Source: Candidatus Kaiserbacteria bacterium (GTDB lineage Bacteria > Patescibacteriota > Minisyncoccia > Phycocordibacterales > Phycocordibacteraceae). Taken from it: a stretch of DNA of 39,759 nucleotides. The notes beneath the pieces are model-generated. The model was not told the origin of the DNA, made no database searches, and saw only the letters and a list, made by a program, of their open reading frames with translations. The position numbers were made by a program, and so were the translations under genes. Below, one piece after another: positions 1 through 39,759 of this stretch. The DNA is taken from assembly GCA_011322135.1 (NCBI GenBank), contig DRNP01000044.1, positions 1 to 39,759 on the forward strand. Direction: 5' to 3'. Numbering within the stretch: the first letter of the stretch is position 1; each line of letters begins with the position of its first letter.

Positions 1-37
1 ATAACTACTATTTGCAACAATACTATGCACAAATTAC

Positions 38-46
38 TGATATAAT
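38..46 (+). promoter_or_regulatory. extended -10 promoter element (TGaTATAAT) upstream of the first CsoR-like gene
   Basis: tga at 38-40 is followed by TATAAT at 41-46. The operator palindrome lies about 14 nt downstream. Confidence 0.4.
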
Positions 47-59
47 AAAATAAATTTGC

Positions 60-75
60 ATACCCTATAGGGTAT
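60..75. promoter_or_regulatory. perfect 16-bp palindromic operator ATACCCTATAGGGTAT (CsoR/RcnR-type GC-core site)
   Basis: Read directly: ATACCC-TATA-GGGTAT. It sits between the -10 element and the repressor gene, and its half-sites match the site at 3293-3309. Confidence 0.6.
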
Positions 76-115
76 GTGGCATACTGCACGAGTTATTCGT
101 TATAAATTTTGCACT

Positions 116-394
116 ATGGAACAAAAGCAACTTCAAACTCGTGAGCTAGTCAACAGACTTAGTCGCATAGAAGGTCAAGTGCGCGCACTTCGTCGTTCTG
201 TTCAAGACGACATAGTTAAAACAGATTGTGTAAAAACTCTTTCGCAAGTAAAAGCTGTTACAAATGCACTTAAACATTTTGGCGAGGCTTTTGCGCATGC
301 GTCTGTCAAACAATGCTTTGCGGAGCGCATGACAAAAGAACGTCTGGCTCTTCGAATTGAAGATATTATTCGTTCCACATTTAGCATGTCATAA
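116..394 (+). CDS. CsoR/RcnR/FrmR-family (DUF156) repressor, CstR-like Cys-x-Cys fingerprint
   Basis: LVNRLSRIEGQVRALRRSV is the family N-terminal helix. Numbered from the ATG at 116, C38 and C67 are 29 residues apart as in CsoR, but the His position (C67-4) is Ser. The ORF-track start at 74 overlaps the operator, so ATG 116 is preferred. Confidence 0.8.
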   Translation: MEQKQLQTRELVNRLSRIEGQVRALRRSVQDDIVKTDCVKTLSQVKAVTNALKHFGEAFAHASVKQCFAERMTKERLALRIEDIIRSTFSMS

Positions 395-409
395 ATATCA
401 TAAATAATC

Positions 410-742
410 ATGTTTGGATTTTCTCTTTCCCCAAAAGAAGTTTCCGTAAAGGAAGCTTTTGAAAAAATAGGTGCCGATGGTCACATACTTCTCGATGTTC
501 GTACTCCAGGTGAAGTACGCGAAGTATGTGTGGCAGGTTCGAAAAACATATCTCTGGAGTTGCTCGAAAACGCACTCGAAGATTTACGCGAATATACTTC
601 TATACATGTTTTGTGTCGAAGCGGAAGTCGCAGTGCTTATGCTACGCAAATACTTCATTCAAACGGAATAACACAAGCTGAAAATGTTGCAGGCGGAATG
701 ATTGCATGGCAACAAGAAAACTTGCCAACTACACGCGGATAA
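410..742 (+). CDS. single-domain rhodanese (sulfurtransferase)
   Basis: LLDVRTPGEV is present, along with the active-site loop CRSGSRS and a C-terminal GGMIAWQ motif. Confidence 0.85.
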   Translation: MFGFSLSPKEVSVKEAFEKIGADGHILLDVRTPGEVREVCVAGSKNISLELLENALEDLREYTSIHVLCRSGSRSAYATQILHSNGITQAENVAGGMIAWQQENLPTTRG

Positions 743-761
743 AAAAATGACGAAACGTAAG

Positions 762-803
762 AATCGCCACAGTGCTAAAGCACTGTGGCGATTTCGTTTT
801 GTT
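762..803. terminator. intrinsic terminator hairpin, probably bidirectional
   Basis: aatcgccacagtgc-taaa-gcactgtggcgatt forms a 14-bp stem followed by tcgttttgtt. It lies between the convergent rhodanese gene and the 802..1335 gene. Confidence 0.7.
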
Positions 804-1335
804 ACAGAAAAATATTTGGAGAAACGACTAACTCGTCCTCACGAAATCCGGCTTGAAGTACAGAAAGCAATAAGTAATACTCTTTGTACTTTTCGATATA
901 CCCAATGCGCCCGATACACACAAAGTCTTCTTTAAACCCCCCGTACAAAAAGAATGCCACTTTCTCATGTTGAAAAAGTCTTTTCAGAGACCCTTTCAAC
1001 ATCATGTTGACTTGCGGAAGTGTCATGATTTTATTGTGCTCGATAATCAACTTCTGCAATCTGGAAGTAGACGCTGTCCTTGGAAGACAGAATACATTTG
1101 ATGCTATATCAAATATGTTTCCATCTTGAGGTTCATCTATTATTATTCTCCTTGCAGGCATTTCAGGTTGTCTTTTGGGCAACCACCTCAGTACATTACT
1201 GTCTACCTGATACCATCTTATCCCGGACCATCTTGAGATACAAAATTTTGTTGAAAGATTCATTGCCGGCGGTATATCTACGCTCGCAATACCAAAAGAA
1301 CTCGAAGCTTTCATTACAGTGCTTTTTTTGTTCAT
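802..1335 (-). CDS. hypothetical protein
   Basis: ORF of 177 aa. ATG at 1335 is preceded by AAGGAGG with 7-nt spacing. No motif recognised. Confidence 0.55.
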   Translation of the reverse strand: MNKKSTVMKASSSFGIASVDIPPAMNLSTKFCISRWSGIRWYQVDSNVLRWLPKRQPEMPARRIIIDEPQDGNIFDIASNVFCLPRTASTSRLQKLIIEHNKIMTLPQVNMMLKGSLKRLFQHEKVAFFLYGGFKEDFVCIGRIGYIEKYKEYYLLLSVLQAGFREDELVVSPNIFL

Positions 1336-1484
1336 TCCCAAACCTCCTTATGTTTGTTTATTTTTGCGCCAATCAATAACGCGCGTTCCATTTGTCACAT
1401 TATATCAATGCAGATTTTAAATCAAGCGCGAAACATTATATAAAAACTGCCATCTTGACGTTCTTAACTTAAAATATTTATGTA

Positions 1485-2273
1485 TTAAACCAGCATCGCT
1501 CCAACAAGACCGCTTATATCTAGAAGCCTTGCGTACACTATCGGTGTAATTTTATGCATGGAAATAGACAATTCAGAAACTTCCTTTATAACACCGTCTA
1601 AAGAATATCCGTTCTTTTCATTTATAAGCGCTCCCCCAACGACGAGTACGTCCGGAGACCATAAACAAAGCACGTTATACAATCCAACAGCAAGTGCGTG
1701 TGTACGCTTTCTAAAAACTTCTCTCGGAAGATTTTGTGGCAAGTCACCGAATTCTTTTTCAAGCGAAGCTCCGCAAACAACATCTTCGAGCGATTGCATA
1801 TTTTTATAATCTATAATCTGTTTCCCCGGCTCGTGTTCGCCAGAGTGAGCTACCGGTTCTCCGTTTACGATAAGCGCACCGCCAACACCTGTACTAAAAA
1901 CAACATAGGCAACCGCATTATATTTTTTCCCGGCACCTGTTCGCGCTTCTCCTATTCCCGCAATTTCCGCATCATTAAAAATTTTCACACTGTTCGCTCC
2001 AGACCCTTTTTTAATCTCAGATGCAATATCGAAACCTCCCCATTTTGGCAAATGCTCTGAAAAAATAACCACTCCGTCTTTTATAAAACCCGCAACTCCT
2101 CCAACGACTTCTTCGAAATGAACGCCGGAGTGTTTTATATAGTCATTGATGATAGCAACACCTTCACCTGGATTCTGCGGAGTTTTTGTTTTTTTGATAT
2201 CTGTAAGCTCTGCATTTATAACGTGTGCAATACGCATATGAGTACCTCCGATGTCGAAAACTATACGATTCAT
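1485..2273 (-). CDS. ROK-family sugar kinase (glucokinase-like)
   Basis: N-terminal DIGGTHMR ATP-binding motif, plus NDAEIAGIGE and GVGGALIV motifs. Confidence 0.8.
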   Translation of the reverse strand: MNRIVFDIGGTHMRIAHVINAELTDIKKTKTPQNPGEGVAIINDYIKHSGVHFEEVVGGVAGFIKDGVVIFSEHLPKWGGFDIASEIKKGSGANSVKIFNDAEIAGIGEARTGAGKKYNAVAYVVFSTGVGGALIVNGEPVAHSGEHEPGKQIIDYKNMQSLEDVVCGASLEKEFGDLPQNLPREVFRKRTHALAVGLYNVLCLWSPDVLVVGGALINEKNGYSLDGVIKEVSELSISMHKITPIVYARLLDISGLVGAMLV

Positions 2274-3202
2274 AAACGTTTCTTAAAATCTTCTATCATT
2301 GATACTTCTTCCGGGTTTACTCCTCGACGTGTTGCAAGCTCATGTGCAACATGATGCATTACATACCATCTTCGTGAAAGTTTTGCAGCTCGAGTACCAC
2401 CAACAAGTGATATGTCCGTTACACTTCTGCCTCGTTCACGCATAAGCTCTGCAAATACAGACATACGACGTATCAAACGCGAATCATCTTCATCGTCGTG
2501 CAATAAAATAAAGCGCGCTATTGAGCCAACGCTCTCCGGAGCTGTCGTATCAAATGCTTGCATCTCGTTGTGATTCAGCTCCGGGAAAATATTCGCAATC
2601 GCAGGCATTTTCGCAGTTTCGTTTGTATGTATTTTAGATACCCAAGAAAGAAAACCGTTTCTGCGCGATGCATAATAAATAGGCAAGGAATCTTCCAAAA
2701 TATCTGCCAGGTTTTCCGCTTCTTTTAGTGCCGAAGCATCATCAAATGTCGCATCAGATAAAGCCGTGAGCAAATCCGAACGATCTAAAAGCACCAGCAA
2801 CGCTCGCAAAAGGAAAAAGAGTGCATTGCGTGGCTGAATATGAGAAGGCACTTGAACATATGGAACATTTGATTCTTTCGCAAAATCGAATAGCTCTCCG
2901 CCTGATGTTATAACAGCTAACGAAAAATTATTCTCTTTTGCTTTTCTTGCAAAAGAGATTGTTTCTGCGGTGTTGCCTGAATGAGATATCGCAATATATA
3001 GAGCATCTGTTTTAGCTCCTTCCGGGAGGTCGTAGTCGCGGTGTGTCGAAAGCGGTATTGTCGAATCCAGAAAACGTGTAGCGAAAGCCGGGAGCGCGGA
3101 CCCTCCCATTCCGCCGACCACGATGCTCGGTGCTTTTTTAACTGAACCGTTTTCAATATGTGGCTCACGAGTAAGTTCTTGCAATAAATCGTTGTATGTC
3201 AT
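2270..3202 (-). CDS. SIS-domain bifunctional phosphoglucose/phosphomannose isomerase-like protein
   Basis: GGMGGSALPA and ISHSGNTAET SIS motifs. Overlaps the downstream ROK kinase by 4 nt. Confidence 0.75.
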   Translation of the reverse strand: MTYNDLLQELTREPHIENGSVKKAPSIVVGGMGGSALPAFATRFLDSTIPLSTHRDYDLPEGAKTDALYIAISHSGNTAETISFARKAKENNFSLAVITSGGELFDFAKESNVPYVQVPSHIQPRNALFFLLRALLVLLDRSDLLTALSDATFDDASALKEAENLADILEDSLPIYYASRRNGFLSWVSKIHTNETAKMPAIANIFPELNHNEMQAFDTTAPESVGSIARFILLHDDEDDSRLIRRMSVFAELMRERGRSVTDISLVGGTRAAKLSRRWYVMHHVAHELATRRGVNPEEVSMIEDFKKRL

Positions 3203-3282
3203 GGATTATATTAAACCACACGAGCACCTAAACCGCACTATGTTGTTGCATTTTTAATGCACAAAACAAATCATGTATTCAC

Positions 3283-3312
3283 TTGACTAAGTATACCCCT
3301 CTAGGGTATCAT
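3283..3312 (+). promoter_or_regulatory. sigma70-like promoter (TTGACT-N18-TATCAT) with embedded operator ATACCC-N5-GGGTAT (3293-3309)
   Basis: Read directly. The operator half-sites are identical to those at 60-75 and occupy the spacer and -10 region. Confidence 0.55.
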
Positions 3313-3319
3313 TAGAAAA

Positions 3320-3589
3320 ATGAACAAAACCGTAAAAAACAAAATTCTTCGCAGATTAAAAATAATAGAAGGTCAGGTGCGCGGTCTTGAAAAAATGATT
3401 GAAAATGACACTTACTGCATAGATGTAATCACACAAACATCAGCGGTGCGCAATGCTTTATCTTCCGTTGAAGATTCTGTGCTTGAAAATCACCTTTCCA
3501 CTCACGTCGTGGAACAAATGAAAAACGGTTCGCACGTAAAAGCGATAAAAGAAATCCTTGCTGTCTATAAGGTGTCAAAGAAAAAATAA
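3320..3589 (+). CDS. CsoR/RcnR-family metal-sensing repressor (x-C-H-H fingerprint)
   Basis: ILRRLKIIEGQVRGLEKMI helix. C33, H58 and H62 have the spacing of the RcnR/CsoR ligand positions. Confidence 0.8.
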   Translation: MNKTVKNKILRRLKIIEGQVRGLEKMIENDTYCIDVITQTSAVRNALSSVEDSVLENHLSTHVVEQMKNGSHVKAIKEILAVYKVSKKK

Positions 3590-3590
3590 C

Positions 3591-4004
3591 ATGAACACAA
3601 AACAAATTTACATAGGAATTACCGCACTAATTATCGTGCTTTTAGGATGGAGTTACCTTATTCGTGCGAACGATCCTACGATAATCGCGTATCACGGAAT
3701 ACATTGGCACAGCTCATTAACAATAAAGGTCGGTTCAACAACAATTCCGGTACCGGCAGGAATAGGACTTGGAATATCCGAAAAACCGATTCATACGCAC
3801 GACGCGACAGGAAAAATCCATATGGAGTTTTCCGGTGTTGTTCATAATTCAGATTTAATGCTGAAAAATGTTTTTAAAGAATGGGGTAAGCCGATGGATT
3901 CGTTCGGGTCAAATATCACAATGACAGTAAACAACGCAACGTCCACCGAATATGGAAATTACGTTATGCGCGATGGAGACAAAATCGTATTAAAATTTAA
4001 TTAA
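3591..4004 (+). CDS. membrane-anchored protein with conserved His motifs, putative metal-binding
   Basis: N-terminal TM segment (IYIGITALIIVLLGW), then HGIHWHSS and PIHTHDATGKIHME. ATG at 3591 lies 1 nt after the repressor stop. Confidence 0.6.
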   Translation: MNTKQIYIGITALIIVLLGWSYLIRANDPTIIAYHGIHWHSSLTIKVGSTTIPVPAGIGLGISEKPIHTHDATGKIHMEFSGVVHNSDLMLKNVFKEWGKPMDSFGSNITMTVNNATSTEYGNYVMRDGDKIVLKFN

Positions 4005-4030
4005 TAAGACGTATACACGACCAAAACTTG

Positions 4031-4101
4031 TTGCGGGGGCCGGAATTGAACCGGCGTCTGGGGGTTATGAGCCCCCCGAGGTACCTCTCCTCTACCCCGC
4101 T
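4031..4101 (-). tRNA. initiator tRNA-Met (anticodon CAT), no encoded CCA
   Basis: Manual fold gives anticodon loop CTCATAA on a GGGGG/CCCCC stem, an A11:U24 pair, T-arm GCCGG-TTCAATT-CCGGC, and an unpaired A1/A72. Confidence 0.85.
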
Positions 4102-4240
4102 ATTACCTTATAGTGTACAAGAATTATTATTCTTTGCAAGTCGCTGTACGTGTGCGCCACATATACACAGATAGAAGTGCTATGCATTTGCACTTCTACA
4201 AAAAGAATTCGAGACCGTGTGCGCTATCAAATAAGATATA

Positions 4241-4266
4241 AAGCCACCTCGTTGCCGAGGTGGCTT
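4241..4266 (-). terminator. hairpin terminator downstream of the repeat-protein gene
   Basis: aagccacctcg-ttgc-cgaggtggctt forms a perfect 11-bp stem 20 nt after the stop at 4286. Confidence 0.6.
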
Positions 4267-4285
4267 AGGTATTGTGTGCAATAAA

Positions 4286-4798
4286 TTACATCTTCTGTAA
4301 AGTCCTTATAATATCTAGCACTATTCCCAGTTCCATTTCTGGTGGACAGTTGCGATGCAACTCTTGTACTTCTTCCGGGGTCTTCAAAAGCGGAATCGCT
4401 TTTTTTACAAGTTCTATCCACTTTTGCATTACTGCAGAGTCCATTTCTGGTGGACATTTGTAATACAGATTCTTGGCTTCTTTCGGGGTCTTCAAACGTG
4501 GAATCGCTTCCCCTGTGAGTTCTATCCACCTATTTATTACTGCAGAGTCCATTTCTGGTGGACATTTGTAATACAGACTATTGGCTTCTTTCGGAGTTTT
4601 AAGAAGTGAGATAGCTTCTGTAGTGAGTTCTACCCACTTCTCCATTACCAATGGTTGTGTTTCTGCATTGCAACTTTTATGCCATTTCTTAGCTTCCTCT
4701 GGTGTTTTAAGTGATTCTATTAATCTTATAAGAGCTAATCTATCTTTAATGTACTCCTCATCTAAACCCAATAATTCAGAAATCTCCTTTGCATCCAT
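4286..4798 (-). CDS. hypothetical protein made of four 36-aa tandem repeats (KTPxEA..YYKCPPEMDSAV..WIEL..AI..L)
   Basis: The repeats are read directly in the translation. AAGGAGG lies upstream of ATG 4798. Confidence 0.65.
   Translation of the reverse strand: MDAKEISELLGLDEEYIKDRLALIRLIESLKTPEEAKKWHKSCNAETQPLVMEKWVELTTEAISLLKTPKEANSLYYKCPPEMDSAVINRWIELTGEAIPRLKTPKEAKNLYYKCPPEMDSAVMQKWIELVKKAIPLLKTPEEVQELHRNCPPEMELGIVLDIIRTLQKM
4289..4708. repeat. 108-bp-period coding tandem repeat (about 3.9 units)
   Basis: For example, cagagtccatttctggtggacatttgtaatacag recurs 108 nt apart (about 4437 and about 4545). Confidence 0.8.
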
Positions 4799-4967
4799 AA
4801 CAACCTCCTTTTGTTGTATTGATTAGAATCCTCCTTTTTAAGAACTGCAGTCTATATAGAAAATACAATTAAACATTGCCGATGTCAACGTCTTGTATAG
4901 AAATCGTACGATGGAGCATATACACGCTTTGTCGGGAGCACCATTGCATGGCAACGTTTAATTTAAA

Positions 4968-5549
4968 TTAGATTACCCCAAACTCGCGAAAGACTTTTTT
5001 ATAATGAGAAATTGTACGTCTTGCGAGCGTTTCAGAAAGCGCAAAAGCTGAGCCGGAGTGCGCAATCATATTACGTACTTTGTGTGCCTCCCAGGCATCA
5101 TCAAGAGAATCAAAATCCGCACGCTCTATTTGTTTAAGTTGTTCACCTATTGTTTCTCCTTTATATCCCTGACGAGTAAGCACCTCACCAAGTATAATAT
5201 CCGCTTCAATAATAGCTTGTCGCCAATCGTTTATATTTTCACCGGATATAAGTTCTTCAACTTGTTTCCAGCGTGGATTCTCACGAGGAGTATCTTCACT
5301 TATTTTCGGAAGAGGTCCGTATTTTTCTTTTTCTTTCCTGCGCACTTCTTCAATATGCATAGTTGAATAAACAATCACAAAAAGCGCTCCGGCAGATGCG
5401 AGATACCCGACCACTGTGATTATTTGCCATGTAGCGGTTATTATCGGATGCAATGCTCCGGTCGAAAGATGTGCATTTGTCGCCGCTTCATATAATGCGC
5501 GAAAAACATATTCAACATTGAGCGACGTGTATCCTGGAGGAGGCAACAT
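4968..5549 (-). CDS. hypothetical membrane-anchored protein
   Basis: 193-aa ORF with a central TM segment (IITVVGYLASAGALFVIVY) and a soluble C-terminal domain. No enzymatic motif recognised. Confidence 0.55.
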   Translation of the reverse strand: MLPPPGYTSLNVEYVFRALYEAATNAHLSTGALHPIITATWQIITVVGYLASAGALFVIVYSTMHIEEVRRKEKEKYGPLPKISEDTPRENPRWKQVEELISGENINDWRQAIIEADIILGEVLTRQGYKGETIGEQLKQIERADFDSLDDAWEAHKVRNMIAHSGSAFALSETLARRTISHYKKVFREFGVI

Positions 5550-5618
5550 GTTTTTAGTATAGCGCGTATTGACACACTCGGGTTGTGTCGTTGCACACTT
5601 CTTGTGGAATCTTAATAA

Positions 5619-7055
5619 CTAATCCAATTGAGTATTTTCAACTGCGCGCCCAACTGCAAAAAGCACGTCCTCCGCTTGGTGCGGTGCTGTAAACTGGATA
5701 CCGATAGGAAGCGGTTTCTCGTCGCGCTTTACCATTTTCATAGGAACAGAGATGGCGGGCATGCCTGTTAAGTTTGCTGTTACTGTAAAGATGTCCTCAA
5801 TGTACATTGCAACAGGATCATTACTTTTCTCGCCAAAACGAAAAGCCGGCGAAGGCGAAGTTGGCGTGGCAATGACATCGACCTTCTCAAAAGCATTATT
5901 GAATTCGTCAACGAGCACCGACCGTGCAGAATGAGCTTTCCTATAATAAGCATCAATATATCCTGAAGAAAGTACGAACGCTCCCAGCAAAATACGCCTC
6001 TGTACTTCCGGTCCAAATCCTTCCGAACGAGTCTTTATATAATCGTCCAATAATGTCTTACCGTGTTTTGAAAGCCCGTATCGCATTCCATCATACCTGG
6101 CAAAATTCGTAGATGCTTCCGCAGGCATTATTATGTAATAAATCGGAAGCGCGTAAGCATTGGTTGGAAGAGATACATCCACGATTGTGTGACCTTTTAA
6201 TTTGAGAGCTTCAAGAGTCTCATTAAACCTATTCAGCACGTCTTCATCAACACCTTTTTCTAAAATCGCTCTTGGAACTCCTATTCGAAGTGTCGAATTT
6301 ACTTCGCGCTTCGGATATAAATCATCTGGAATTGTTGTAGGGTCTTTCTCATCGCGACCGCGAAGCGCTTTAAACAAAATCTCCGAATCATCTACCGTTT
6401 TTGTTAAAGGACCAACCTGGTCGAGTGAAGATCCCATCGCCATAAGTCCGTATCTGGAAACAGCTCCATATGTTGGTTTTAAACCAACAACTCCGGTAAG
6501 CGATGCCGGTTGTCGGATTGACCCTCCCGTATCCGAACCAATCGATGCAATAGTCATATGCGCCGAAGTTGCCGCCGCCGAACCACCGGACGAACCGCCG
6601 GGGACACGATTTGTATCATGCGGATTTTTTGTTTTCCCAAATGCAGAAGTCTCTGTCGAGCTCCCCATTGCAAACTCGTCCATATTTGTACGTCCTAAAA
6701 ATAAAGCTCCTTCCGCGCGCATTTTTTCAATGACAGTGGCAGTGTAAGATGCTTTATAATTTTCCAACATTTTACTCGATGCGCTCGCGGTCTTTCCTTT
6801 AATCAAAATATTATCTTTTACAGCGATAGGTATTCCACATAAAATAGGTGCCTTGTCACCCTCCGTATCAATACGCTTTTGCGCATCGTCGATGGCTGTA
6901 TCATCAGTATCAAAAAGCTCCAGATACGCAAAAATATTATCGTTTTTTTCTTTAGCGACAAGACGGGTGGCGTTCCATAAATCGCGTACAGTAAACGCGC
7001 GCGCGCGAAGCGCGCGCGCCGCCTCTACGATCGTCATTTCATTTGCCTTCTTCAT
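5619..7055 (-). CDS. gatA: Glu/Asp-tRNA amidotransferase subunit A
   Basis: Amidase signature GGSSGGSAAA and full-length similarity to GatA. An alternative start is ATG 7037, just after the gatC stop. Confidence 0.92.
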   Translation of the reverse strand: MKKANEMTIVEAARALRARAFTVRDLWNATRLVAKEKNDNIFAYLELFDTDDTAIDDAQKRIDTEGDKAPILCGIPIAVKDNILIKGKTASASSKMLENYKASYTATVIEKMRAEGALFLGRTNMDEFAMGSSTETSAFGKTKNPHDTNRVPGGSSGGSAAATSAHMTIASIGSDTGGSIRQPASLTGVVGLKPTYGAVSRYGLMAMGSSLDQVGPLTKTVDDSEILFKALRGRDEKDPTTIPDDLYPKREVNSTLRIGVPRAILEKGVDEDVLNRFNETLEALKLKGHTIVDVSLPTNAYALPIYYIIMPAEASTNFARYDGMRYGLSKHGKTLLDDYIKTRSEGFGPEVQRRILLGAFVLSSGYIDAYYRKAHSARSVLVDEFNNAFEKVDVIATPTSPSPAFRFGEKSNDPVAMYIEDIFTVTANLTGMPAISVPMKMVKRDEKPLPIGIQFTAPHQAEDVLFAVGRAVENTQLD

Positions 7056-7341
7056 GTGAAAGTATTTGTTTTACGGAAAGAGAATTGCCCTTTCTTTTTG
7101 GAAACGCTTTTATAATTTCCTCTGTATCGACTCCGTCCTGTTTTTTGTAACAATCATCTCGAAATACATTATGTAAAAGCGGTACGGACGGTGTCTTATC
7201 AACATCTATCGTCAGCTCATTAAGCTGACCAACATACGCAATAATTCCATCAAGCTCTTTAGCTAATCTTGGGAGATTCTCGTCTGAAACCGAGAGTCGC
7301 GAAAGTTCTGCCAAATGTCGTATATCTTTTGCGGAAGCCAT
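7039..7341 (-). CDS. gatC: Glu/Asp-tRNA amidotransferase subunit C
   Basis: About 100 aa, with a LAELSRLSVSDENL..L..I..YV..L pattern, immediately upstream of gatA. Confidence 0.85.
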   Translation of the reverse strand: MASAKDIRHLAELSRLSVSDENLPRLAKELDGIIAYVGQLNELTIDVDKTPSVPLLHNVFRDDCYKKQDGVDTEEIIKAFPKRKGNSLSVKQILSHEEGK

Positions 7342-7356
7342 AATAGCACTACTCTA

Positions 7357-9363
<2,007 letters not shown>

Positions 9364-9882
9364 TTAATTCAAATCAGAATAGTGCATATCTATACCGCGC
9401 ACAGTAGTACGGCTTGATGCGGAGCAACTCCCATTGTCATACCCACTTGAGAAAAGATATGTCGTGCCCGGAGCTCCCTTTGGTTTAAATACGATTACAT
9501 TTGCACACGTATTTGCGTTCATCTTCATGTCGTGTATGGAATATTTATACCATTGTTTACTATTTCCGCTCGATACAGTTGGAGCTCCAAAGGAAAAAGT
9601 ATTACCTCCGCAAGATACACTGCCACCGGTTGCTCCGTTTACAGTACTAAACGCCATCTTCTGTTGGTCTGCATAGAGAACACACTCAAGCGCAGAGTCG
9701 GCGGAATAAAAAGCTTTTTGTGAAGAATTTTCGGTTGAAGCAAGCAATACTTGTTTATATCCAAGAGAACCAAGTGTTAGTCCTATTGAAAGTATTACCG
9801 ATACAAAAATAATGGTTATAAGTAGCGCAATACCAGACTCAGCAGAGTGTCGTCGTATTTTTTTTATTGAATCTTTCATCAT
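9364..9882 (-). CDS. PilX-like minor pilin / pilus assembly protein
   Basis: N-terminal hydrophobic helix SGIALLITIIFVSVILSIGL. Last gene of the pseudopilin operon. Confidence 0.5.
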   Translation of the reverse strand: MMKDSIKKIRRHSAESGIALLITIIFVSVILSIGLTLGSLGYKQVLLASTENSSQKAFYSADSALECVLYADQQKMAFSTVNGATGGSVSCGGNTFSFGAPTVSSGNSKQWYKYSIHDMKMNANTCANVIVFKPKGAPGTTYLFSSGYDNGSCSASSRTTVRGIDMHYSDLN

Positions 9883-9889
9883 ATATATT

Positions 9890-10504
9890 TTAATACCATG
9901 GTGTTAAATATCCTGTTACAGTCGATGTATACGTTTTGCCGTGCGTCATCCACGACACGGTTGAATCAATCTTTAAATCTGAATCGGAAATTTTAGTTGC
10001 TGATATAACACGTTTGAAATTTGTTTTGGTTCCCGTATTTTGAGTCGTATATTTCCCGCTCGTTGTGAGATACAGATCTCCACATGAAGTATCATTAATA
10101 CTACACACGGCTATCGAACCTGTTCCAAACCCTATTCCACTCATTAAAGAACTTGCATCTACCGAACAAGTATTATTTGTATTGCACCTCAAAATATTAT
10201 ACTCACCGCTATAAGAAGTATTGGTTGTAAAACCATTCCACCAATATGCCGGAGAGTTCGAATTGCAAGCAATACTATTACCACTATAACAATATTTAAG
10301 GTATGAATTATCGCGCATTACACGAGCAAACTCTACCCCCTCTTGCGCCAAGAAAGATCCTGTCATTTTATCTTGCGCTATTTTTGCGGCTTGAAGACTT
10401 TGCTCTGCAGAAAAAAACGGACCTGTAACAGCGATGGCAAGAATAGCAACAGCTACAAGTGTCTCTACCAACGTAAACCCTCTTTTTTGTTTTAATATTT
10501 TCAT
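9890..10504 (-). CDS. prepilin-type N-terminal cleavage/methylation domain protein (minor pilin)
   Basis: KRG|FTLVETLVAVAILAI class III signal peptide. Confidence 0.75.
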   Translation of the reverse strand: MKILKQKRGFTLVETLVAVAILAIAVTGPFFSAEQSLQAAKIAQDKMTGSFLAQEGVEFARVMRDNSYLKYCYSGNSIACNSNSPAYWWNGFTTNTSYSGEYNILRCNTNNTCSVDASSLMSGIGFGTGSIAVCSINDTSCGDLYLTTSGKYTTQNTGTKTNFKRVISATKISDSDLKIDSTVSWMTHGKTYTSTVTGYLTPWY

Positions 10505-10507
10505 ATG

Positions 10508-11122
10508 TTATATGATACTTATGCCACGCATTGTAGCTCCGGTTTCAATATGAAATGTACTTACTACGCCATTTGGCATTTTTGGTGTAGCACCAGTAAC
10601 ACGTATGACCGTCCAAACTTGCTCGGCCATATTATTTACATTTGTGTTTGTTGCTTGCAATACATACGTATCGAAAGTAAATGCTGTTACAGATACGGCA
10701 TTTGAATCAGTAATAACATCGTCAGATGCTTTGCAAGCACTCCCGGACGCAAAAACCTTATGAACTATTTCTTTATTTGCATTGAGATTGTATTCGACCT
10801 TACACCCGTCAGAATCAATAAAAGTAAATGAATTATATGTCCCTGTTGCAGGACACACATTTACTCCGGTGCTATTACTACATGAACCGGTACGAATATC
10901 ACGCGCAATACTGTCAATCGCAGTAGAAAGATTATTTACAGCATCAGTTGATGCTCTCTCTTTTCTGTTCGCTGAAAGAAGTGCAATATATGCACTAGAT
11001 ATAAGCAACATGATGATACTAAAAATACTTATAGCGACCATCATCTCGATCAAGGTGAACGCACGCAACGAGCAAAGACGTTTCCGTATTTTTTTGAACA
11101 TTCTAAATCGATGTAAATGCAT
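10508..11122 (-). CDS. prepilin-type N-terminal cleavage/methylation domain protein (minor pilin)
   Basis: RA|FTLIEMMVAISIFSI motif. Confidence 0.75.
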   Translation of the reverse strand: MHLHRFRMFKKIRKRLCSLRAFTLIEMMVAISIFSIIMLLISSAYIALLSANRKERASTDAVNNLSTAIDSIARDIRTGSCSNSTGVNVCPATGTYNSFTFIDSDGCKVEYNLNANKEIVHKVFASGSACKASDDVITDSNAVSVTAFTFDTYVLQATNTNVNNMAEQVWTVIRVTGATPKMPNGVVSTFHIETGATMRGISII

Positions 11123-11138
11123 ATTATCTTATTAATAA

Positions 11139-11840
11139 TTATAACCCGGGGCATGCGGTACCAGGCTTTTGGAGTACTGCTATATTTCCAACTTTCTCAA
11201 CAACGACATACCTGGCACCATTTGCTTTGGAAAGTTTTATACATGCACGGTCTGCATCTTGTATTTCAGAAGTACTGTTCTTTGCATATATAATAGCGCT
11301 TGTTTTTGGACGCACAAATGAAATATCAAGTTTATTAATAATTGTGTCGCCACCATTTGTGCAATATCCACTTCCGGATTTGTAAACGCAAAAATCCTTT
11401 ATCTCAACGTAATTATGTATTGTAAACGTTCGCTCGAAGGCAGAATCATTTGATGTAAACAAACAGTCTCCGGTTTTAACGCTCGGAGCGTCACTTGGTT
11501 CGTCCGGATTATTGTTATGACATGTTCCACTCGAGATTGTAGATGGATAAGAATCTCCAAACAATGTGTATTCACTCGGTGTATTGTGGCTAAAATCAAT
11601 ACCATACCCATACGAAGCATTCTTGTATCCTGCCATACCATAAGCCTGTGCTTGGCGTATTGAAAGAGCGACATCATAAGCTGTGCTGGACAACACTGTT
11701 GTTTGTCCAAACTTATTCTGACCATTAATAACAATCGACATTAATATACCAATGATCGCAATCACAACTAAAAGCTCAATCAGAGTAAATCCGCGCGAGC
11801 GTTTATTCGGTGCTAAACGATATACATGAAAATATTCCAT
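11139..11840 (-). CDS. prepilin-type N-terminal cleavage/methylation domain protein (minor pilin)
   Basis: SRG|FTLIELLVVIAIIGIL motif. The start overlaps the pilD end by 28 nt. Confidence 0.75.
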   Translation of the reverse strand: MEYFHVYRLAPNKRSRGFTLIELLVVIAIIGILMSIVINGQNKFGQTTVLSSTAYDVALSIRQAQAYGMAGYKNASYGYGIDFSHNTPSEYTLFGDSYPSTISSGTCHNNNPDEPSDAPSVKTGDCLFTSNDSAFERTFTIHNYVEIKDFCVYKSGSGYCTNGGDTIINKLDISFVRPKTSAIIYAKNSTSEIQDADRACIKLSKANGARYVVVEKVGNIAVLQKPGTACPGL

Positions 11841-12574
11841 CCTGTGAAAAAAGCAATTAAAAAACCGGTGGCAAGAAAAGGGGCGAAAGGCACCTCAATA
11901 CCTCTTCTATGCGCAACAGGCGTTCGTAACAATATAATTATACCGACAAATGCCCCGACCCAAAACGAATACAAAAAACCTGAAAAAGCAAGTGACCCAG
12001 CGAGAAGAGCTAGTCCAAAAGTAACAGGTGCGTCACCCAGACCCATCGCTCTTCCGCGAGAAGCAAAATGAATTGCAACAAGCATCAATGCTAGACCTGC
12101 CGACACAAGAAACACTACACCGAAATCGGATATATTCTGAGCAGAGATGCCTGCGTAAATAATACTCGAAAGAACAAACAAAATGGAAAACTCGCCCGGA
12201 ATAATTGTGTGTAACAAGTCATACGCAACAATAAGTGCCAGCACGGAAAGTGCTACCAAAAATACGGCGAGCGAAAGTGTAAGACCGAGTTTTAAGTACG
12301 AAAGAACAAAAAGCGTACCAAGTACCGTTTCAGTAATCGTTGAGCGTGCAGAAACTCTAGACCCACACTGTTTACACCGCCCACGTAAGAAAACCCACGA
12401 CGCGATTGGAACAAGCTCTGTGACAGAGAGCTCATTGGAGCAAGAATCGCAATGAGACCTACCGGAAAGCCATGATTCTCCCGTATCCCATCTGTCTACG
12501 ACAACCCCGAGGAAACTTGCGATAATAGCTCCAAGTGCAAAAAATATTACAGCAAACACCGTTACAAATTCCAT
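11813..12574 (-). CDS. pilD: prepilin peptidase (A24 family)
   Basis: Polytopic membrane protein with an N-terminal CDSC...CKQCG zinc motif, located in the pilus cluster. Confidence 0.85.
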   Translation of the reverse strand: MEFVTVFAVIFFALGAIIASFLGVVVDRWDTGESWLSGRSHCDSCSNELSVTELVPIASWVFLRGRCKQCGSRVSARSTITETVLGTLFVLSYLKLGLTLSLAVFLVALSVLALIVAYDLLHTIIPGEFSILFVLSSIIYAGISAQNISDFGVVFLVSAGLALMLVAIHFASRGRAMGLGDAPVTFGLALLAGSLAFSGFLYSFWVGAFVGIIILLRTPVAHRRGIEVPFAPFLATGFLIAFFTGWNIFMYIV

Positions 12575-12753
12575 ACATATCAGTGTAGCGCACTTTCACA
12601 AAAACATTACAAATGTTTTCCACGAAATTGAGTTAAGTAGCATTTAGTGTTGTTACAAAATTGGTCCTGCAAAATAGCAAAGTGAAAATGGGTCCAGGAC
12701 CCATTTCCCATTTTCATTTTCTACATTTTCATGGAAGAGTTTATTCTCGCTAT

Positions 12754-12803
12754 AAAACCAAAAAGAAAAACCCTTCTTGAGAAGGGTTTTTCTTTTTGGT
12801 TTT
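12754..12803. terminator. 50-nt perfect palindrome terminator downstream of pilA
   Basis: aaaaccaaaaagaaaaacccttc-ttga-gaagggtttttctttttggtttt forms a 23-bp stem flanked by A and T runs. Confidence 0.8.
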
Positions 12804-12827
12804 ACTTTCTGTTTTAATCTTTACAGA

Positions 12828-13310
12828 TTATGAGCATTTGTTTACACCATCTGCAAGTGCTGCTGGCTCTGTTTTTTCAACACCAGTCGAGTCAACACAC
12901 CAATAATCTCCGGTACTTAGCTGAATATTAATTGCGTAATCCTGTCCACTAGCGTCTACATGGCAAAGTGTTTTCGTTGAATCCAATGAAGATTTGTTTG
13001 CGGACTGAATTGCGTTATATATGGTAGGAGGCGTTGCATTCTTGCTAAACATAGTGCTTGCAACGTCACAATTTGCAGTACCATTAACCTGCGAACCAGT
13101 ACCGCTAAACTTATTACTATTATCGTCATAATACAATTGCGCTTGCGTTTGTACTGTGGCGAGATTTGACTTCACGGCCGCGTCATTACCTTTTTTACGC
13201 GCCGTGTTAAGAGAAGCGAGCACAACCGACGAAAGAATGCCTATGATGGCAATAACGACGAGAAGCTCGATGAGGGTAAAACCGCGCTGGGCGGAAGACT
13301 TTTTCTGCAT
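12828..13310 (-). CDS. pilA: major type IV pilin
   Basis: QRG|FTLIELLVVIAIIGILSSVVLASLNTARKKG, a C-terminal Cys pair, and its own strong terminator. Confidence 0.85.
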   Translation of the reverse strand: MQKKSSAQRGFTLIELLVVIAIIGILSSVVLASLNTARKKGNDAAVKSNLATVQTQAQLYYDDNSNKFSGTGSQVNGTANCDVASTMFSKNATPPTIYNAIQSANKSSLDSTKTLCHVDASGQDYAINIQLSTGDYWCVDSTGVEKTEPAALADGVNKCS

Positions 13311-13451
13311 AAGAATTATAATTTATATTACGGCCGGAATAATGTTTACGAATAAATATTCCGTTAACATCTATTATACGCCGTGTTTAAACTGTAGCAA
13401 ACGAATATGTGGATAACTTCTGCAGAATATTCCTCATACTGAAAATGAAAA

Positions 13452-14657
13452 CTAAAAAGCTCCTGCCAAATTATAAATCGGAATGAGAACGGAAGCTAAA
13501 AGAGTTCCAACTCCAAGACCGAGAAGCACAATCATAAGAGGCTCTATAAGGTCGACGAGTGTCTCAACAGCAGTCGTAACTTCACGCGCATAAAATTTTG
13601 AAAGTGTCGACAAAATACTGCTCAAATCTCCAGCCTCCTCTCCCACCTTAATCATCGCCACCATAATGCCCGGAATTTCACTATATCGAGCGAGTGCATC
13701 CGATATGGATGAACCGCCCTGTACCGCACTTTCTACTTGTTTCAATATGTCTTCATATACAGCACTGTCAACAACTGTACTGGTTACATGAATCATCTCT
13801 ACAACAGGAACACCTGATATGAGCATTGTTGCAAAATTATCCGAAATACGAGAAAGATACAACTTTTGATATAAGTTACCAACATATGGAACAGAGAGTT
13901 TCATTTTATCAAAGAAGTATCGTCCTTCTCCTGTTTTTAATTCTTGCCAAGAGACAAATGAACCTATAAGAATTGCGATTACCAAGAAAAAGCCGTAGTG
14001 TACAAGAAAATTTGAAACCCCGATGACGATCTTTGTATATAGAGGTATCTGTTGACCTGAGTCAACAAGAATCGCACTGATGCGTGGAATAACAAGTGTA
14101 AGCATGAGCCCCATAACGGTAAAGAAAGTTGCAATAACAAACGCAGGATAAATAAGCGCGTTCCCTGCTTTGCTCATTACTGCATATGTTCTGTCCAGAT
14201 AGTCTGCAAGATATCCAAAAGTATCCGACAAATGCCCTGACTCTTCACCGGACTTGACCATATTCACATAAAAATTACTAAATACTTTTGGATGTCGAGA
14301 AAGTGATTTCGATATCGGACTTCCTCCCTGCAGGTCATCTGCAACCTGTGTTAACACTCCGGAAAGCGTCACATTATCAACAGCACTTGCCAGTAAACGA
14401 AAAACACGAAGTGCGGGAACTTGTGCGCTAAAAAGCGTGGCGATTTGCCGTGACAAAATAACAACTTCCTTGTTTGAAACATGATTTAAAAATGGGATTT
14501 GCATTGAAAGCAGAGGCTTTTTGCCTACAGGTTCAATGGCTGAGATTATCAAACCTCGTCGTTGCAGTGTTGAAACGGCAACATCTCTGGAAAGGGCTTC
14601 TATTGAACCCTGCCGTTCATGTCCTTCTCTATCAAGTGCGTGATATGAAAAAAGCAT
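13452..14657 (-). CDS. pilC: type IV pilus platform protein (GspF/PilC family)
   Basis: 401 aa with a duplicated T2SS-F domain and three TM blocks. Confidence 0.88.
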   Translation of the reverse strand: MLFSYHALDREGHERQGSIEALSRDVAVSTLQRRGLIISAIEPVGKKPLLSMQIPFLNHVSNKEVVILSRQIATLFSAQVPALRVFRLLASAVDNVTLSGVLTQVADDLQGGSPISKSLSRHPKVFSNFYVNMVKSGEESGHLSDTFGYLADYLDRTYAVMSKAGNALIYPAFVIATFFTVMGLMLTLVIPRISAILVDSGQQIPLYTKIVIGVSNFLVHYGFFLVIAILIGSFVSWQELKTGEGRYFFDKMKLSVPYVGNLYQKLYLSRISDNFATMLISGVPVVEMIHVTSTVVDSAVYEDILKQVESAVQGGSSISDALARYSEIPGIMVAMIKVGEEAGDLSSILSTLSKFYAREVTTAVETLVDLIEPLMIVLLGLGVGTLLASVLIPIYNLAGAF

Positions 14658-14663
14658 AATATA

Positions 14664-15728
14664 TTATAAGTAACGTTCAAATACTTTTGGATTAAACGAG
14701 TGCTCATACGCGTGCTCCACCGTAATCTCTCCGCGCTGAACAAGCTCTGAAAGATACCTATCCATATCAATCATTCCTTCTTGTGACGTTGTTTGAATTA
14801 CTGTCGATATTTCGTGCGTTCTTTCTTCTCGAATAAGATTCGCAACCGCGCTGTTATTTATGAGTAACTCATACGCAGGTATTAGCCCTCCGGAAATACG
14901 TGGTACCAAACGTTGCGAGAAGATTCCGGCAAGTGAATTCGCAAGCTGTACTCTTACCTGCCCTTGCTGGCTTGCAGGAAACATGTCTATTATGCGGTCA
15001 ATAGTTTGCGCCGCATTGTTTGTGTGAAGCGTTGATAAAACCAAATGACCCGTCTCAGCAGCTGTAACCGCAGATGAAATCGTTTCGAGGTCACGCATCT
15101 CACCAACCATAATCACATTTACATCTTCTCGAAACGCGTTTTGAAGCGCCGAATGAAAATCCGGAGAATCAACATGAACTTCGCGTTGATGGATAAGCGA
15201 CTTTTTTTGATCAAAAAGGTACTCAATCGGATCTTCGATAGTAACAATGTGTTCTGATCTTGAAGTATTTATACTTTCAATAAGTGCCGCCAACGTGGTT
15301 GATTTCCCCTGACCAACAGGACCGACAACAAGAAAAAACCCTTGCGCACGCTCTGCAAACACTTCGAGAACTGATGGTAAATGTAATTTATCAAACGAGC
15401 GTATCTCGTGCGGAATAAGACGCATCGCTATTGCGACACCGCCCTGCACAACATATCCATTTGTACGAAAACGTGCACCGTCTTTGTGTGCATATGCAAA
15501 ATCAACCGACTGCTTTTCACGAAAAATATTCCACCTCTCTTCAGGAATAATACTTTTTAGCATCTTTTCCGTATCTTCTGCTGTAAGCACAGGGCGTTGC
15601 GTTAGCGAAACCAGCGAGCCTGCAATACGTATACTTGGATGCTGTCCAGATGTTATATGCAAATCGGAACCGCCTTCTGCAACAACTGTGTCAAGTAACT
15701 CGAGAATTTGTGGAGTAGGTGTGCTCAT
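14664..15728 (-). CDS. pilT: twitching-motility retraction ATPase
   Basis: Walker A GPVGQGKST, an Asp box and a His box (LVLSTLHTNNA), about 350 aa, PilT-type. Confidence 0.88.
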   Translation of the reverse strand: MSTPTPQILELLDTVVAEGGSDLHITSGQHPSIRIAGSLVSLTQRPVLTAEDTEKMLKSIIPEERWNIFREKQSVDFAYAHKDGARFRTNGYVVQGGVAIAMRLIPHEIRSFDKLHLPSVLEVFAERAQGFFLVVGPVGQGKSTTLAALIESINTSRSEHIVTIEDPIEYLFDQKKSLIHQREVHVDSPDFHSALQNAFREDVNVIMVGEMRDLETISSAVTAAETGHLVLSTLHTNNAAQTIDRIIDMFPASQQGQVRVQLANSLAGIFSQRLVPRISGGLIPAYELLINNSAVANLIREERTHEISTVIQTTSQEGMIDMDRYLSELVQRGEITVEHAYEHSFNPKVFERYL

Positions 15729-16114
15729 TTTTGTTTTTGTTCAATAATATTTATGGTCTTTTCAAGCACCTCTGAAGGAACCGCTGAAGCTTTTATAATG
15801 TATCCATCTACATTGAATTTTTGTGCACGTTCAATATCGCTATCTTGTCCTTGATTTGAAAGTACAATAATCTTTGCTCCTTCTGCAAGTTTTTCTTTTC
15901 TAATTTCCTCTAGAATTTGGAAACCATCCATACCAGGCATTACAATATCAAGCAATACAGCATCAACTTTCGGCTTTTTGCGTAATGCGGAAATTATTTC
16001 CTTCCCGGAATTGAATGATTCCACAGTATGTCCTGCTTTCTGAAACTTCAGCACATACATTCCAAGTAAAAAATGATCGTCGTCAACTAGAAATATTTGA
16101 TAGTTAGGTGTCAT
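15725..16114 (-). CDS. stand-alone receiver-domain response regulator
   Basis: DD pair (LVDDD), phospho-acceptor LLDIVMPGMDG, and a conserved K in YIIKA. No output domain. Confidence 0.85.
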   Translation of the reverse strand: MTPNYQIFLVDDDHFLLGMYVLKFQKAGHTVESFNSGKEIISALRKKPKVDAVLLDIVMPGMDGFQILEEIRKEKLAEGAKIIVLSNQGQDSDIERAQKFNVDGYIIKASAVPSEVLEKTINIIEQKQK

Positions 16115-16128
16115 AAAATGTAAATATA

Positions 16129-17904
16129 TTAGTTGTCTTCTTTGTCTTCAGGGAATACTGACCCGCCCAGCGTATTTACTTCTTCAAACGGAATCTTACC
16201 TGCGAGTGCTTTAATAATAGCATCTTCGCGCATTGTAAACATTCCTTTTCCACGTGCAGACGTGTATATTTCTTCCACAATAGGATTTGTAAGGACAATA
16301 TGTTCCAAATCCTTGTCCATGCGCATAACCTCAAAAGCTCCCGTACGTCCGCTTGTTCCGTTCGGGCAGGTTGTTGTCGATGATGCATGATAAAAGTGCT
16401 CAAATGTCGGTATATCTTTACGGAACTCTGCAGGAACATCAACGAACTCCTTTTCCAGCAAGGCTCTGAGGCTGTCACTTATCGGAAACGGCTTGCCGGC
16501 ATCAGGACACAATGTGCGAACAAGTCTCTGCCCGATTACAGCAAGTAATGTAGGAGCTATAAGATATGGATCGACACCCATGTCAATGAGACGCGGGATA
16601 GCATCTGCAGCGGTATTTGTGTGAAGTGTTGACAATACAAGATGACCTGTAAGCGCAGATTGCACGGCAAGTTGTGCCGTTTCCTTATCACGAATCTCAC
16701 CAACCATAATAACGTCCGGGTCTTGTCGCAAAATGGAACGAAGTCCGCTTGCAAATGTGTATCCGATTTCCGGTCTCACTTGCGATTGCGAAACACCTTG
16801 TATATTGTATTCCACAGGATCTTCCAAAGATACTACGTTTTTTGTTTCTCTATCCAACTCCGACAATATTGCGAAAAGTGTTGTGGATTTACCGGAACCG
16901 GTTGGCCCGGTAATAAGTACAATCCCATACGGATGTCGTACAGCTTGACGCACAATTTCCAACTTTTCTCCTTCAAGACCGAGTGACTCGAGTGTTTCCT
17001 TTGACTTCGCCTGATCCAAAATACGCATCACAACTTTCTCGCCGTAGTTTGTCGGGAAAGTTGATACACGAAAGTCAATACGTCGCCCGCTTACGTTTGC
17101 TGAAAAACGACCATCTTGCGGTTTCCGTTTTTCATCAAGTCGCATTTGCGAAAGAATTTTAATACGTGCTATAAGCGCGGAGTGCACTTTTGCAGGTAAC
17201 TCCAATGATGTATGAAGTTCCCCATCCATACGAAACCGTACACGTAGTTTTTCAGGTGACGGTTCTATATGCACATCTGAAGCATCTCCTTCTACCGCAT
17301 ATCGTAAAATTGTAGCAACAATTTTTGTTACCGGCGCATCGGCTTTTATATCTTCTTTTCCGTTTCTAACTTGTTTTTTTGCACGTGCCGAAGCATTTGC
17401 GTTAAGAACATTTTTTGCTACAGAAGCATTTGCCTCGGTTTCTGATTCAAACTCGGAAAGAGCCTCTCCAATTTCTCCTGTTAAGTTTTGGTACAGGTCA
17501 AGGACTTTTTTGAAATCCATCGATGAAATTAGGAATAATTGATATGGCATTCCTATTTTTGTAGAGATAAACTGCAGAGCATCGAGCGCCTCAATATCGT
17601 CCGGATTTGTTATACCGACTTCAAGAGACCCATCTACAACTGCAATCGGAACAAAATGATAATGTCGCGCTGAATCTTCGGGAATATATTTAAGTACTGA
17701 AGAAGGTACTTGTGTGTCGTTCAATATTCTATAAGGAAGATTGAAATAATTTGCAACTGTAGATAACGTTGTCTCAATCGGTATTCCATACTTTACAAGA
17801 GCTTGCTCTATGGAAACGCCCGGGATACGCGCTTCTTTTTCTATAATAGCTCTGTCTTCAGCCTTTACAAATCCTTGTTGTATAAGTACGTCAAGTATAT
17901 TCAT
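16129..17904 (-). CDS. pilB: type IV pilus assembly ATPase (GspE/PilB family)
   Basis: Walker A GPTGSGKST, an N-terminal GSPII-like domain, and His box LVLSTLHTNTA. Confidence 0.9.
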   Translation of the reverse strand: MNILDVLIQQGFVKAEDRAIIEKEARIPGVSIEQALVKYGIPIETTLSTVANYFNLPYRILNDTQVPSSVLKYIPEDSARHYHFVPIAVVDGSLEVGITNPDDIEALDALQFISTKIGMPYQLFLISSMDFKKVLDLYQNLTGEIGEALSEFESETEANASVAKNVLNANASARAKKQVRNGKEDIKADAPVTKIVATILRYAVEGDASDVHIEPSPEKLRVRFRMDGELHTSLELPAKVHSALIARIKILSQMRLDEKRKPQDGRFSANVSGRRIDFRVSTFPTNYGEKVVMRILDQAKSKETLESLGLEGEKLEIVRQAVRHPYGIVLITGPTGSGKSTTLFAILSELDRETKNVVSLEDPVEYNIQGVSQSQVRPEIGYTFASGLRSILRQDPDVIMVGEIRDKETAQLAVQSALTGHLVLSTLHTNTAADAIPRLIDMGVDPYLIAPTLLAVIGQRLVRTLCPDAGKPFPISDSLRALLEKEFVDVPAEFRKDIPTFEHFYHASSTTTCPNGTSGRTGAFEVMRMDKDLEHIVLTNPIVEEIYTSARGKGMFTMREDAIIKALAGKIPFEEVNTLGGSVFPEDKEDN

Positions 17905-17932
17905 GTCGTATTATATAAAATAGCCAAACAAA

Positions 17933-18220
17933 TTAAAATGGAGCAAAAGGGTCTGTGCGACCGGCAGGCACTGCTGTAAATTGTGCCGTAATCGTATGAA
18001 GAGATTTAAAACGAGCATCAGAAAAAATACCCGTATCAAAAGAAAGGGGCGATAGTTGCTCCGCGAGACCCTTAAATCGCTTTGTGCTACTTGCCGTATT
18101 AGCCGAAGTAACCGGCAATTCTGAAACACTCGAGCCACTGAAATAAAAATATCCGGCTCCGAGCAAGACTATTCCGAGTGCTACTGCGACTGATATTGTG
18201 ATGAGTCTGTCTTTTTTCAT
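17933..18220 (-). CDS. small single-TM pilus-cluster protein (PilP-like position)
   Basis: Trimmed to ATG 18220 (MKKDRLITISVAVALGIVLLGAG). The longer track ORF would overlap pilO. Confidence 0.45.
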   Translation of the reverse strand: MKKDRLITISVAVALGIVLLGAGYFYFSGSSVSELPVTSANTASSTKRFKGLAEQLSPLSFDTGIFSDARFKSLHTITAQFTAVPAGRTDPFAPF

Positions 18221-18227
18221 ACGTTTT

Positions 18228-18809
18228 TTAAATTGAGTTATATGGCAACCAGTATGTTTGCAATGTCGCTTGATACGAATACACACCTTTGATTTGCGCT
18301 CCGTTTGAATTCGAATTTCTAACAGAAAGTTGTGTAACATCAATAATGCGCAGGCTGTGCTCGACACTATTTAAAAATTGACGGAATGCCCGGTACGACC
18401 CTGCTCCGGAGATATTAATATCAACTATACGATACGGATTTCCTCCGGAGACAGTACTTTTTACGTTTCCTGATTTGTATTGTGTCGGTATAGACACATT
18501 AAAGTTTGTTATCAAAAAACCTGAGCGTGCTGCAAGAGATGACAAGTCAAATACCAACTGAACAGTGTTTGTTGATTTTGGCAATGCCATTAAAGCGCTT
18601 TTTAATTCTGCGGAAGGTATTTGTTGACGCTCCGCCTCCAAACTTGCTTCTCGTTTTGTATATTGTTTTGCAGCCGAAAGCGCTGTATTCCCATTTGCAA
18701 TCTGATGCTTTAAAGACACCACTGTGTTGTTATACGCAGGTTGCACATACCCAAAATACAAACCGAGTGAGATAAATATCGCTAGAATTGGTCCTAAGTT
18801 CCCTTTCAT
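18228..18809 (-). CDS. pilO: PilO-like pilus assembly protein
   Basis: N-terminal TM segment, a coiled-coil region, and its position after the pilM/pilN-like genes. Confidence 0.55.
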   Translation of the reverse strand: MKGNLGPILAIFISLGLYFGYVQPAYNNTVVSLKHQIANGNTALSAAKQYTKREASLEAERQQIPSAELKSALMALPKSTNTVQLVFDLSSLAARSGFLITNFNVSIPTQYKSGNVKSTVSGGNPYRIVDINISGAGSYRAFRQFLNSVEHSLRIIDVTQLSVRNSNSNGAQIKGVYSYQATLQTYWLPYNSI

Positions 18810-19504
18810 GGTGTTTGTGGTGTTAACGATTGATACTTACCAGCGGTTGTAGTAGCGGATTGAACTGCATTTACTGCATCTTTTGTGCCGGAAGAAGCAA
18901 CAACCGCACTAAAGTTTTTAGCAACAGACGGAAGCACCACTGCATTCACTGTAAAGTTTACAGAATTGTCCTTGTTAACAGATATGCCTGAAAATTGTAC
19001 TCCGCTAAAAGACCCGCTACCATTTAATGATTTTGCTTCTGCTGAAAGAGCATTAAAATCACGTGCCCTTCCATTTCCTGTGAGCACAATGCTTTTATTA
19101 CCGTCTACTCCATCTTTCAACCCTATTTTTAGTGAGCTAAACGATACATCGTGTACTGTCGTTGACTCCAACACATTAAAAAATCTCGATAACGTTATGT
19201 GGTTATCTAACAATGTATGCACTGATGAAAGCTGGTCTCGTAAATGTATAAATTGTTTTATAGTACCGGCATTGATTGTTTTTTCTGCAGCGACAATTTT
19301 TGCCTGTTGAGCTACAACTTGTCCGGATAACACGCGCTCGTACACAAACATACCGATACTTGCAAACACAACAAGTGCGAGAGCACCATACACTAGAAAG
19401 GCAAAAGCTCCGTGTAAGTCAGCACGAGCATGTTTTGGTACTGACGACGTCGGGAGAGTCTCGTGCGGTACAAACGAAGTAGGTATCTGCGAAGGAACAT
19501 TCAT
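18806..19504 (-). CDS. pilN: PilN-like pilus assembly protein
   Basis: Single TM segment (AFAFLVYGALALVVFASIGMFVY) followed by a periplasmic domain. Lies directly after pilM. Confidence 0.5.
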   Translation of the reverse strand: MNVPSQIPTSFVPHETLPTSSVPKHARADLHGAFAFLVYGALALVVFASIGMFVYERVLSGQVVAQQAKIVAAEKTINAGTIKQFIHLRDQLSSVHTLLDNHITLSRFFNVLESTTVHDVSFSSLKIGLKDGVDGNKSIVLTGNGRARDFNALSAEAKSLNGSGSFSGVQFSGISVNKDNSVNFTVNAVVLPSVAKNFSAVVASSGTKDAVNAVQSATTTAGKYQSLTPQTP

Positions 19505-19584
19505 AATTTATATAAATATAGTATACGGGCTAGTCACAAGTACTCCTATAAAGTTATACACATAATAGTGTAAGTTATTTTATT

Positions 19585-20685
19585 TCAATTAAATTCCTCG
19601 AGCTTACGCAATGCAATACCAACAGCAACTGAAAATTCCGGACCGATTTCTTTCAAAACCGGACGTATGAACTCTGGAGCTTGCGTTTTTGCAAACGGGT
19701 CCGCAACACGTGTTTCTACTGCAAAAAAGTTTTGAGCGTATTCTCCGAGACCTTTGGTAACTCCTCCGCCTCCTGTTAGAACAATGGCGGTTACCGAACG
19801 TTTTTTTTCATGTTCAAACTGCAACATGACGCGTTTTGCTTCTGCGAAAATGTTTGAAAATGTCGTTTCGGTGGCAATTCGATGCTCGCCCTGCTCGGCT
19901 CCTGTAATTCCTTCTTCTTTTTTGGATTGTTCAGCGTGAGCGATATCTATCCCGGAAGACGCCGAAATGGCACGCGTTACATCTTGTCCGCCATGCGGTA
20001 TTGCATGCGAAGTAGCTACGACACCGCGCTCAACTATATACACTTTTGTCGATGCTGATCCGATATCGATAATCATAATCGGCTTAACTGTTTCATCTAC
20101 AACAGAACGTATTGTACTAAATATTTCTATCTCAAAAAAAGTAGCTGCCAGGTTTGCTTTTTTAACTACAGTATCAAGTAACTGTATCTCATCATTATGT
20201 ACGGCAACAAGTAGTACATTTATATTTTTAAGAGGAGTCTTTGTTTCGCTTTCTGAAGAGCTCGGAACATCTGGCAATACAAACCAATCTAAATGTACCT
20301 CGGAAATCGGAACCGGAATATATTTACGAGCTTCGAGTTCGATAACGGTTTTTTGCTCTTCTGGATTATCTCTGCGCGGTAATTCAGTAAATGTTAAAAG
20401 CGAACGTGATGCGGGGATTGAAACTCCGCAATCGTTTGTGGTTACATTTGCCTCATGAAGAAGATCTATAAGAGTTGTGGCGATGGTGTCTGCAGGTAAA
20501 TTTGTTGCCTGACCAATCTCGACTTTTCCGTACGGACCAAGTGAAAGCTCGCCGTACGTTTCCAAAACAATCGCACCGTTTTTTCTGCTCAGCTGAACGA
20601 CCTTTAATGAAGACGAGCCAATATCCACTCCAAGAGCGCTTCGAGTTTTTTCTGTTTTACCAAATATTTTTGCAAGAAAATTCAT
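19585..20685 (-). CDS. pilM: type IV pilus assembly protein PilM (actin-like ATPase)
   Basis: LGVDIGSSSLKVV and IIDIGSASTKV phosphate motifs, about 366 aa. Confidence 0.85.
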   Translation of the reverse strand: MNFLAKIFGKTEKTRSALGVDIGSSSLKVVQLSRKNGAIVLETYGELSLGPYGKVEIGQATNLPADTIATTLIDLLHEANVTTNDCGVSIPASRSLLTFTELPRRDNPEEQKTVIELEARKYIPVPISEVHLDWFVLPDVPSSSESETKTPLKNINVLLVAVHNDEIQLLDTVVKKANLAATFFEIEIFSTIRSVVDETVKPIMIIDIGSASTKVYIVERGVVATSHAIPHGGQDVTRAISASSGIDIAHAEQSKKEEGITGAEQGEHRIATETTFSNIFAEAKRVMLQFEHEKKRSVTAIVLTGGGGVTKGLGEYAQNFFAVETRVADPFAKTQAPEFIRPVLKEIGPEFSVAVGIALRKLEEFN

Positions 20686-20708
20686 ACAAAGTATTTTATC
20701 ATGTCTGT

Positions 20709-21347
20709 ATGCAAGACAATATAGTGCATTATCTGATAACGCTAATGCTCGACGTGTTTTACCCGCCGAGAGACGATGAAATTATAGTACGAAAATGCAC
20801 TGTAAATAAACTTGCGGATATTTCTTTTCCGAAAAAATATCAAGTATGCAACACGGAAGTGACAGCCCTTCTCCCTTTTCAAAACAAAACCGTGCGCGCA
20901 CTGATACACGAAGCAAAATACCATTCTAATAAACGCGCATTTTTGTTACTCGGCTCCGTACTGAAAGACTATCTTATGGAACGTAGCGAGGAAGAAGGAT
21001 TCGGAAAGATGGCGCTTGTACCGATACCGATTTCTTCCGCGCGCCTTAAGGCGCGCGGGTATAATCAGACAGAAAAAATTGCGCGCGAGGCGGTTCAGGA
21101 AAACATCCAGCTTGAAACAAAAATTCTAAAACGCGTAATTGATACCGTGTCGCAAACAACACTGCCTAGAAGGAAGCGACTTTCAAACATGCGCGGCGCC
21201 TTCGGCGCCGCGCACCCTATTGACCGCGATTGCACATATATAATTTTTGATGATGTGGTAACGACAGGAGCCACAATGCAATCTGCAATAGATGCTCTCG
21301 CCTCAGGTGGAGCTACACGTATTATGCCGATTGCACTTTCACACTAA
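20709..21347 (+). CDS. comF: ComF-family phosphoribosyltransferase-domain protein
   Basis: PRTase motif IIFDDVVTTGATM. Start trimmed to ATG 20709, because the track ORF extends antisense into pilM. Confidence 0.8.
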   Translation: MQDNIVHYLITLMLDVFYPPRDDEIIVRKCTVNKLADISFPKKYQVCNTEVTALLPFQNKTVRALIHEAKYHSNKRAFLLLGSVLKDYLMERSEEEGFGKMALVPIPISSARLKARGYNQTEKIAREAVQENIQLETKILKRVIDTVSQTTLPRRKRLSNMRGAFGAAHPIDRDCTYIIFDDVVTTGATMQSAIDALASGGATRIMPIALSH

Positions 21348-22552
21348 CGACACTCGGCCACAGAAAGTATGTCTCTTTCTTTCATAAATACCACCATAAA
21401 CGCAACCGCCAAGAGCACAAGTGCAATAGATAAATATGCAAATTGCTCTGAAGCAAACAAAAGGACTGTCGCGGGCAACACTTTTGCTACAAACCTGCCC
21501 GCTTGATTTGAAGTGCTGTAAATCGGATATAATCGCTCTTCGTCTTCAGCTTTGCTAACAAGCGAAAAGAAAAAAGTATCCTGTATCGGTTCGACAAAAA
21601 GAGTTGCAACACCGGCAAAAGGAATAATCGCAAGCAACAAATACGCATTCCCGATAAAGCTTGCTCCAACAAGAATTATTACCATCAACATAAATCCAAG
21701 AACAAAAAACGGTTTAAACGCACGACTTCGTATAACTTTCCCGATTTTAAAATCAAAAAGTGCATGTATGAGCGCCATCACACTTATCGCACCCCCAATG
21801 TATGCCGGAGAAACACCTTTTTCCACCAAGAAGATCGGTATATAAATTACGATGAAACTGTTTATAACGTTCAAACCAAATCTTGTAGCATACGGATAGA
21901 TTAATTCCGGACGAATAAAATATCCATGTAGATTTTTAAAAACATTACCATCGATTTTTTTGAACTTTTTTTGCTTATAAAAAACATCACTAAATATCAA
22001 CATCAAAAGTGCCACAAAAAACATACCTGCAGTGAGTACGAAAACTAATGTAAAACCATATTGCGCGAGCAATAATCCTATAAGCACAGGAGCTATAAAC
22101 CACCCGAGGTTTACAAGTGCGAACATTAAACCCTCACGCTCCGGTAGTTTCTTGCGCGACGTCGTATCTCGAAACAATATTGCAAAACTTCCAAACCGAA
22201 GAGTTACAGCCGTGGCAACGCCACCCGCTAGGAAAAGAAAAACTATTTTGCTGGAGGAAAACCCTGCGATTAAATATGAAATCGTATATAAAAGCAAACT
22301 CAATATAAGCACCCTTCGCGGTCGAAAAAATTCGAGTATCGGTGTACTCCACAATGCTATGCCGAGTGACAACAAAACAGCAGCCCCTGTTACATATCCA
22401 ACTTCTGAATCTGAAAAACCAATATGGTGCATGTACAAACTCCATATTGTCGCAGCTGAAGCCGTGCCTAGCGAAAATACAAAACGAATAAGTGCAAGCT
22501 TATAATTTGTGTCTATATTGTGATACCTCTCTTTAACTAAAAGTGGAAACAT
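21344..22552 (-). CDS. MFS transporter
   Basis: About 12 hydrophobic segments in 402 aa. Confidence 0.75.
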   Translation of the reverse strand: MFPLLVKERYHNIDTNYKLALIRFVFSLGTASAATIWSLYMHHIGFSDSEVGYVTGAAVLLSLGIALWSTPILEFFRPRRVLILSLLLYTISYLIAGFSSSKIVFLFLAGGVATAVTLRFGSFAILFRDTTSRKKLPEREGLMFALVNLGWFIAPVLIGLLLAQYGFTLVFVLTAGMFFVALLMLIFSDVFYKQKKFKKIDGNVFKNLHGYFIRPELIYPYATRFGLNVINSFIVIYIPIFLVEKGVSPAYIGGAISVMALIHALFDFKIGKVIRSRAFKPFFVLGFMLMVIILVGASFIGNAYLLLAIIPFAGVATLFVEPIQDTFFFSLVSKAEDEERLYPIYSTSNQAGRFVAKVLPATVLLFASEQFAYLSIALVLLAVAFMVVFMKERDILSVAECR

Positions 22553-22663
22553 ATTTCATTTTGCTATTTTTTATTCCACACAATAATAACACGCAAAATA
22601 TAATTATTCCCAAACAGTCACTCCCCGTTACAAATTTATATTTTTAAAAAGTCTTTCAACCTT

Positions 22664-22734
22664 CTCGTCGTCACGTGCTCGCTCCGCTCGCACGGCTCTG
22701 CGACGACTCGGTTCGAATCCCACCGTCTCGCGCA
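22664..22734 (+). repeat. module half B1: 3' half of the 159-nt tRNA-Ser-derived module, with a variant hairpin
   Basis: Its last 35 nt are identical to B3. It contains ggttcgaatcccaccgtctc, an inverted copy of the last 20 nt before the final CG of the tRNA-Ser at 27327-27411. Confidence 0.8.
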
Positions 22735-22784
22735 AAAACATAATCGCACGACGCATTCGCGTCGCGCTCTTTGTTTTGCGGAGA
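22700..22784 (+). repeat. left 85-bp exact direct repeat (partner at 27248-27332)
   Basis: Compared by hand, base for base. Both copies end in gcggaga, the reverse complement of the tRNA-Ser 3' terminus. Confidence 0.9.
22746..22777 (+). terminator. intrinsic terminator after B1
   Basis: cgacgc-attc-gcgtcg hairpin followed by ctctttgtttt. Confidence 0.6.
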
Positions 22785-22876
22785 ACAAGTTATGGGCTTC
22801 GGTCACTCTCGCGGGTTTTTCTTTCACGCTTTGCGCTCATAAAAACCTCGCTCCATTGACCGCCACTCGTCGTCAC
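22778..22876 (+). repeat. module half A1: 5' half of the 159-nt module
   Basis: 99/99 identical to A3 (27124-27222) and 97/99 identical to A2. Confidence 0.85.
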
Positions 22877-22898
22877 GTGCTGGCTTGATAGTTTCGTG

Positions 22899-22907
22899 TG
22901 GTATAAT
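22899..22907 (+). promoter_or_regulatory. extended -10 promoter (TGgTATAAT) for the RT leader
   Basis: tgg at 22899-22901 plus TATAAT at 22902-22907. TTGATA lies 12 nt upstream, so it is not a canonical -35. Confidence 0.45.
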
Positions 22908-22913
22908 ACCAGA

Positions 22914-23425
22914 TACAGCACCTTGAAACAGAGTGAAGTAAGCTTCAACGAATCGTCCTGTTACAGAGCATTTGCTCAACATCCCTTGTCTCATCGGTGC
23001 ATGGGGATTTTGTTTGTTCAGGCGCGCCGTTCATTCGACGTGACTGCTAACACTAGCCTGCTCATTGAGCTCGTCTAAGTTTTAGCGGTATCCTGACAGG
23101 AGACATCAGTCATTAAGATTGACATATCCATCCGGCTACAAGCGGTAATCCGTGAGGACTGCTACTCGTCCTGGTGTAACGCTACTCAGGACGAGTAGTT
23201 GTGCCTTGCGAATTACATAGTTGTAGCCGTTACTAGAATGGTCTCACTGTTTAATTTTGCAACGAGTATGAACGACTTAAAAAATCGAACGACGTTTACT
23301 TCAAGCGTTACACACAGTGAGACGGCAATAAGTCAAATTCTTGAAGAATTTTCTCAAGATGGTGTGCAAAGCATTCACCGTTCAACTCTCTCGGGAGCTG
23401 ATCAAGGTGATACTGCGCGCCATTT
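22914..23425 (+). ncRNA. candidate structured non-coding leader / RT-associated ncRNA
   Basis: About 510 nt between the promoter and the RT gene, with only one weak small ORF. It contains a 97-nt three-helix hairpin (23133-23229) and a 10-bp long-range stem (23241-23250 with 23314-23323). Confidence 0.5.
23133..23229 (+). other. 97-nt compound hairpin (msd-like)
   Basis: Outer stem cggctacaa/ttgtagccg (9 bp), middle stem gtaat/attac (5 bp), and inner perfect 12-bp stem ctactcgtcctg/caggacgagtag with a 13-nt loop. Confidence 0.6.
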
Positions 23426-23447
23426 TTGGCGCATAGCCGTCTCTTAG
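23268..23447 (+). CDS. possible small ORF (59 aa) overlapping the RT frame
   Basis: ATG 23268 has only a weak SD. The stop TAG at 23445-23447 lies 5 nt before RT ATG 23453. The RT frame is already open from 23411. Confidence 0.25.
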   Translation: MNDLKNRTTFTSSVTHSETAISQILEEFSQDGVQSIHRSTLSGADQGDTARHFWRIAVS

Positions 23448-23452
23448 CGTAT

Positions 23453-24460
23453 ATGCGCAAACACTACACCCACAAACATCCAAAGTTAAACCTACGCACA
23501 GAAAAAGATCTGCTGCATTTTTTAAATGCCCGGAAGACCGTAAAACTCAAAGGCAAAACTGTCAGGAGGCAAGTAGCAACTAAGGATCTGTCATATCTCG
23601 ATAAAAACTCCCGCAGTGACTGGAACGATCACCCTTCAGAATCTAAGCCGGAAAATGGAAAATACGTTCGCTATATCAAACAGGGCTCGACACTAGATAT
23701 TTCAAACAGAAGGCTAAACGCCGCACTCAAACAAACTTTAGACAAGAAGGTGCCAAGCATATTCTACGGGTCAGTCTCGAAAAAAAGTCACATACAAGCC
23801 TCAAGGGCGCTGTGCAATGGGAAAAGCACCGTCATCATATCGCTGGACGTCACTAGATTCTTTGAGTCAGTGTCGCTGGCGCGAATCTTTAGGTTTTTTC
23901 GTAAAGCGGGATGTTCTACCGAGATAGCAGATATACTTGTCGAGCTCACCTGTGTACCTCTCGGTGCGAAAGAACATCCTCAGTCCGGCTTCTCAATCGC
24001 GCGCGGTTTCCCCACCTCACCGCGCCTAGCGCTGTGGGCAACATTCGAGATATTCGTGAAGTTAAATCGTATTTTACAAAAGCGTTATGGGCACTTGTCG
24101 CCAAAACTCGTGGTATTTGTGGATGATGTCGGTATTTCACTAAAGAACTCCACCCCAGAAGAGATAGAAGAAATAAAAGCACTTTCGTTTGAAACAATAG
24201 AGAGTGACAAAAATGGTATTCATTTAGTGGTACACAAGGAAGCTCCAAAGTTAAAAGTCCAGTCTATAGACCAAAATGCAGAACATCTCGGTCTTGTGAT
24301 AGGAAAAAATAGTTTGTCGCCAAGCTTTGAAACACGGCACAAAATAGGTTATGTGAAAGCTCAGCTAAGTAAGCAGACGTTATCGACTGAAAATCGGGAC
24401 AGAGCCCGAAAAAACAAACGTGGTTTAATGAACTACAAACGTTCGGTGTCCAATGGCTAG
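23453..24460 (+). CDS. RT-only reverse transcriptase (retron/Abi/UG-like); alternative TTG start at 23426
   Basis: RT1-2 GKYVRYIKQGSTLDISNRRLNAALKQTL; RT3 VIISLDVTRFFESV; RT4 ARGFPTSPRLA; RT5 VVFVDDVG (nt 24116-24127); RT7 HLGLVIG. No additional domain. Confidence 0.8.
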   Translation: MRKHYTHKHPKLNLRTEKDLLHFLNARKTVKLKGKTVRRQVATKDLSYLDKNSRSDWNDHPSESKPENGKYVRYIKQGSTLDISNRRLNAALKQTLDKKVPSIFYGSVSKKSHIQASRALCNGKSTVIISLDVTRFFESVSLARIFRFFRKAGCSTEIADILVELTCVPLGAKEHPQSGFSIARGFPTSPRLALWATFEIFVKLNRILQKRYGHLSPKLVVFVDDVGISLKNSTPEEIEEIKALSFETIESDKNGIHLVVHKEAPKLKVQSIDQNAEHLGLVIGKNSLSPSFETRHKIGYVKAQLSKQTLSTENRDRARKNKRGLMNYKRSVSNG

Positions 24461-24775
24461 CTAACGAGAATCTTTCTGATTTTTTACTATAAATATAGAG
24501 ACAAGAAAAATTAAAGTCGCGACCACATCAAAAAACTGCCACGTTCCTTTTTGTAGGTAGAATGGCGCTATTGGGTTGAACAGCACGGCAGTCAAACCAA
24601 ATGCTACTGTCCAGCCAATCCGCTCACTCTCATAGGTTTGATACGCACGATACAAGCCTATGCCACATACGACCCATCGCAGTAATTGAAAATATGAATA
24701 AGGCCAACTCAGTAACGCTCCAAATAAAAACAAAGTGGCAATAAGCGCAGACCAATTTTCCTTAAGACTTTTCAT
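24461..24775 (-). CDS. small polytopic membrane protein
   Basis: 104 aa with 3-4 hydrophobic segments and an AVLFNPIAPFYL..W..FDV motif. Its stop abuts the RT stop. Confidence 0.6.
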   Translation of the reverse strand: MKSLKENWSALIATLFLFGALLSWPYSYFQLLRWVVCGIGLYRAYQTYESERIGWTVAFGLTAVLFNPIAPFYLQKGTWQFFDVVATLIFLVSIFIVKNQKDSR

Positions 24776-24800
24776 GTTTTTTGCTCTCGACGCACAGCCC

Positions 24801-25433
24801 TTATGACTTTCTCATATCGACATCCTCTTCAATCTCCGGCAGAACACCAAAATCGTGAATCAATTTTTCTTCTGAGACGTCTTTTGAGCTAAGAGAATTG
24901 TCATAATCTTCTTTTAAGATTTGATAGCTTCCATACAACTTTTTAAATTCCTCTCTCGGGATGTGCCCATTAAACGAGCTACCATCTTTAAAAACAATAT
25001 CGTCGTGCATACTCTTAAGCTCCAGGTTCTCTTGATAGATATCCCAGCTTGGATAAACAGTGTTTATAAAAAGCCCTGCCCCTACGGTTTGAGCAGCTTC
25101 AAACATTTTTGCGTCCTTCTCTTTCTTAAGGAAGTCAAGAAAAATATAGAAGGCGCACTTTATATAATTCTTTGGATACGGTAGTAACGATCTAGGGACA
25201 AAACCTCGATACATCGCATGTATTTCGTCGATATTCATTTTGTTGAAATCGTTGAACTCCAGAAATACTTTTCGGGCAAGCGTATAGTTTGGCTCGTCAG
25301 CAGTAATTACACCCTGATCTTTTAGGCGGTTGTAAGTTTCAACCAATACCTCGACGGACACATCTTTCAAACTATCCTCTTTAGTCTCCTCGTACTTGAG
25401 GAAGTCGTGAATCTTTTTAAGTAACGCTTTCAT
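24801..25433 (-). CDS. hypothetical protein
   Basis: 210-aa acidic soluble ORF. No motif recognised. Confidence 0.55.
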   Translation of the reverse strand: MKALLKKIHDFLKYEETKEDSLKDVSVEVLVETYNRLKDQGVITADEPNYTLARKVFLEFNDFNKMNIDEIHAMYRGFVPRSLLPYPKNYIKCAFYIFLDFLKKEKDAKMFEAAQTVGAGLFINTVYPSWDIYQENLELKSMHDDIVFKDGSSFNGHIPREEFKKLYGSYQILKEDYDNSLSSKDVSEEKLIHDFGVLPEIEEDVDMRKS

Positions 25434-25440
25434 GGTTTAT

Positions 25441-25620
25441 TCAACGAATATAATCAAGAGCTTAGGCGATTTTGGAGAGAGTGTCAATCGTTGGATTTTG
25501 GTTCGTGCCATTTTCTATCTTTACAATGGTATTGAGAGACAAATCAGCAAGGCGGGCGACTCTCTCAAGAGAGTAACCTTTTTCGGCACGTATCTTTTTT
25601 TAATTATTCGCTATGCTCAT
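25441..25620 (-). pseudogene. XRE-family HTH regulator interrupted by two in-frame TAA codons
   Basis: Minus-strand translation: MSIANN*KKIRAEKGYSLERVARLADLSLNTIVKIENGTNQNPTIDTLSKIA*ALDYIR*. This is an otherwise intact HTH_3-type sequence with no frameshift. Confidence 0.7.
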
Positions 25621-25787
25621 GGTGAGATTATATAATTTAGTATATAGATTACAGTATAAAGTATGAAAGCTTTATATCTAAATTATAGCTGTTTATTACG
25701 ATTTTGCACTGAATGTGAGATGCATGGAGATAAATCCTTACAAATTCTATAAAAAGTAGTGTACGAAATGTGCGCTACTTTCATTTT

Positions 25788-25946
25788 GCGGAGAACAAGT
25801 TGTGGGCTTCGGTCACTCTCGCGGGTTTTTCTTTCACGCTTTGCGTTCATAAAAACCTCGCTCCATTGACCGCCACTCGTCGTCACTTGTTCGCTTTGCT
25901 CACAAGGCTTCGCGACGACTCGGTTCGAATTCCACCGTCTCGCGCA
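25788..25946 (+). repeat. module copy 2 (A2-B2), 159 nt
   Basis: It has 4 substitutions relative to copy 3. One of them (gccttg to gctttg) turns a C-G pair of the inner hairpin into a U-G pair. Confidence 0.85.
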
Positions 25947-26127
25947 AAAGCACACTCTTAAACGTTCTTCTTTTATTGTTTTTATATATATGCCAACACC
26001 AACACATTACCGTGTCGGGCAAAAACCGCCATATGTGTGTATACATTACCAATTCTACTTGACTTATAGCTACCGGTCGATATACTGGAAATATATCTAT
26101 GAAAAGGCACTTCGTACGGGCGCGTCC

Positions 26128-26631
26128 CTACGCGGTGCTTTTTCTTTTTGCTATCTTTCCCTCCAGTGTATCCATATAGACCATTTTGTCTCTTGCTGAT
26201 TTACGTAAAAGTGTAGAGCAACGATTCTTTTGTGGACTCAATACAGCTTGAAGCTTCTGATTATCGTAGAGATAGCGTGCTAATGAATAAAAGTCACCGT
26301 CACTTGTTATCAAGATTGCTTTATCATAGTTTTGATAATCAATCATCGTCTGCAAAACCATATCCGCATCGACATTACCTTTTACACCGTCCTTACCATT
26401 TGGTAAGACTGGTTTGAATTTAAGAATGAAACCTGCTTGTTGTAATTCATCATATATATCATTATGTTCAGGTATAAAACCAATGAACAAATATGCTTTT
26501 GTGACACGATACTTATTTTTTAAATATATTCGAAACCGTTCCCAATCAATGAACCAGCCCAAATCATACTTAGTGCCTTGGTAGACATTTTGACTATCTA
26601 TAAATGCGTAATTGCTAACTTTCTTTGGCAT
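26128..26631 (-). CDS. NYN/LabA-like (PIN-fold) ribonuclease-domain protein
   Basis: AFIDSQN, GNVDADMV and ILITSDGDF motifs. Confidence 0.75.
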   Translation of the reverse strand: MPKKVSNYAFIDSQNVYQGTKYDLGWFIDWERFRIYLKNKYRVTKAYLFIGFIPEHNDIYDELQQAGFILKFKPVLPNGKDGVKGNVDADMVLQTMIDYQNYDKAILITSDGDFYSLARYLYDNQKLQAVLSPQKNRCSTLLRKSARDKMVYMDTLEGKIAKRKSTA

Positions 26632-26643
26632 AAGTATATCTAC

Positions 26644-26811
26644 TTAAAAAAAAATACATTTCACAAACGGCTTCGGCTTTTCTCTCACCAATCGAGCAGC
26701 ATCCTCAAACAATCTTGTTTTGTCGGCATTATGAAAAACATGACGTGCGTATATTTTATTGATATTCAACTCATGTACAAGTTTTGTGATTGTTTGCTCG
26801 GTAGTCATCAT
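26644..26811 (-). CDS. possible small ORF (55 aa) upstream of the NYN gene
   Basis: MMTTEQTITKLVHELNINKIYARHVF... It starts 1 nt after the stop of the decayed XRE frame and ends 12 nt before the NYN ATG. Confidence 0.3.
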   Translation of the reverse strand: MMTTEQTITKLVHELNINKIYARHVFHNADKTRLFEDAARLVREKPKPFVKCIFF

Positions 26812-26812
26812 T

Positions 26813-26996
26813 TTATTTTAACAGTTCCGTGGTGCTAACTCCAAACACCTTAGCCAGTTTGAAACTTGTCGGCTCCTGCCCGGATCACTTCACCAAAGAT
26901 ATGGCTGCAAGGATTTTTATCTTTGAGAAGTCGGGTGGAGCGAGACAACGAGGTGTGCGAGACTCCAATGCGTAAACGCTCTGCTTGTGCGAGTTG
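26813..26996 (-). pseudogene. decayed XRE-type HTH regulator
   Basis: Minus-strand frame reads ISLVK*SGQEPTSFKLAKVFGVSTTELLK*. An upstream QLAQAERLRIGVSHTSLSRS segment lies in another frame. Confidence 0.45.
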
Positions 26997-27083
26997 CTAA
27001 TCGCAGAATAATTGTTGTTCAAAAAAAGTTCGAGCGAAATGCACAGTCTCACCGCAAAATGTAATTTCCTCCCAGAGAATGCA

Positions 27084-27123
27084 AGAGCACGACGCGCCTT
27101 CGGCGCGTCGTGCTCTTTGTTTT
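27084..27123 (+). terminator. strong hairpin plus T-run preceding module copy 3
   Basis: agagcacgacgcgcc-ttc-ggcgcgtcgtgctct followed by ttgtttt. It is preceded by a degenerate B-like remnant (about 27029-27067). Confidence 0.6.
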
Positions 27124-27282
27124 GCGGAGAACAAGTTATGGGCTTCGGTCACTCTCGCGGGTTTTTCTTTCACGCTTTGCGCTCATAAAAACCTCGCTCC
27201 ATTGACCGCCACTCGTCGTCACTTGTTCGCCTTGCTCACAAGGCTTCGCGACGACTCGGTTCGAATCCCACCGTCTCGCGCA
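27124..27282 (+). repeat. module copy 3 (A3-B3), 159 nt, intact
   Basis: It starts GCGGAGA and ends TCTCGCGCA, a possible end-pairing. It has internal stems GAACAAG/CTTGTTC, GGGTTTTT/AAAAACCT, GTCGTC/GACGAC and GCCTTG/CAAGGC. Confidence 0.85.
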
Positions 27283-27293
27283 AAAACATAATC

Positions 27294-27325
27294 GCACGAC
27301 GCATTCGCGTCGCGCTCTTTGTTTT
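27294..27325. terminator. bidirectional terminator between module 3 and tRNA-Ser
   Basis: Same hairpin as at 22746-22777, with T-runs on both strands. Confidence 0.6.
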
Positions 27326-27326
27326 G

Positions 27327-27411
27327 CGGAGACGGTGGGATTCGAACCCACGAGGGTGTTAACCCTACTTCGTTAGCAGTGAAGCGCTTTCGACCACTCA
27401 GCCACGTCTCC
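27327..27411 (-). tRNA. tRNA-Ser (anticodon GCT), class II with long variable arm, no encoded CCA
   Basis: Manual fold: GGAGACG acceptor, anticodon loop CTGCTAA, variable arm TAGGGTTAACACCCTCG, and T-arm GTGGG-TTCGAAT-CCCAC. Confidence 0.9.
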
Positions 27412-27518
27412 TTTTTTATTGTGTATATACATCATTATACATCAGAGCACACAAGCACACGAATGCACCTTACCATACATGAAACTTCTTTTAAACGCGT
27501 GTCGGCGATTACAAAAAA

Positions 27519-27713
27519 CTAAAGCCCGAGTCCGGAAAAAAGTTTGAGACCAATCCAAATACCGAGTATACCACCGACAGCTGTTAGGATTACTGAACTC
27601 ATAGACATCATGTTACTTCCCCACAGACTCGGCAACATACCGCCAACAGTTGAACCGATAAAAAGTCCTCCCCAAATAAATGTTTTTTGATTCATATATT
27701 TATAGTATGCCAC
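27519..27713 (-). CDS. small hydrophobic protein (2 TM)
   Basis: 64-aa Gly-rich ORF with two hydrophobic segments. Confidence 0.4.
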   Translation of the reverse strand: MAYYKYMNQKTFIWGGLFIGSTVGGMLPSLWGSNMMSMSSVILTAVGGILGIWIGLKLFSGLGL

Positions 27714-27831
27714 ATACTAAATTAAAAACGATTAGTAAATCAATGACATGCAGATGAGTTATACTAATTAAAAAAATACGTACTTGTTGCACAGCAAACA
27801 ATTTCTTAATTTACAAACGCCAAACATATCT

Positions 27832-28932
27832 ATGAAAAAACATCTAAATGCCATCTACACAATGCATTCACTCAACGGACTGGCCGGGTCTTTTATTGGT
27901 ATTTTTATTCCAATATATTTCTTAACACTACACTATTCAATTACACAAGTATTCTTGTATTACCTCACATATGTAATTGCATTATTCTTTTTATTTTTGT
28001 TTGCGAGCTTTGTCGCAAGGAGACTGGGACTCAAACTAGCATTTCTTATATACTTTCCTCTGCAACTTATTTATCTGGGACTTCTTTATACACTTCCTCA
28101 TACACCTGTACCGCTATGGATTATTGCTATTGCAAGCGCTACAGCAACCGGCTTTTATTGGTATCCATTGCATCTCTTTTTCCTTTCACAAGCAAAGAAA
28201 AAAGAGATGGGCACTTCTGTCAGTAAGCTTTATGCATTTCCAAAATTTCTAAAGATAGCGTCGCCTCTGATTGGAGGTGCAATTGCCGTGTTCGGTGGTT
28301 TTTCTCTTCTCATTATCATTACTATCTTTCTATATATCGTATCTTCCATATCTCTTTTATACTTACCCGATATTAGACCAACGGTACATTTCAAAATAAG
28401 TCTTTTCTTGAATCTCGCTCGTAAATATCCTCGTTACTTATTTGCCGAAATAGGTGAAAATATTCGTGAAGAAATCGGTAGCATAATACTGCCGATAGTT
28501 ATTTTCATTACATTTGGGAGCATTCTATCAGTTGGTTTTGTTGGTACACTTTTAAGTGGTGGTGGTGCTCTGTTTATGTTGCTAATTGGACGATACAGCG
28601 ACCGATTAAAGCGTACTAACATACTACGTTTTGGAGCGATACTTACTATGGCAATTTGGCTTATGTTCTTTTATGCACAAGGTTCCATACCTTTTTATGT
28701 TTTGACACTTCTTGAAGGTTTTTCCGGAGCACTACTTCTTATTCCATTCAATTCGCTGGTCTATGACTACGCTCAGGAAAATGATGCCCCCGCGGAATTT
28801 ATCATCTTTCGTGAAGTACCTGTTACGCTTGCACGCATCTTTGTGTATGGAACAGGTCTTTTGTTCGTTAGCTCTTTGAATTATCTATTTCTCCTTCCTG
28901 TTATCGGATCTACTCTTTTTTGGTTATTATGA
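27832..28932 (+). CDS. MFS-type transporter
   Basis: Polytopic, about 366 aa from ATG 27832. Its stop overlaps the recG ATG (ATGA). Confidence 0.7.
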   Translation: MKKHLNAIYTMHSLNGLAGSFIGIFIPIYFLTLHYSITQVFLYYLTYVIALFFLFLFASFVARRLGLKLAFLIYFPLQLIYLGLLYTLPHTPVPLWIIAIASATATGFYWYPLHLFFLSQAKKKEMGTSVSKLYAFPKFLKIASPLIGGAIAVFGGFSLLIIITIFLYIVSSISLLYLPDIRPTVHFKISLFLNLARKYPRYLFAEIGENIREEIGSIILPIVIFITFGSILSVGFVGTLLSGGGALFMLLIGRYSDRLKRTNILRFGAILTMAIWLMFFYAQGSIPFYVLTLLEGFSGALLLIPFNSLVYDYAQENDAPAEFIIFREVPVTLARIFVYGTGLLFVSSLNYLFLLPVIGSTLFWLL

Positions 28933-31094
28933 ACGCAAACGATTTACTCACTGTGCATTTTCCACGACTGCGCGCAGGGCAAAAGAGCGCACTTGATAAA
29001 TTGGGGATTGCCACAATTCGCGACTTGCTATATCACTTCCCGACTCGCTATGAAAACGCCGGTCCAACAGGCACAATCTCCGGCGTTTCTCACGGAGACG
29101 ATGTAACTTTATACGGCACGATACGAAATCCAAAAACACGCAAGGCATGGAAAAGCAGGCGCCCGATAGCGGAAGCGCTGCTGGAAGATAGTTCAGACAC
29201 GATAAAAATGATGTGGTTCAACCAACCATACATAGTGAAATCATTACACGATGGAATGCTGGTAAAAGTAACAGGGCGAGTCGCCGGAAATGATGCAAAA
29301 ATATATCTGGCAAACCCGGAAATAAATCGCACTCCTGTGCGCGCAGAAGACGTACACGACAATCTATTTGCAAATGCTACAGAAAAATCAGAACAAACTC
29401 TCTATCCTGTTTATCAGGAAAGCAAAGGAATCTCATCGCTTTGGATGTATCACGCTGTAAAGAAATGCATTGCGAGTGGAGTGCATGAACAAATAGTAGA
29501 TGCTATCCCGAAAAAAATACTAACGCGATATCACTTGCCAAAACTTGCGACGTCGCTCATATGGATACACATGCCACGAACACTAAAAGACAGTGCTTCT
29601 GCAAGAAAGCGATTCTCTTTTGAAGAAGTGTTTACAATCCAGTTGATGATGGCTCGCAGACGCCAAACAAAAGCATGCCAAAAAGCTCTACCCGTAACAG
29701 TAGACCGCGAGGCGCTCGCCAGCTTCGTGTCTTCGTTCCCTTTTAAACCGACTCGAGCGCAAGCGCGTGCAATAAATACAATCGTTGATGACTTTGAAAA
29801 ACCGCGCCCGATGATGCGACTTTTAGAAGGAGACGTGGGCAGTGGTAAAACAGCAATAGCTGCCGCAACAAGTTATCTTGTAGCGACATCACGTCCTCCG
29901 GAAAGAAAGTCCGGAACTCTTCAGGTGGCATATCTTTGCCCAACTGAGATTCTTGCAAAACAACACTTTGAAACATTTATAGCTTTTTTTAAAGACCATC
30001 CGATACAAATAGGACTTATCACAGGAAGTGGTTGTCGCAAGTTTCCGTCTAAAATCTCACGTGAAAAATCAACACATATCTCTAGAGCGCAATTTCAAAA
30101 ATGGGTTGCAAACGGAGAGATACCGATTGTCATAGGGACACACTCACTCGTACAAAAATCACTTTCATTTAAGACTCTCGCTTATGCAATCATTGACGAA
30201 CAGCACCGGTTCGGTAAAGTCCACCGGCAAGAGCTGGCTAGAAAAGACGGACTGACACCACATTTATTATCCATGACAGCGACACCTATTCCGCGCACTC
30301 TTGCGCTTACAATTTATGGAGACCTTGACCTGACACTTGTAGACCAAATGCCACTCGGACGCAAACCGGTAATAACAAAAGTTCTTGGTCCGGAAAAACG
30401 TGAAGAAGCGTATGCTCGTGTACGTAAAGAGCTTGAAAAAGGAAGGCAAGCATATGTTATATGCCCGCGTATTGACGAACCAGACCCGAACAAAGAGCTC
30501 TCTCTGCAAGCAAAATCGGTGAAAGCTGAGGCGGTGCGACTTGAAAAATACGTTTTCAAAAATACGAGCATTGGAATCTTGCACGGAAAAATGAAGCCGG
30601 CGGAAAAAGAAGAATCTATGAAAAAATTTGAAAACGGCGAAACTCAAATACTTGTTGCTACTTCCGTGGTTGAAGTCGGAGTAAACGTTCCAAACGCAAC
30701 AGTGATGCTGATAGAAGGAGCAGAGCGTTTTGGTTTGGCACAGCTACACCAGCTAAGAGGTCGTGTAATCCGCTCATCGAATCAAGCGTATTGTTTTGTA
30801 TTACCGGAATCATATGGACCGACAACTCGCGAACGACTTTCTGCACTCACAAAAGCAAAAAACGGATTTGAGCTGGCAGAGTATGATTTATCTATCAGAG
30901 GATCAGGAGAGCTTTATGGGAAACGACAATGGGGTATTTCAGATGTTGCGATGGAAGCGCTACGAAATATTAAACTTGTGGAAGCTGCACGTACAGAAGC
31001 TGACGCTTTGATAGAAAAAGATCCCGGCCTTTCAAAACACAGCGCGCTCGCTTCGCTCGCGCATAGCCGCGAATCCGACCTCCACGGAGAATAA
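28929..31094 (+). CDS. recG: ATP-dependent DNA helicase RecG
   Basis: Wedge/OB N-terminus, Walker A GDVGSGKT, DEQH box, and helicase C motifs (QLHQLRGRV). Confidence 0.93.
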   Translation: MNANDLLTVHFPRLRAGQKSALDKLGIATIRDLLYHFPTRYENAGPTGTISGVSHGDDVTLYGTIRNPKTRKAWKSRRPIAEALLEDSSDTIKMMWFNQPYIVKSLHDGMLVKVTGRVAGNDAKIYLANPEINRTPVRAEDVHDNLFANATEKSEQTLYPVYQESKGISSLWMYHAVKKCIASGVHEQIVDAIPKKILTRYHLPKLATSLIWIHMPRTLKDSASARKRFSFEEVFTIQLMMARRRQTKACQKALPVTVDREALASFVSSFPFKPTRAQARAINTIVDDFEKPRPMMRLLEGDVGSGKTAIAAATSYLVATSRPPERKSGTLQVAYLCPTEILAKQHFETFIAFFKDHPIQIGLITGSGCRKFPSKISREKSTHISRAQFQKWVANGEIPIVIGTHSLVQKSLSFKTLAYAIIDEQHRFGKVHRQELARKDGLTPHLLSMTATPIPRTLALTIYGDLDLTLVDQMPLGRKPVITKVLGPEKREEAYARVRKELEKGRQAYVICPRIDEPDPNKELSLQAKSVKAEAVRLEKYVFKNTSIGILHGKMKPAEKEESMKKFENGETQILVATSVVEVGVNVPNATVMLIEGAERFGLAQLHQLRGRVIRSSNQAYCFVLPESYGPTTRERLSALTKAKNGFELAEYDLSIRGSGELYGKRQWGISDVAMEALRNIKLVEAARTEADALIEKDPGLSKHSALASLAHSRESDLHGE

Positions 31095-31235
31095 GGTTAT
31101 CCGACATAGCCCCGAAGCGCGCCTCGCGACGGACTATGGAGCTTATTACACGCGGTTGCGACCGTTGAAAAGATGAAAAATCGAGTCATAATGCGTTTTC
31201 CACACACAAATCACACGAGTCGGAGTATAATAAAG

Positions 31236-31278
31236 ACTCTAAATTATTATTTCTAATTTATTAGAAATAATTTAGAGT
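31236..31278. other. AT-rich 43-bp near-perfect palindrome
   Basis: actctaaatt(att)atttctaa-ttta-ttagaaataatttagagt has 18-bp arms with one 3-nt bulge. Confidence 0.6.
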
Positions 31279-31290
31279 TCTTTCACAATT

Positions 31291-31480
31291 GGAAGCAGCT
31301 TTGGGTGAAGTCCGGTGTAAATCCGGCACTGTCGCGCAACGGTAACTCGCAAGAGAAGTCCGGTCCCCAAAGACGAGATGTTCACATCTCCTGCTCGTAC
31401 TCGCGCAAGGTATTTTTCATATTCGCTTTTCAAAGCGATAAAAACAACCGGCGTGTGTTCCGGTTGTTTTTATTTTTAAC
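31291..31480 (+). promoter_or_regulatory. cobalamin riboswitch with terminator expression platform
   Basis: Core GGTGAAGTCCGGTGTAAATCCGGCACTGTCGCGCAACGGTAA matches the conserved Cbl core. A B12-box-like GAGAAGTCCGGTCCCC is present, with closing stem CTTTGGG/CCCAAAG. The terminator is aaaaacaaccgg-N8-ccggttgttttt followed by a T run (31440-31477). Confidence 0.7.
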
Positions 31481-31490
31481 AGCAGACACC

Positions 31491-33614
31491 ATGACAATAC
31501 TCAATATCAAAAAAAGAAGCGGGGACTCAGTCCCTTTTAAGCGAAATAAAATATCCACAGCACTGTATAAGGCGTTTACATCACAACACCTTGAAAAGCC
31601 CGACACCGTGGAGAGCATCACATCAAAAGTTGTCGATGTGCTGACGGCGAAGTCAGAAACTGCTTCAGTTGAAGAAGTACAGAATATGGTGGAGCGCCTT
31701 TTGATGGAGGAGGGTGAGTATGCTATCGCTAAAGCTTATATGCTTTATCGCGAACAGCACGCAATTATGCGTCGTATGGCTCAAGACCCACTTGCAATCA
31801 TGGATAAATATATTTCCAATACCGACTGGCAAGTACGAGAAAACAGCAACATGGCCTATTCGCTACAAGGACTCAACAACCACATCGCCTCTGCTGTCAG
31901 TAAAAACTACTGGCTTGAACACGTGTACCCGAAAGAAGTACGCGCTGCACACGATGCTGGAGACTTTCATATACACGACCTCAACACACTCTCAGTATAT
32001 TGCGTCGGCTGGGACCTCTTTGATCTTCTGAAGCGTGGTTTTACCGGTGTTCCCGGAAAAATCTCAAGCGCCCCCGCCGCGCATCTTCGAAGCGCCCTGG
32101 GGCAAATAATAAACTTCTTCTATACCCTGCAAGGCGAAGCTGCCGGTGCACAAGCATTCTCAAACCTAGACACATTGCTTGCGCCTTTCATACGCTACGA
32201 CAATCTTTCCTACAAAGAGCTTCAACAGGAACTTCAGAGCTTTATTTTCAACCTAAATGTGCCTACGCGCGTCGGTTTTCAAACACCGTTTACAAATGTA
32301 ACACTTGATCTGCTCGTGCCGGAACATTTCCGTGGCATGCCAGTCTTGCGAGGTGGCAAACCGCAGGCAGAAACTTATGGTGAGTTCCAAGAAGAAGTCA
32401 ATATGTTTAACAAAGCGTTCCTTTCTGTTCTTTCTGAAGGTGACGCTTCCGGTCGCGTATTCACTTTTCCAATCCCAACGTACAACATCACAAAAGACTT
32501 TGACTGGGACAACCCAACTCTTGAAGGTCTGTGGGAGACAACCGCAAAATACGGACTCCCGTACTTCTCCAATTTCGTAAACTCGGATATGGACCCGTCG
32601 GACGCACGAAGTATGTGTTGTCGTCTGCGTATTGATAATCGCCAGCTTGAAAGACGTGGTGGCGGTTTGTTTGGTGCACACCCATTGACTGGCTCAATCG
32701 GTGTCGTAACCATTAACCTACCGCGCATTGCACTTCTTGCAAAAGATGAAAACGACTTTCTTGTACGTCTCGGTGATCTCATGAACATCGCCAAAGAGAG
32801 TCTCGAGATAAAGCGTAAAATGATTGAAAAGCTCACCGAAGACAACCTATACCCTTATACACGCTTTTATCTAGATGAAATGAAGAAGACAAATGGCAGC
32901 TACTGGAAAAATCACTTCTCAACGATTGGCTTGGTTGGTATGAACGAAGCAACATTAAATCTGCTGGACGCTTCAATTGCCGATGAGTCGGGCAAAGCAT
33001 TTGCTGAACGAGTATTAGATTTCATGCGCGAGCGCTTGTCCGACTACCAGGAAGAGACTGGTAACAATTACAACCTGGAGGCGACTCCTGCCGAGAGTAC
33101 TGCTTATCGTCTAGCCCTTTCAGACCAAAAAGACTTCCCAAACGCACGGTTTGCAAATGGCACCGGAAAATCGGTCAAAGCCCCCTTCTATACCAACTCA
33201 ACTCATCTACCGGTCAATTACACGGATGATATCCTTGAAATCCTTGACCTTCAAGACACGCTTCAAACAAAATATACTGGTGGCACAGTAATCCACTTCT
33301 TTATCGGCGAGCGCGTGCGTGATGCGAATGCTGTCAAAGAAATGGTGCGCATTATCTGTGAGAAATACAAACTACCGTACTTCACCATCACACCGACCTT
33401 CAGTGTCTGCTCAACCCACGGATACTTGCATGGCGAACAGCCGGCATGCCCAGAATGTGGCGGTGTATGCGAAGTGTATTCACGCATTGTGGGATACTTG
33501 CGACCAATACAACAATGGAATAATGGAAAACTTGCAGAGTTTAAAATGCGCTCAACTGTTCCTGAACAGCGGGTAGGAACAACAACCAAAGACAAAACAG
33601 ACGTATGCGCATAG
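31491..33614 (+). CDS. nrdD: anaerobic (class III) ribonucleoside-triphosphate reductase
   Basis: N-terminal ATP-cone (ILNIKKRSGDSVPFKRNKI), a C-terminal Cys4 cluster (CSTHGY...CPECGG) and glycyl-radical motif RIVGYLRP. Start trimmed from the track ORF (31305), which runs through the riboswitch. Confidence 0.92.
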   Translation: MTILNIKKRSGDSVPFKRNKISTALYKAFTSQHLEKPDTVESITSKVVDVLTAKSETASVEEVQNMVERLLMEEGEYAIAKAYMLYREQHAIMRRMAQDPLAIMDKYISNTDWQVRENSNMAYSLQGLNNHIASAVSKNYWLEHVYPKEVRAAHDAGDFHIHDLNTLSVYCVGWDLFDLLKRGFTGVPGKISSAPAAHLRSALGQIINFFYTLQGEAAGAQAFSNLDTLLAPFIRYDNLSYKELQQELQSFIFNLNVPTRVGFQTPFTNVTLDLLVPEHFRGMPVLRGGKPQAETYGEFQEEVNMFNKAFLSVLSEGDASGRVFTFPIPTYNITKDFDWDNPTLEGLWETTAKYGLPYFSNFVNSDMDPSDARSMCCRLRIDNRQLERRGGGLFGAHPLTGSIGVVTINLPRIALLAKDENDFLVRLGDLMNIAKESLEIKRKMIEKLTEDNLYPYTRFYLDEMKKTNGSYWKNHFSTIGLVGMNEATLNLLDASIADESGKAFAERVLDFMRERLSDYQEETGNNYNLEATPAESTAYRLALSDQKDFPNARFANGTGKSVKAPFYTNSTHLPVNYTDDILEILDLQDTLQTKYTGGTVIHFFIGERVRDANAVKEMVRIICEKYKLPYFTITPTFSVCSTHGYLHGEQPACPECGGVCEVYSRIVGYLRPIQQWNNGKLAEFKMRSTVPEQRVGTTTKDKTDVCA

Positions 33615-34294
33615 GTGGACTTCAACCATTTTCACTTATTGACTACCCGGGATCCGTTTCGGCAACCATATTCACAGTCGGATGTACTTTCCGCTGTCCT
33701 TACTGTCACAATCCAGAATTAGTGCTTGAAACACCGGACAAGATTATCTCTGAGGACGAAATATTTTCCTTTCTCAAAAAACGTGCCGGAGCATTGCCGG
33801 CGCTTACAATAACTGGTGGTGAACCAACTGTGCAGAACGATTTGCCGGAGTTTATGCGTCGTGTAAAAGCTCTGGGGTACAAGATTAAACTAGACTCAAA
33901 TGGTACAAATCCATCAATGCTTAAAGATATTCTTGCAGAGAAACTCGCTGACTTTGTGGCAATGGATATCAAGGCACCGCTAAGTGCCTATGCGCGTACT
34001 GTGGGAGCGGCGGTAAACGAAGCCGATATAGCAAAAAGTGTCGCCATGTTACTTTCCGGGGAAATACCTTACGAGTTCCGCACAACAGTCGTACGTTCCC
34101 AGCTATCTCCTGAGGATTTTCTGCAAATTGGTAAAGAGATAGCGGGAGCGAAGCGTTATGTCCTGCAACAATTTAATCCAGCAAAAACTCTACACCCATC
34201 ATTTCGAAAGAAACTCTCATATTCAACAGAAGAATTAGAAGCTATAGCAACAACCATGCACCCATATGTCGAACACTGCGAAATCAGAGCATAA
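33605..34294 (+). CDS. nrdG: anaerobic RNR activating radical-SAM protein
   Basis: CTFRCPYCHN (CxxxCxxC) and ITGGEP motifs. Overlaps nrdD by 10 nt. Confidence 0.9.
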   Translation: MRIGGLQPFSLIDYPGSVSATIFTVGCTFRCPYCHNPELVLETPDKIISEDEIFSFLKKRAGALPALTITGGEPTVQNDLPEFMRRVKALGYKIKLDSNGTNPSMLKDILAEKLADFVAMDIKAPLSAYARTVGAAVNEADIAKSVAMLLSGEIPYEFRTTVVRSQLSPEDFLQIGKEIAGAKRYVLQQFNPAKTLHPSFRKKLSYSTEELEAIATTMHPYVEHCEIRA

Positions 34295-35480
34295 TCACCG
34301 CATCTATCTAGACCATGCTGGTGCGACGCCACTTTCACAAACAGCGCGTAAAGCGATGCGAAACACGGCTGGTGTATATGGTAATCCCTCATCACTGCAT
34401 GCTGAGGGGCGCGCTGCGAACAAAATTCTCGTGGACTCGCGCAAAAACATTGCAGAAACGCTTGGCGTTGCTCCGACAGAAATTATCTTTACCGGCTCTG
34501 GAAGCGAGGCTGATGCACTTGCTTTGTATGGCACAGCACACGCATATCAAAAGCTTGGAAGACATATTATCGTCTCTGCCATTGAACACAAGGCAATTCT
34601 TAGGACAGCAGAGAAACTTGAACGAGAGGGATTTTCAGTCACGTATCTACCTGTTGCTTCAGACGGCAGTGTAAGCCCGCAAGCTCTAGAGGAGGCGATG
34701 CGCCCTGACACAACGTTGGTCTCTATAATGTATGCAAACAACGAGATAGGCACTGTAGAACCTATCGCTGAGCTTGCAAAAGTGGTTCAATCGCGCCGCG
34801 GCGCGCGGGGCGCACCGCTCTTTCATACAGATGCGTGCCAAGCCCCGGGGCTTCTCCCTATTGCTCCGAGCGAGCTAGGAATAGACCTTATGACAATCAA
34901 CGGAGCAAAAATATATGGACCAAAAGGAATCGCTCTCCTGTACGTGCGAGACGGAGTTTTGCTTGAACCGCTTATCAGCGGTGAGCAGGAAAAAGGTCGG
35001 CGCGGTGGCACGGAAAATATAGAGCTTATCGCTGGATTTGCTGCCGCACTCTCTGAAGCAGTAGCTATGCGTACGAAAGAGGCGTCACGCATTGCAAAAC
35101 TTCGCGACCTTTTATTTGATGAGATTATTCGTAATATTCCAAACGCACATATAAACGGCGCGCGCGAAGCGCGTCTTCCAAACAACGTGCATATATCTCT
35201 TCCTTACATTGAAGGAGAGTCGGTCTTATTGCTACTGGACGCGGAAGGCATCGCCTGCTCTACCGGTTCAGCATGTAGCGCACACGACCTTACGGCTTCA
35301 CACGTACTGCGCGCCATAGGACAAAACCCGGAGATTATGCACGGCAGTATCCGCATGACACTTGGTCGCCAGAACACAGAAGCGGACGTGCGCTTCGTCG
35401 CCAAAGCACTCAAGCGCGCTACGGCTCGCCTGAGTGCTGTTTCTTCCCTCACAGTATCGGGTATCAAAAAATCCCTATGA
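34266..35480 (+). CDS. nifS: cysteine desulfurase (class V aminotransferase, NifS/IscS type)
   Basis: IYLDHAGATP, the PLP-lysine region INGAKIYGPKG, and active-site loop STGSACSA. Confidence 0.9.
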   Translation: MSNTAKSEHNHRIYLDHAGATPLSQTARKAMRNTAGVYGNPSSLHAEGRAANKILVDSRKNIAETLGVAPTEIIFTGSGSEADALALYGTAHAYQKLGRHIIVSAIEHKAILRTAEKLEREGFSVTYLPVASDGSVSPQALEEAMRPDTTLVSIMYANNEIGTVEPIAELAKVVQSRRGARGAPLFHTDACQAPGLLPIAPSELGIDLMTINGAKIYGPKGIALLYVRDGVLLEPLISGEQEKGRRGGTENIELIAGFAAALSEAVAMRTKEASRIAKLRDLLFDEIIRNIPNAHINGAREARLPNNVHISLPYIEGESVLLLLDAEGIACSTGSACSAHDLTASHVLRAIGQNPEIMHGSIRMTLGRQNTEADVRFVAKALKRATARLSAVSSLTVSGIKKSL

Positions 35481-35932
35481 GCAATTCACAAGAAAAACGT
35501 ATAGATGTTGCCGGAGTGTGTGGCACGCCGTCGTGGGCATATAACGACACTGTGAAGGATCATTTTTTCAATCCACGAAACCTTCTCAAAGACCACGAAG
35601 ATTTTGATGCGGGCGGTACCGGAACAGTCGGCAGTCCTGCCTGTGGCGACGTAATGTTGGTTGCTATTTCGGTCGATGCAAAAACGAAAAGAATTACAGG
35701 ATGCCGTTGGCGTACATTTGGCTGTGCATCAGCGATTGCTTCAACCTCTATGATGTCTATTATGGTCACAGAGAATGGCGGTATGACACTCGCACGAGCT
35801 CGGCGCCTAAAACCAGAAGAGATTATAGACAGGCTCGGTGGTTTGCCGGACAGAAAATATCACTGCTCGGTTCTAGGACACGAAGCTCTGCGTGAGGCAG
35901 TTGAAGATTATTTGAACCATGAGCTATCGTAA
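35477..35932 (+). CDS. nifU: NifU/IscU-type Fe-S scaffold
   Basis: Three scaffold Cys residues in GSPACGD, FGCASAIAS and YHCSVLG. Confidence 0.88.
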   Translation: MSNSQEKRIDVAGVCGTPSWAYNDTVKDHFFNPRNLLKDHEDFDAGGTGTVGSPACGDVMLVAISVDAKTKRITGCRWRTFGCASAIASTSMMSIMVTENGGMTLARARRLKPEEIIDRLGGLPDRKYHCSVLGHEALREAVEDYLNHELS

Positions 35933-36614
35933 CTGGCGCGTCACAGAGCGTCGTACCGAAACACCTAGCGTCACGACGCTCACATTAGTACCTGAACACG
36001 GCGAAATACCGAAATTCATCTCTGGACAGTTCGTAAACGTGGTCTTTCCACACCTCGGAGAAGAAGCTAAGTCGTATTCTATTGCTAGCGCGCCCGAGGA
36101 TGATTTTCTGGCGCTATCTGTCCGCGCGCAAGGAGCTTTTTCGCACGCCCTTATTTCACTTGCCGTTGGCGACACTCTTCAAATATCTGAACCTTGCGGT
36201 TTCTTCTATCCAGAGGATGAAACAACGCCAAAAGTCTTCGTTGCCGCAGGAATTGGCATTATGCCATTTGTGTCTATGTTACGGCACGAGCAAGCGATTG
36301 GAGGGCATGCACAGACGCTTATACTTTATTCAAACCGTTCACCAAACGATGTCCCTTTTCTAAATGAGCTTTCTGAGCACGAGCAAGAAAATCGCTGCAC
36401 GGTCAGACACTTCATTACCGGAGAAAATGACAACACTATCAAAAACGCTACCTCTAGGCGCATAGTCACGGAAGATCTCTCGACGGCAAACACCCAAGCA
36501 CCAAATGCTATTTTTTTTCTCTGTGGCAGCATCGGTTTTGTACGCGACATGCGCACCTTAAGCAAAGAAGCCGGCGTCCTCGAGGAAAACATTTTCACAG
36601 AAGCATTTTTTTAG
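35919..36614 (+). CDS. FNR-family FAD/NAD(P)-binding oxidoreductase (flavodoxin/ferredoxin reductase-like)
   Basis: FAD motif KSYSIAS and NAD(P)-binding motif VFVAAGIGIMPF. No Fe-S domain. Confidence 0.75.
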   Translation: MSYRNWRVTERRTETPSVTTLTLVPEHGEIPKFISGQFVNVVFPHLGEEAKSYSIASAPEDDFLALSVRAQGAFSHALISLAVGDTLQISEPCGFFYPEDETTPKVFVAAGIGIMPFVSMLRHEQAIGGHAQTLILYSNRSPNDVPFLNELSEHEQENRCTVRHFITGENDNTIKNATSRRIVTEDLSTANTQAPNAIFFLCGSIGFVRDMRTLSKEAGVLEENIFTEAFF

Positions 36615-36905
36615 AAACCCTCCCTAAGGAGAACACGTGCTACATTCAGCAAATATCACCTGTCGTGCATTTTTGTACAACGTATAAAGTATAAAAACAC
36701 AATCGGCACATAACTGAATCTCGTATATTGCAATAAAGCCCTGCAAGCCACTGATGCTAAACATCGCTGACATAGCGCCCGCAAACGCGGACATCAATGC
36801 TGGGCAAAATCGGCGAACAACACAAAAAGGTATTAAACTTCATCAATAACGCCCGAGACTGTAGCAGACACGCCGTCGCATCGTTTCTTCTTAAATGCAT
36901 ACGTA

Positions 36906-37083
36906 GGAAACGACAATGGGGTGTCTCAGACGTTGCGATGGAAGCACTACGAAAAATATTAAACTTGTGGAAGCTACGCGTACAGAAGCTGACGCTTTGA
37001 TAGAAAAAGATCCCGACCTTTCAAAACACAGCGCGCTCGCTTCGCTCGCGCGCCGTGGCGAACGCGACCTCCACGGAGAATAA
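36906..37083 (+). pseudogene. frameshifted duplicate of the recG 3' end (corresponds to 30919-31094)
   Basis: RQWGVSDVAMEALR matches RecG RQWGISDVAMEALR. A 2-nt insertion (cgaaaaatatt versus cgaaatatt) breaks the frame, and the tail is diverged. Confidence 0.8.
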
Positions 37084-37172
37084 TGCTTCTTCCAGAATTA
37101 CAATGATAATACAAAACATTCATAATTCCCTCGCACTTATTTATAAAAATTCACGTACACAAAAAGTTATAA

Positions 37173-37197
37173 AAACCCCGACACTGTGTCGAGGTTT
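37173..37197 (-). terminator. intrinsic terminator of the 75-aa gene
   Basis: On the minus strand, aaacctcgaca-cagt-gtcggggttt is followed by ttttataac. Confidence 0.6.
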
Positions 37198-37222
37198 CAT
37201 CTTTTTATTAAAGAACTTTATT

Positions 37223-37450
37223 TCATTTCTCCGCAATGGACTGGAGTTGCGCCTTCTGCTTTGCAGACATGTCTCGAAGTACCGAAACAGCCCACTCGGC
37301 AAAAGCCTCAGCATCAGTTGTTTCAGTACCTAACTCTACGACGATACCCGCTACAAGCTCCTCCGGGTCAGGGTTTAGATGAAATCCCTCCCGGAAAAGT
37401 CTACTTAACATAAACTTTATGGCAATAACGCCATATTGTGCTTTACGCAT
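37223..37450 (-). CDS. hypothetical small protein (75 aa)
   Basis: AAGGAGG lies upstream of ATG 37450, and the gene has its own terminator. No motif recognised. Confidence 0.5.
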   Translation of the reverse strand: MRKAQYGVIAIKFMLSRLFREGFHLNPDPEELVAGIVVELGTETTDAEAFAEWAVSVLRDMSAKQKAQLQSIAEK

Positions 37451-37702
37451 GTAACACCTCCTTCTTTAGAAGTTATGCAAATCTCATGACCTACAATAAA
37501 TTATTGTAGCATTTTTATCACCACAAGTCAACATATTGTGGTGACGTCTTACACGCCTGATGTGTAATAAAATATATGGTGCGTGCTTATAAAACGTAAA
37601 CGGAGTCAATTTTTATAATTTAATATCTAATCTAAAATAAACACCCTCATTAAAAAATAATAGAGCTCCAAGTTTTTGTGCATTTATCGTACCCGATACT
37701 AT

Positions 37703-37753
37703 GCGCTCGCTTCGCTCGCGCATAGCCGCGAATCCGACCTCCACGGAGAATAA
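37703..37753 (+). repeat. 51-bp exact copy of the last 51 nt of recG (31044-31094)
   Basis: Base-for-base comparison of gcgctcgcttcgctcgcgcatagccgcgaatccgacctccacggagaataa. Confidence 0.9.
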
Positions 37754-37777
37754 TACACATAGAAATGTTTATGCTTG

Positions 37778-37852
37778 TCCGCCCGCTTGGACTCGAACCA
37801 AGGACCCTGGAGGTATAAGCTCCATGCTCTAAACCAACTGAGCTACGGGCGG
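37778..37852 (-). tRNA. tRNA-Ile with anticodon TAT (UAU)
   Basis: Manual fold: CCGCCCG/CGGGCGG acceptor, D-arm GCTC..GAGC, anticodon stem TGGAG/CTCCA with loop CTTATAC, and T-arm CTTGG-TTCGAGT-CCAAG. Confidence 0.8.
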
Positions 37853-37866
37853 AAGTGCTCCTTATA

Positions 37867-38208
37867 TTAAACCCGAAAGAAGCGAACTCCAAATATTGTG
37901 TTAATAAACGCGAGTACAAATGCAAATACAAACGCCGCCAAAAAACCACTCACAAAGAAACCCGGTACAAGCGCTGCCGAAAGTATAACAAGCAAAGCGT
38001 TTATAACGAGAGAAAAAAGACCTAATGTAAGTATTGTAATCGGAAACGTAAGGATTGACGCAATGGGTTTTATAAACAAGTTTATAAAACCCAGCACTAC
38101 AGCAAGTGTAAGTGCGCCCAAAAGCGTAACATGCACACCCGGCACCAGATACGCAGAGATGCTAATAGCAACTGCTGAAGTAATCCAGTGTAAAAGAGTA
38201 TGCATCAT
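37867..38208 (-). CDS. small 4-TM membrane protein (YvlD / holin-family-IV-like, recalled from memory)
   Basis: 113 aa, four hydrophobic helices, FINLFIKPI motif. Confidence 0.5.
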   Translation of the reverse strand: MMHTLLHWITSAVAISISAYLVPGVHVTLLGALTLAVVLGFINLFIKPIASILTFPITILTLGLFSLVINALLVILSAALVPGFFVSGFLAAFVFAFVLAFINTIFGVRFFRV

Positions 38209-38234
38209 CTAACATAATATAGTATAGCGAGCTC

Positions 38235-38296
38235 TTGTAAACAAAAAAACGCGGGGTGTGGCTGGCTCGCCACGCCCCGCGTTTTTTTGTTTACAA
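38235..38296. terminator. bidirectional intrinsic terminator
   Basis: ttgtaaacaaaaaaacgcggggtgtggc-tggc-tcgccacgccccgcgtttttttgtttacaa forms a GC-rich stem flanked by A7 and T7. Confidence 0.85.
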
Positions 38297-38355
38297 CACA
38301 GAATCATCAATCCACCGTTTCTTAAACAACACAAACATGCTCTAATATAGAAATT

Positions 38356-38976
38356 ATGCTTGATTTCTTCAGGGACATAATGATAAATCCGGTAATTATC
38401 GTAACAACGGCGGGTTATATTGGAATATTTTCAATAGTGTTCGCTGAGTCCGGATTTTTAATCGGTTTATTTTTGCCTGGAGACAGTCTACTTTTTGCAG
38501 CCGGTCTTGTGGCTTCAAACGGAACACTGAATCCTATGTGGCTTATCGCGATTGTAATTGCGGGAGCGATAATAGGTGATACAACAGGATACTGGATCGG
38601 ACGCCATTCCGGTGAGCGCATCTTGCGCCGTTATCCGCGTATCGTAAAACCGGAATACATCATACGCACGGAGCGCTTTTATGAACGGTTCGGAACCCGC
38701 GCAATTATCCTCGCACGCTTTGTGCCTATCGTCCGCACAGTCATGCCACCATTGGCGGGTATTGCTCATATGGACTACGAGCGTTTCTTGCGAGCCAATG
38801 TTATAGGAGCCTTTCTTTGGAGCCCTATTATGATTTCACTCGGATATTTTCTCGGTCGCTCCGTTCCAGGCATAGAACAATATTTACTTCCAATAAGTCT
38901 TGGAATTATATTTATATCATTTTTACCGTTTCTTATACGTTTTATTATGCGTAAAACAGTGAGTGCACAAACCTAG
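38356..38976 (+). CDS. dedA: DedA-family membrane protein
   Basis: LPGDSLLFAAG motif and the R/K-rich loop GYWIGRHSGERILRRY. Confidence 0.85.
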   Translation: MLDFFRDIMINPVIIVTTAGYIGIFSIVFAESGFLIGLFLPGDSLLFAAGLVASNGTLNPMWLIAIVIAGAIIGDTTGYWIGRHSGERILRRYPRIVKPEYIIRTERFYERFGTRAIILARFVPIVRTVMPPLAGIAHMDYERFLRANVIGAFLWSPIMISLGYFLGRSVPGIEQYLLPISLGIIFISFLPFLIRFIMRKTVSAQT

Positions 38977-38997
38977 CATCCACAACACAAAAACAAA

Positions 38998-39759
38998 CTA
39001 AATCACAATATTTAAAATACGCCCAGGCACGTAGATAACACGTTTGGGCTCTTTATTTGCAACAGCTTCTGCAACAGAAGAAATGGCACGAGCTCCAGCG
39101 AGAGCTTCTTCTTCAGAAGCATCGGGAGCAAGCTCCATTTCTCCTCGACGTTTGCCATTTATCTGAACGACAACCTTAACCGCACTTGTTGCCAGCAACG
39201 CTTTGTCGTACTTTGGCCATGTTGATTTATGTACCGAGCTGTTCTCGCCCAGCTCATGCCAAACTTCTTCCGCTAAATGCGGAGCAAAAGGTGCGAGCAA
39301 ACGCGCAAATATTTTAAGAGATTCATCGCTCACACCATCCTCCATTTTATTCAAACAAATCATCAGCTGACTGATTGCGGTATTAAACTTCAATTCTTTA
39401 ATGTCTTCTCCGACTTTTTTTATGGTTTCGTGCAAAACAGGTGCAAAAGAATCTTCTTCTTTTTTGTTGCGAGACGAGAGCAACTTGTAAACCCTGTCAA
39501 CAAAACGATACGATCCTTTTATGTTTTTCGTACTCCATGGTTTTTGAACATCAATAGGTCCCATAAACATTTCATACAATCTCAAAGTATCTGCTCCGTA
39601 CTCGCGCACAACATCGTCCGGATTTATAACATTACCGAGAGATTTACTCATTTTGCGACCGTCTTCCGCCAGTATCATTCCTTGATGACGAAGTTTCAAA
39701 AAAGGTTCATCAAATTCCGTATAACCAAAAGCATGCAAAACTTTCGTAAAGAAACGTGC
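38998..39759 (-). CDS. leuS: leucyl-tRNA synthetase, C-terminal part (gene continues beyond the window)
   Basis: KMSKSLGNVINP class I signature and the LeuRS C-terminal anticodon-binding region. Confidence 0.9.
   Translation of the reverse strand, partial: ARFFTKVLHAFGYTEFDEPFLKLRHQGMILAEDGRKMSKSLGNVINPDDVVREYGADTLRLYEMFMGPIDVQKPWSTKNIKGSYRFVDRVYKLLSSRNKKEEDSFAPVLHETIKKVGEDIKELKFNTAISQLMICLNKMEDGVSDESLKIFARLLAPFAPHLAEEVWHELGENSSVHKSTWPKYDKALLATSAVKVVVQINGKRRGEMELAPDASEEEALAGARAISSVAEAVANKEPKRVIYVPGRILNIVI

Follow-up and report, generated by a model that had tools for sequence, protein, structure and literature searches.

An accessory islet with a type VI-like retron on repeated tRNA-tail modules at a tRNA-Ser(GCT) gene of a Patescibacteria bacterium

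Layout and cargo of the islet

The window, i.e. the whole stretch of 39,759 nucleotides analysed here, derives from a Patescibacteria bacterium with a tiny genome and contains accessory defence genes in a 4.5-kb block adjoining the tRNA-Ser(GCT) gene. This islet is composed of a type VI-like retron and two decayed cassettes, which are scaffolded by three copies of a non-coding module of ca. 200 nt. Genomes of Patescibacteria (CPR) are very small, and we know of only few reports on the gain and loss of accessory or defence genes in this group. The cargo and the tRNA gene are arranged as follows:

22898–23260, plus strand: structured ncRNA of the retron, promoter-like element included; about 23130–23230 forms a long msd-like hairpin
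about 22904–22912, plus strand: promoter-like TGgTATAAT of the retron
23241–23447, plus strand: 69-aa ORF of doubtful reality, upstream of and abutting the RT, weakly conserved
23426–24460, plus strand: retron RT (PADLOC RT_VI, 7.6e-26; Pfam RVT_1)
24461–25622, minus strand: cassette 1 (XRE-p210-DUF6804)
24461–24775, minus strand: DUF6804 membrane protein of cassette 1
24801–25433, minus strand: p210 of cassette 1, a 210-aa protein
25440–25622, minus strand: XRE HTH remnant of cassette 1 with two in-frame TAA codons
26128–27052, minus strand: cassette 2 (XRE-p55-NYN)
26128–26631, minus strand: NYN-domain nuclease of cassette 2
26644–26811, minus strand: p55 of cassette 2, a 55-aa ORF
about 26815–27052, minus strand: frameshifted XRE remnant of cassette 2
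27326–27411 (ARAGORN) or 27327–27411 (Rfam), minus strand: tRNA-Ser(GCT), its last 6–7 nt within the right copy of an 85-nt repeat

The RT is best described by the PADLOC model RT_VI (7.6e-26 versus 1e-12 for the next-best model); a start at the ATG at 23453 yields the 335-aa product called in the public assemblies, and the homologues in Patescibacteria are 53–70% identical. The retron unit as a whole (22898–24460) is type VI-like. DNA homology to the retron loci L059–L065 starts at 22898 and is confined to 22898–24448, with the modules outside; across these loci the ncRNA region is conserved together with the RT, and its segment 22915–23260 has a fold z-score of −5.4. In about 78% of type VI retrons a Cro/C1-type HTH gene precedes or overlaps the RT, sometimes accompanied by a small toxin SP, and the set already includes a CPR member from Levybacteria (Retron-Vpa2, bioRxiv 10.1101/2025.10.22.683967; Retron-Sen3, bioRxiv 10.64898/2026.04.27.721009). 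The islet RT shares with this type the best match to RT_VI and a strongly structured ncRNA directly upstream on the same strand. In contrast, no HTH gene or small toxin is recognisable upstream of it, as the 69-aa ORF gave no Pfam or PADLOC match to an HTH and SP was not recognised, and the neighbouring XRE genes are broken and located on the other strand.

Two relatives of the retron (L059, L060) reside on a large serine recombinase (LSR) element at two different sites, another (L062) is located 1.5 kb 3' of tRNA-Ser(GCT), and some are flanked by other repeats. The RT is cargo and not the mobility enzyme; it is part of a self-contained retron unit, and nothing ties it to mobility. For p210, 90 homologue clusters were obtained, some of them fused to DUF6804. 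Both XRE genes are broken, as expected of a decayed element.

As had been predicted, no recombinase or transposase domain was detected in the islet or in the larger ORFs tested in the window, five ORFs having no Pfam match and two ORFs of the pilus region none on record. Without a recombinase of its own, the islet looks like a decayed piggy-back island and not like a self-mobile element. The comparison with the flanks that had been proposed as a check yielded no foreign signal: the base composition is native, with a GC content of 0.418 versus 0.423 and a tetranucleotide distance inside the background.

Repeats and module anatomy

The repeats and module parts bracketing the cargo are the following:

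22664–22784, plus strand: module half B1, from repeat, pattern and hairpin analysis
22667–22707, plus strand: hairpin P2 in B1
22700–22784 and 27248–27332, plus strand: exact, maximal 85-nt direct repeat, crossed by contigs L001 (left copy) and L066 (right copy)
22710–22729, plus strand: sense copy of tRNA-Ser from T loop to 3' end in B1, followed by G-CGCAAAA
22746–22767: bidirectional terminator hairpin in B1
22766–22876 and 27112–27222, plus strand: exact 111-nt repeat, offset 4346
22774–22784, plus strand: core TTTTGCGGAGA in B1
22774–22882, plus strand: module half A1, running from the core through a degenerate reverse complement of the tRNA end (GCGGAGA…TTCG) to hairpin P1
25784–25949, plus strand: module copy A2-B2, truncated after CGCAAAA, without terminator or core there
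27083–27117, plus strand: strong terminator hairpin, similar to a B-half end, upstream of the core and A3
27120–27332, plus strand: complete module A3-B3, 202 nt from core to core, fold z-score −5.3
27258–27277, plus strand: sense tRNA-like piece in A3-B3

The predicted identity over 85 nt, with GCGGAGA at the end of both copies, was confirmed as an exact maximal repeat, which lengthens to 121 nt at 93% identity. None is expected by chance, and sub-patterns of 20 and 27 nt found 0 matches in 100 shuffles. ARAGORN and Rfam also agree with the postulated overlap between the right copy and the minus-strand end of tRNA-Ser(GCT). However, only these 6–7 nt (TCTCCGC) of the repeat are tRNA-derived, the remainder being module sequence, and the direct repeat between the window module and tRNA-Ser(GCT) itself comprises only 7–11 nt. 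The shorter core copies described before are real, TTTTGCGGAGA being found at 22774, 25784, 27120 and 27322. The earlier reading had missed the 111-nt repeat, which is longer than the 85-nt one, the three-copy module of ca. 202 nt and the plus-strand copies of the tRNA end.

Breaks within the modules are seen in public assemblies (L001, L002, L003, L058) and might raise the suspicion that the repeat or the segment order was made by the assembler. However, three independent MEGAHIT contigs from ERZ940665 (ENA) together cover the region with 100% identity. Contig L001 (11344–22826) leads from unique flank via the 85-nt repeat into A1, contig L002 (22750–27238) contains the inner order in one piece, and contig L066 (27206–34932) extends from the B3-specific hairpin via the 85-nt repeat into the tRNA gene. 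The contigs L001 and L066, assembled with k=127, thereby read through the left and the right copy, respectively, of the complete 85-nt repeat from one unique sequence into another, and Logan contigs of a second run (SRR7787808) agree with this tiling. As independent contigs cross both junctions, the repeat is not an assembly duplication, and the chance of an assembly artefact is next to negligible. At both ends of the islet the assembled contigs show integrated junctions only. The geometry permits the predicted deletion with an intact tRNA left behind; no circle junction was seen.

The A-B module occurs in three copies, B1-A1 (22664–22882), A2-B2 (25784–25949) and A3-B3 (27120–27332), and combines tRNA-Ser 3'-end sequence in both orientations with hairpins and a bidirectional terminator. 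The sense pieces, reaching from the T loop to the 3' end, start on the plus strand at 22710, 25922 and 27258 and are thus inverted relative to the tRNA gene. Hairpin P1 of A1 has the form GGTCAC…TGACC, and A1 terminates in 17 nt of the 5' arm of P2. The three copies belong to two sequence lineages: A2-B2 represents a separate lineage, 98% identical to a copy of the sister strain L005, and B1-A1 is a mosaic of both. These data support the proposed series of events at one site. The idea of a single clean element delimited by an att duplication of the tRNA end is not supported. The cargo borders lie at several different module points, namely at 22882/22883 within a hairpin arm, behind CGCAAAA at 25949 and to the left of the 27083 terminator. 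They match neither the T-loop breakpoint described below nor a single core and do not fit with a single site-specific crossover.

Some established classes were considered for the modules and rejected. A tmRNA or tRNA-like gene is not called by ARAGORN or Rfam, and the T stem lacks a complementary 5' strand. Inverted tRNA-derived copies are reminiscent of a MITE, but every copy is located at a tRNA or tmRNA 3' end, with direct repeats of 12–25 nt. An integron cassette array is not in line with the lack of IntI, with cassettes carrying their own regulator genes and with modules that are not attC-like.

The module family and related loci

Related modules are found 3' of tRNA-Ser, tRNA-Ile and tmRNA genes in other Patescibacteria, on the strand opposite to the gene. 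Judged by eye, they accompany 8–10 of 33 tRNA-Ser genes, 6 of 42 other tRNAs and two tmRNA genes (L040, L032, both with the module 3' of the gene). Their layout begins with the reverse complement of the last ca. 19 nt of the gene, which ends in the T loop and forms a direct repeat with the gene; conserved hairpins, a sense copy from T loop to 3' end and a terminator follow. Agreement between the 5' segment and the 3' end of the local tRNA extends to T55|C56, with a conserved structured core thereafter. The related modules have the T-loop breakpoint …TTCG|GTCAC… in common. Their direct repeats of 12–20 nt match the local tRNA or tmRNA gene, and an interior motif is conserved between the tRNA-Ser and the tmRNA modules. 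The tRNA copy omits CCA even where it is gene-encoded (L047), which indicates a copy derived from DNA and not from mature tRNA. Modules occur without any RT in L005, L041, L044 and L040; L041 contains one copy without cargo, and L005 (93% identical) a cargo-free B-A-B-tRNA array at another tRNA-Ser, which is the exact product expected of recombination between A1 and A3. Among the Patescibacteria loci compared, neither a cognate integrase nor a full-length element with module-type arms was found.

The accessory nature of the segment is well supported: the genes for RT, NYN, p210, DUF6804 and p55 are present in 0 of 50 recG-syntenic Patescibacteria loci, despite the conserved order tRNA-Ser(GCT)-p64-MFS-recG. 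These relatives are distant, with RecG only 50–80% identical, and 3' of this tRNA each of them carries DNA of its own. An empty site was not seen in a close relative, the sole cargo-free module array (L005) being at a different tRNA-Ser. Of the presumed signature of a tRNA-targeted element, the position at the tRNA 3' end is supported; only 6–7 of the 85 nt are tRNA-derived, however, and the module also exists cargo-free (L005, L041 and others).

Origin of the islet

With moderate confidence we regard the region as a decayed, integrase-less accretion island, similar to a cis-mobilizable element (CIME), on att-like tRNA-tail modules at the 3' end of tRNA-Ser(GCT). The modules would be att-type footprints left when elements integrated site-specifically into the T loop or 3' end of tRNA genes, i.e. 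arms of former elements surviving as small repeats. Recombination within or beside modules already resident would have placed the retron unit, XRE-p210-DUF6804 and XRE-p55-NYN between them, in two steps or more. Deletion via the 85-nt repeats would leave B-tRNA behind, and deletion via the 111-nt repeats B-A-B-tRNA. Excision or transfer would require a recombinase acting in trans, or DNA uptake and homologous exchange through the modules. We infer this origin, order of events and deletion routes from the exact repeats with their contig-confirmed junctions, the two-lineage modules, the recurrent …TTCG|GTCAC… junction, the interior motif common to tRNA-Ser and tmRNA modules, the cargo-free L041 module and L005 array, the lack of the cargo in the 50 syntenic loci, the broken XRE genes, the tested window ORFs without a recombinase domain and the retron relatives on the LSR element or near tRNA-Ser(GCT). 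The native composition, the short direct repeat with the tRNA (7–11 nt), the borders off the breakpoint, the good folding of the modules with two compensatory changes in P2, an islet at the recG 3' end in the same window and the failure to find an empty site, a circle junction or, in the compared loci, a cognate integrase or full-length element count against it.

A purely homologous route has a smaller but real likelihood. The modules would then be just conserved repeats, and no site-specific recombinase would ever have built the islet; entry would occur by transformation or a Campbell-type single crossover at modules and loss by RecA-dependent repeat recombination. This is consistent with the long exact repeats (85 and 111 nt), with the B1-A1 mosaic, as gene conversion would yield, with the scattered cargo borders, the native composition, the competence and pilus genes in the window and a second islet lying between duplicates of the recG 3' terminus (51 nt exact plus 178 nt at 91%) without tRNA sequence. 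However, this route accounts neither for the existence of the modules nor for the identical T-loop position at which their 5' copy ends beside many different tRNA and tmRNA genes, and RecA does not efficiently recombine direct repeats as short as 12–20 nt. The retron RT as the mobilising agent, acting by tRNA-primed or target-primed reverse transcription with the tRNA-complementary segment as primer-binding site, is highly improbable. It is the sole nucleic-acid polymerase aboard, and A begins with sequence complementary to the 3' end of the tRNA, in other genomes over ca. 19 nt up to the T loop. On the other hand, this complementarity amounts to only 7 nt in the window, the retron homology leaves out the modules, which also exist without any RT, the copy omits even a gene-encoded CCA, and the RT relatives travel on a serine-recombinase element. 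To our knowledge, retron RTs do not mobilise DNA.

It also appears unlikely that the A-B modules are a family of functional small RNA or structured-DNA genes tied to tRNA and tmRNA, perhaps a tRNA 3'-end mimic/antisense pair or a guide-like RNA serving a recombinase, with the islet repeats as a by-product of duplication. The strong predicted fold (z-score −5.3) and two compensatory pairs in hairpin P2 nevertheless keep a function as RNA or structured DNA under consideration, and the 5' segment follows the local tRNA sequence from genome to genome. Further hints are promoter-like TTGACA/TATAAA ahead of the L041 copy, the terminator at the module 3' end, and a Shine-Dalgarno sequence with a 16-codon ORF in A, which differs between copies by ATG/GTG and one synonymous change. 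However, no Rfam family matches, a consistent promoter is lacking, and in the window terminators lie directly upstream of A1 and A3. The mini-ORF is missing in the L041 and L059 versions, and the P2 support, derived from only three distinct sequences, is equalled by 62 of 500 shuffles; the closing helix, in turn, is built from two tRNA-derived copies and its covariation is not independent evidence. Quite improbable, too, is a more far-reaching scenario in which the modules are an undescribed family of Patescibacteria elements without proteins, mobile in a site-specific manner or of a guide type, which as RNA or folded DNA would program recombination at the T-loop palindrome TTCGAA and serve as landing pads collecting defence cassettes, the islet retron among them.

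The accretion island favoured here resembles known systems in part. CIMEs and tandem accretion at tRNA 3' ends (ICESt1-type) are established concepts (PMC5704250). In common with CIMEs, the islet adjoins a tRNA 3' end, has flanking direct repeats and internal copies marking serial events, and keeps att-type repeats and decayed genes without integration or transfer genes, so that it would be movable only in trans. Unlike in CIMEs, its repeats are composite modules of ca. 200 nt with a tRNA part of 6–7 nt (window) to ca. 19 nt (other genomes) and an additional inverted tRNA-end copy, the cargo borders are not at one core, and no parent ICE/IME or cognate integrase was found among the loci compared. 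We know of no description of such islands in Patescibacteria genomes. Dehalococcoides has genomic islands in tandem that are specific for ssrA (tmRNA) (PMC3146451). Like the islet, they are accessory DNA lying 3' of a tRNA-like gene between repeated copies of its end, and the Patescibacteria family is likewise located 3' of tmRNA (L040, L032). The Dehalococcoides islands reportedly carry a recombinase and simple ssrA repeats of ca. 20 bp, whereas the Patescibacteria islet has structured modules as repeats and no detected recombinase. The minimal mobile elements of Neisseria exchange homology-flanked cassettes by transformation and resemble the islet in having alternative accessory cassettes between conserved flanks without a mobility gene; the islet flanks are, however, small repeated tRNA-3'-end modules and not housekeeping genes.

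The locus places a type VI-like retron and two cassettes in a repeat-scaffolded hotspot beside tRNA-Ser and points to tRNA/tmRNA-tail modules as a family that recurs, apparently has no name yet and shares one T-loop breakpoint. If the modules are recombination sites, they mark where CPR islands and the missing recombinase should be sought; if they are functional RNAs, their class is new. Annotators should note that a self-mobile element is not proven by the mere fact that a repeat ends in a tRNA terminus.

Beyond the islet, the window also holds competence and pilus genes and the second islet, at which the 3' end of the protein gene recG is duplicated (51 nt exact, 178 nt at 91%). Its bracketing repeat contains no tRNA sequence, and a tRNA-specific integration explains it no better than a generic insertion by homology (Campbell-type).

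Direct repeats at the tRNA-Ser(GCT) gene

The 4.5-kb accessory islet adjoins the 3′ end of a tRNA-Ser(GCT) gene on the minus strand (27326/27327-27411) and is bracketed by direct repeats that are exactly identical over 85 nt (22700-22784 and 27248-27332) and extend to 121 nt at 93% identity (22664-22784 versus 27212-27332). Both 85-nt copies terminate in GCGGAGA, and the right one continues into the tRNA gene, so that 6-7 nt of the repeat correspond to the tRNA terminus. An 11-nt core, TTTTGCGGAGA, is found at 22774, 25784, 27120 and 27322. A second, longer exact repeat of 111 nt (22766-22876 and 27112-27222, offset 4346) exists because half A of the repeated module is duplicated as well. Three contigs of a hydrothermal-vent metagenome, assembled independently with MEGAHIT (ENA ERZ940665), tile the window with 100% identity: L001 (11344-22826) runs from the unique flank across the entire left repeat and into the segment beyond, L002 (22750-27238) comprises the whole islet interior, and L066 (27206-34932) leads from a hairpin specific to half-module B3 across the right repeat as far as the tRNA. 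Logan contigs of the separate run SRR7787808 agree with the window. The junction-crossing independent contigs rule out an assembly duplication as the source of the 85-nt repeat; both junctions are spanned, by L001 and L066, and the repeat ending in the tRNA-Ser terminus, as described in the original prediction, is real.

The window comes from a Kaiserbacteria-like member of the Patescibacteria (Paceibacteria). The gene order tRNA-Ser(GCT)-p64-MFS-recG is kept in the four closest loci (L006, L015, L008 and L007; RecG 77-80% identical), and the DNA 3′ of the tRNA is different in each of them. The genes for the RT, NYN, p210, DUF6804 and p55 proteins and the A-B module were found in none of 50 loci, which bears out the predicted accessory islet at a tRNA end. 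In the relatives the sequence at the tRNA end reads CTCCGC|ag…, and the stretch 'aaaacaaagag…' of the window therefore belongs to the module. The compositional comparison indicated native rather than foreign DNA, the GC content of the islet being 0.418 versus 0.423 and its tetranucleotide usage falling inside the window's own range. No recombinase or transposase domain was detected in any window ORF tested, pilus genes included, in agreement with the earlier view that no integrase is aboard. An empty site was sought in the metagenome-assembled genome (MAG) of a sister strain, for which no right-flank orthologue is on record. A tRNA-Ile(TAT) gene (window 37777-37852; L006-L043) is conserved near recG across this clade of Patescibacteria. 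In L009-L012 and L017 tRNA-Ser(GCT) comes immediately behind comF and has the opposite orientation, so the comF-recG interval is rearranged as well as variable.

The A-B module and its relatives at tRNA and tmRNA genes

The 85-nt repeat is part of a non-coding module of ca. 202 nt, termed A-B, which is present in three copies.

Copies of the A-B module in the window
22664-22882, plus strand: B1-A1, circularly permuted, 1.08 units
25784-25949, plus strand: A2-B2, truncated copy
27120-27332, plus strand: A3-B3, complete, preceded by a B-like terminator (27083-27117)

Half A opens with GCGGAGA…TTCG, a degenerate reverse-complement copy of the tRNA 3′ end, followed by a hairpin (GGTCAC…TGACC). Half B consists, in this order, of the hairpin P2, the 20-nt sequence GGTTCGAATCCCACCGTCTC, G-CGCAAAA, a bidirectional terminator and the core; GGTTCGAATCCCACCGTCTC corresponds to the tRNA T loop and 3′ acceptor strand on the strand opposite to the gene. 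As the tRNA-derived copies lack CCA, their source is DNA and not the mature tRNA. B1-A1 is a mosaic whose hairpin arms derive from one lineage and whose 177-nt centre is identical to the final part of B3 together with the first part of A3. The module folds far more stably than shuffled sequences (z-score -5.3), and P2 carries two compensatory base-pair changes between B1 and the other copies, which, coming from only three distinct sequences, are suggestive at most. An Rfam search matched no family to the modules. A tmRNA- or tRNA-like gene was rejected, since ARAGORN and Rfam made no call, Rfam neither at the gathering threshold nor by E-value, and a paired T stem cannot form; a 16-codon ORF in A, considered as a toxin or leader, was set aside for its lack of conservation in L041 and L059; and a primer-binding or LTR-like role of a B-A-B arrangement was dismissed because the complementarity in the window amounts to only 7 nt and the copy is devoid of CCA. 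The modules may represent a recombination relic, an active site or an RNA.

All tRNAs in the Patescibacteria loci examined were screened for copies of at least 11 nt of the gene's own 3′ end within 300 nt downstream. Exact direct or inverted copies accompany 10 of the 33 tRNA-Ser genes (anticodons GCT, GGA and TGA) and 6 of the 42 other tRNAs, mostly tRNA-Ile(TAT), and were also found at two tmRNA genes. In the best-preserved cases (L044, L027, L037, L040 and L059) the direct copy measures about 19 nt and breaks off within the T loop, between T55 and C56, where GTCAC… begins. An interior motif, GGTCACGAGTYACTAA…TAAGTRCTCTCGACCCCG, is common to the modules beside tRNA-Ser (L044, L059) and tmRNA (L032, L040); it is followed by a sense copy starting from TTCGAATCC, one or more terminators and then the gene. 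A single cargo-free module stands at the syntenic tRNA-Ser(GCT) of L041. The modules of the window are a diverged member of this tRNA/tmRNA-tail module family.

A metagenome scan yielded contig L005 (UOEV01000005), in which B-A-B lies directly 3′ of tRNA-Ser(GGA) with a period of 202 nt and no cargo; its modules are 93-98% identical to those of the window. The corresponding MAG, MNBD_CPR01, shares about 93% identity with the window over 3.7 kb and represents a sister strain. L005 therefore shows another locus within one lineage, and the idea of a horizontal transfer of modules between unrelated genomes was withdrawn. The B-A-B-tRNA arrangement is exactly the product expected from A1 x A3 recombination in the window.

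Exact patterns gave no match in genome contigs and none, or chance ones in coding DNA, in viral contigs; an nhmmer profile found little beyond its training set, and no large element with distant tRNA repeats as its boundaries was seen in the Patescibacteria loci examined. The modules of L040 (14277-14500) and L032 (20661-20840) lie after tmRNA genes on the opposite strand and repeat 19-25 nt of the tmRNA 3′ end; at the T loop this copy passes into the GTCACGAGTTACTAA… motif, as beside tRNA-Ser. Downstream of tRNA-Glu in L047 (10836-11290) are two tandem units of ca. 116 nt, each resembling the 3′ part of a tRNA gene with a T-loop insertion of ca. 42 nt. In L004 (324-1800) a 28-nt tRNA-Ser-like piece with an extra G (GGTTCGAATCCCACCGTCTCGCGCC) has an abrupt start, and some 130 nt downstream of it a protein of 436 aa is encoded which, on inspection by eye, is a candidate DDE/rve-type transposase.

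Cargo between the modules

Three cargo units lie between the modules.

Cargo of the islet
about 22904-22912: promoter-like TGgTATAAT of the retron unit
22915-23260: structured retron ncRNA (fold z-score -5.4)
23426/23453-24460: retron RT, best PADLOC model RT_VI (7.6e-26)
Cassette 1, minus strand: XRE gene with two in-frame TAA codons, 210-aa p210, DUF6804 membrane protein
Cassette 2: frameshifted XRE remnant (26815-27052), 55-aa ORF p55, NYN nuclease

Type VI retrons have been described as ncRNA(-SP)-HTH-RT systems (bioRxiv 10.1101/2025.10.22.683967; 10.64898/2026.04.27.721009). An HTH search of the 69-aa ORF before the RT was negative, so that membership in type VI rests on the RT and the ncRNA; no solved structure is related to the RT by sequence. 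DNA homology to the closest relatives, whose RTs are 64-68% identical, is restricted to 22898-24448. The modules are consequently not part of the retron, and their interpretation as a piece of retron RNA was rejected. In L059 (7308-13400) and L060 (7308-13235) a 68%-identical retron resides in an element that encodes a large serine recombinase (453 aa) as well as an N6/N4 methyltransferase, inserted in two different chromosomal contexts; the left border of the L059 element adjoins a diverged tRNA-Ser-tail module without a neighbouring tRNA. The 65%-identical retron of L062 (5600-10265), 1.5 kb 3′ of tRNA-Ser(GCT), is preceded by a large palindrome (CCGCAAAAT…ATTTTGCGG) and situated between 135-nt and 96-nt inverted repeats (6963-7196 versus 9982-10214), and a 5′ fragment of tRNA-Ser occurs 165 nt upstream of the intact gene. 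These varied settings characterize the retron as a travelling cargo unit.

In cassette 1 the XRE HTH gene (25440-25622, minus strand) reads MSIANN*KKIRAEKGY…SKIA*ALDYIR, the two TAA codons standing where such proteins usually have Leu/Lys. About 90 clusters of p210 homologues (p210: 24801-25433, minus strand) were found, all unannotated; in most cases a small membrane protein comes next, and some of the homologues are fused to DUF6804. The conserved pair, which is not tRNA-linked, thus looks like a two-gene unit.

Origin and possible rearrangements of the islet

A direct repeat that spans the tRNA from its T loop to its end, a conserved element-side sequence at a fixed breakpoint and the recurrence beside various tRNA and tmRNA genes are together what integration into the T loop/3′ end of tRNA genes classically leaves behind. 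As only about 200 nt are left between the repeats, we read the modules as att-type remnants, presumably the arms of former elements which persist as repeats and might act as recombination substrates. With module copies of two lineages flanking and interrupting the cargo, broken regulators and no mobility gene, the islet appears to fit the definition of a cis-mobilizable element (CIME), which arises by decay and tandem accretion (PMC5704250); tandem islands at the tRNA-like ssrA gene (PMC3146451) offer further precedent. The islet would then be a variant of a CIME-like accretion island, and the module family, whose members share a T-loop breakpoint and pair a sense with an antisense tRNA copy, the more novel part. 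The originally predicted serial events at one site are reflected in the two module lineages, and the accessory, integrase-less island at a tRNA end stands. The single element defined by a tRNA-end duplication does not, given the 6-7 tRNA nucleotides among 85, nor does the RT as mobility engine, which nothing supports: the same modules occur without any RT and the copies exclude CCA.

The main rival explanation invokes generic homologous insertion and gene conversion as the sole mechanism. A clean att x att history is not suited by the mosaic of lineages in B1-A1, nor by the cargo borders, which are scattered over the 5′ arm of P2 (22882/22883), the position after CGCAAAA (25949) and the left side of the 27083 terminator; a second islet in the window, bracketed by copies of the recG 3′ end, likewise falls outside it. 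On account of these borders, the mosaic and the second islet, homologous insertion and gene conversion probably contributed to the islet built on att-type remnants.

By geometry, recombination between the 85-nt repeats would remove 4,548 bp and leave B-tRNA, and between the 111-nt repeats 4,346 bp, leaving B-A-B-tRNA; either route would keep the tRNA intact. Both repeat lengths are within the range usable by RecA. To reach another cell or site, the islet would depend on a trans-acting recombinase or on the uptake of DNA with homologous exchange.

The second islet (30919-37753, about 6.6 kb) is located between recG and tRNA-Ile(TAT), contains no recombinase and carries nrdD, nrdG, nifS, nifU and an FNR-like reductase gene, with a GC content of 0.45-0.50 versus 0.38-0.44 elsewhere. 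The last 51 nt of recG (31044-31094) are exactly repeated at 37703-37753, where 24 nt separate them from the tRNA-Ile(TAT) 3′ end, and a further copy of the recG 3′ end (178 nt, 91%) is found inside the islet near its right end (36906-37083). In relatives tRNA-Ile follows recG at a distance of 0.5-3 kb.

Follow-up and report, generated by a model that had tools for sequence, protein, structure and literature searches.

A reverse transcriptase and its structured leader RNA in a Patescibacteria genome: a probable HTH-less relative of type VI retrons

The reverse transcriptase gene, its promoter and its surroundings

The window analysed here is a whole stretch of 39,759 nt from a Candidatus Kaiserbacteria bacterium (contig DRNP01000044.1). 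On its forward strand, within an islet marked by att-like repeats, lies a reverse transcriptase (RT) gene preceded by a promoter element and a long leader RNA in which a small open reading frame (ORF) is embedded. The features of the locus are:

22758-22784, + strand: left att-like direct repeat of the islet, with partners at 27104-27130 and 27306-27332
22899-22907, + strand: extended −10 box, TGGTATAAT, conserved in 9 distinct homologous loci
22914-23452, + strand: structured leader RNA of ∼540 nt, ending at the RT start codon, recognised by fold energy and covariation
22934-22942, + strand: 5′ strand of the a1/a2-like helix, UGAAGUAAG, pairing with 23295-23303
22956-23101, + strand: domain I, with closing helix 22956-22962/23095-23101
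23134-23228, + strand: domain II, a long hairpin (helices H7-H9) with the near-invariant perfect stem CUACUCGUCCUG/CAGGACGAGUAG
23173-23182, + strand: pseudoknot strand 1, the apical loop of domain II, GUGUAACGCU, complementary to 23304-23313
23268-23447, + strand: small ORF, 59 codons plus stop, open in 9/9 relatives
23295-23303, + strand: 3′ strand of the a1/a2-like helix, UUUACUUCA, within codons 10-12 of the small ORF
23304-23313, + strand: pseudoknot strand 2, AGCGUUACAC, directly 3′ of a2, codons 13-16 of the small ORF
23312-23450, + strand: domain III, closed by GAGACGGC/GCCGUCUC (23319-23326/23436-23443)
23453-24460, + strand: RT gene, 335 aa, recognised by Pfam RVT_1, PADLOC RT_VI and its AF2 fold

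An earlier, sequence-only reading of this DNA had placed both the end of the RT ORF (24460) and its catalytic FVDD motif (24116-24127) exactly. The frame is open from a TTG at 23426, and the ATG at 23453, which has no Shine–Dalgarno sequence of its own, is the start kept in all relatives and picked by gene callers. Pfam RVT_1 matched the protein (E = 2e-8), and its AF2 model is a compact RT of 335 aa (pLDDT 93.3) with no fused domain, as had been read from the sequence. In a Foldseek search of the PDB with this model, ranks 1-11 were all retron RTs, the closest fold being that of the canonical retrons (such as Ec86/Eco1; TM 0.66-0.70, E = 2e-12), and G2L4, group II, DRT9, DGR and DRT2 RTs came below them (the DRT9 structure at rank 26 and the DRT2 structure at rank 29, with lower TM). 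A PDB sequence search gave weak retron and group II matches at most. The group II intron test was negative, with no Rfam intron match, 24.7 bits on TIGR04416 against a cut-off of 300, and a protein of only 335 aa. On its best NCBIfam model the RT reached 39.5 bits against a cut-off of 235; NCBI labels its close-clade relatives ‘hypothetical protein’. The RT is under purifying selection, with pN/pS of 0.26 and third codon positions the most variable, synonymous sites being saturated.

Retron RTs have two sequence hallmarks, NAxxH before RT1 and VTG in RT7. In an alignment with canonical type VI RTs, which read NANAH or NARLH and VTG or ITG at these positions, the window RT reads QASRAL and HLG. 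The replacement of VTG by HLG had already been noticed in the window, and it is a trait of the whole RT family, in which HLG is invariant.

The extended −10 promoter proposed earlier gained support from its conservation. The pattern TGnTA(T/C)A(A/G)T is present in 9/9 distinct homologous loci, the sequences 5′ of the box are unrelated among loci, and conservation starts 7-8 nt 3′ of it. Transcription would start at about 22913-22917. A simple consensus promoter scan of the window did not call the box because a −35 match is absent.

The three 27-nt att-like repeats match the 3′ end of tRNA-Ser, and the repeat at 27306-27332 overlaps the 3′ end of the tRNA-Ser gene itself (27326-27411, − strand), in agreement with the suggestion of a tRNA-flanked islet. 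The islet has no integrase and a degraded appearance. When neighbouring ORFs of the close clade were compared all against all, no conserved neighbour of the RT emerged; what recurs from locus to locus is the leader and the RT alone, and this module is found in unrelated genomic contexts. Across loci no conserved co-oriented gene lies downstream, matching the earlier observation that no effector follows the RT, and the view of the locus as a self-contained RT and structured RNA module of the retron type, with no downstream effector gene, held up.

A structured leader RNA with an embedded small ORF

The leader is composed of a non-coding 5′ part and the embedded small ORF. Its minimum free energy is −187 kcal/mol (z = −5.66 against shuffles), and RNAalifold on the leader alignment gave 123 pairs, 33 of them with compensatory changes, so both energy and compensatory pairs support the large hairpins described earlier. 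In the nine distinct, related leaders from which covariation was computed, the named structure is paired in 95.2% of cells, and 33 pairs changed on both sides, compared with 13.0±2.3 in shuffles (0/500) and 3-9 in slid controls. Examining the RNA upstream of homologous RTs for conservation and covariation had been suggested with the sequence-only reading, and both were found. The leader is also more constrained than RT synonymous sites (pS of 0.25-0.35 in the small-ORF stretch versus ∼0.8 in the RT). It matched no RNA family in Rfam at gathering or permissive E-value thresholds, and an nhmmer search with the leader profile found no second copy within the window. Searching JGI metagenome contigs for exact matches to a leader-core pattern returned one locus, a duplicate of homologous locus L007.

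The leader folds as three domains around a core made of the a1/a2-like helix and a 10-bp pseudoknot. In retrons, the msr-msd RNA is closed by a1/a2 inverted repeats, which also place the priming guanosine. No convincing repeats of this kind had been seen in the window, but the long-range helix 22934-22942/23295-23303 does exist and is a candidate counterpart. Its 9 pairs are 100% paired, and two of them are compensatory (A-U to G-C for the window and U-A to C-G for L008); L007 retains the helix by eye with a G-C to A-U change that an alignment gap hides. RNAalifold itself chose another register for the 5′-3′ helix (columns 9-18 with 530-539), which is mismatched in exactly the two most divergent sequences. 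We replaced it because the register given here carries the compensatory changes; the RNAalifold register may be an alternative conformation.

Within domain I, the hairpins at 22966-23014 are near-invariant and the segment 23030-23094 is variable. Insertions of 36 nt in L007 and 71 nt in L008 lie just 5′ of this segment, and L007 has a further ∼30 nt within it. By analogy with the variable centre of SL3 in Retron-Sen3, the segment is a candidate reverse-transcription template (msd). Domain II folded alone reaches −57.7 kcal/mol (z = −7.9). The 10-nt complementarity between its apical loop and the small ORF, which forms the pseudoknot, is found at one site only in each leader, and in L007 both strands have changed in concert (GCGAUGCUGA / UUGGCAUCGC). 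The closing helix of domain III contains three more covarying helices over the remainder of the small ORF. Helix 12 has compensatory changes in 4/8 pairs with 100% of cells paired, and helices 13-16 covary too.

The leader had been described as free of any convincing ORF, which did not survive comparison with its relatives. The 59-codon frame at 23268-23447 is open in all nine, the other two frames across the same stretch hold 2-6 stops in these relatives, and every indel within the small ORF is a multiple of 3. It stops 5 nt short of the RT ATG, in an invariant CUCUUAGCGUAUAUG context. The AUG sits in a small hairpin (23269-23275/23285-23291), and the start codon, codons 10-16 and the 3′ end are all base-paired. 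Variability by codon position was 0.36/0.33/0.21, lowest at the third position, and pN/pS was 1.25, which argues that there is no protein-type selection on the peptide. Pfam and PADLOC profiles matched none of the leader small ORFs, and no obvious Shine–Dalgarno sequence was seen 5′ of the frame. Since protein-level purifying selection and an obvious Shine–Dalgarno sequence are both missing, a toxic peptide is only hypothetical. By its position, the small ORF is a candidate counterpart of the ‘SP’ (small accessory protein) gene of type VI retrons, which is located between the ncRNA and the HTH/RT genes and encodes a toxic effector.

Relationship to type VI retrons

Type VI retrons were defined in Mestre et al. 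2020, and ∼78% of the catalogued members have a Cro/C1-type HTH gene that overlaps the RT or lies 5′ of it; the published set includes two Patescibacteria RTs. In the type VI systems that have been studied, the RT binds a structured upstream RNA, which provides the template and holds a translationally repressed small ORF with covariation inside it, and an HTH partner holds reverse transcription in check or neutralises the peptide. The preprints dispute the level of control, which is translational for Retron-Vpa2 (bioRxiv 10.1101/2025.10.22.683967) and post-translational, via the HTH protein, for Retron-Sen3 (bioRxiv 10.64898/2026.04.27.721009). The sole CPR type VI retron assayed in E. coli gave ssDNA below detection, and absent basal ssDNA is typical of type VI retrons generally. 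Our literature search found no report on retrons in Patescibacteria.

Among PADLOC models, RT_VI ranked first for the window RT (89 bits, 7e-26; next model 46 bits) and for 37/37 family members. In a family-profile search of 1.84 billion representatives, the ten nearest outside proteins were all canonical RT_VI (189-267 bits). On the family profile, full-length members scored at least 150 bits and outside proteins at most 87. The 89 bits of the window RT on the RT_VI model compare with 279-329 for canonical type VI RTs, and its identity to these is 21-22%, against 25% between two canonical type VI RTs. DRT-type PADLOC matches were weaker (UG17 at 30 bits for the window RT; Drt3a at 4e-13 at best in the family).

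Nine distinct HTH-less versions of the window-type locus occur in different genomes and contexts, and their RT proteins share 53-70% identity. In a sister clade, mostly from Patescibacteria, an HTH ORF overlaps the RT start in 33/36 loci; it matches Pfam HTH_3, and its best PADLOC model is HTH_VI. These HTH-bearing relatives (L013-L054) share the RT family with the window (30-35% identity, HLG, F/YVDD) and differ from it by the HTH_VI gene of 104-119 aa (mostly ∼107) between small ORF and RT. A small upstream ORF is present in 31/33 HTH-bearing loci (47-74 codons, mostly 47-60). Their promoters include a −35 box together with a palindrome, TATAC-N4-GTATA, that is probably an operator; neither occurs in the window clade. 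The Woykebacteria and Levybacteria sequences of the published type VI tree probably belong to this HTH-bearing lineage.

No HTH ORF was found in or near the window leader with Pfam and PADLOC on leader ORFs, and tblastn and hmmsearch with 34 HTH_VI-type proteins found none adjoining the RT in any close-clade locus. A weak tblastn HTH match at window positions 25471-25599 (E = 0.003) was set aside: it has no ORF in the one frame read, and the HTH profile was negative there. Elsewhere in the family, L027 only seems HTH-less owing to a run of N in its record, L044 has a truncated HTH remnant, and L052 is a second HTH-less case of independent origin. The HTH-bearing CPR clade was monophyletic in 52/100 bootstraps of a simple NJ tree, and HTH absence in the window clade would be a loss by parsimony only. 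Because the RT is under purifying selection, the contexts vary, att-like repeats bound the islet and L052 offers a second independent HTH-less case, the RT and leader module looks functional and mobile.

The leaders of the two clades have several elements in common. Pairing equivalent to the pseudoknot, 82-113 nt 5′ of the small-ORF ATG, was found in 24/32 HTH-bearing loci compared with 2.4±1.5 with shuffled targets, and the ORF-enclosing helix of domain III is also present in HTH-bearing loci of quite different sequence. A 3′ motif, GTAGYCGCC..TTAG, is common to window-clade and HTH-bearing leaders, and a 5′ motif, CATAGCACCTT, is common to the window clade and some HTH-bearing loci. A long hairpin equivalent to domain II occurs in L035 and L042. 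An nhmmer search of the HTH-bearing loci with the leader profile detected nothing, and a covariance model of the 5′ domain gave weak matches, in the right place in L030 (E = 0.067) and L023 (E = 2.1), together with spurious ones. The common pseudoknot, ORF-enclosing helix and 3′ motif, with the 5′ motif in some loci, indicate that the leaders are homologous across the whole RT family.

We conclude that the locus probably belongs to the type VI retron lineage as a divergent member without the HTH gene, on a branch nearly confined to Patescibacteria (CPR). This affiliation is drawn from the RT_VI match, the ten nearest outside proteins, the HTH_VI gene and small ORF of the sister clade, and the common pseudoknot and helix; on the same evidence, the earlier proposal of an RT-ncRNA lineage outside the described classes was not upheld. 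Placing the RT among described clades thus put it with type VI, by PADLOC and by nearest relatives, albeit on a long, divergent branch.

Like the window locus, type VI retrons have a compact RT-only protein (∼300-335 aa), a structured RNA of ∼470-540 nt 5′ of the RT on the same transcript, an embedded ORF of ∼50-60 codons with a sequestered start and covariation in the coding part, a long-range pairing that links the 5′ non-coding part to the ORF region, and no separate effector gene downstream. The Bacteroides type VI RT has FVDD, as does the window RT, and the leader resembles the type VI ‘hybrid RNA’. What is unusual for type VI is the absence of the Cro/C1 HTH gene, so that the small ORF directly abuts the RT, the loss of NAxxH and VTG, and a leader sequence with no Rfam match. 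SP is one of the best-conserved parts in the Sen3 lineage, whereas protein-type selection is not seen on the window peptide. Direct repeats of 7 nt occur in the msd loop and the riboregulator loop of Vpa2, whereas the two window elements are complementary within the RNA and form a pseudoknot. The window host is of Patescibacteria type, and the studied type VI hosts are a proteobacterium or Bacteroides.

The other known systems are more distant. Canonical retrons such as Ec86/Eco1 likewise have their RNA 5′ of the RT in one operon, closed by an inverted repeat to which the a1/a2-like helix would correspond. The window differs in lacking a separate effector gene, NAxxH and VTG, and in an RNA that is several times longer and contains an ORF. 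DRT2 and DRT9 also combine an RT-only gene with an upstream structured non-coding RNA, but DRT profiles score far below RT_VI, and the leader has no sequence or family relation to the DRT2/DRT9 RNA.

A rather improbable alternative is a separate, undescribed RT-ncRNA class, whose likeness to type VI comes only through RT ancestry and which makes no branched msDNA and uses its RNA otherwise. It would account for the very low RT_VI score relative to canonical members, the loss of NAxxH and VTG throughout the CPR family, the leader with no Rfam family, the gap between ≥150 and ≤87 bits that isolates the family, and the lack of detectable ssDNA from the CPR type VI retron tested. However, the nearest outside relatives are exclusively RT_VI, the sister clade has an HTH_VI partner at the type VI position, and a small ORF within a structured RNA is the published type VI design. 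Identities of 21-22% are hardly below the 25% between two canonical type VI RTs, and missing basal ssDNA is typical of type VI.

We consider it very improbable that the leader is a cis-regulatory 5′ UTR only, coupled to the RT by termination-reinitiation and not reverse-transcribed, with the true template elsewhere. Such coupling would fit a stop 5 nt from an RT ATG that lies in the invariant CUCUUAGCGUAUAUG context without a Shine–Dalgarno sequence, a small frame that stays open while its peptide is not conserved, and a base-paired start codon and ORF body. Yet a 540-nt leader that has three conserved domains, with near-invariant hairpins remote from the ORF, is much more than an attenuator needs, the RT has no further partner or template that recurs across loci, and the related type VI RNA is bound by its RT and acts as template. 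The regulatory and template roles of the leader are mutually compatible. That the locus is a decaying, non-working remnant left after loss of the HTH gene is hardly credible: the HTH gene is absent, the small peptide shows no evident selection and the islet, without integrase, looks degraded, but against this stand an intact RT held by purifying selection (pN/pS 0.26), a leader that varies less than RT synonymous sites and carries compensatory changes, a conserved promoter, and nine distinct versions (RTs 53-70% identical) that persist in different genomes and contexts.

Possible mode of action

As a divergent type VI retron, the locus might work as follows. By analogy with Retron-Vpa2 and Retron-Sen3, the RT would bind the leader RNA and copy an internal segment into ssDNA. 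The template would more likely be the variable part of domain I, with the domain II hairpin as an alternative. In the resting state, the RNA fold would hold the embedded ORF and the coupled RT at low translation. Phage infection would lead to cDNA build-up or other RNA remodelling, upon which the pseudoknot or the start hairpin would open. Translation of the opened ORF could then yield a toxic peptide, more RT, or both, and growth of the infected cell would arrest. As the HTH partner is missing in the window clade, control would rest on RNA alone.

A more far-reaching reading, possible but in our estimate unlikely, is that the Patescibacteria family, and above all its HTH-less clade, is a minimal one-RT/one-RNA system with a distinct mechanism of type VI descent, in which the pseudoknot-gated ORF is both sensor and output and cDNA is primed or templated unlike in retrons. 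The different priming or templating is proposed because NAxxH and VTG have been lost in the family. If so, there would be no 2′-5′ branched msDNA, or the cDNA would serve only to open the pseudoknot.

Type VI is the least understood retron type, its mechanism being known only from 2025-2026 preprints, and a lineage of RNA and RT without the HTH protein is a natural minimal case for the capabilities of the RNA by itself. Both the pseudoknot and the ORF-enclosing helix covary and are kept across the whole Patescibacteria family, and they offer precise handles on the question of RNA control. IMG/VR contained no relatives. In Patescibacteria the family forms ∼70 clusters when grouped at 50% identity and occurs in 48 species-level genomes, a discrete group that is spread through the phylum and barely sampled by published defence surveys (two in the type VI tree).

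The reverse transcriptase gene and its conserved leader

The reverse transcriptase (RT) encoded at 23453-24460 matches Pfam RVT_1 (E=2e-8), has the catalytic FVDD at 24116-24127 that the sequence-only reading had claimed, and is without an additional domain. Its reading frame is open from a TTG at 23426, upstream of the ATG. An AlphaFold2 model with 37 relatives as input was confident (pLDDT 93.3, pTM 0.88). The downstream genes, encoding a DUF6804 protein, a 210-aa protein without assigned function and an NYN-domain protein, lie on the opposite strand.

A word-indexed protein search found 38 relatives of the RT, 8 at 53-70% identity (from Paceibacterota and Kaiserbacteria MAGs and metagenome contigs) and the others at 29-37%; an identical RT with the same neighbours is present on a contig from a hydrothermal-vent metagenome. 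All close loci have the same ~540-nt sequence ahead of the RT, extending from just 3′ of a TGnTATAAT box to an invariant CTCTTAGCGTATATG, whose end is the RT start codon. DNA 5′ of the promoter and all neighbour genes are unrelated between close loci, and therefore the conserved unit comprises only promoter, leader and RT.

Features of the RT module
22899-22907, + strand: extended −10 box TGnTATAAT, from conservation across close loci
22934-22942 with 23295-23303, + strand: a1/a2-like helix (named after retron end repeats), from the pair count on the named structure
22956-23101, + strand: domain I, near-invariant hairpins plus a variable segment at 23030-23094
23134-23228, + strand: domain II, a long hairpin with a near-invariant 12-bp stem that folds alone at z=-7.9
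23268-23447, + strand: small ORF of 57-59 codons, open in all 9 distinct leaders
23312-23450, + strand: domain III, closing helix GAGACGGC/GCCGUCUC with compensatory changes in 4 of 8 pairs
23453 (ATG) to 24460, + strand: RT gene, 335 aa, with a start kept in every relative and also chosen by gene callers

The extended −10 promoter proposed from the sequence was not called in a consensus promoter scan because it has no −35 match; it therefore rests on its conservation across the close loci, which bears it out. The leader (22914-23455) had an MFE of -187 kcal/mol (z=-5.66 versus shuffles), and no Rfam family matches it. In an alignment of 10 leaders, 9 of them distinct, RNAalifold gave 123 pairs, 33 with compensatory changes. 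Pairs were counted on a named structure in which one helix register was replaced relative to RNAalifold and 95.2% of cells were paired. Changes on both sides occurred at 33 pairs, compared with 13.0±2.3 in shuffles (0/500 reached 33) and 3-9 when partners were slid by 1-3 columns. The structured leader, for which a covariation check had been suggested, thus stood above both controls. The sequence-only reading had found no convincing a1/a2 end repeats, but an a1/a2-like helix exists. Length variation includes extra nucleotides just 5′ of the variable segment of domain I (36 nt in L007, the most divergent close relative, and 71 nt in L008, another close locus), with a further ~30 nt inside this segment in L007.

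Ten nucleotides in the apical loop of domain II (23173-23182; GUGUAACGCU) are complementary to 23304-23313, the segment that immediately follows a2 on its 3′ side. Each leader has a single such site, and in L007 both strands are altered together, to GCGAUGCUGA and UUGGCAUCGC. We read this pairing as a putative pseudoknot. The leader 5′ tail CUUGAAACAG (22922-22931) is also able to pair with 23296-23305, the same 3′ segment as a2. This is the register chosen by RNAalifold, it is mismatched in the window and L007, and it could represent a mutually exclusive alternative conformation, i.e. a switch.

Affiliation with type VI retrons

The sequence-only reading had proposed an RT-ncRNA lineage outside the described classes. 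The retron-type RT-RNA system stood, but the claim about class did not. The best PADLOC model for the window RT was RT_VI, the type VI retron RT (E=7e-26, 89 bits, near-full profile coverage; second-best model, 46 bits), and RT_VI matched 37/37 relatives (lowest E-value in the family 8.8e-30; next model RT_IV, 5.3e-19). The best NCBIfam model was the retron St85 RT, far under its cut-off. In Foldseek searches against the PDB, positions 1-11 were retron RTs (top, Ec86; E=2e-12, TM 0.66/0.70), with G2L4, group II, DRT9, DGR and DRT2 RTs at lower ranks. For calibration, two canonical type VI loci on plasmids were used, an Aeromonas HTH plus RT and a Bacteroides small ORF plus RT. These RTs scored 329 and 279 bits on RT_VI, respectively, and the Aeromonas HTH scored 114 bits on HTH_VI, the corresponding PADLOC model; compared with these RT scores, the 89 bits of the window RT thus mark it as a very divergent relative. 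It shares ~21% identity with the two canonical RTs, which are 25% identical to each other. A family profile searched against 1.84 billion representative proteins gave 70 clusters at E≤1e-30 and a gap thereafter. The ten best full-length proteins past the gap were all canonical RT_VI proteins (10/10; 189-267 bits), so that the type VI affiliation holds in both directions.

In a neighbour-joining tree rooted on the two canonical RTs, the Patescibacteria family was monophyletic, with bootstraps of 100/100 for the close clade and 52/100 for the HTH-bearing remainder. Alignment with the canonical RTs confirmed that HLG replaces the retron VTG, as had been noticed for the window RT; this is a trait of the whole Patescibacteria family, where canonical type VI RTs read VTG/ITG. 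Likewise, the whole family, including its HTH-bearing members, has QASRAL/AAKYL-type motifs in place of the canonical type VI NAxxH.

Three features define type VI retrons: an RT clade, a Cro/C1 HTH gene, which about 78% of entries have, and a small protein (SP), which occurs in some of them. Two Patescibacteria RTs, one from Woykebacteria and the other from Levybacteria, are included in the published type VI tree, where both sit on long branches. In E. coli no ssDNA was obtained from the Levybacteria retron or from the other five type VI retrons of the same census. Our literature search retrieved nothing on retrons of Patescibacteria.

A scan of one genome per GTDB species yielded 48 loci, nearly all from Patescibacteria, with a few from Bdellovibrionales, Gammaproteobacteria, Planctomycetota and Micrarchaeota MAGs. 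Among the 36 loci with enough upstream sequence, 33 had a 104-119-aa ORF overlapping the RT start (Pfam HTH_3, 1e-13 to 1e-16; best PADLOC model HTH_VI, 1e-12 to 1e-15), preceded directly in 31/33 by an open frame of 47-74 codons (mostly 47-60). This small frame ends in a conserved GTAGYCGCCCTTTAG, and that of the window clade in CGTAGCCGCCTCTTAG. The distant leaders were undetected by an nhmmer profile of the window-type leader and weakly matched by a covariance model of its 5′ domain. In every distant locus a strand within the small ORF pairs with the ORF 3′ end over 7-15 bp, with widely different sequences. In 24/32 loci the segment immediately 5′ of this helix can pair over 8 nt or more with a partner located 82-113 nt before the small-ORF ATG, compared with 2.4±1.5 (maximum 8) for shuffled targets. 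The window pseudoknot loop lies 95 nt before this ATG, and two distant loci (L035 and L042) resemble the window in having the partner in the loop at the tip of a long, perfectly paired hairpin. Given this common architecture, the window leader is thus homologous to that of HTH-bearing type VI-like operons. We conclude that the module falls within type VI retrons, on a divergent branch of Patescibacteria, and not in an undescribed class. As a variant it is distinguished by its two parts without an HTH, its lack of the retron motifs and its conserved pseudoknot.

Searches with 34 HTH proteins found no HTH gene beside the RT in any close-clade locus, and therefore the small ORF abuts the RT; the leader is fully taken up by structured RNA. 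Because the outgroup and sister clade both bear an HTH, its loss in the window clade is the parsimonious, though not proven, reading. The HTH-bearing loci (L013-L054) have their promoters some 500-560 nt 5′ of the HTH ATG, and these consist of TTGACA followed by a TATAC-N4-GTATA palindrome running into the −10 (GTATAAT). This palindrome probably serves the HTH protein as operator, in an autoregulatory loop. The window clade has the extended −10 box only, without −35 or palindrome. A second, independent HTH-less arrangement occurs in L052 (Saccharibacteria, sheep ileum; 2772-3987), where 7 nt separate the RT ATG from the end of a 68-aa ORF that contains the family motif ELWRSYN; the RT of L052 and the window RT share only 26% identity. 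The apparent HTH-less state of L027 was rejected as an artefact, with a run of N at about 2870-3000, where the HTH gene would sit. Locus L044 carries a truncated 51-aa HTH remnant (2835-2987; 88% identical to the L032 HTH) adjoining a 228-aa minus-strand ORF, and a DNA insertion seems to have interrupted this HTH gene.

The small ORF and a proposed mechanism

The ~510 nt upstream of the RT had been read as holding no convincing ORF, but the small ORF is a conserved open frame. The remaining two frames contain 2-6 stops each, and every indel is a multiple of three. Mean pairwise difference per codon position was 0.36/0.33/0.21, the third being the least variable, compared with 0.27/0.19/0.57 in the RT. 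Its pN/pS was 1.25 (RT, 0.26) and its pS 0.25-0.35 (RT, about 0.8). Proteins under purifying selection do not show such a pattern, so that the main constraint must act on the RNA: an open frame is maintained, but the peptide sequence is without visible conservation. The AUG lies inside a small hairpin, codons 10-16 supply both a2 and the target of the pseudoknot, and the remainder falls in domain III. Neither Pfam nor PADLOC gave a match for the small ORF.

In Retron-Vpa2, a ‘hybrid RNA’ of ~470 nt contains msr-msd and the SP coding sequence; SP is a translationally repressed toxin, phage-induced msDNA derepresses it, and reverse transcription is restrained by the HTH (bioRxiv 10.1101/2025.10.22.683967). 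In Retron-Sen3, ssDNA is constitutive, the HTH is an antitoxin neutralising SP, RNA covariation occurs within the SP coding region, and the candidate template is a long internal stem-loop with a variable centre (bioRxiv 10.64898/2026.04.27.721009). By analogy, the window RT would bind the leader and copy an internal segment. Within the leader, the variable segment of domain I would be the likelier template, given its resemblance to the SL3 stem-loop of Sen3, whose centre is variable; the second candidate would be domain II. The a1/a2-like helix, pseudoknot and start hairpin may hold the small ORF untranslated, and cDNA accumulating on infection, or RNA remodelling, would open the fold and allow translation. 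The RT ATG is without a Shine-Dalgarno sequence and the small-ORF stop sits 5 nt 5′ of it, and RT translation may be coupled to termination there. With the HTH absent, restraint would lie entirely in the RNA.

Islets, possible mobility and neighbourhood

The sequence-only reading had placed the module in a tRNA-flanked islet, and its islet is indeed bounded by 27-nt repeats, which are copies of the 3′ end of a tRNA-Ser(GCT) gene together with its flank.

Features of the islets
22758-22784, 25768-25794 (degenerate), 27104-27130 and 27306-27332: 27-nt direct repeat CGCGTCG(C/T)GCTCTTTGTTTTGCGGAGA
27326-27411, − strand: tRNA-Ser(GCT), 3′ end overlapped by repeat copy 27306-27332

The repeats look like att duplications bounding two or three tandem islets. 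One contains the RT module with the DUF6804 and 210-aa genes, one the NYN gene, and one is empty; no integrase gene was found between 22552 and 27411. Within each ~200-nt repeat unit there is also a stretch that looks like the 3′ half of a tRNA (…GACTCGGTTCGAATCCCACCGTCTCGCGCA; 22700-22733, 25912-25945 and 27248-27281, + strand), with a 20-nt T-arm segment identical to that of the real tRNA-Ser in opposite orientation; ARAGORN called no tRNA at these three positions.

In L007, a locus of Kaiserbacteria type, the RT module is flanked by a RelB/YafQ toxin-antitoxin pair on one side and a SocA/Panacea-domain gene on the other (2420-2980, 6018-6605), a neighbourhood of defence-island type. Two other close loci, L001 and L002, from two MAGs, share an element (about 4400-10400) comprising the RT module, a 74-aa gene, an N6/N4 methyltransferase, two unknown genes and a large serine recombinase. 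It occupies two different sites with differing upstream genes, which suggests that the element is mobile with the RT module as cargo. These contexts, toxin-antitoxin neighbours and a recombinase element, fit a mobile defence-type module. Elsewhere in the window, a tRNA-Ile gene (37777-37852, − strand) has the anticodon TAT, an uncommon means of reading AUA among bacteria.

Follow-up and report, generated by a model that had tools for sequence, protein, structure and literature searches.

A conserved leader RNA with a covarying loop-to-ORF pseudoknot precedes a divergent reverse transcriptase in a Patescibacteria genome: a probable type VI-like retron without an adjoining HTH gene

The window analysed here, a stretch of 39,759 nt (contig DRNP01000044.1) from the 657-kb genome of a Candidatus Kaiserbacteria bacterium (Patescibacteria, CPR), carries on its plus strand a gene for a 335-aa reverse transcriptase (RT) with the catalytic motif FVDD, preceded by a structured leader (see table). 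The best PADLOC family for this RT is RT_VI (7.6e-26, 89 bits; next family 45.8 bits), a class assignment that is a matter of HMM ranking only. RT_VI was the best family for all six RTs tested, this one and five relatives, taken from the window clade and from a distant clade. The window RT, for which 15 homologues besides itself were found, is nonetheless divergent, and its RT_VI match is weak at 89 bits. The motifs NAxxH and VTG are hallmarks of retron RTs. By eye, the window RT has neither, and shows KSHIQAS and EHLGLVIG at the corresponding places; another RT_VI match in the phylum (L054) possesses NAKKH and VTGL.

The original prediction had described two large structures in the RT leader, a three-helix hairpin (H1) and an adjacent stem-enclosed domain (H2). 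On sequence evidence, both are modules within a single conserved leader of about 540 nt (about 22913-23452, plus strand), which runs from a TGnTATAAT box to the start of the RT, and the RNA would start at about 22913. The box is found at the equivalent place in the three close relatives of the locus, and nucleotide conservation begins directly 3' of it. A sigma-70 consensus scan did not include this site among those it listed, because the scan demands a -35 match. From the -10 box to the RT start the leader has a mean column identity of 72% across these relatives, compared with an RT identity of 54-68%. Two small hairpins make up the conserved 5' domain, one in which GAGC (22966-22969) pairs with GCTC (22974-22977) and another at 22981-23008; RNAalifold paired both, with compensatory changes. 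This domain was detected by nhmmer in close relatives only (E 6e-38 to 3e-30), and hairpins are visible at the same positions in the distant clade. Its role may be msr-like, that is, RT-binding. Rfam gave no family for 22000-25000 at E up to 1, and only three tRNAs across the whole window.

Table. Features of the RT leader and the downstream gene (positions in the window).
Feature	Position	Strand	Basis
Extended -10 element TG-n-TATAAT, probable promoter	22899..22907	+	read from sequence
Conserved 5' domain, two small hairpins	22911..23035	+	nhmmer, RNAalifold
Variable linker with small hairpin	23036..23132	+	poorly conserved in alignments
H1, 97-nt long hairpin, probable msd-like RT template (role inferred)	23133..23229	+	folding, conservation
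Pseudoknot 5' strand GTGTAACGCT, H1 apical loop	23174..23183	+	complementarity, covariation
H2 5' strand GTCTCACTGT	23241..23250	+	folding, conservation
Small ORF, 59 codons (MNDLKNR...RIAVS*), counterpart of the type VI 'SP' ORF	23268..23447	+	conserved open frame
Pseudoknot 3' strand AGCGTTACAC, ORF codons 13-15 and one base of codon 16	23304..23313	+	complementarity, covariation
H2 3' strand ACAGTGAGAC; abuts the pseudoknot strand, overlaps the arm-3 5' strand by 5 nt	23314..23323	+	
Arm-3 closing helix, 5' strand GAGACGGC	23319..23326	+	covariation, duplex energy
Arm-3 closing helix, 3' strand GCCGTCTC; separated by one base from the TAG stop (23445-23447)	23436..23443	+	
Reverse transcriptase, 335 aa, catalytic FVDD	23453..24460	+	PADLOC, Pfam RVT_1

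Three distinct loci were treated as close relatives (L001, L002 and L003; RTs 68, 65 and 54% identical), and an alignment-based scan found 43 loci as relatives. Searching with the window-clade leader, nhmmer gave matches limited to four close loci. A single-protein scan of genome contigs found no close relatives, a scan of viral contigs no relatives, and tblastn of a relative's RT against plasmids no match at 1e-8; the metagenome scan added L045 alone, whose score in the leader region equals that of L003. No neighbour genes are common to the window and the other loci, and therefore neither DUF6804 (24461-24775, minus strand) nor a 210-aa ORF was counted as part of the system. The island is flanked by copies of a tRNA-Ser-like repeat.

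Folding reproduced both predicted structures. The minimum free energy structure of H1 consists of a 9-bp outer helix, a 5-bp helix and an inner helix, whose perfect 12-bp core (23162-23173 with 23187-23198) was also recovered by an inverted-repeat search, and H2 is a perfect stem of 10 bp. The region 23133-23323 folds at -77.6 kcal/mol compared with -47.3 +/- 4.6 kcal/mol for 200 dinucleotide shuffles (z -6.64), none of which folded as well, so that the helices are indeed not those expected by chance; H1 alone reaches -56.7 kcal/mol (z -9.48). Both are kept in L001, L002 and L003, where 96.7% of the outer and 88.7% of the inner H1 cells are paired, and 87.5% of the H2 cells, with one compensatory pair. 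Folding energy alone does not give the strand, because the minus strand of the region folds as well (z -8.66); the plus strand was assigned from G-U pairs in the conserved helices, the conserved plus-strand ORFs and the upstream -10 box.

H1 appears to have a counterpart throughout the family. At the equivalent place all 29 loci analysed have a long hairpin of 84-149 nt, the sole long hairpin of the family, and the 12 that were folded gave z-scores of -4.1 to -10.6. Since long hairpins of this kind yield the cDNA in the type VI retrons studied (Zhang et al. bioRxiv 10.1101/2025.10.22.683967; Garcia-Rodriguez et al. bioRxiv 10.64898/2026.04.27.721009), H1 is by analogy the probable template of the RT. 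The earlier suggestion that the leader helices serve as template or primer in a retron or DRT RNA therefore holds in part: a retron-type RT is present and H1 is the template-like hairpin, but H2 encloses the start of a conserved 59-codon ORF and is no such element.

This small ORF had been overlooked. It starts inside H2, where the GAACGAC repeat noted before is present (23270-23276 and 23287-23293), and ends 5 nt before the RT start. It is open in L001-L003, with indels that are multiples of three, and homologous small ORFs are present in the distant loci. Its frame is free of stops in 34/34 measured loci; the other two frames have 2.9 and 5.5 stops on average and are never open. The coding signature is weak, as differences by codon position (218:183:174) show no third-position excess and the changed codons comprise 65 synonymous and 293 non-synonymous cases, and neither Pfam nor PADLOC matched the ORF. 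Shine-Dalgarno strength before it is not above background (strong in 6/29 loci versus 13% background), and such a motif is absent in the window. The ORF may matter through being translated rather than as a peptide.

Ten nucleotides of the H1 apical loop are complementary to codons 13-15 of this ORF and the base that follows them. An 8/8 partner occurs in 28 of the 29 loci and a 7/8 partner in the remaining one, always 82-113 nt upstream of the ORF start, compared with only 38/690 non-cognate control pairings at 8/8. When the 29 loci are aligned (alignment A6), 97.4% of 232 cells are paired and all eight pairs change on both sides (52 cells). None of 500 shuffles reached these values, and controls in which the strands were slid gave 32-48%. 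The pairing is also present in 5/5 further loci with enough upstream sequence. Comparison among loci thus shows a pairing of ORF codons 13-15 with the apical loop of H1, and with it a predicted pseudoknot. The heptamer GCTACTC does occur twice in H1 (23161-23167 and 23181-23187), but the alternative register that it was thought to allow finds no comparative support, and the loop differs in L003; as judged from the alignments, the conserved partner of the loop is the small ORF and not this register.

A further helix, here called arm 3, closes the body of the ORF. In the window clade 100% of its 32 cells are paired and three of the eight pairs are compensatory, and over 29 loci the cognate duplex has -21.7 kcal/mol versus -12.7 kcal/mol for non-cognate strands, with 0/1000 permutations as low. 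For an H2-like helix the family-wide support is weak (-12.8 versus -10.9 kcal/mol; 0/1000 permutations). The two cannot both fully form, because 5 nt belong both to the 3' strand of H2 and to the 5' strand of arm 3; position 23322 covaries with 23242 and also with 23440. The H2 state is preferred by 4.4 kcal/mol in the window, while in most of the distant loci the arm-3 duplex is far stronger. The start codon is surrounded by H2 but is itself sited in the loop, and the predicted probability of being unpaired averages 0.38 over 23258-23273.

The 5' strand of arm 3 contains GAGACGG, for which a position of 23320-23326 had been given; it lies one base upstream, at 23319-23325, and its complementarity to CCGTCTC (23437-23443) and to tRNA-Ser was confirmed. 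The match to the 3' acceptor strand of tRNA-Ser(GCT) (27326-27411, minus strand) is probably coincidental, because the partner of GAGACGG is the cis strand near the ORF stop, with which it covaries: in relatives it reads GAGGCGG or GAGGCAG, and the change is compensated in cis. The same compensation speaks against the idea of inverted repeats that arose by chance, or of helices that are part of a mobile element or of tRNA-Ser-like repeats (att sites, terminators) rather than of an RNA of the RT operon. The position of the island between repeat copies, the tRNA-Ser match and the folding of the minus strand are all in line with that idea, which we regard as very improbable, given that no shuffle folds as well, that the helices accompany the RT through unrelated genomic contexts with no neighbour genes in common, and that pairing is kept via G-U and compensatory changes fitting a plus-strand RNA only.

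Canonical retrons have an msr-msd RNA with a1/a2 repeats and a branching G, a structured RNA whose long template hairpin lies before the RT. The present locus, where a structured leader with a long hairpin also lies before the RT, resembles them in this, and differs in that no a1/a2 duplex was found, in the RT motifs mentioned above and in the coding ORF embedded in the RNA. Among the pairings considered, support across the family was lacking for any a1/a2-like priming duplex, whether around H1 or between the ends of the RNA. It was also lacking for a helix that would close H1 on its two sides (-10.3 versus -9.8 kcal/mol; 168/1000 permutations as low), and for a joining of the 5' domain to the region after the ORF stop, looked for as a counterpart of the IR1-IR2 pairing of the Sen3 lineage (-12.9 kcal/mol cognate versus -13.2 kcal/mol non-cognate; 709/1000 permutations as low). 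In the window, L001 and L002, 23001-23028 is able to pair with 23446-23473 at -18 to -22 kcal/mol.

An RT beside a structured, pseudoknotted upstream RNA also recalls DRT2, whose RT is described as binding such a neighbouring non-coding RNA (PMC12039810), and the original prediction had proposed a search for a stop-free concatemer of the DRT2 kind. Rolling-circle copying of a repeat-bounded part of the leader into a concatemer encoding a stop-free gene would be one way to read the locus. Among 31 repeat-bounded units, eight stop-free concatemer frames arose from five units, and none was convincing: these units have 57, 78 or 210 nt, lengths divisible by 3, and either are so short that chance could leave them open or coincide with the frame of the small ORF, while the hexamers at their borders are not among the conserved features of the leader. 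Moreover, no DRT2 model is among the best 25 of the 34 PADLOC families for the RT, with RT_VI far ahead, and the relatives show the type VI gene order. Hence the locus differs from DRT2, which has a UG2-type RT, in RT family and gene order, shows no evidence of a rolling-circle template, and is most improbably a system of that type.

The published type VI order is ncRNA, SP, HTH and RT (Zhang et al. bioRxiv 10.1101/2025.10.22.683967), and in the catalogue of Garcia-Rodriguez et al. about 78% of type VI entries have HTH directly upstream of or overlapping the RT, with about 22% lacking an annotated HTH (bioRxiv 10.64898/2026.04.27.721009). We found 35 more distant CPR loci with a small ORF, an XRE-HTH gene and an RT in this order. 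An HTH ORF abuts the RT in 35/44 rows examined; only 8 of these 35 detections are independent, since the other 27 were used to build the HTH HMM. Pfam HTH_3 matched 8/8 HTH ORFs tested, and the PADLOC model HTH_VI matched that of L004 at 2.4e-13, although this model is unspecific, with matches in 13/14 control genomes. No HTH adjoins the RT in the window, L001, L002 or L003 according to tblastn, the clade HMM, and Pfam and PADLOC on the small ORF. L039 represents a second, independent HTH-less lineage.

The absence of HTH might mean that the window clade is a decaying, non-functional type VI retron in which the hairpins are left over. In favour of this, the branch leading to the RT of this clade is very long (2.79 changes per column), and a broken XRE-type ORF lies 1 kb away (25453-25614, minus strand). 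Against this, the RT ORF is intact and FVDD is kept in 9 homologues with 54-100% identity, conservation is higher in the leader than in the protein, with compensatory changes in the leader helices inside the clade, indels in the small ORF come in multiples of three and leave it open, and L039 independently keeps both the ORF and the pseudoknot. Decay is therefore an improbable explanation.

Taken together, we consider it likely that this CPR bacterium has a type VI-like retron and that the leader is its 'hybrid RNA', with H1 as the probable template and with H2 and the pseudoknot as a putative riboregulator of the small ORF. Along the RNA follow two small 5' hairpins, a variable linker, H1, H2, arm 3 and the RT start, with H2 enclosing the initiation region and first 15 codons of the ORF and arm 3 closing the rest. 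At rest, the pseudoknot stacked on H2 would keep the start region of the ORF shut. Upon a phage cue the RT would copy H1, and the loop strand would enter an RNA/DNA hybrid or be removed by RNase H; the pseudoknot would dissolve and H2 give way to arm 3. We infer from stacking only that loss of the pseudoknot favours arm 3, as the two share no bases. The small ORF would then be translated, and could serve as effector, couple translation to the RT gene, which has no Shine-Dalgarno of its own, or do both.

Because the window clade is without an HTH repressor or antitoxin gene, control there would rest on RNA alone. A protein-repressor-free minimal retron is a tentative extension of this reading, in which reverse transcription itself might act as the riboswitch ligand: copying of H1 would strip away the loop strand, H2 would flip to arm 3, and the small ORF and the coupled RT would be switched on in positive feedback. 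Retrons without HTH may also operate in another way than those studied, as viability or repression in Vpa2 and Sen3 is described as depending on HTH.

The same pairings could instead form a cis-acting translational leader for the RT only. Ribosomes translating the small ORF would open arm 3 and be led on into the RT gene, a coupling modulated by H1, H2 and the pseudoknot; the RT would not copy H1, and the peptide would be functionless. This would fit the start of the RT in the window, or of HTH in the relatives, 4-27 nt after the small ORF stop without a Shine-Dalgarno in 28/29 loci, although the missing motif is weak evidence because Shine-Dalgarno use is low throughout the loci. It would also fit the arm-3 3' strand covering the region just upstream of the RT start, and a frame that is always open in spite of lacking a third-position excess. 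However, a leader of this kind leaves unexplained the conserved near-perfect hairpin of 84-149 nt with its loop tied to the ORF, and in the studied relatives a long stem-loop is described as the cDNA source and the small protein as toxic. We therefore judge it unlikely, though less so than decay, and favour the retron-like hybrid RNA.

Among described type VI retrons, Retron-Vpa2 offers a close parallel. According to the text of its preprint, its msDNA maps to the long stem-loop and derepresses SP translation (bioRxiv 10.1101/2025.10.22.683967). The two systems share a structured RNA of ~470-540 nt upstream of the RT with a long stem-loop and a small ORF, an ORF body that is a separate closed arm, and RT family RT_VI by HMM, and they may share an ORF initiation region within stems. 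The window clade differs in having no HTH gene between ORF and RT, in its CPR host and weak RT_VI match, and in being known here from sequence alone. The 7-nt direct repeats proposed for the msd loop and riboregulator loop of Vpa2 were not found; the hairpin loop is here complementary to the ORF itself. Across our loci the longest word shared by hairpin apex and initiation region averages 5.86 for cognate and 5.87 for non-cognate pairs, and words of at least 7 occur in 8/29 cognate versus 169/812 non-cognate pairs.

The Retron-Sen3/cl2075 lineage is similar in its long internal stem-loop as candidate cDNA source, in an SP coding region under RNA-structure selection, and in tying that region to the ncRNA by long-range pairing (bioRxiv 10.64898/2026.04.27.721009). 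As that text has it, however, the Sen3 pairing (IR1-IR2) links the long stem-loop, through its 3' part, with sequence downstream of the SP stop and lacks significant covariation, whereas in the present family it is the apical loop that is paired, with codons 13-15, and all eight positions covary; in Sen3, furthermore, HTH is an essential antitoxin. Retron-Cle1 (Candidatus Levybacteria, Mestre-729), which we compared by description only, likewise combines a type VI retron with a CPR host, so that the family is already on record in this phylum; it was tested in the census of Khan et al. and reportedly gave no detectable ssDNA in E. coli (via bioRxiv 10.64898/2026.04.27.721009). The words 'pseudoknot' and 'kissing' do not appear in the main texts of the two type VI preprints, whose figures or supplements may already show the pairing, and in the full-text literature we found nothing on retrons of Patescibacteria (by title and abstract) or on a pseudoknot or msd in type VI retrons. 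Type VI retrons as such are known; judged from the comparisons above, what differs here is the HTH-less CPR version and the covarying pairing of loop and ORF.

How reverse transcription is linked to the release of the small toxic protein in type VI retrons is an open question, on which the two recent preprints conflict (bioRxiv 10.1101/2025.10.22.683967; 10.64898/2026.04.27.721009). The present family links the small ORF to the presumed template hairpin by a contact with covariation at every position, and because this contact is made by base pairing it offers a concrete, mutable mechanism that is directly testable. The window clade and L039 indicate that the system can persist without HTH, described as essential in both studied retrons, which raises the question of what replaces it. 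Together the loci form a coherent family of retron-like elements in very small CPR genomes, where defence systems are sparse. If the proposed reading is true, the pseudoknot, which the 30-odd HTH-bearing CPR relatives have as well, would be a general control element of type VI retrons, distinct from the direct-repeat model described for Vpa2.

The window is a single contig from a genome of 657 kb (95% complete), and the relatives of its genes bear Patescibacteria (CPR) names. The best PADLOC family for the reverse transcriptase (RT) is RT_VI, the RT of type VI retrons (7.6e-26, 89 bits; next family 45.8 bits), and no Rfam family matches the leader upstream of it. A TATAAT box, passed over by a consensus promoter scan because its -35 element is poor, has the same position in three close relatives, L001, L002 and L003 (RT identity 68, 65 and 54%), which together with the window form the window clade. 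Nucleotide conservation among the four begins just after this box and continues unbroken up to the RT start codon (mean column identity 72%); hence the hairpin H1 and the stem H2 of the original prediction are parts of one conserved leader of ~540 nt.

Folding recovers both structures as they had been described, including the 9-bp outer helix, 5-bp helix and 12-bp core of H1, which has further interrupted pairs in addition. The predicted energy of the 191-nt H1-H2 stretch is -77.6 kcal/mol; 200 shuffles that preserve dinucleotides average -47.3 +/- 4.6, and none of them folds as well (0/200; z -6.64). H1 by itself gives z -9.48. The opposite strand folds equally well (z -8.66), and the strand of the RNA must therefore rest on other evidence. 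The small repeats GCTACTC and GAACGAC lie where they had been placed, and GAGACGG is present one base away from its earlier coordinates. In L001, ATGATT occurs twice at the two places of the GAACGAC repeat.

Features of the RT leader and its surroundings in the window
Feature	Position	Strand	Remarks
Repeat unit, ~170 nt, three copies	22664-22947; 25784-25952; 27120-27290
RT island	about 22885-25783
TG-n + perfect TATAAT	22899-22907
H1	23133-23229		97-nt hairpin
H1 perfect core	23162-23173 with 23187-23198		12 bp
Pseudoknot	23174-23183 with 23304-23313		H1 apical loop with ORF codons 13-15 plus one base; perfectly complementary
H2	23241-23250 with 23314-23323		perfect 10-bp stem
Small ORF	23268-23447		59 codons; starts within H2-closed loop, ends 5 nt before RT ATG
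GAACGAC direct repeat	23270-23276; 23287-23293		within H2 loop; ORF codons 1-3 and 7-9
GAGACGG	23319-23325
Arm 3	23319-23326 with 23436-23443
RT	23453-24460	+	335 aa; Pfam RVT_1; directly downstream of leader
XRE-type HTH ORF	25453-25614	-	in-frame TAA stops; 1 kb downstream of RT

The strongest new result is a pseudoknot that joins the apical loop of H1 to a small ORF overlooked in the original prediction; the paired stretch of the ORF lies immediately 5' of the 3' strand of H2. When the 3' 8-mer was anchored by its peptide motif, not by complementarity, and a partner was sought in each locus's own 175 upstream bases, the best partner was paired at 8/8 positions in 28 of 29 loci and at 7/8 in L003, invariably 82-113 nt before the ORF start, where the long hairpin has its apex. 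The 3' 8-mers are of 18 distinct kinds, and full 8/8 pairing arises in just 38 of 690 non-cognate combinations. In a MAFFT alignment of the 29 loci (A6), one of which is misaligned by one base, 97.4% of 232 pseudoknot cells are paired and all eight pairs have two-sided changes (52 cells); no shuffle matches this (0/500), and slid controls are 32-48% paired. Nine G-U cells among these pairs are compatible only with a plus-strand RNA. Five more loci whose upstream sequence is long enough all show the pairing too, in three additional sequence variants; this count leaves out L031 and L027 (upstream too short).

In distant relatives the leader is unlike that of the window in sequence and yet has the same plan, which from 5' to 3' comprises two small hairpins, a variable stretch, a long hairpin, a short spacer and the small ORF. 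The long hairpin measures 84-149 nt in these loci, and all 12 folded give z -4.1 to -10.6. The body of the ORF is shut by a strong helix, arm 3, that ends at the stop codon; all 32 of its cells in the window clade are paired (100%), with two-sided changes in three of eight pairs, and over 29 loci the cognate mean is -21.7 against -12.7 kcal/mol for non-cognate strands (0/1000 permutations as low). An H2-like helix is found family-wide and is weaker, with a 5' strand a little before the ORF start and a 3' strand that follows codon 15 (cognate -12.8, non-cognate -10.9 kcal/mol; 0/1000 permutations as low); H2 itself has 87.5% of cells paired in the window clade and one compensatory pair. The 3' strand of H2 shares 23319-23323 with the 5' strand of arm 3, so the two helices can never be complete together. 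L001, L002 and L003 have G at position 23322, where the window has A, and this position covaries with both its H2 partner 23242 and its arm-3 partner 23440. The predicted ground state in the window is the H2 fold (-70.0, versus -65.6 kcal/mol with arm 3 forced).

The small ORF is open in L001, L002 and L003 (58-59 codons), all indels among the four being multiples of three, and it matches nothing in Pfam or PADLOC. Its frame is stop-free in 34 of 34 measured loci, and the alternative frames, never open, average 2.9 and 5.5 stops; at the level of sequence, this speaks for translation. The spread of differences over codon positions 1-3 (218:183:174) and the split of changed codons (65 synonymous, 293 non-synonymous) count against a conserved peptide, and the conserved residues fall together with RNA helices; RNA-structure selection inside the coding sequence of the type VI small protein (SP) is also reported for the retron Sen3 (Garcia-Rodriguez et al., bioRxiv 10.64898/2026.04.27.721009). 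Upstream of the ORF, a strong Shine-Dalgarno is present in 6 of 29 loci (background 13%). The following gene (RT in the window, HTH elsewhere) is without one in 28 of 29 and starts 4-27 nt past the ORF stop, which fits translational coupling. In L018:3420-3680 the ORF is broken by a stop beside a T/A run and the arm-3 helix is intact, either through an assembly error or because this locus keeps the RNA alone.

Scanning with an alignment yielded 43 loci, of which almost all come from MAGs of Patescibacteria. Together with the window they make 44 rows, in 35 of which an XRE-type HTH ORF of ~107 aa adjoins or overlaps the RT; the HMM was trained on 27 of these, leaving eight independent detections. 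Pfam HTH_3 matches all eight HTH ORFs tested, and that of L004 matches PADLOC HTH_VI (2.4e-13). Three rows were not scorable (L010 and L042, with no upstream sequence, and L014, where an N run covers the expected place), L041 has a weak, displaced match, and the HTH is absent from five (window, L001, L002, L003 and L039). A small ORF of 44-59 codons lies just upstream of the HTH in 27 of 30 loci examined, with additional small ORFs in L009, L011, L015, L036, L039 and L031 and none in L033. The order in the relatives is that published for type VI retrons, ncRNA, SP, HTH and RT (Zhang et al. 2025, bioRxiv 10.1101/2025.10.22.683967), and the window clade has the same order minus the HTH. A candidate operator for the HTH, absent from the window clade, is seen in HTH-bearing relatives (L006, L023, L024, L025, L030 and others): between the -35 and -10 elements of the leader promoter they carry a palindrome of ~15 nt that is almost perfect (alignment A5, columns about 101-140). 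The XRE-type ORF downstream of the window's RT (HTH_VI HMM, 1.5e-8) shows no conservation in L001-L003.

An RT tree was built from 40 rows, with partial or masked (L010, L014, L041, L042) and duplicate (L034, L044, L045) sequences excluded. The window clade there has support 100/100 and a long branch (2.79); the outgroup branch is very long. L039 is nested among HTH-bearing Saccharibacteria loci, and the HTH-less state therefore takes at least two changes. Loss in the window clade is a simpler reading than an HTH never present, since an HTH is present in most type VI retrons of other phyla. This second, independent HTH-less locus (L039:3680-3986, Candidatus Saccharibacteria) keeps the loop-to-ORF pairing with different sequence, and its small ORF (up to 68 codons) stops 8 nt short of the RT start. 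The ORF usually has ~48 codons and is longer in both lineages without an HTH. RTs of L017, L018, L027 and L036, from MAGs labelled Bdellovibrionota or Gammaproteobacteria, nest among Patescibacteria, which points to binning errors or epibiont-host transfer. The strongest RT_VI HMM match in 301 Patescibacteria genomes (L054, G247:C113, RT 1486-2451; 183 bits) has the motifs NAKKH, YADD and VTGL and a 234-aa ORF upstream across a spacer of only about 140 nt, with no HTH or small ORF seen, and is probably another retron type.

The ~170-nt repeat unit, between whose copies lie the RT island and a second small island, occurs also on contigs C43, C27, C5 and C17 of the window's genome (nine matches in 657 kb). 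Each copy has a hairpin covarying between copies and ends in 20 nt identical to the T-arm/acceptor 3' part of tRNA-Ser(GCT), on the strand opposite to that tRNA gene. Such a unit could represent a tRNA-like RNA gene or serve as a target of integration.

Earlier work had already described type VI retrons with their hybrid RNA, as well as one from a CPR organism (Retron-Cle1), and about 22% of catalogued entries are without an annotated HTH (bioRxiv 10.64898/2026.04.27.721009). As far as we have seen, the new elements are a coherent HTH-less clade with the small ORF adjoining the RT, a loop-to-ORF pseudoknot proven by covariation, and the alternative between H2 and arm 3. The main texts of both type VI preprints, figures and supplements aside, mention no pseudoknot or kissing contact, and our literature search found no report of one in retrons. 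For the type VI retron Vpa2, a 7-nt direct repeat has been proposed to let the cDNA pair with the riboregulator (bioRxiv 10.1101/2025.10.22.683967); this repeat, in contrast, has no counterpart in the window family.

Comparison among loci shows the leader to be one conserved unit, in which H1, arm 3 and the pseudoknot are pairings maintained in evolution; H2, in competition with arm 3, and the ORF frame are maintained as well. In Vpa2 the msDNA is described as mapping to the long stem-loop and derepressing SP translation (bioRxiv 10.1101/2025.10.22.683967), and by analogy H1 is probably the RT template; no priming duplex was found in the leaders compared. Since the pseudoknot and arm 3 have no bases in common, how losing the pseudoknot would bring about the switch is the weakest point of a mechanism in which, on the Vpa2 model, copying of H1 by the RT would take away the loop strand, the pseudoknot would dissolve and the small ORF could then be read.

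Follow-up and report, generated by a model that had tools for sequence, protein, structure and literature searches.

A 202-nt tRNA-adjacent repeat unit with a covarying three-way-junction core, probably a gene-less integrative element of Kaiserbacteria-like CPR bacteria

The islet and its repeat units

The window analyzed here is the whole 39,759-nt stretch of contig DRNP01000044.1 (assembly GCA_011322135.1, Candidatus Kaiserbacteria bacterium). Within it, a 5-kb islet located between two MFS transporter genes harbors a 159-nt module in several copies, two cargo segments and, at the junction with the repeat array, a tRNA-Ser(GCT) gene. The features of the islet are as follows.

22664..22886: permuted module copy 1, comprising 1.1 units of a 202-nt repeat, at the distal end of the array
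22664-22734: copy 1, hairpin HB and tRNA-like arm
22735-22777: copy 1, spacer
22758..22784, also 27104-27130 and 27306-27332: 27-nt direct repeat CGCGTCGYGCTCTTTGTTTTGCGGAGA
22778-22865: copy 1, arm and hairpin HA
22866-22886: copy 1, first 21 nt of the next HB
22887..25771: cargo 1, with a type VI retron (plus strand), DUF6804 and a 210-aa ORF, bracketed by module copies
22899-22907, plus strand: retron promoter, extended -10 TGgTATAAT, conserved in a four-way alignment
~22915-23240, plus strand: retron ncRNA, ~330 nt, conserved
23241-23447, plus strand: 68-aa ORF in the HTH position, no Pfam match
23453-24460, plus strand: RT
24461-24775, minus strand: DUF6804
24801-25433, minus strand: 210-aa ORF, no assigned function
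25772..25957: module copy 2 (25788-25946), flanked left and right by incomplete pieces of spacer and separating cargo 1 from cargo 2
25958..27028: cargo 2, with an NYN-domain gene, a 55-aa ORF and an HTH remnant, bracketed by module copies
26128-26631, minus strand: NYN-domain (nuclease-like) gene
26644-26811, minus strand: 55-aa ORF
27029..27067: doubtful remnant, an older decayed tRNA-like arm with the left-hand portion of a spacer
27083..27123: spacer sp', directly upstream of copy 3, a terminator hairpin (16-bp stem, then TTTGTTTT) that is older and has diverged
27124..27282: module copy 3; in plus-strand order, antisense tRNA-end arm (degenerate), HA, HB and inverted tRNA copy
27283..27325: spacer sp, a bidirectional intrinsic terminator hairpin between module copy 3 and the tRNA, completing the 202-nt unit
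27326..27411, minus strand: tRNA-Ser(GCT), whose 3' end is the junction with the repeat array

The modules at 25788-25946 and 27124-27282, which the first-pass annotation had described as intact copies, differ at 4 of 159 positions (blastn E 8e-79). Together with a 43-nt bidirectional terminator, the module forms a 202-nt repeat unit. The third copy, previously reported as split into B1 (22664-22734) and A1 (from 22778), proved to be a circular permutation of this unit in which the 43-nt terminator spacer separates the two parts. A1 extends to ~22886, and CTCGTCGTCAC occurs at both 22664 and 22866, giving a 202-nt period in the window. The terminators already noted after copies 1 and 3 were confirmed and act in both directions. 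The fourth, decayed copy proposed at ~27029-27067 fared less well, with 24 of 1000 shuffles reaching its local alignment score. The spacer beside the tRNA is homologous to the spacers of three related loci (L006, L016 and L022), and the distal array ends of the window and L006 fall at the same module position within ~6 nt.

The module region has a GC content of 56%, versus 42% for the genome. Two independent assemblies, ERZ940665 and SRR7787808, reproduce the sequence and have contigs broken inside the modules; the module is therefore not an assembly artefact. A search for the window locus in other strains returned only identical contigs, broken at the repeats, and the P0020 contigs end short of the tRNA region. 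A scan of GTDB genomes with the neighboring MFS protein yielded one short Kaiserbacteria contig that does not carry the locus.

Foreign DNA interrupts the array twice. The cargo junctions lie at four positions of the unit: in the HB loop (22886), in the spacer (25772 and 25957) and in the T-loop (~27030). Because these junctions are not uniform, precise cassette exchange is not supported, and capture of the cargo by homologous or illegitimate recombination at the repeats appears more likely. In cargo 2, inspection by eye points to an apparent frameshifted remnant of an XRE-like helix-turn-helix gene on the minus strand at ~26811-27000 (peptide ...LAKVFGVSTTELL). Just left of the islet, at 13452-20685, lies a type IV pilus/competence-like cluster (PilM-like, T2SSE, T2SSF), which is relevant only to a speculative idea of single-stranded DNA uptake.

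tRNA genes and related loci

The 20-nt segment GGTTCGAATCCCACCGTCTC, found exactly at 22710 and 27258 and with one mismatch at 25922, is the reverse complement of the tRNA-Ser(GCT) 3' end, in agreement with the earlier statement that the module ends with the tRNA-Ser 3' segment in the orientation opposite to the real gene. This inverted 3' end is present in every full copy (19-20/20 positions), and the tRNA-Ser(GCT) 3' end is the template for the tRNA-like arms of the module. In reverse complement, the direct repeat CGCGTCGYGCTCTTTGTTTTGCGGAGA corresponds to the final 7 nt of the tRNA and half of the terminator. Since arm similarity continues through the trailer, the arm mirrors more sequence than that of the tRNA alone. 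At seven other tRNA genes in the fetched DNA, the downstream inverted match reached 10-13/22, versus 17-20/22 at module loci. A cloverleaf or tRNA-like domain was not found in the module: ARAGORN detected only the three true tRNAs, Rfam returned nothing, and the 5' strand of the T-stem is missing.

A metagenome pattern scan returned one true relative, L006, and three chance matches in GC-rich coding DNA. In L006, 1.5 units abut the 3' end of tRNA-Ser(GGA), and the GCT-type arm is kept. A protein search with translated module frames led, through a spurious ORF on another module, to L016, where the sequence past tRNA-Arg(CCT) comprises a diverged homologous terminator, an inverted arm resembling tRNA-Arg (18/22) and a core that shares 94.5% identity with that of the window; the same sample also yielded a contig identical to the window. 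Searching with a protein that flanks L016 gave syntenic loci in other species. In L022, from another species, the unit after tRNA-Arg(CCT) has a core only 68% identical. In L024, synteny is kept and the unit is absent, but a 19-nt duplicate of the tRNA end lies 35 nt downstream and, judged from its sequence, looks like a scar. The tRNA-Ser(GCT) of L011, a related Kaiserbacteria contig, has no unit either; L024 and L011 represent species different from the unit-bearing strains. The data searched contained no excised circle and, for the same strain, no truly empty site. Viral contigs had no match to two exact patterns, and BLAST searches of phage and plasmid collections gave none. The known unit loci number five, all within one narrow lineage.

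Several further features of these loci were recorded. The block of tRNA-Arg(CCT) and module is inverted relative to the flanking genes in L016 (4616-4882; compare L022 2277-2579 and L024 11648-11758), and its conserved flanks are glutaredoxin and a 454-aa protein on one side and HSP20 on the other. Directly beyond the distal array end of L006 (9829-10356, minus strand) lies a very AT-rich 175-aa ORF, DUF2726/NERD-type nuclease-like by eye, which may be a captured defense-type gene. In L011, a partial tRNA-Ser 5' end at 7622-7654, GGAGACGTGGCTGAGTGG, is located 165 nt upstream of the real tRNA-Ser and is identical to the 5' end of the window's tRNA.

The unit adjoins a tRNA 3' end at four loci: Ser-GCT in the window, Ser-GGA in L006, and Arg-CCT in both L016 and L022. 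Read in the tRNA direction, the order is tRNA end (T), terminator, inverted T, HB, HA, a direct and often degenerate T, and the next terminator. The 202-nt period is common to the window (22664/22866), L006 and L022. In L022 it appears as a perfect 46-nt direct repeat (2332-2377 and 2534-2579, spacing exactly 202 nt) that comprises the tRNA from T-loop to 3' end plus 28 nt and is, as far as sequence can tell, the signature of an integrated element. Direct repeats containing the tRNA 3' part thus flank inserted DNA at three loci, being perfect over 46 nt in L022, 27 nt long and present three times in the window, and decayed in L016. The inverted arm matches the neighboring tRNA at 20/22 positions in the window, 18/22 in L016 and, in L022, 15/15 over the T-loop and T-stem; at the opposite side of the core, the six bases past a shared CGA read TTCCTA (6/6) for Arg and AGCCCA (5/6) for Ser.

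At every locus, an imperfect 80-90-nt palindrome spans the stretch from the tRNA end across the terminator to the inverted copy, with the terminator loop at its center (27258-27348 in the window; 2327-2416 in L022). Such an arrangement might arise by local rearrangement, with template switching or fold-back at the terminator hairpin generating direct-inverted-direct copies of the tRNA end and no mobile element involved. Quasi-palindrome correction, which is established in template-switch mutagenesis, could keep the arms matched. Nevertheless, three different tRNA loci have cores 91-98% identical, and a fourth has one that is still recognizable at 68%, indicating that the core moved between loci. 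It also lacks similarity to tRNA bodies, and an origin of the core from a tRNA body was rejected for the same reason. We therefore regard purely local rearrangement as very improbable.

Searches for a recombinase gave no candidate at the unit loci. Pfam detected none among the islet ORFs and ten larger window ORFs, the latter being housekeeping genes; none was listed beside the L016 and L022 units in precomputed gene tables, and none was recognized by eye among the neighbors of L006. A large serine recombinase was present only in the retron relatives L008 and L009, which suggests that the retron elsewhere travels on recombinase-bearing islands. In these Pacebacteria loci, Resolvase, Recombinase and Zn_ribbon_recom domains (L008 14038-15399; L009 14037-15235) lie near the retron, as does an N6/N4 DNA methyltransferase.

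As an alternative, the first-pass annotation had considered the modules to be att-site scars of the islet, that is, att arms of decayed tRNA-integrating islands spread by local recombination and devoid of function or mobility of their own. This came close to the mark. Direct repeats of the tRNA end flank units and cassettes, no recombinase accompanies them, the cargo junctions are irregular, and tRNA-Ser(GCT) is also an islet site in L011; comparable partial-tRNA debris is found in tycheposon islands (bioRxiv 10.1101/2020.12.28.424599). The explanation is nonetheless incomplete. A gene-less 202-nt unit occurs at three tRNA genes and in a species whose flanking protein is only 59% identical, its repeat in L022 is still perfect over 46 nt, and the L016 and L022 units carry no cargo. 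Moreover, its stems evolve by compensatory change and its core is far better conserved than its spacer (see below). Because length, fold and core sequence are kept across loci and species, the unit is an entity of its own rather than islet debris, and we consider passive scars improbable.

The distribution of the module also bears on its relation to the neighboring RT, for which PADLOC gives retron type VI as the best match (7.6e-26); positions 22899-24460 (plus strand) constitute a complete type VI retron in a CPR genome. The first-pass annotation had likened the module to a retron-type ncRNA or a tRNA-like primer or handle. A role as ncRNA, template or primer of the adjacent RT would fit the position of copy 1, which ends ~13 nt before the retron promoter, and the size of the module, which is like that of msr-msd RNAs; type VI retron ncRNAs (Retron-Vpa2, Retron-Sen3) are likewise structured non-coding elements beside such an RT. 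However, a conserved promoter and ncRNA of the retron itself lie at 22899-23240 and are common to four related loci; the ncRNA has a nearly invariant 13-bp stem (CUACUCGUCCUGG/UCAGGACGAGUAG) within a predicted 16-pair hairpin. In the published layout of type VI retrons, the hybrid RNA lies directly upstream of the HTH-RT genes, and the segment of the window that truly corresponds to it is 22899-23240 rather than the module. At six loci with RTs 64-68% identical, the nucleotide alignment with the window starts at 22899-22917, just past the module end at 22886. BLAST and a core covariance model found the module in 0 of 8 RT-relative loci (L008-L015), whereas L006, L016 and L022 carry it beside tRNA genes in the absence of a nearby RT. 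The expected co-occurrence with the RT family is thus absent, and the distribution refutes the module as the RT's RNA; we give this reading practically no credence. In L011, the homologous retron also lies downstream of tRNA-Ser(GCT), which is the islet site there, and is bracketed by a different GC-rich repeat of ~230 nt (8963-9196 and 11982-12214, inverted, 90% and 84% complementary), making it a second retron cassette framed by structured repeats.

That the module encodes a small protein is scarcely credible either. One plus-strand frame is open across the module, and of the four differences that separate copies 2 and 3, three leave its amino acids unchanged. Yet a start codon is not conserved, successive units are out of frame with one another owing to the 202-nt period, the changes in copy 1 and L016 are mostly non-synonymous, and L022 has indels in its stems. 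Comparison of the translated frames with 5.8 billion proteins returned a single spurious ORF, located on another module.

Fold of the module core and its conservation

The core of the module is a three-way junction of ~110-116 nt with two hairpins, closed by inverted and direct tRNA-derived arms. In copy 3, its parts are as follows.

27124-27147: degenerate antisense tRNA-end arm
27139..27147: 5' arm of the closing stem, TGGGCTTCG, pairing with 27262-27270, CGAATCCCA; both arms are derived from the tRNA T-arm
27148..27206: hairpin HA, with GTCA/TGAC, GCGGGTTTTT/AAAAACC-CGC, the tip CGC/GCG and the invariant block CACTCTCGCGGGTTTTTCTTTC
27215..27255: hairpin HB, with outer stem GTCGTC/GACGAC, inner stem CTTGT/ACAAG, an 11-nt loop and the unpaired, conserved GCTTCGC
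27258-27277: inverted (sense-on-plus) copy of the tRNA from T-loop to 3' end

An RNAalifold consensus predicted 7 of the 9 closing-stem pairs without prior input. This stem shows compensatory changes relative to the Arg-type copies, and the difference between Ser-type and Arg-type tracks the tRNA. In HB, two inner-stem pairs are changed on both sides in copy 1, and four inner-stem and two outer-stem pairs in L022. With L022 included, 13 pairs are changed on both sides in an alignment that was fitted to the structure model; none of 500 shuffles reached 13, and slid controls gave 0-1. An unfitted alignment retains four pairs changed on both sides, and the RNAalifold consensus finds the same helices. 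Despite the fitted alignment, the changes in L022 are visible by eye: GTCGTC/GACGAC is replaced by GTCACAC/GTGTGAC, CTTGT/ACAAG by CCGAC/GTCGG, and CGC/GCG by GTCC/GGAC. Single-sequence folding of the L022 copy alone gave the same three-way junction on both strands. Base pairs are thus kept by compensatory substitutions, as in a selected structured RNA or a folded single strand.

These comparisons also refine the helices suggested by the first-pass annotation. GGGTTTTT/AAAAACC and GTCGTC/GACGAC hold, whereas GAACAAG/CTTGTTC and GCCTTG/CAAGGC are broken in copy 1, L016 and L022 and give way to the covarying 5-bp stem CTTGT/ACAAG. The pairing of the module ends, GCGGAGA/TCTC-GC, exists in Ser-type copies but not in L016, and GCGGAGA lies inside the 27-nt direct repeat with the tRNA end. 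The view that the module belongs to no named RNA family was borne out, as Rfam searches at gathering and permissive thresholds returned nothing for it (noise only, E <= 10).

The core is conserved beyond its pairing. Between the window and L016 it is 94.5% identical, compared with 66.7% for the spacer (Fisher p = 1e-5), and its unpaired blocks are invariant among copies only 68% identical. The invariant blocks, together with low folding energies of the module, strong covariation, an arm that varies with the neighboring tRNA on a constant scaffold, and a terminator downstream, would suit a structured small RNA gene. Such an RNA could act as a decoy resembling a tRNA, as an anti-tRNA regulator or as a guide composed of a scaffold and a variable segment, the arm of which mimics or base-pairs with the 3' half of the neighboring tRNA or its gene; the direct repeats would then be incidental. 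Several observations oppose this. No promoter-like site was found beside copy 2 or copy 3, and the module has terminators on either side, on both strands. A strand preference in G-U versus A-C substitutions was looked for, and none was detected. The guide would have no clean boundary, as tRNA similarity continues via the trailer into the terminator, and both the repeat of L022 and the period of 202 nt would be expected of an integrated element. Neither an Rfam match nor a conserved partner protein gene nearby was found. On balance, a small RNA gene seems to us unlikely, although it deserves more weight than the readings discussed above. The missing promoter, the two-way terminators and the lack of strand bias lead us to lean towards the fold acting at the DNA level rather than as RNA.

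RNA-guided transposons (IS110 bridge RNA, TnpB omega RNA and CAST homing crRNA) were weighed and set aside, as no such protein is encoded nearby and there is no guide boundary. An integron attC site was rejected: positions 27085-27335 contain no RYYYAAC/GTTRRRY boxes, no IntI is present, and there is no fixed cassette boundary.

The proposed element and known systems

We propose that the unit is probably a miniature integrative element, gene-less and non-autonomous, that belongs to a Kaiserbacteria-like CPR lineage and whose copies bracket the retron and NYN cassettes. The features that support this proposal are the att-type repeats, the strict position at tRNA 3' ends, the constant 202-nt unit, the head-to-tail arrays and the scar-like duplicate in L024. 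The match of the arms to the neighboring tRNA, the covarying fold, a core better conserved than the spacer, the lack of a promoter-like site beside copies 2 and 3 together with the two-way terminators, and the shared position of the distal array ends in the window and L006 count in its favor as well. The unit would integrate exactly at the tRNA 3' end through recombination between its tRNA-like segment and the gene, presumably by a recombinase encoded elsewhere and acting in trans, and would pass through circular excision and integration. Insertion would generate att-type direct repeats and short head-to-tail arrays. The paired tRNA-derived arms would close the core, with the stem copying the duplex of the tRNA gene 3' end, and the folded DNA (or RNA) would be what selection maintains. 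Additional copies in the window may have served as portable recombination sites at which the retron and NYN cassettes were captured, which would explain why modules bracket the cassettes of the islet.

Several points weigh against this element as proposed: no recombinase was found in the scanned window ORFs or beside the L006, L016 and L022 units, neither an excised circle nor an empty site came to light, the cargo junctions vary, the five loci come from a narrow lineage, the highest covariation count comes from a fitted alignment, and a 202-bp double-stranded circle would be strained. In addition, it is normally sequence, and not covarying hairpins, that is conserved in recombinase arm sites; the fold therefore calls for a further explanation, such as a single-stranded DNA site or an RNA. 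We offer, tentatively and as a possibility well short of probable, that the unit carries a copy of its target and works either as a self-folding attachment site or as a guide-like RNA. The closing stem would then imitate the double-stranded tRNA 3' end, the conserved core would recruit the machinery, and a swap of the arm would retarget the unit from tRNA-Ser to tRNA-Arg.

Several known systems resemble the probable integrative element in part. CIMEs (cis-mobilizable elements), which are non-autonomous integrative elements, and their tandem accretion at one att site are reportedly known from the Streptococcus thermophilus ICESt/CIME work. Like them, the unit lies between att-type direct repeats where a conserved gene ends (3'), lacks a recombinase, and forms head-to-tail arrays that hold cargo. 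It differs in being a gene-less 202 nt, in its covarying three-way-junction core, in the extra inverted copy of the target, and in that no helper was identified.

The integron attC and the forked hairpin of CTX-phage attP(+) are folded single-stranded recombination sites. The similarities lie in inverted imperfect arms, a stem that imitates a double-stranded target, a size of ~60-150 nt, and a structure better conserved than its sequence; as with integron sites, the modules separate cassettes. In contrast, the unit has no GTTRRRY/RYYYAAC boxes, no IntI or Xer context and non-uniform junctions, and its core loop is conserved.

MITEs and other small repeats (REP/BIME, Correia, RUP, ERIC) are also short, gene-less, GC-rich relative to the genome, hairpin-rich and present in several copies, with imperfect terminal inverted repeats. 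Here, however, the terminal repeats derive from the target tRNA and follow it, the flanking repeats are 27-46 nt long rather than short duplications, site preference is strict, and no parent IS is known or was found.

Tycheposons are tRNA-adjacent islands with partial tRNA repeats and defense cargo, in which successive integrations displace older ones outward (bioRxiv 10.1101/2020.12.28.424599). The islet shares with tycheposons and other tRNA islands the tRNA-gene site, elements and remnants flanked by partial tRNAs, and defense genes as cargo. Tycheposons have integrases and direct partial tRNAs, whereas the unit described here is gene-less, has no integrase and carries an inverted tRNA fragment.

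CPR bacteria (Patescibacteria) have tiny genomes with few recognizable mobile elements, and how they gain defense genes is poorly understood. The unit would serve as a minimal model for studying site-specific integration and the capture of cassettes, and the covariance model of its core is a practical marker for such islets in CPR metagenomes. The locus also carries a caution, namely that a structured tRNA-like repeat beside an RT need not be the RNA of that RT. If the unit were indeed a self-folding site, it would be the smallest integrative element described and would provide a route for defense cassettes into streamlined CPR genomes, which take up DNA as single strands.
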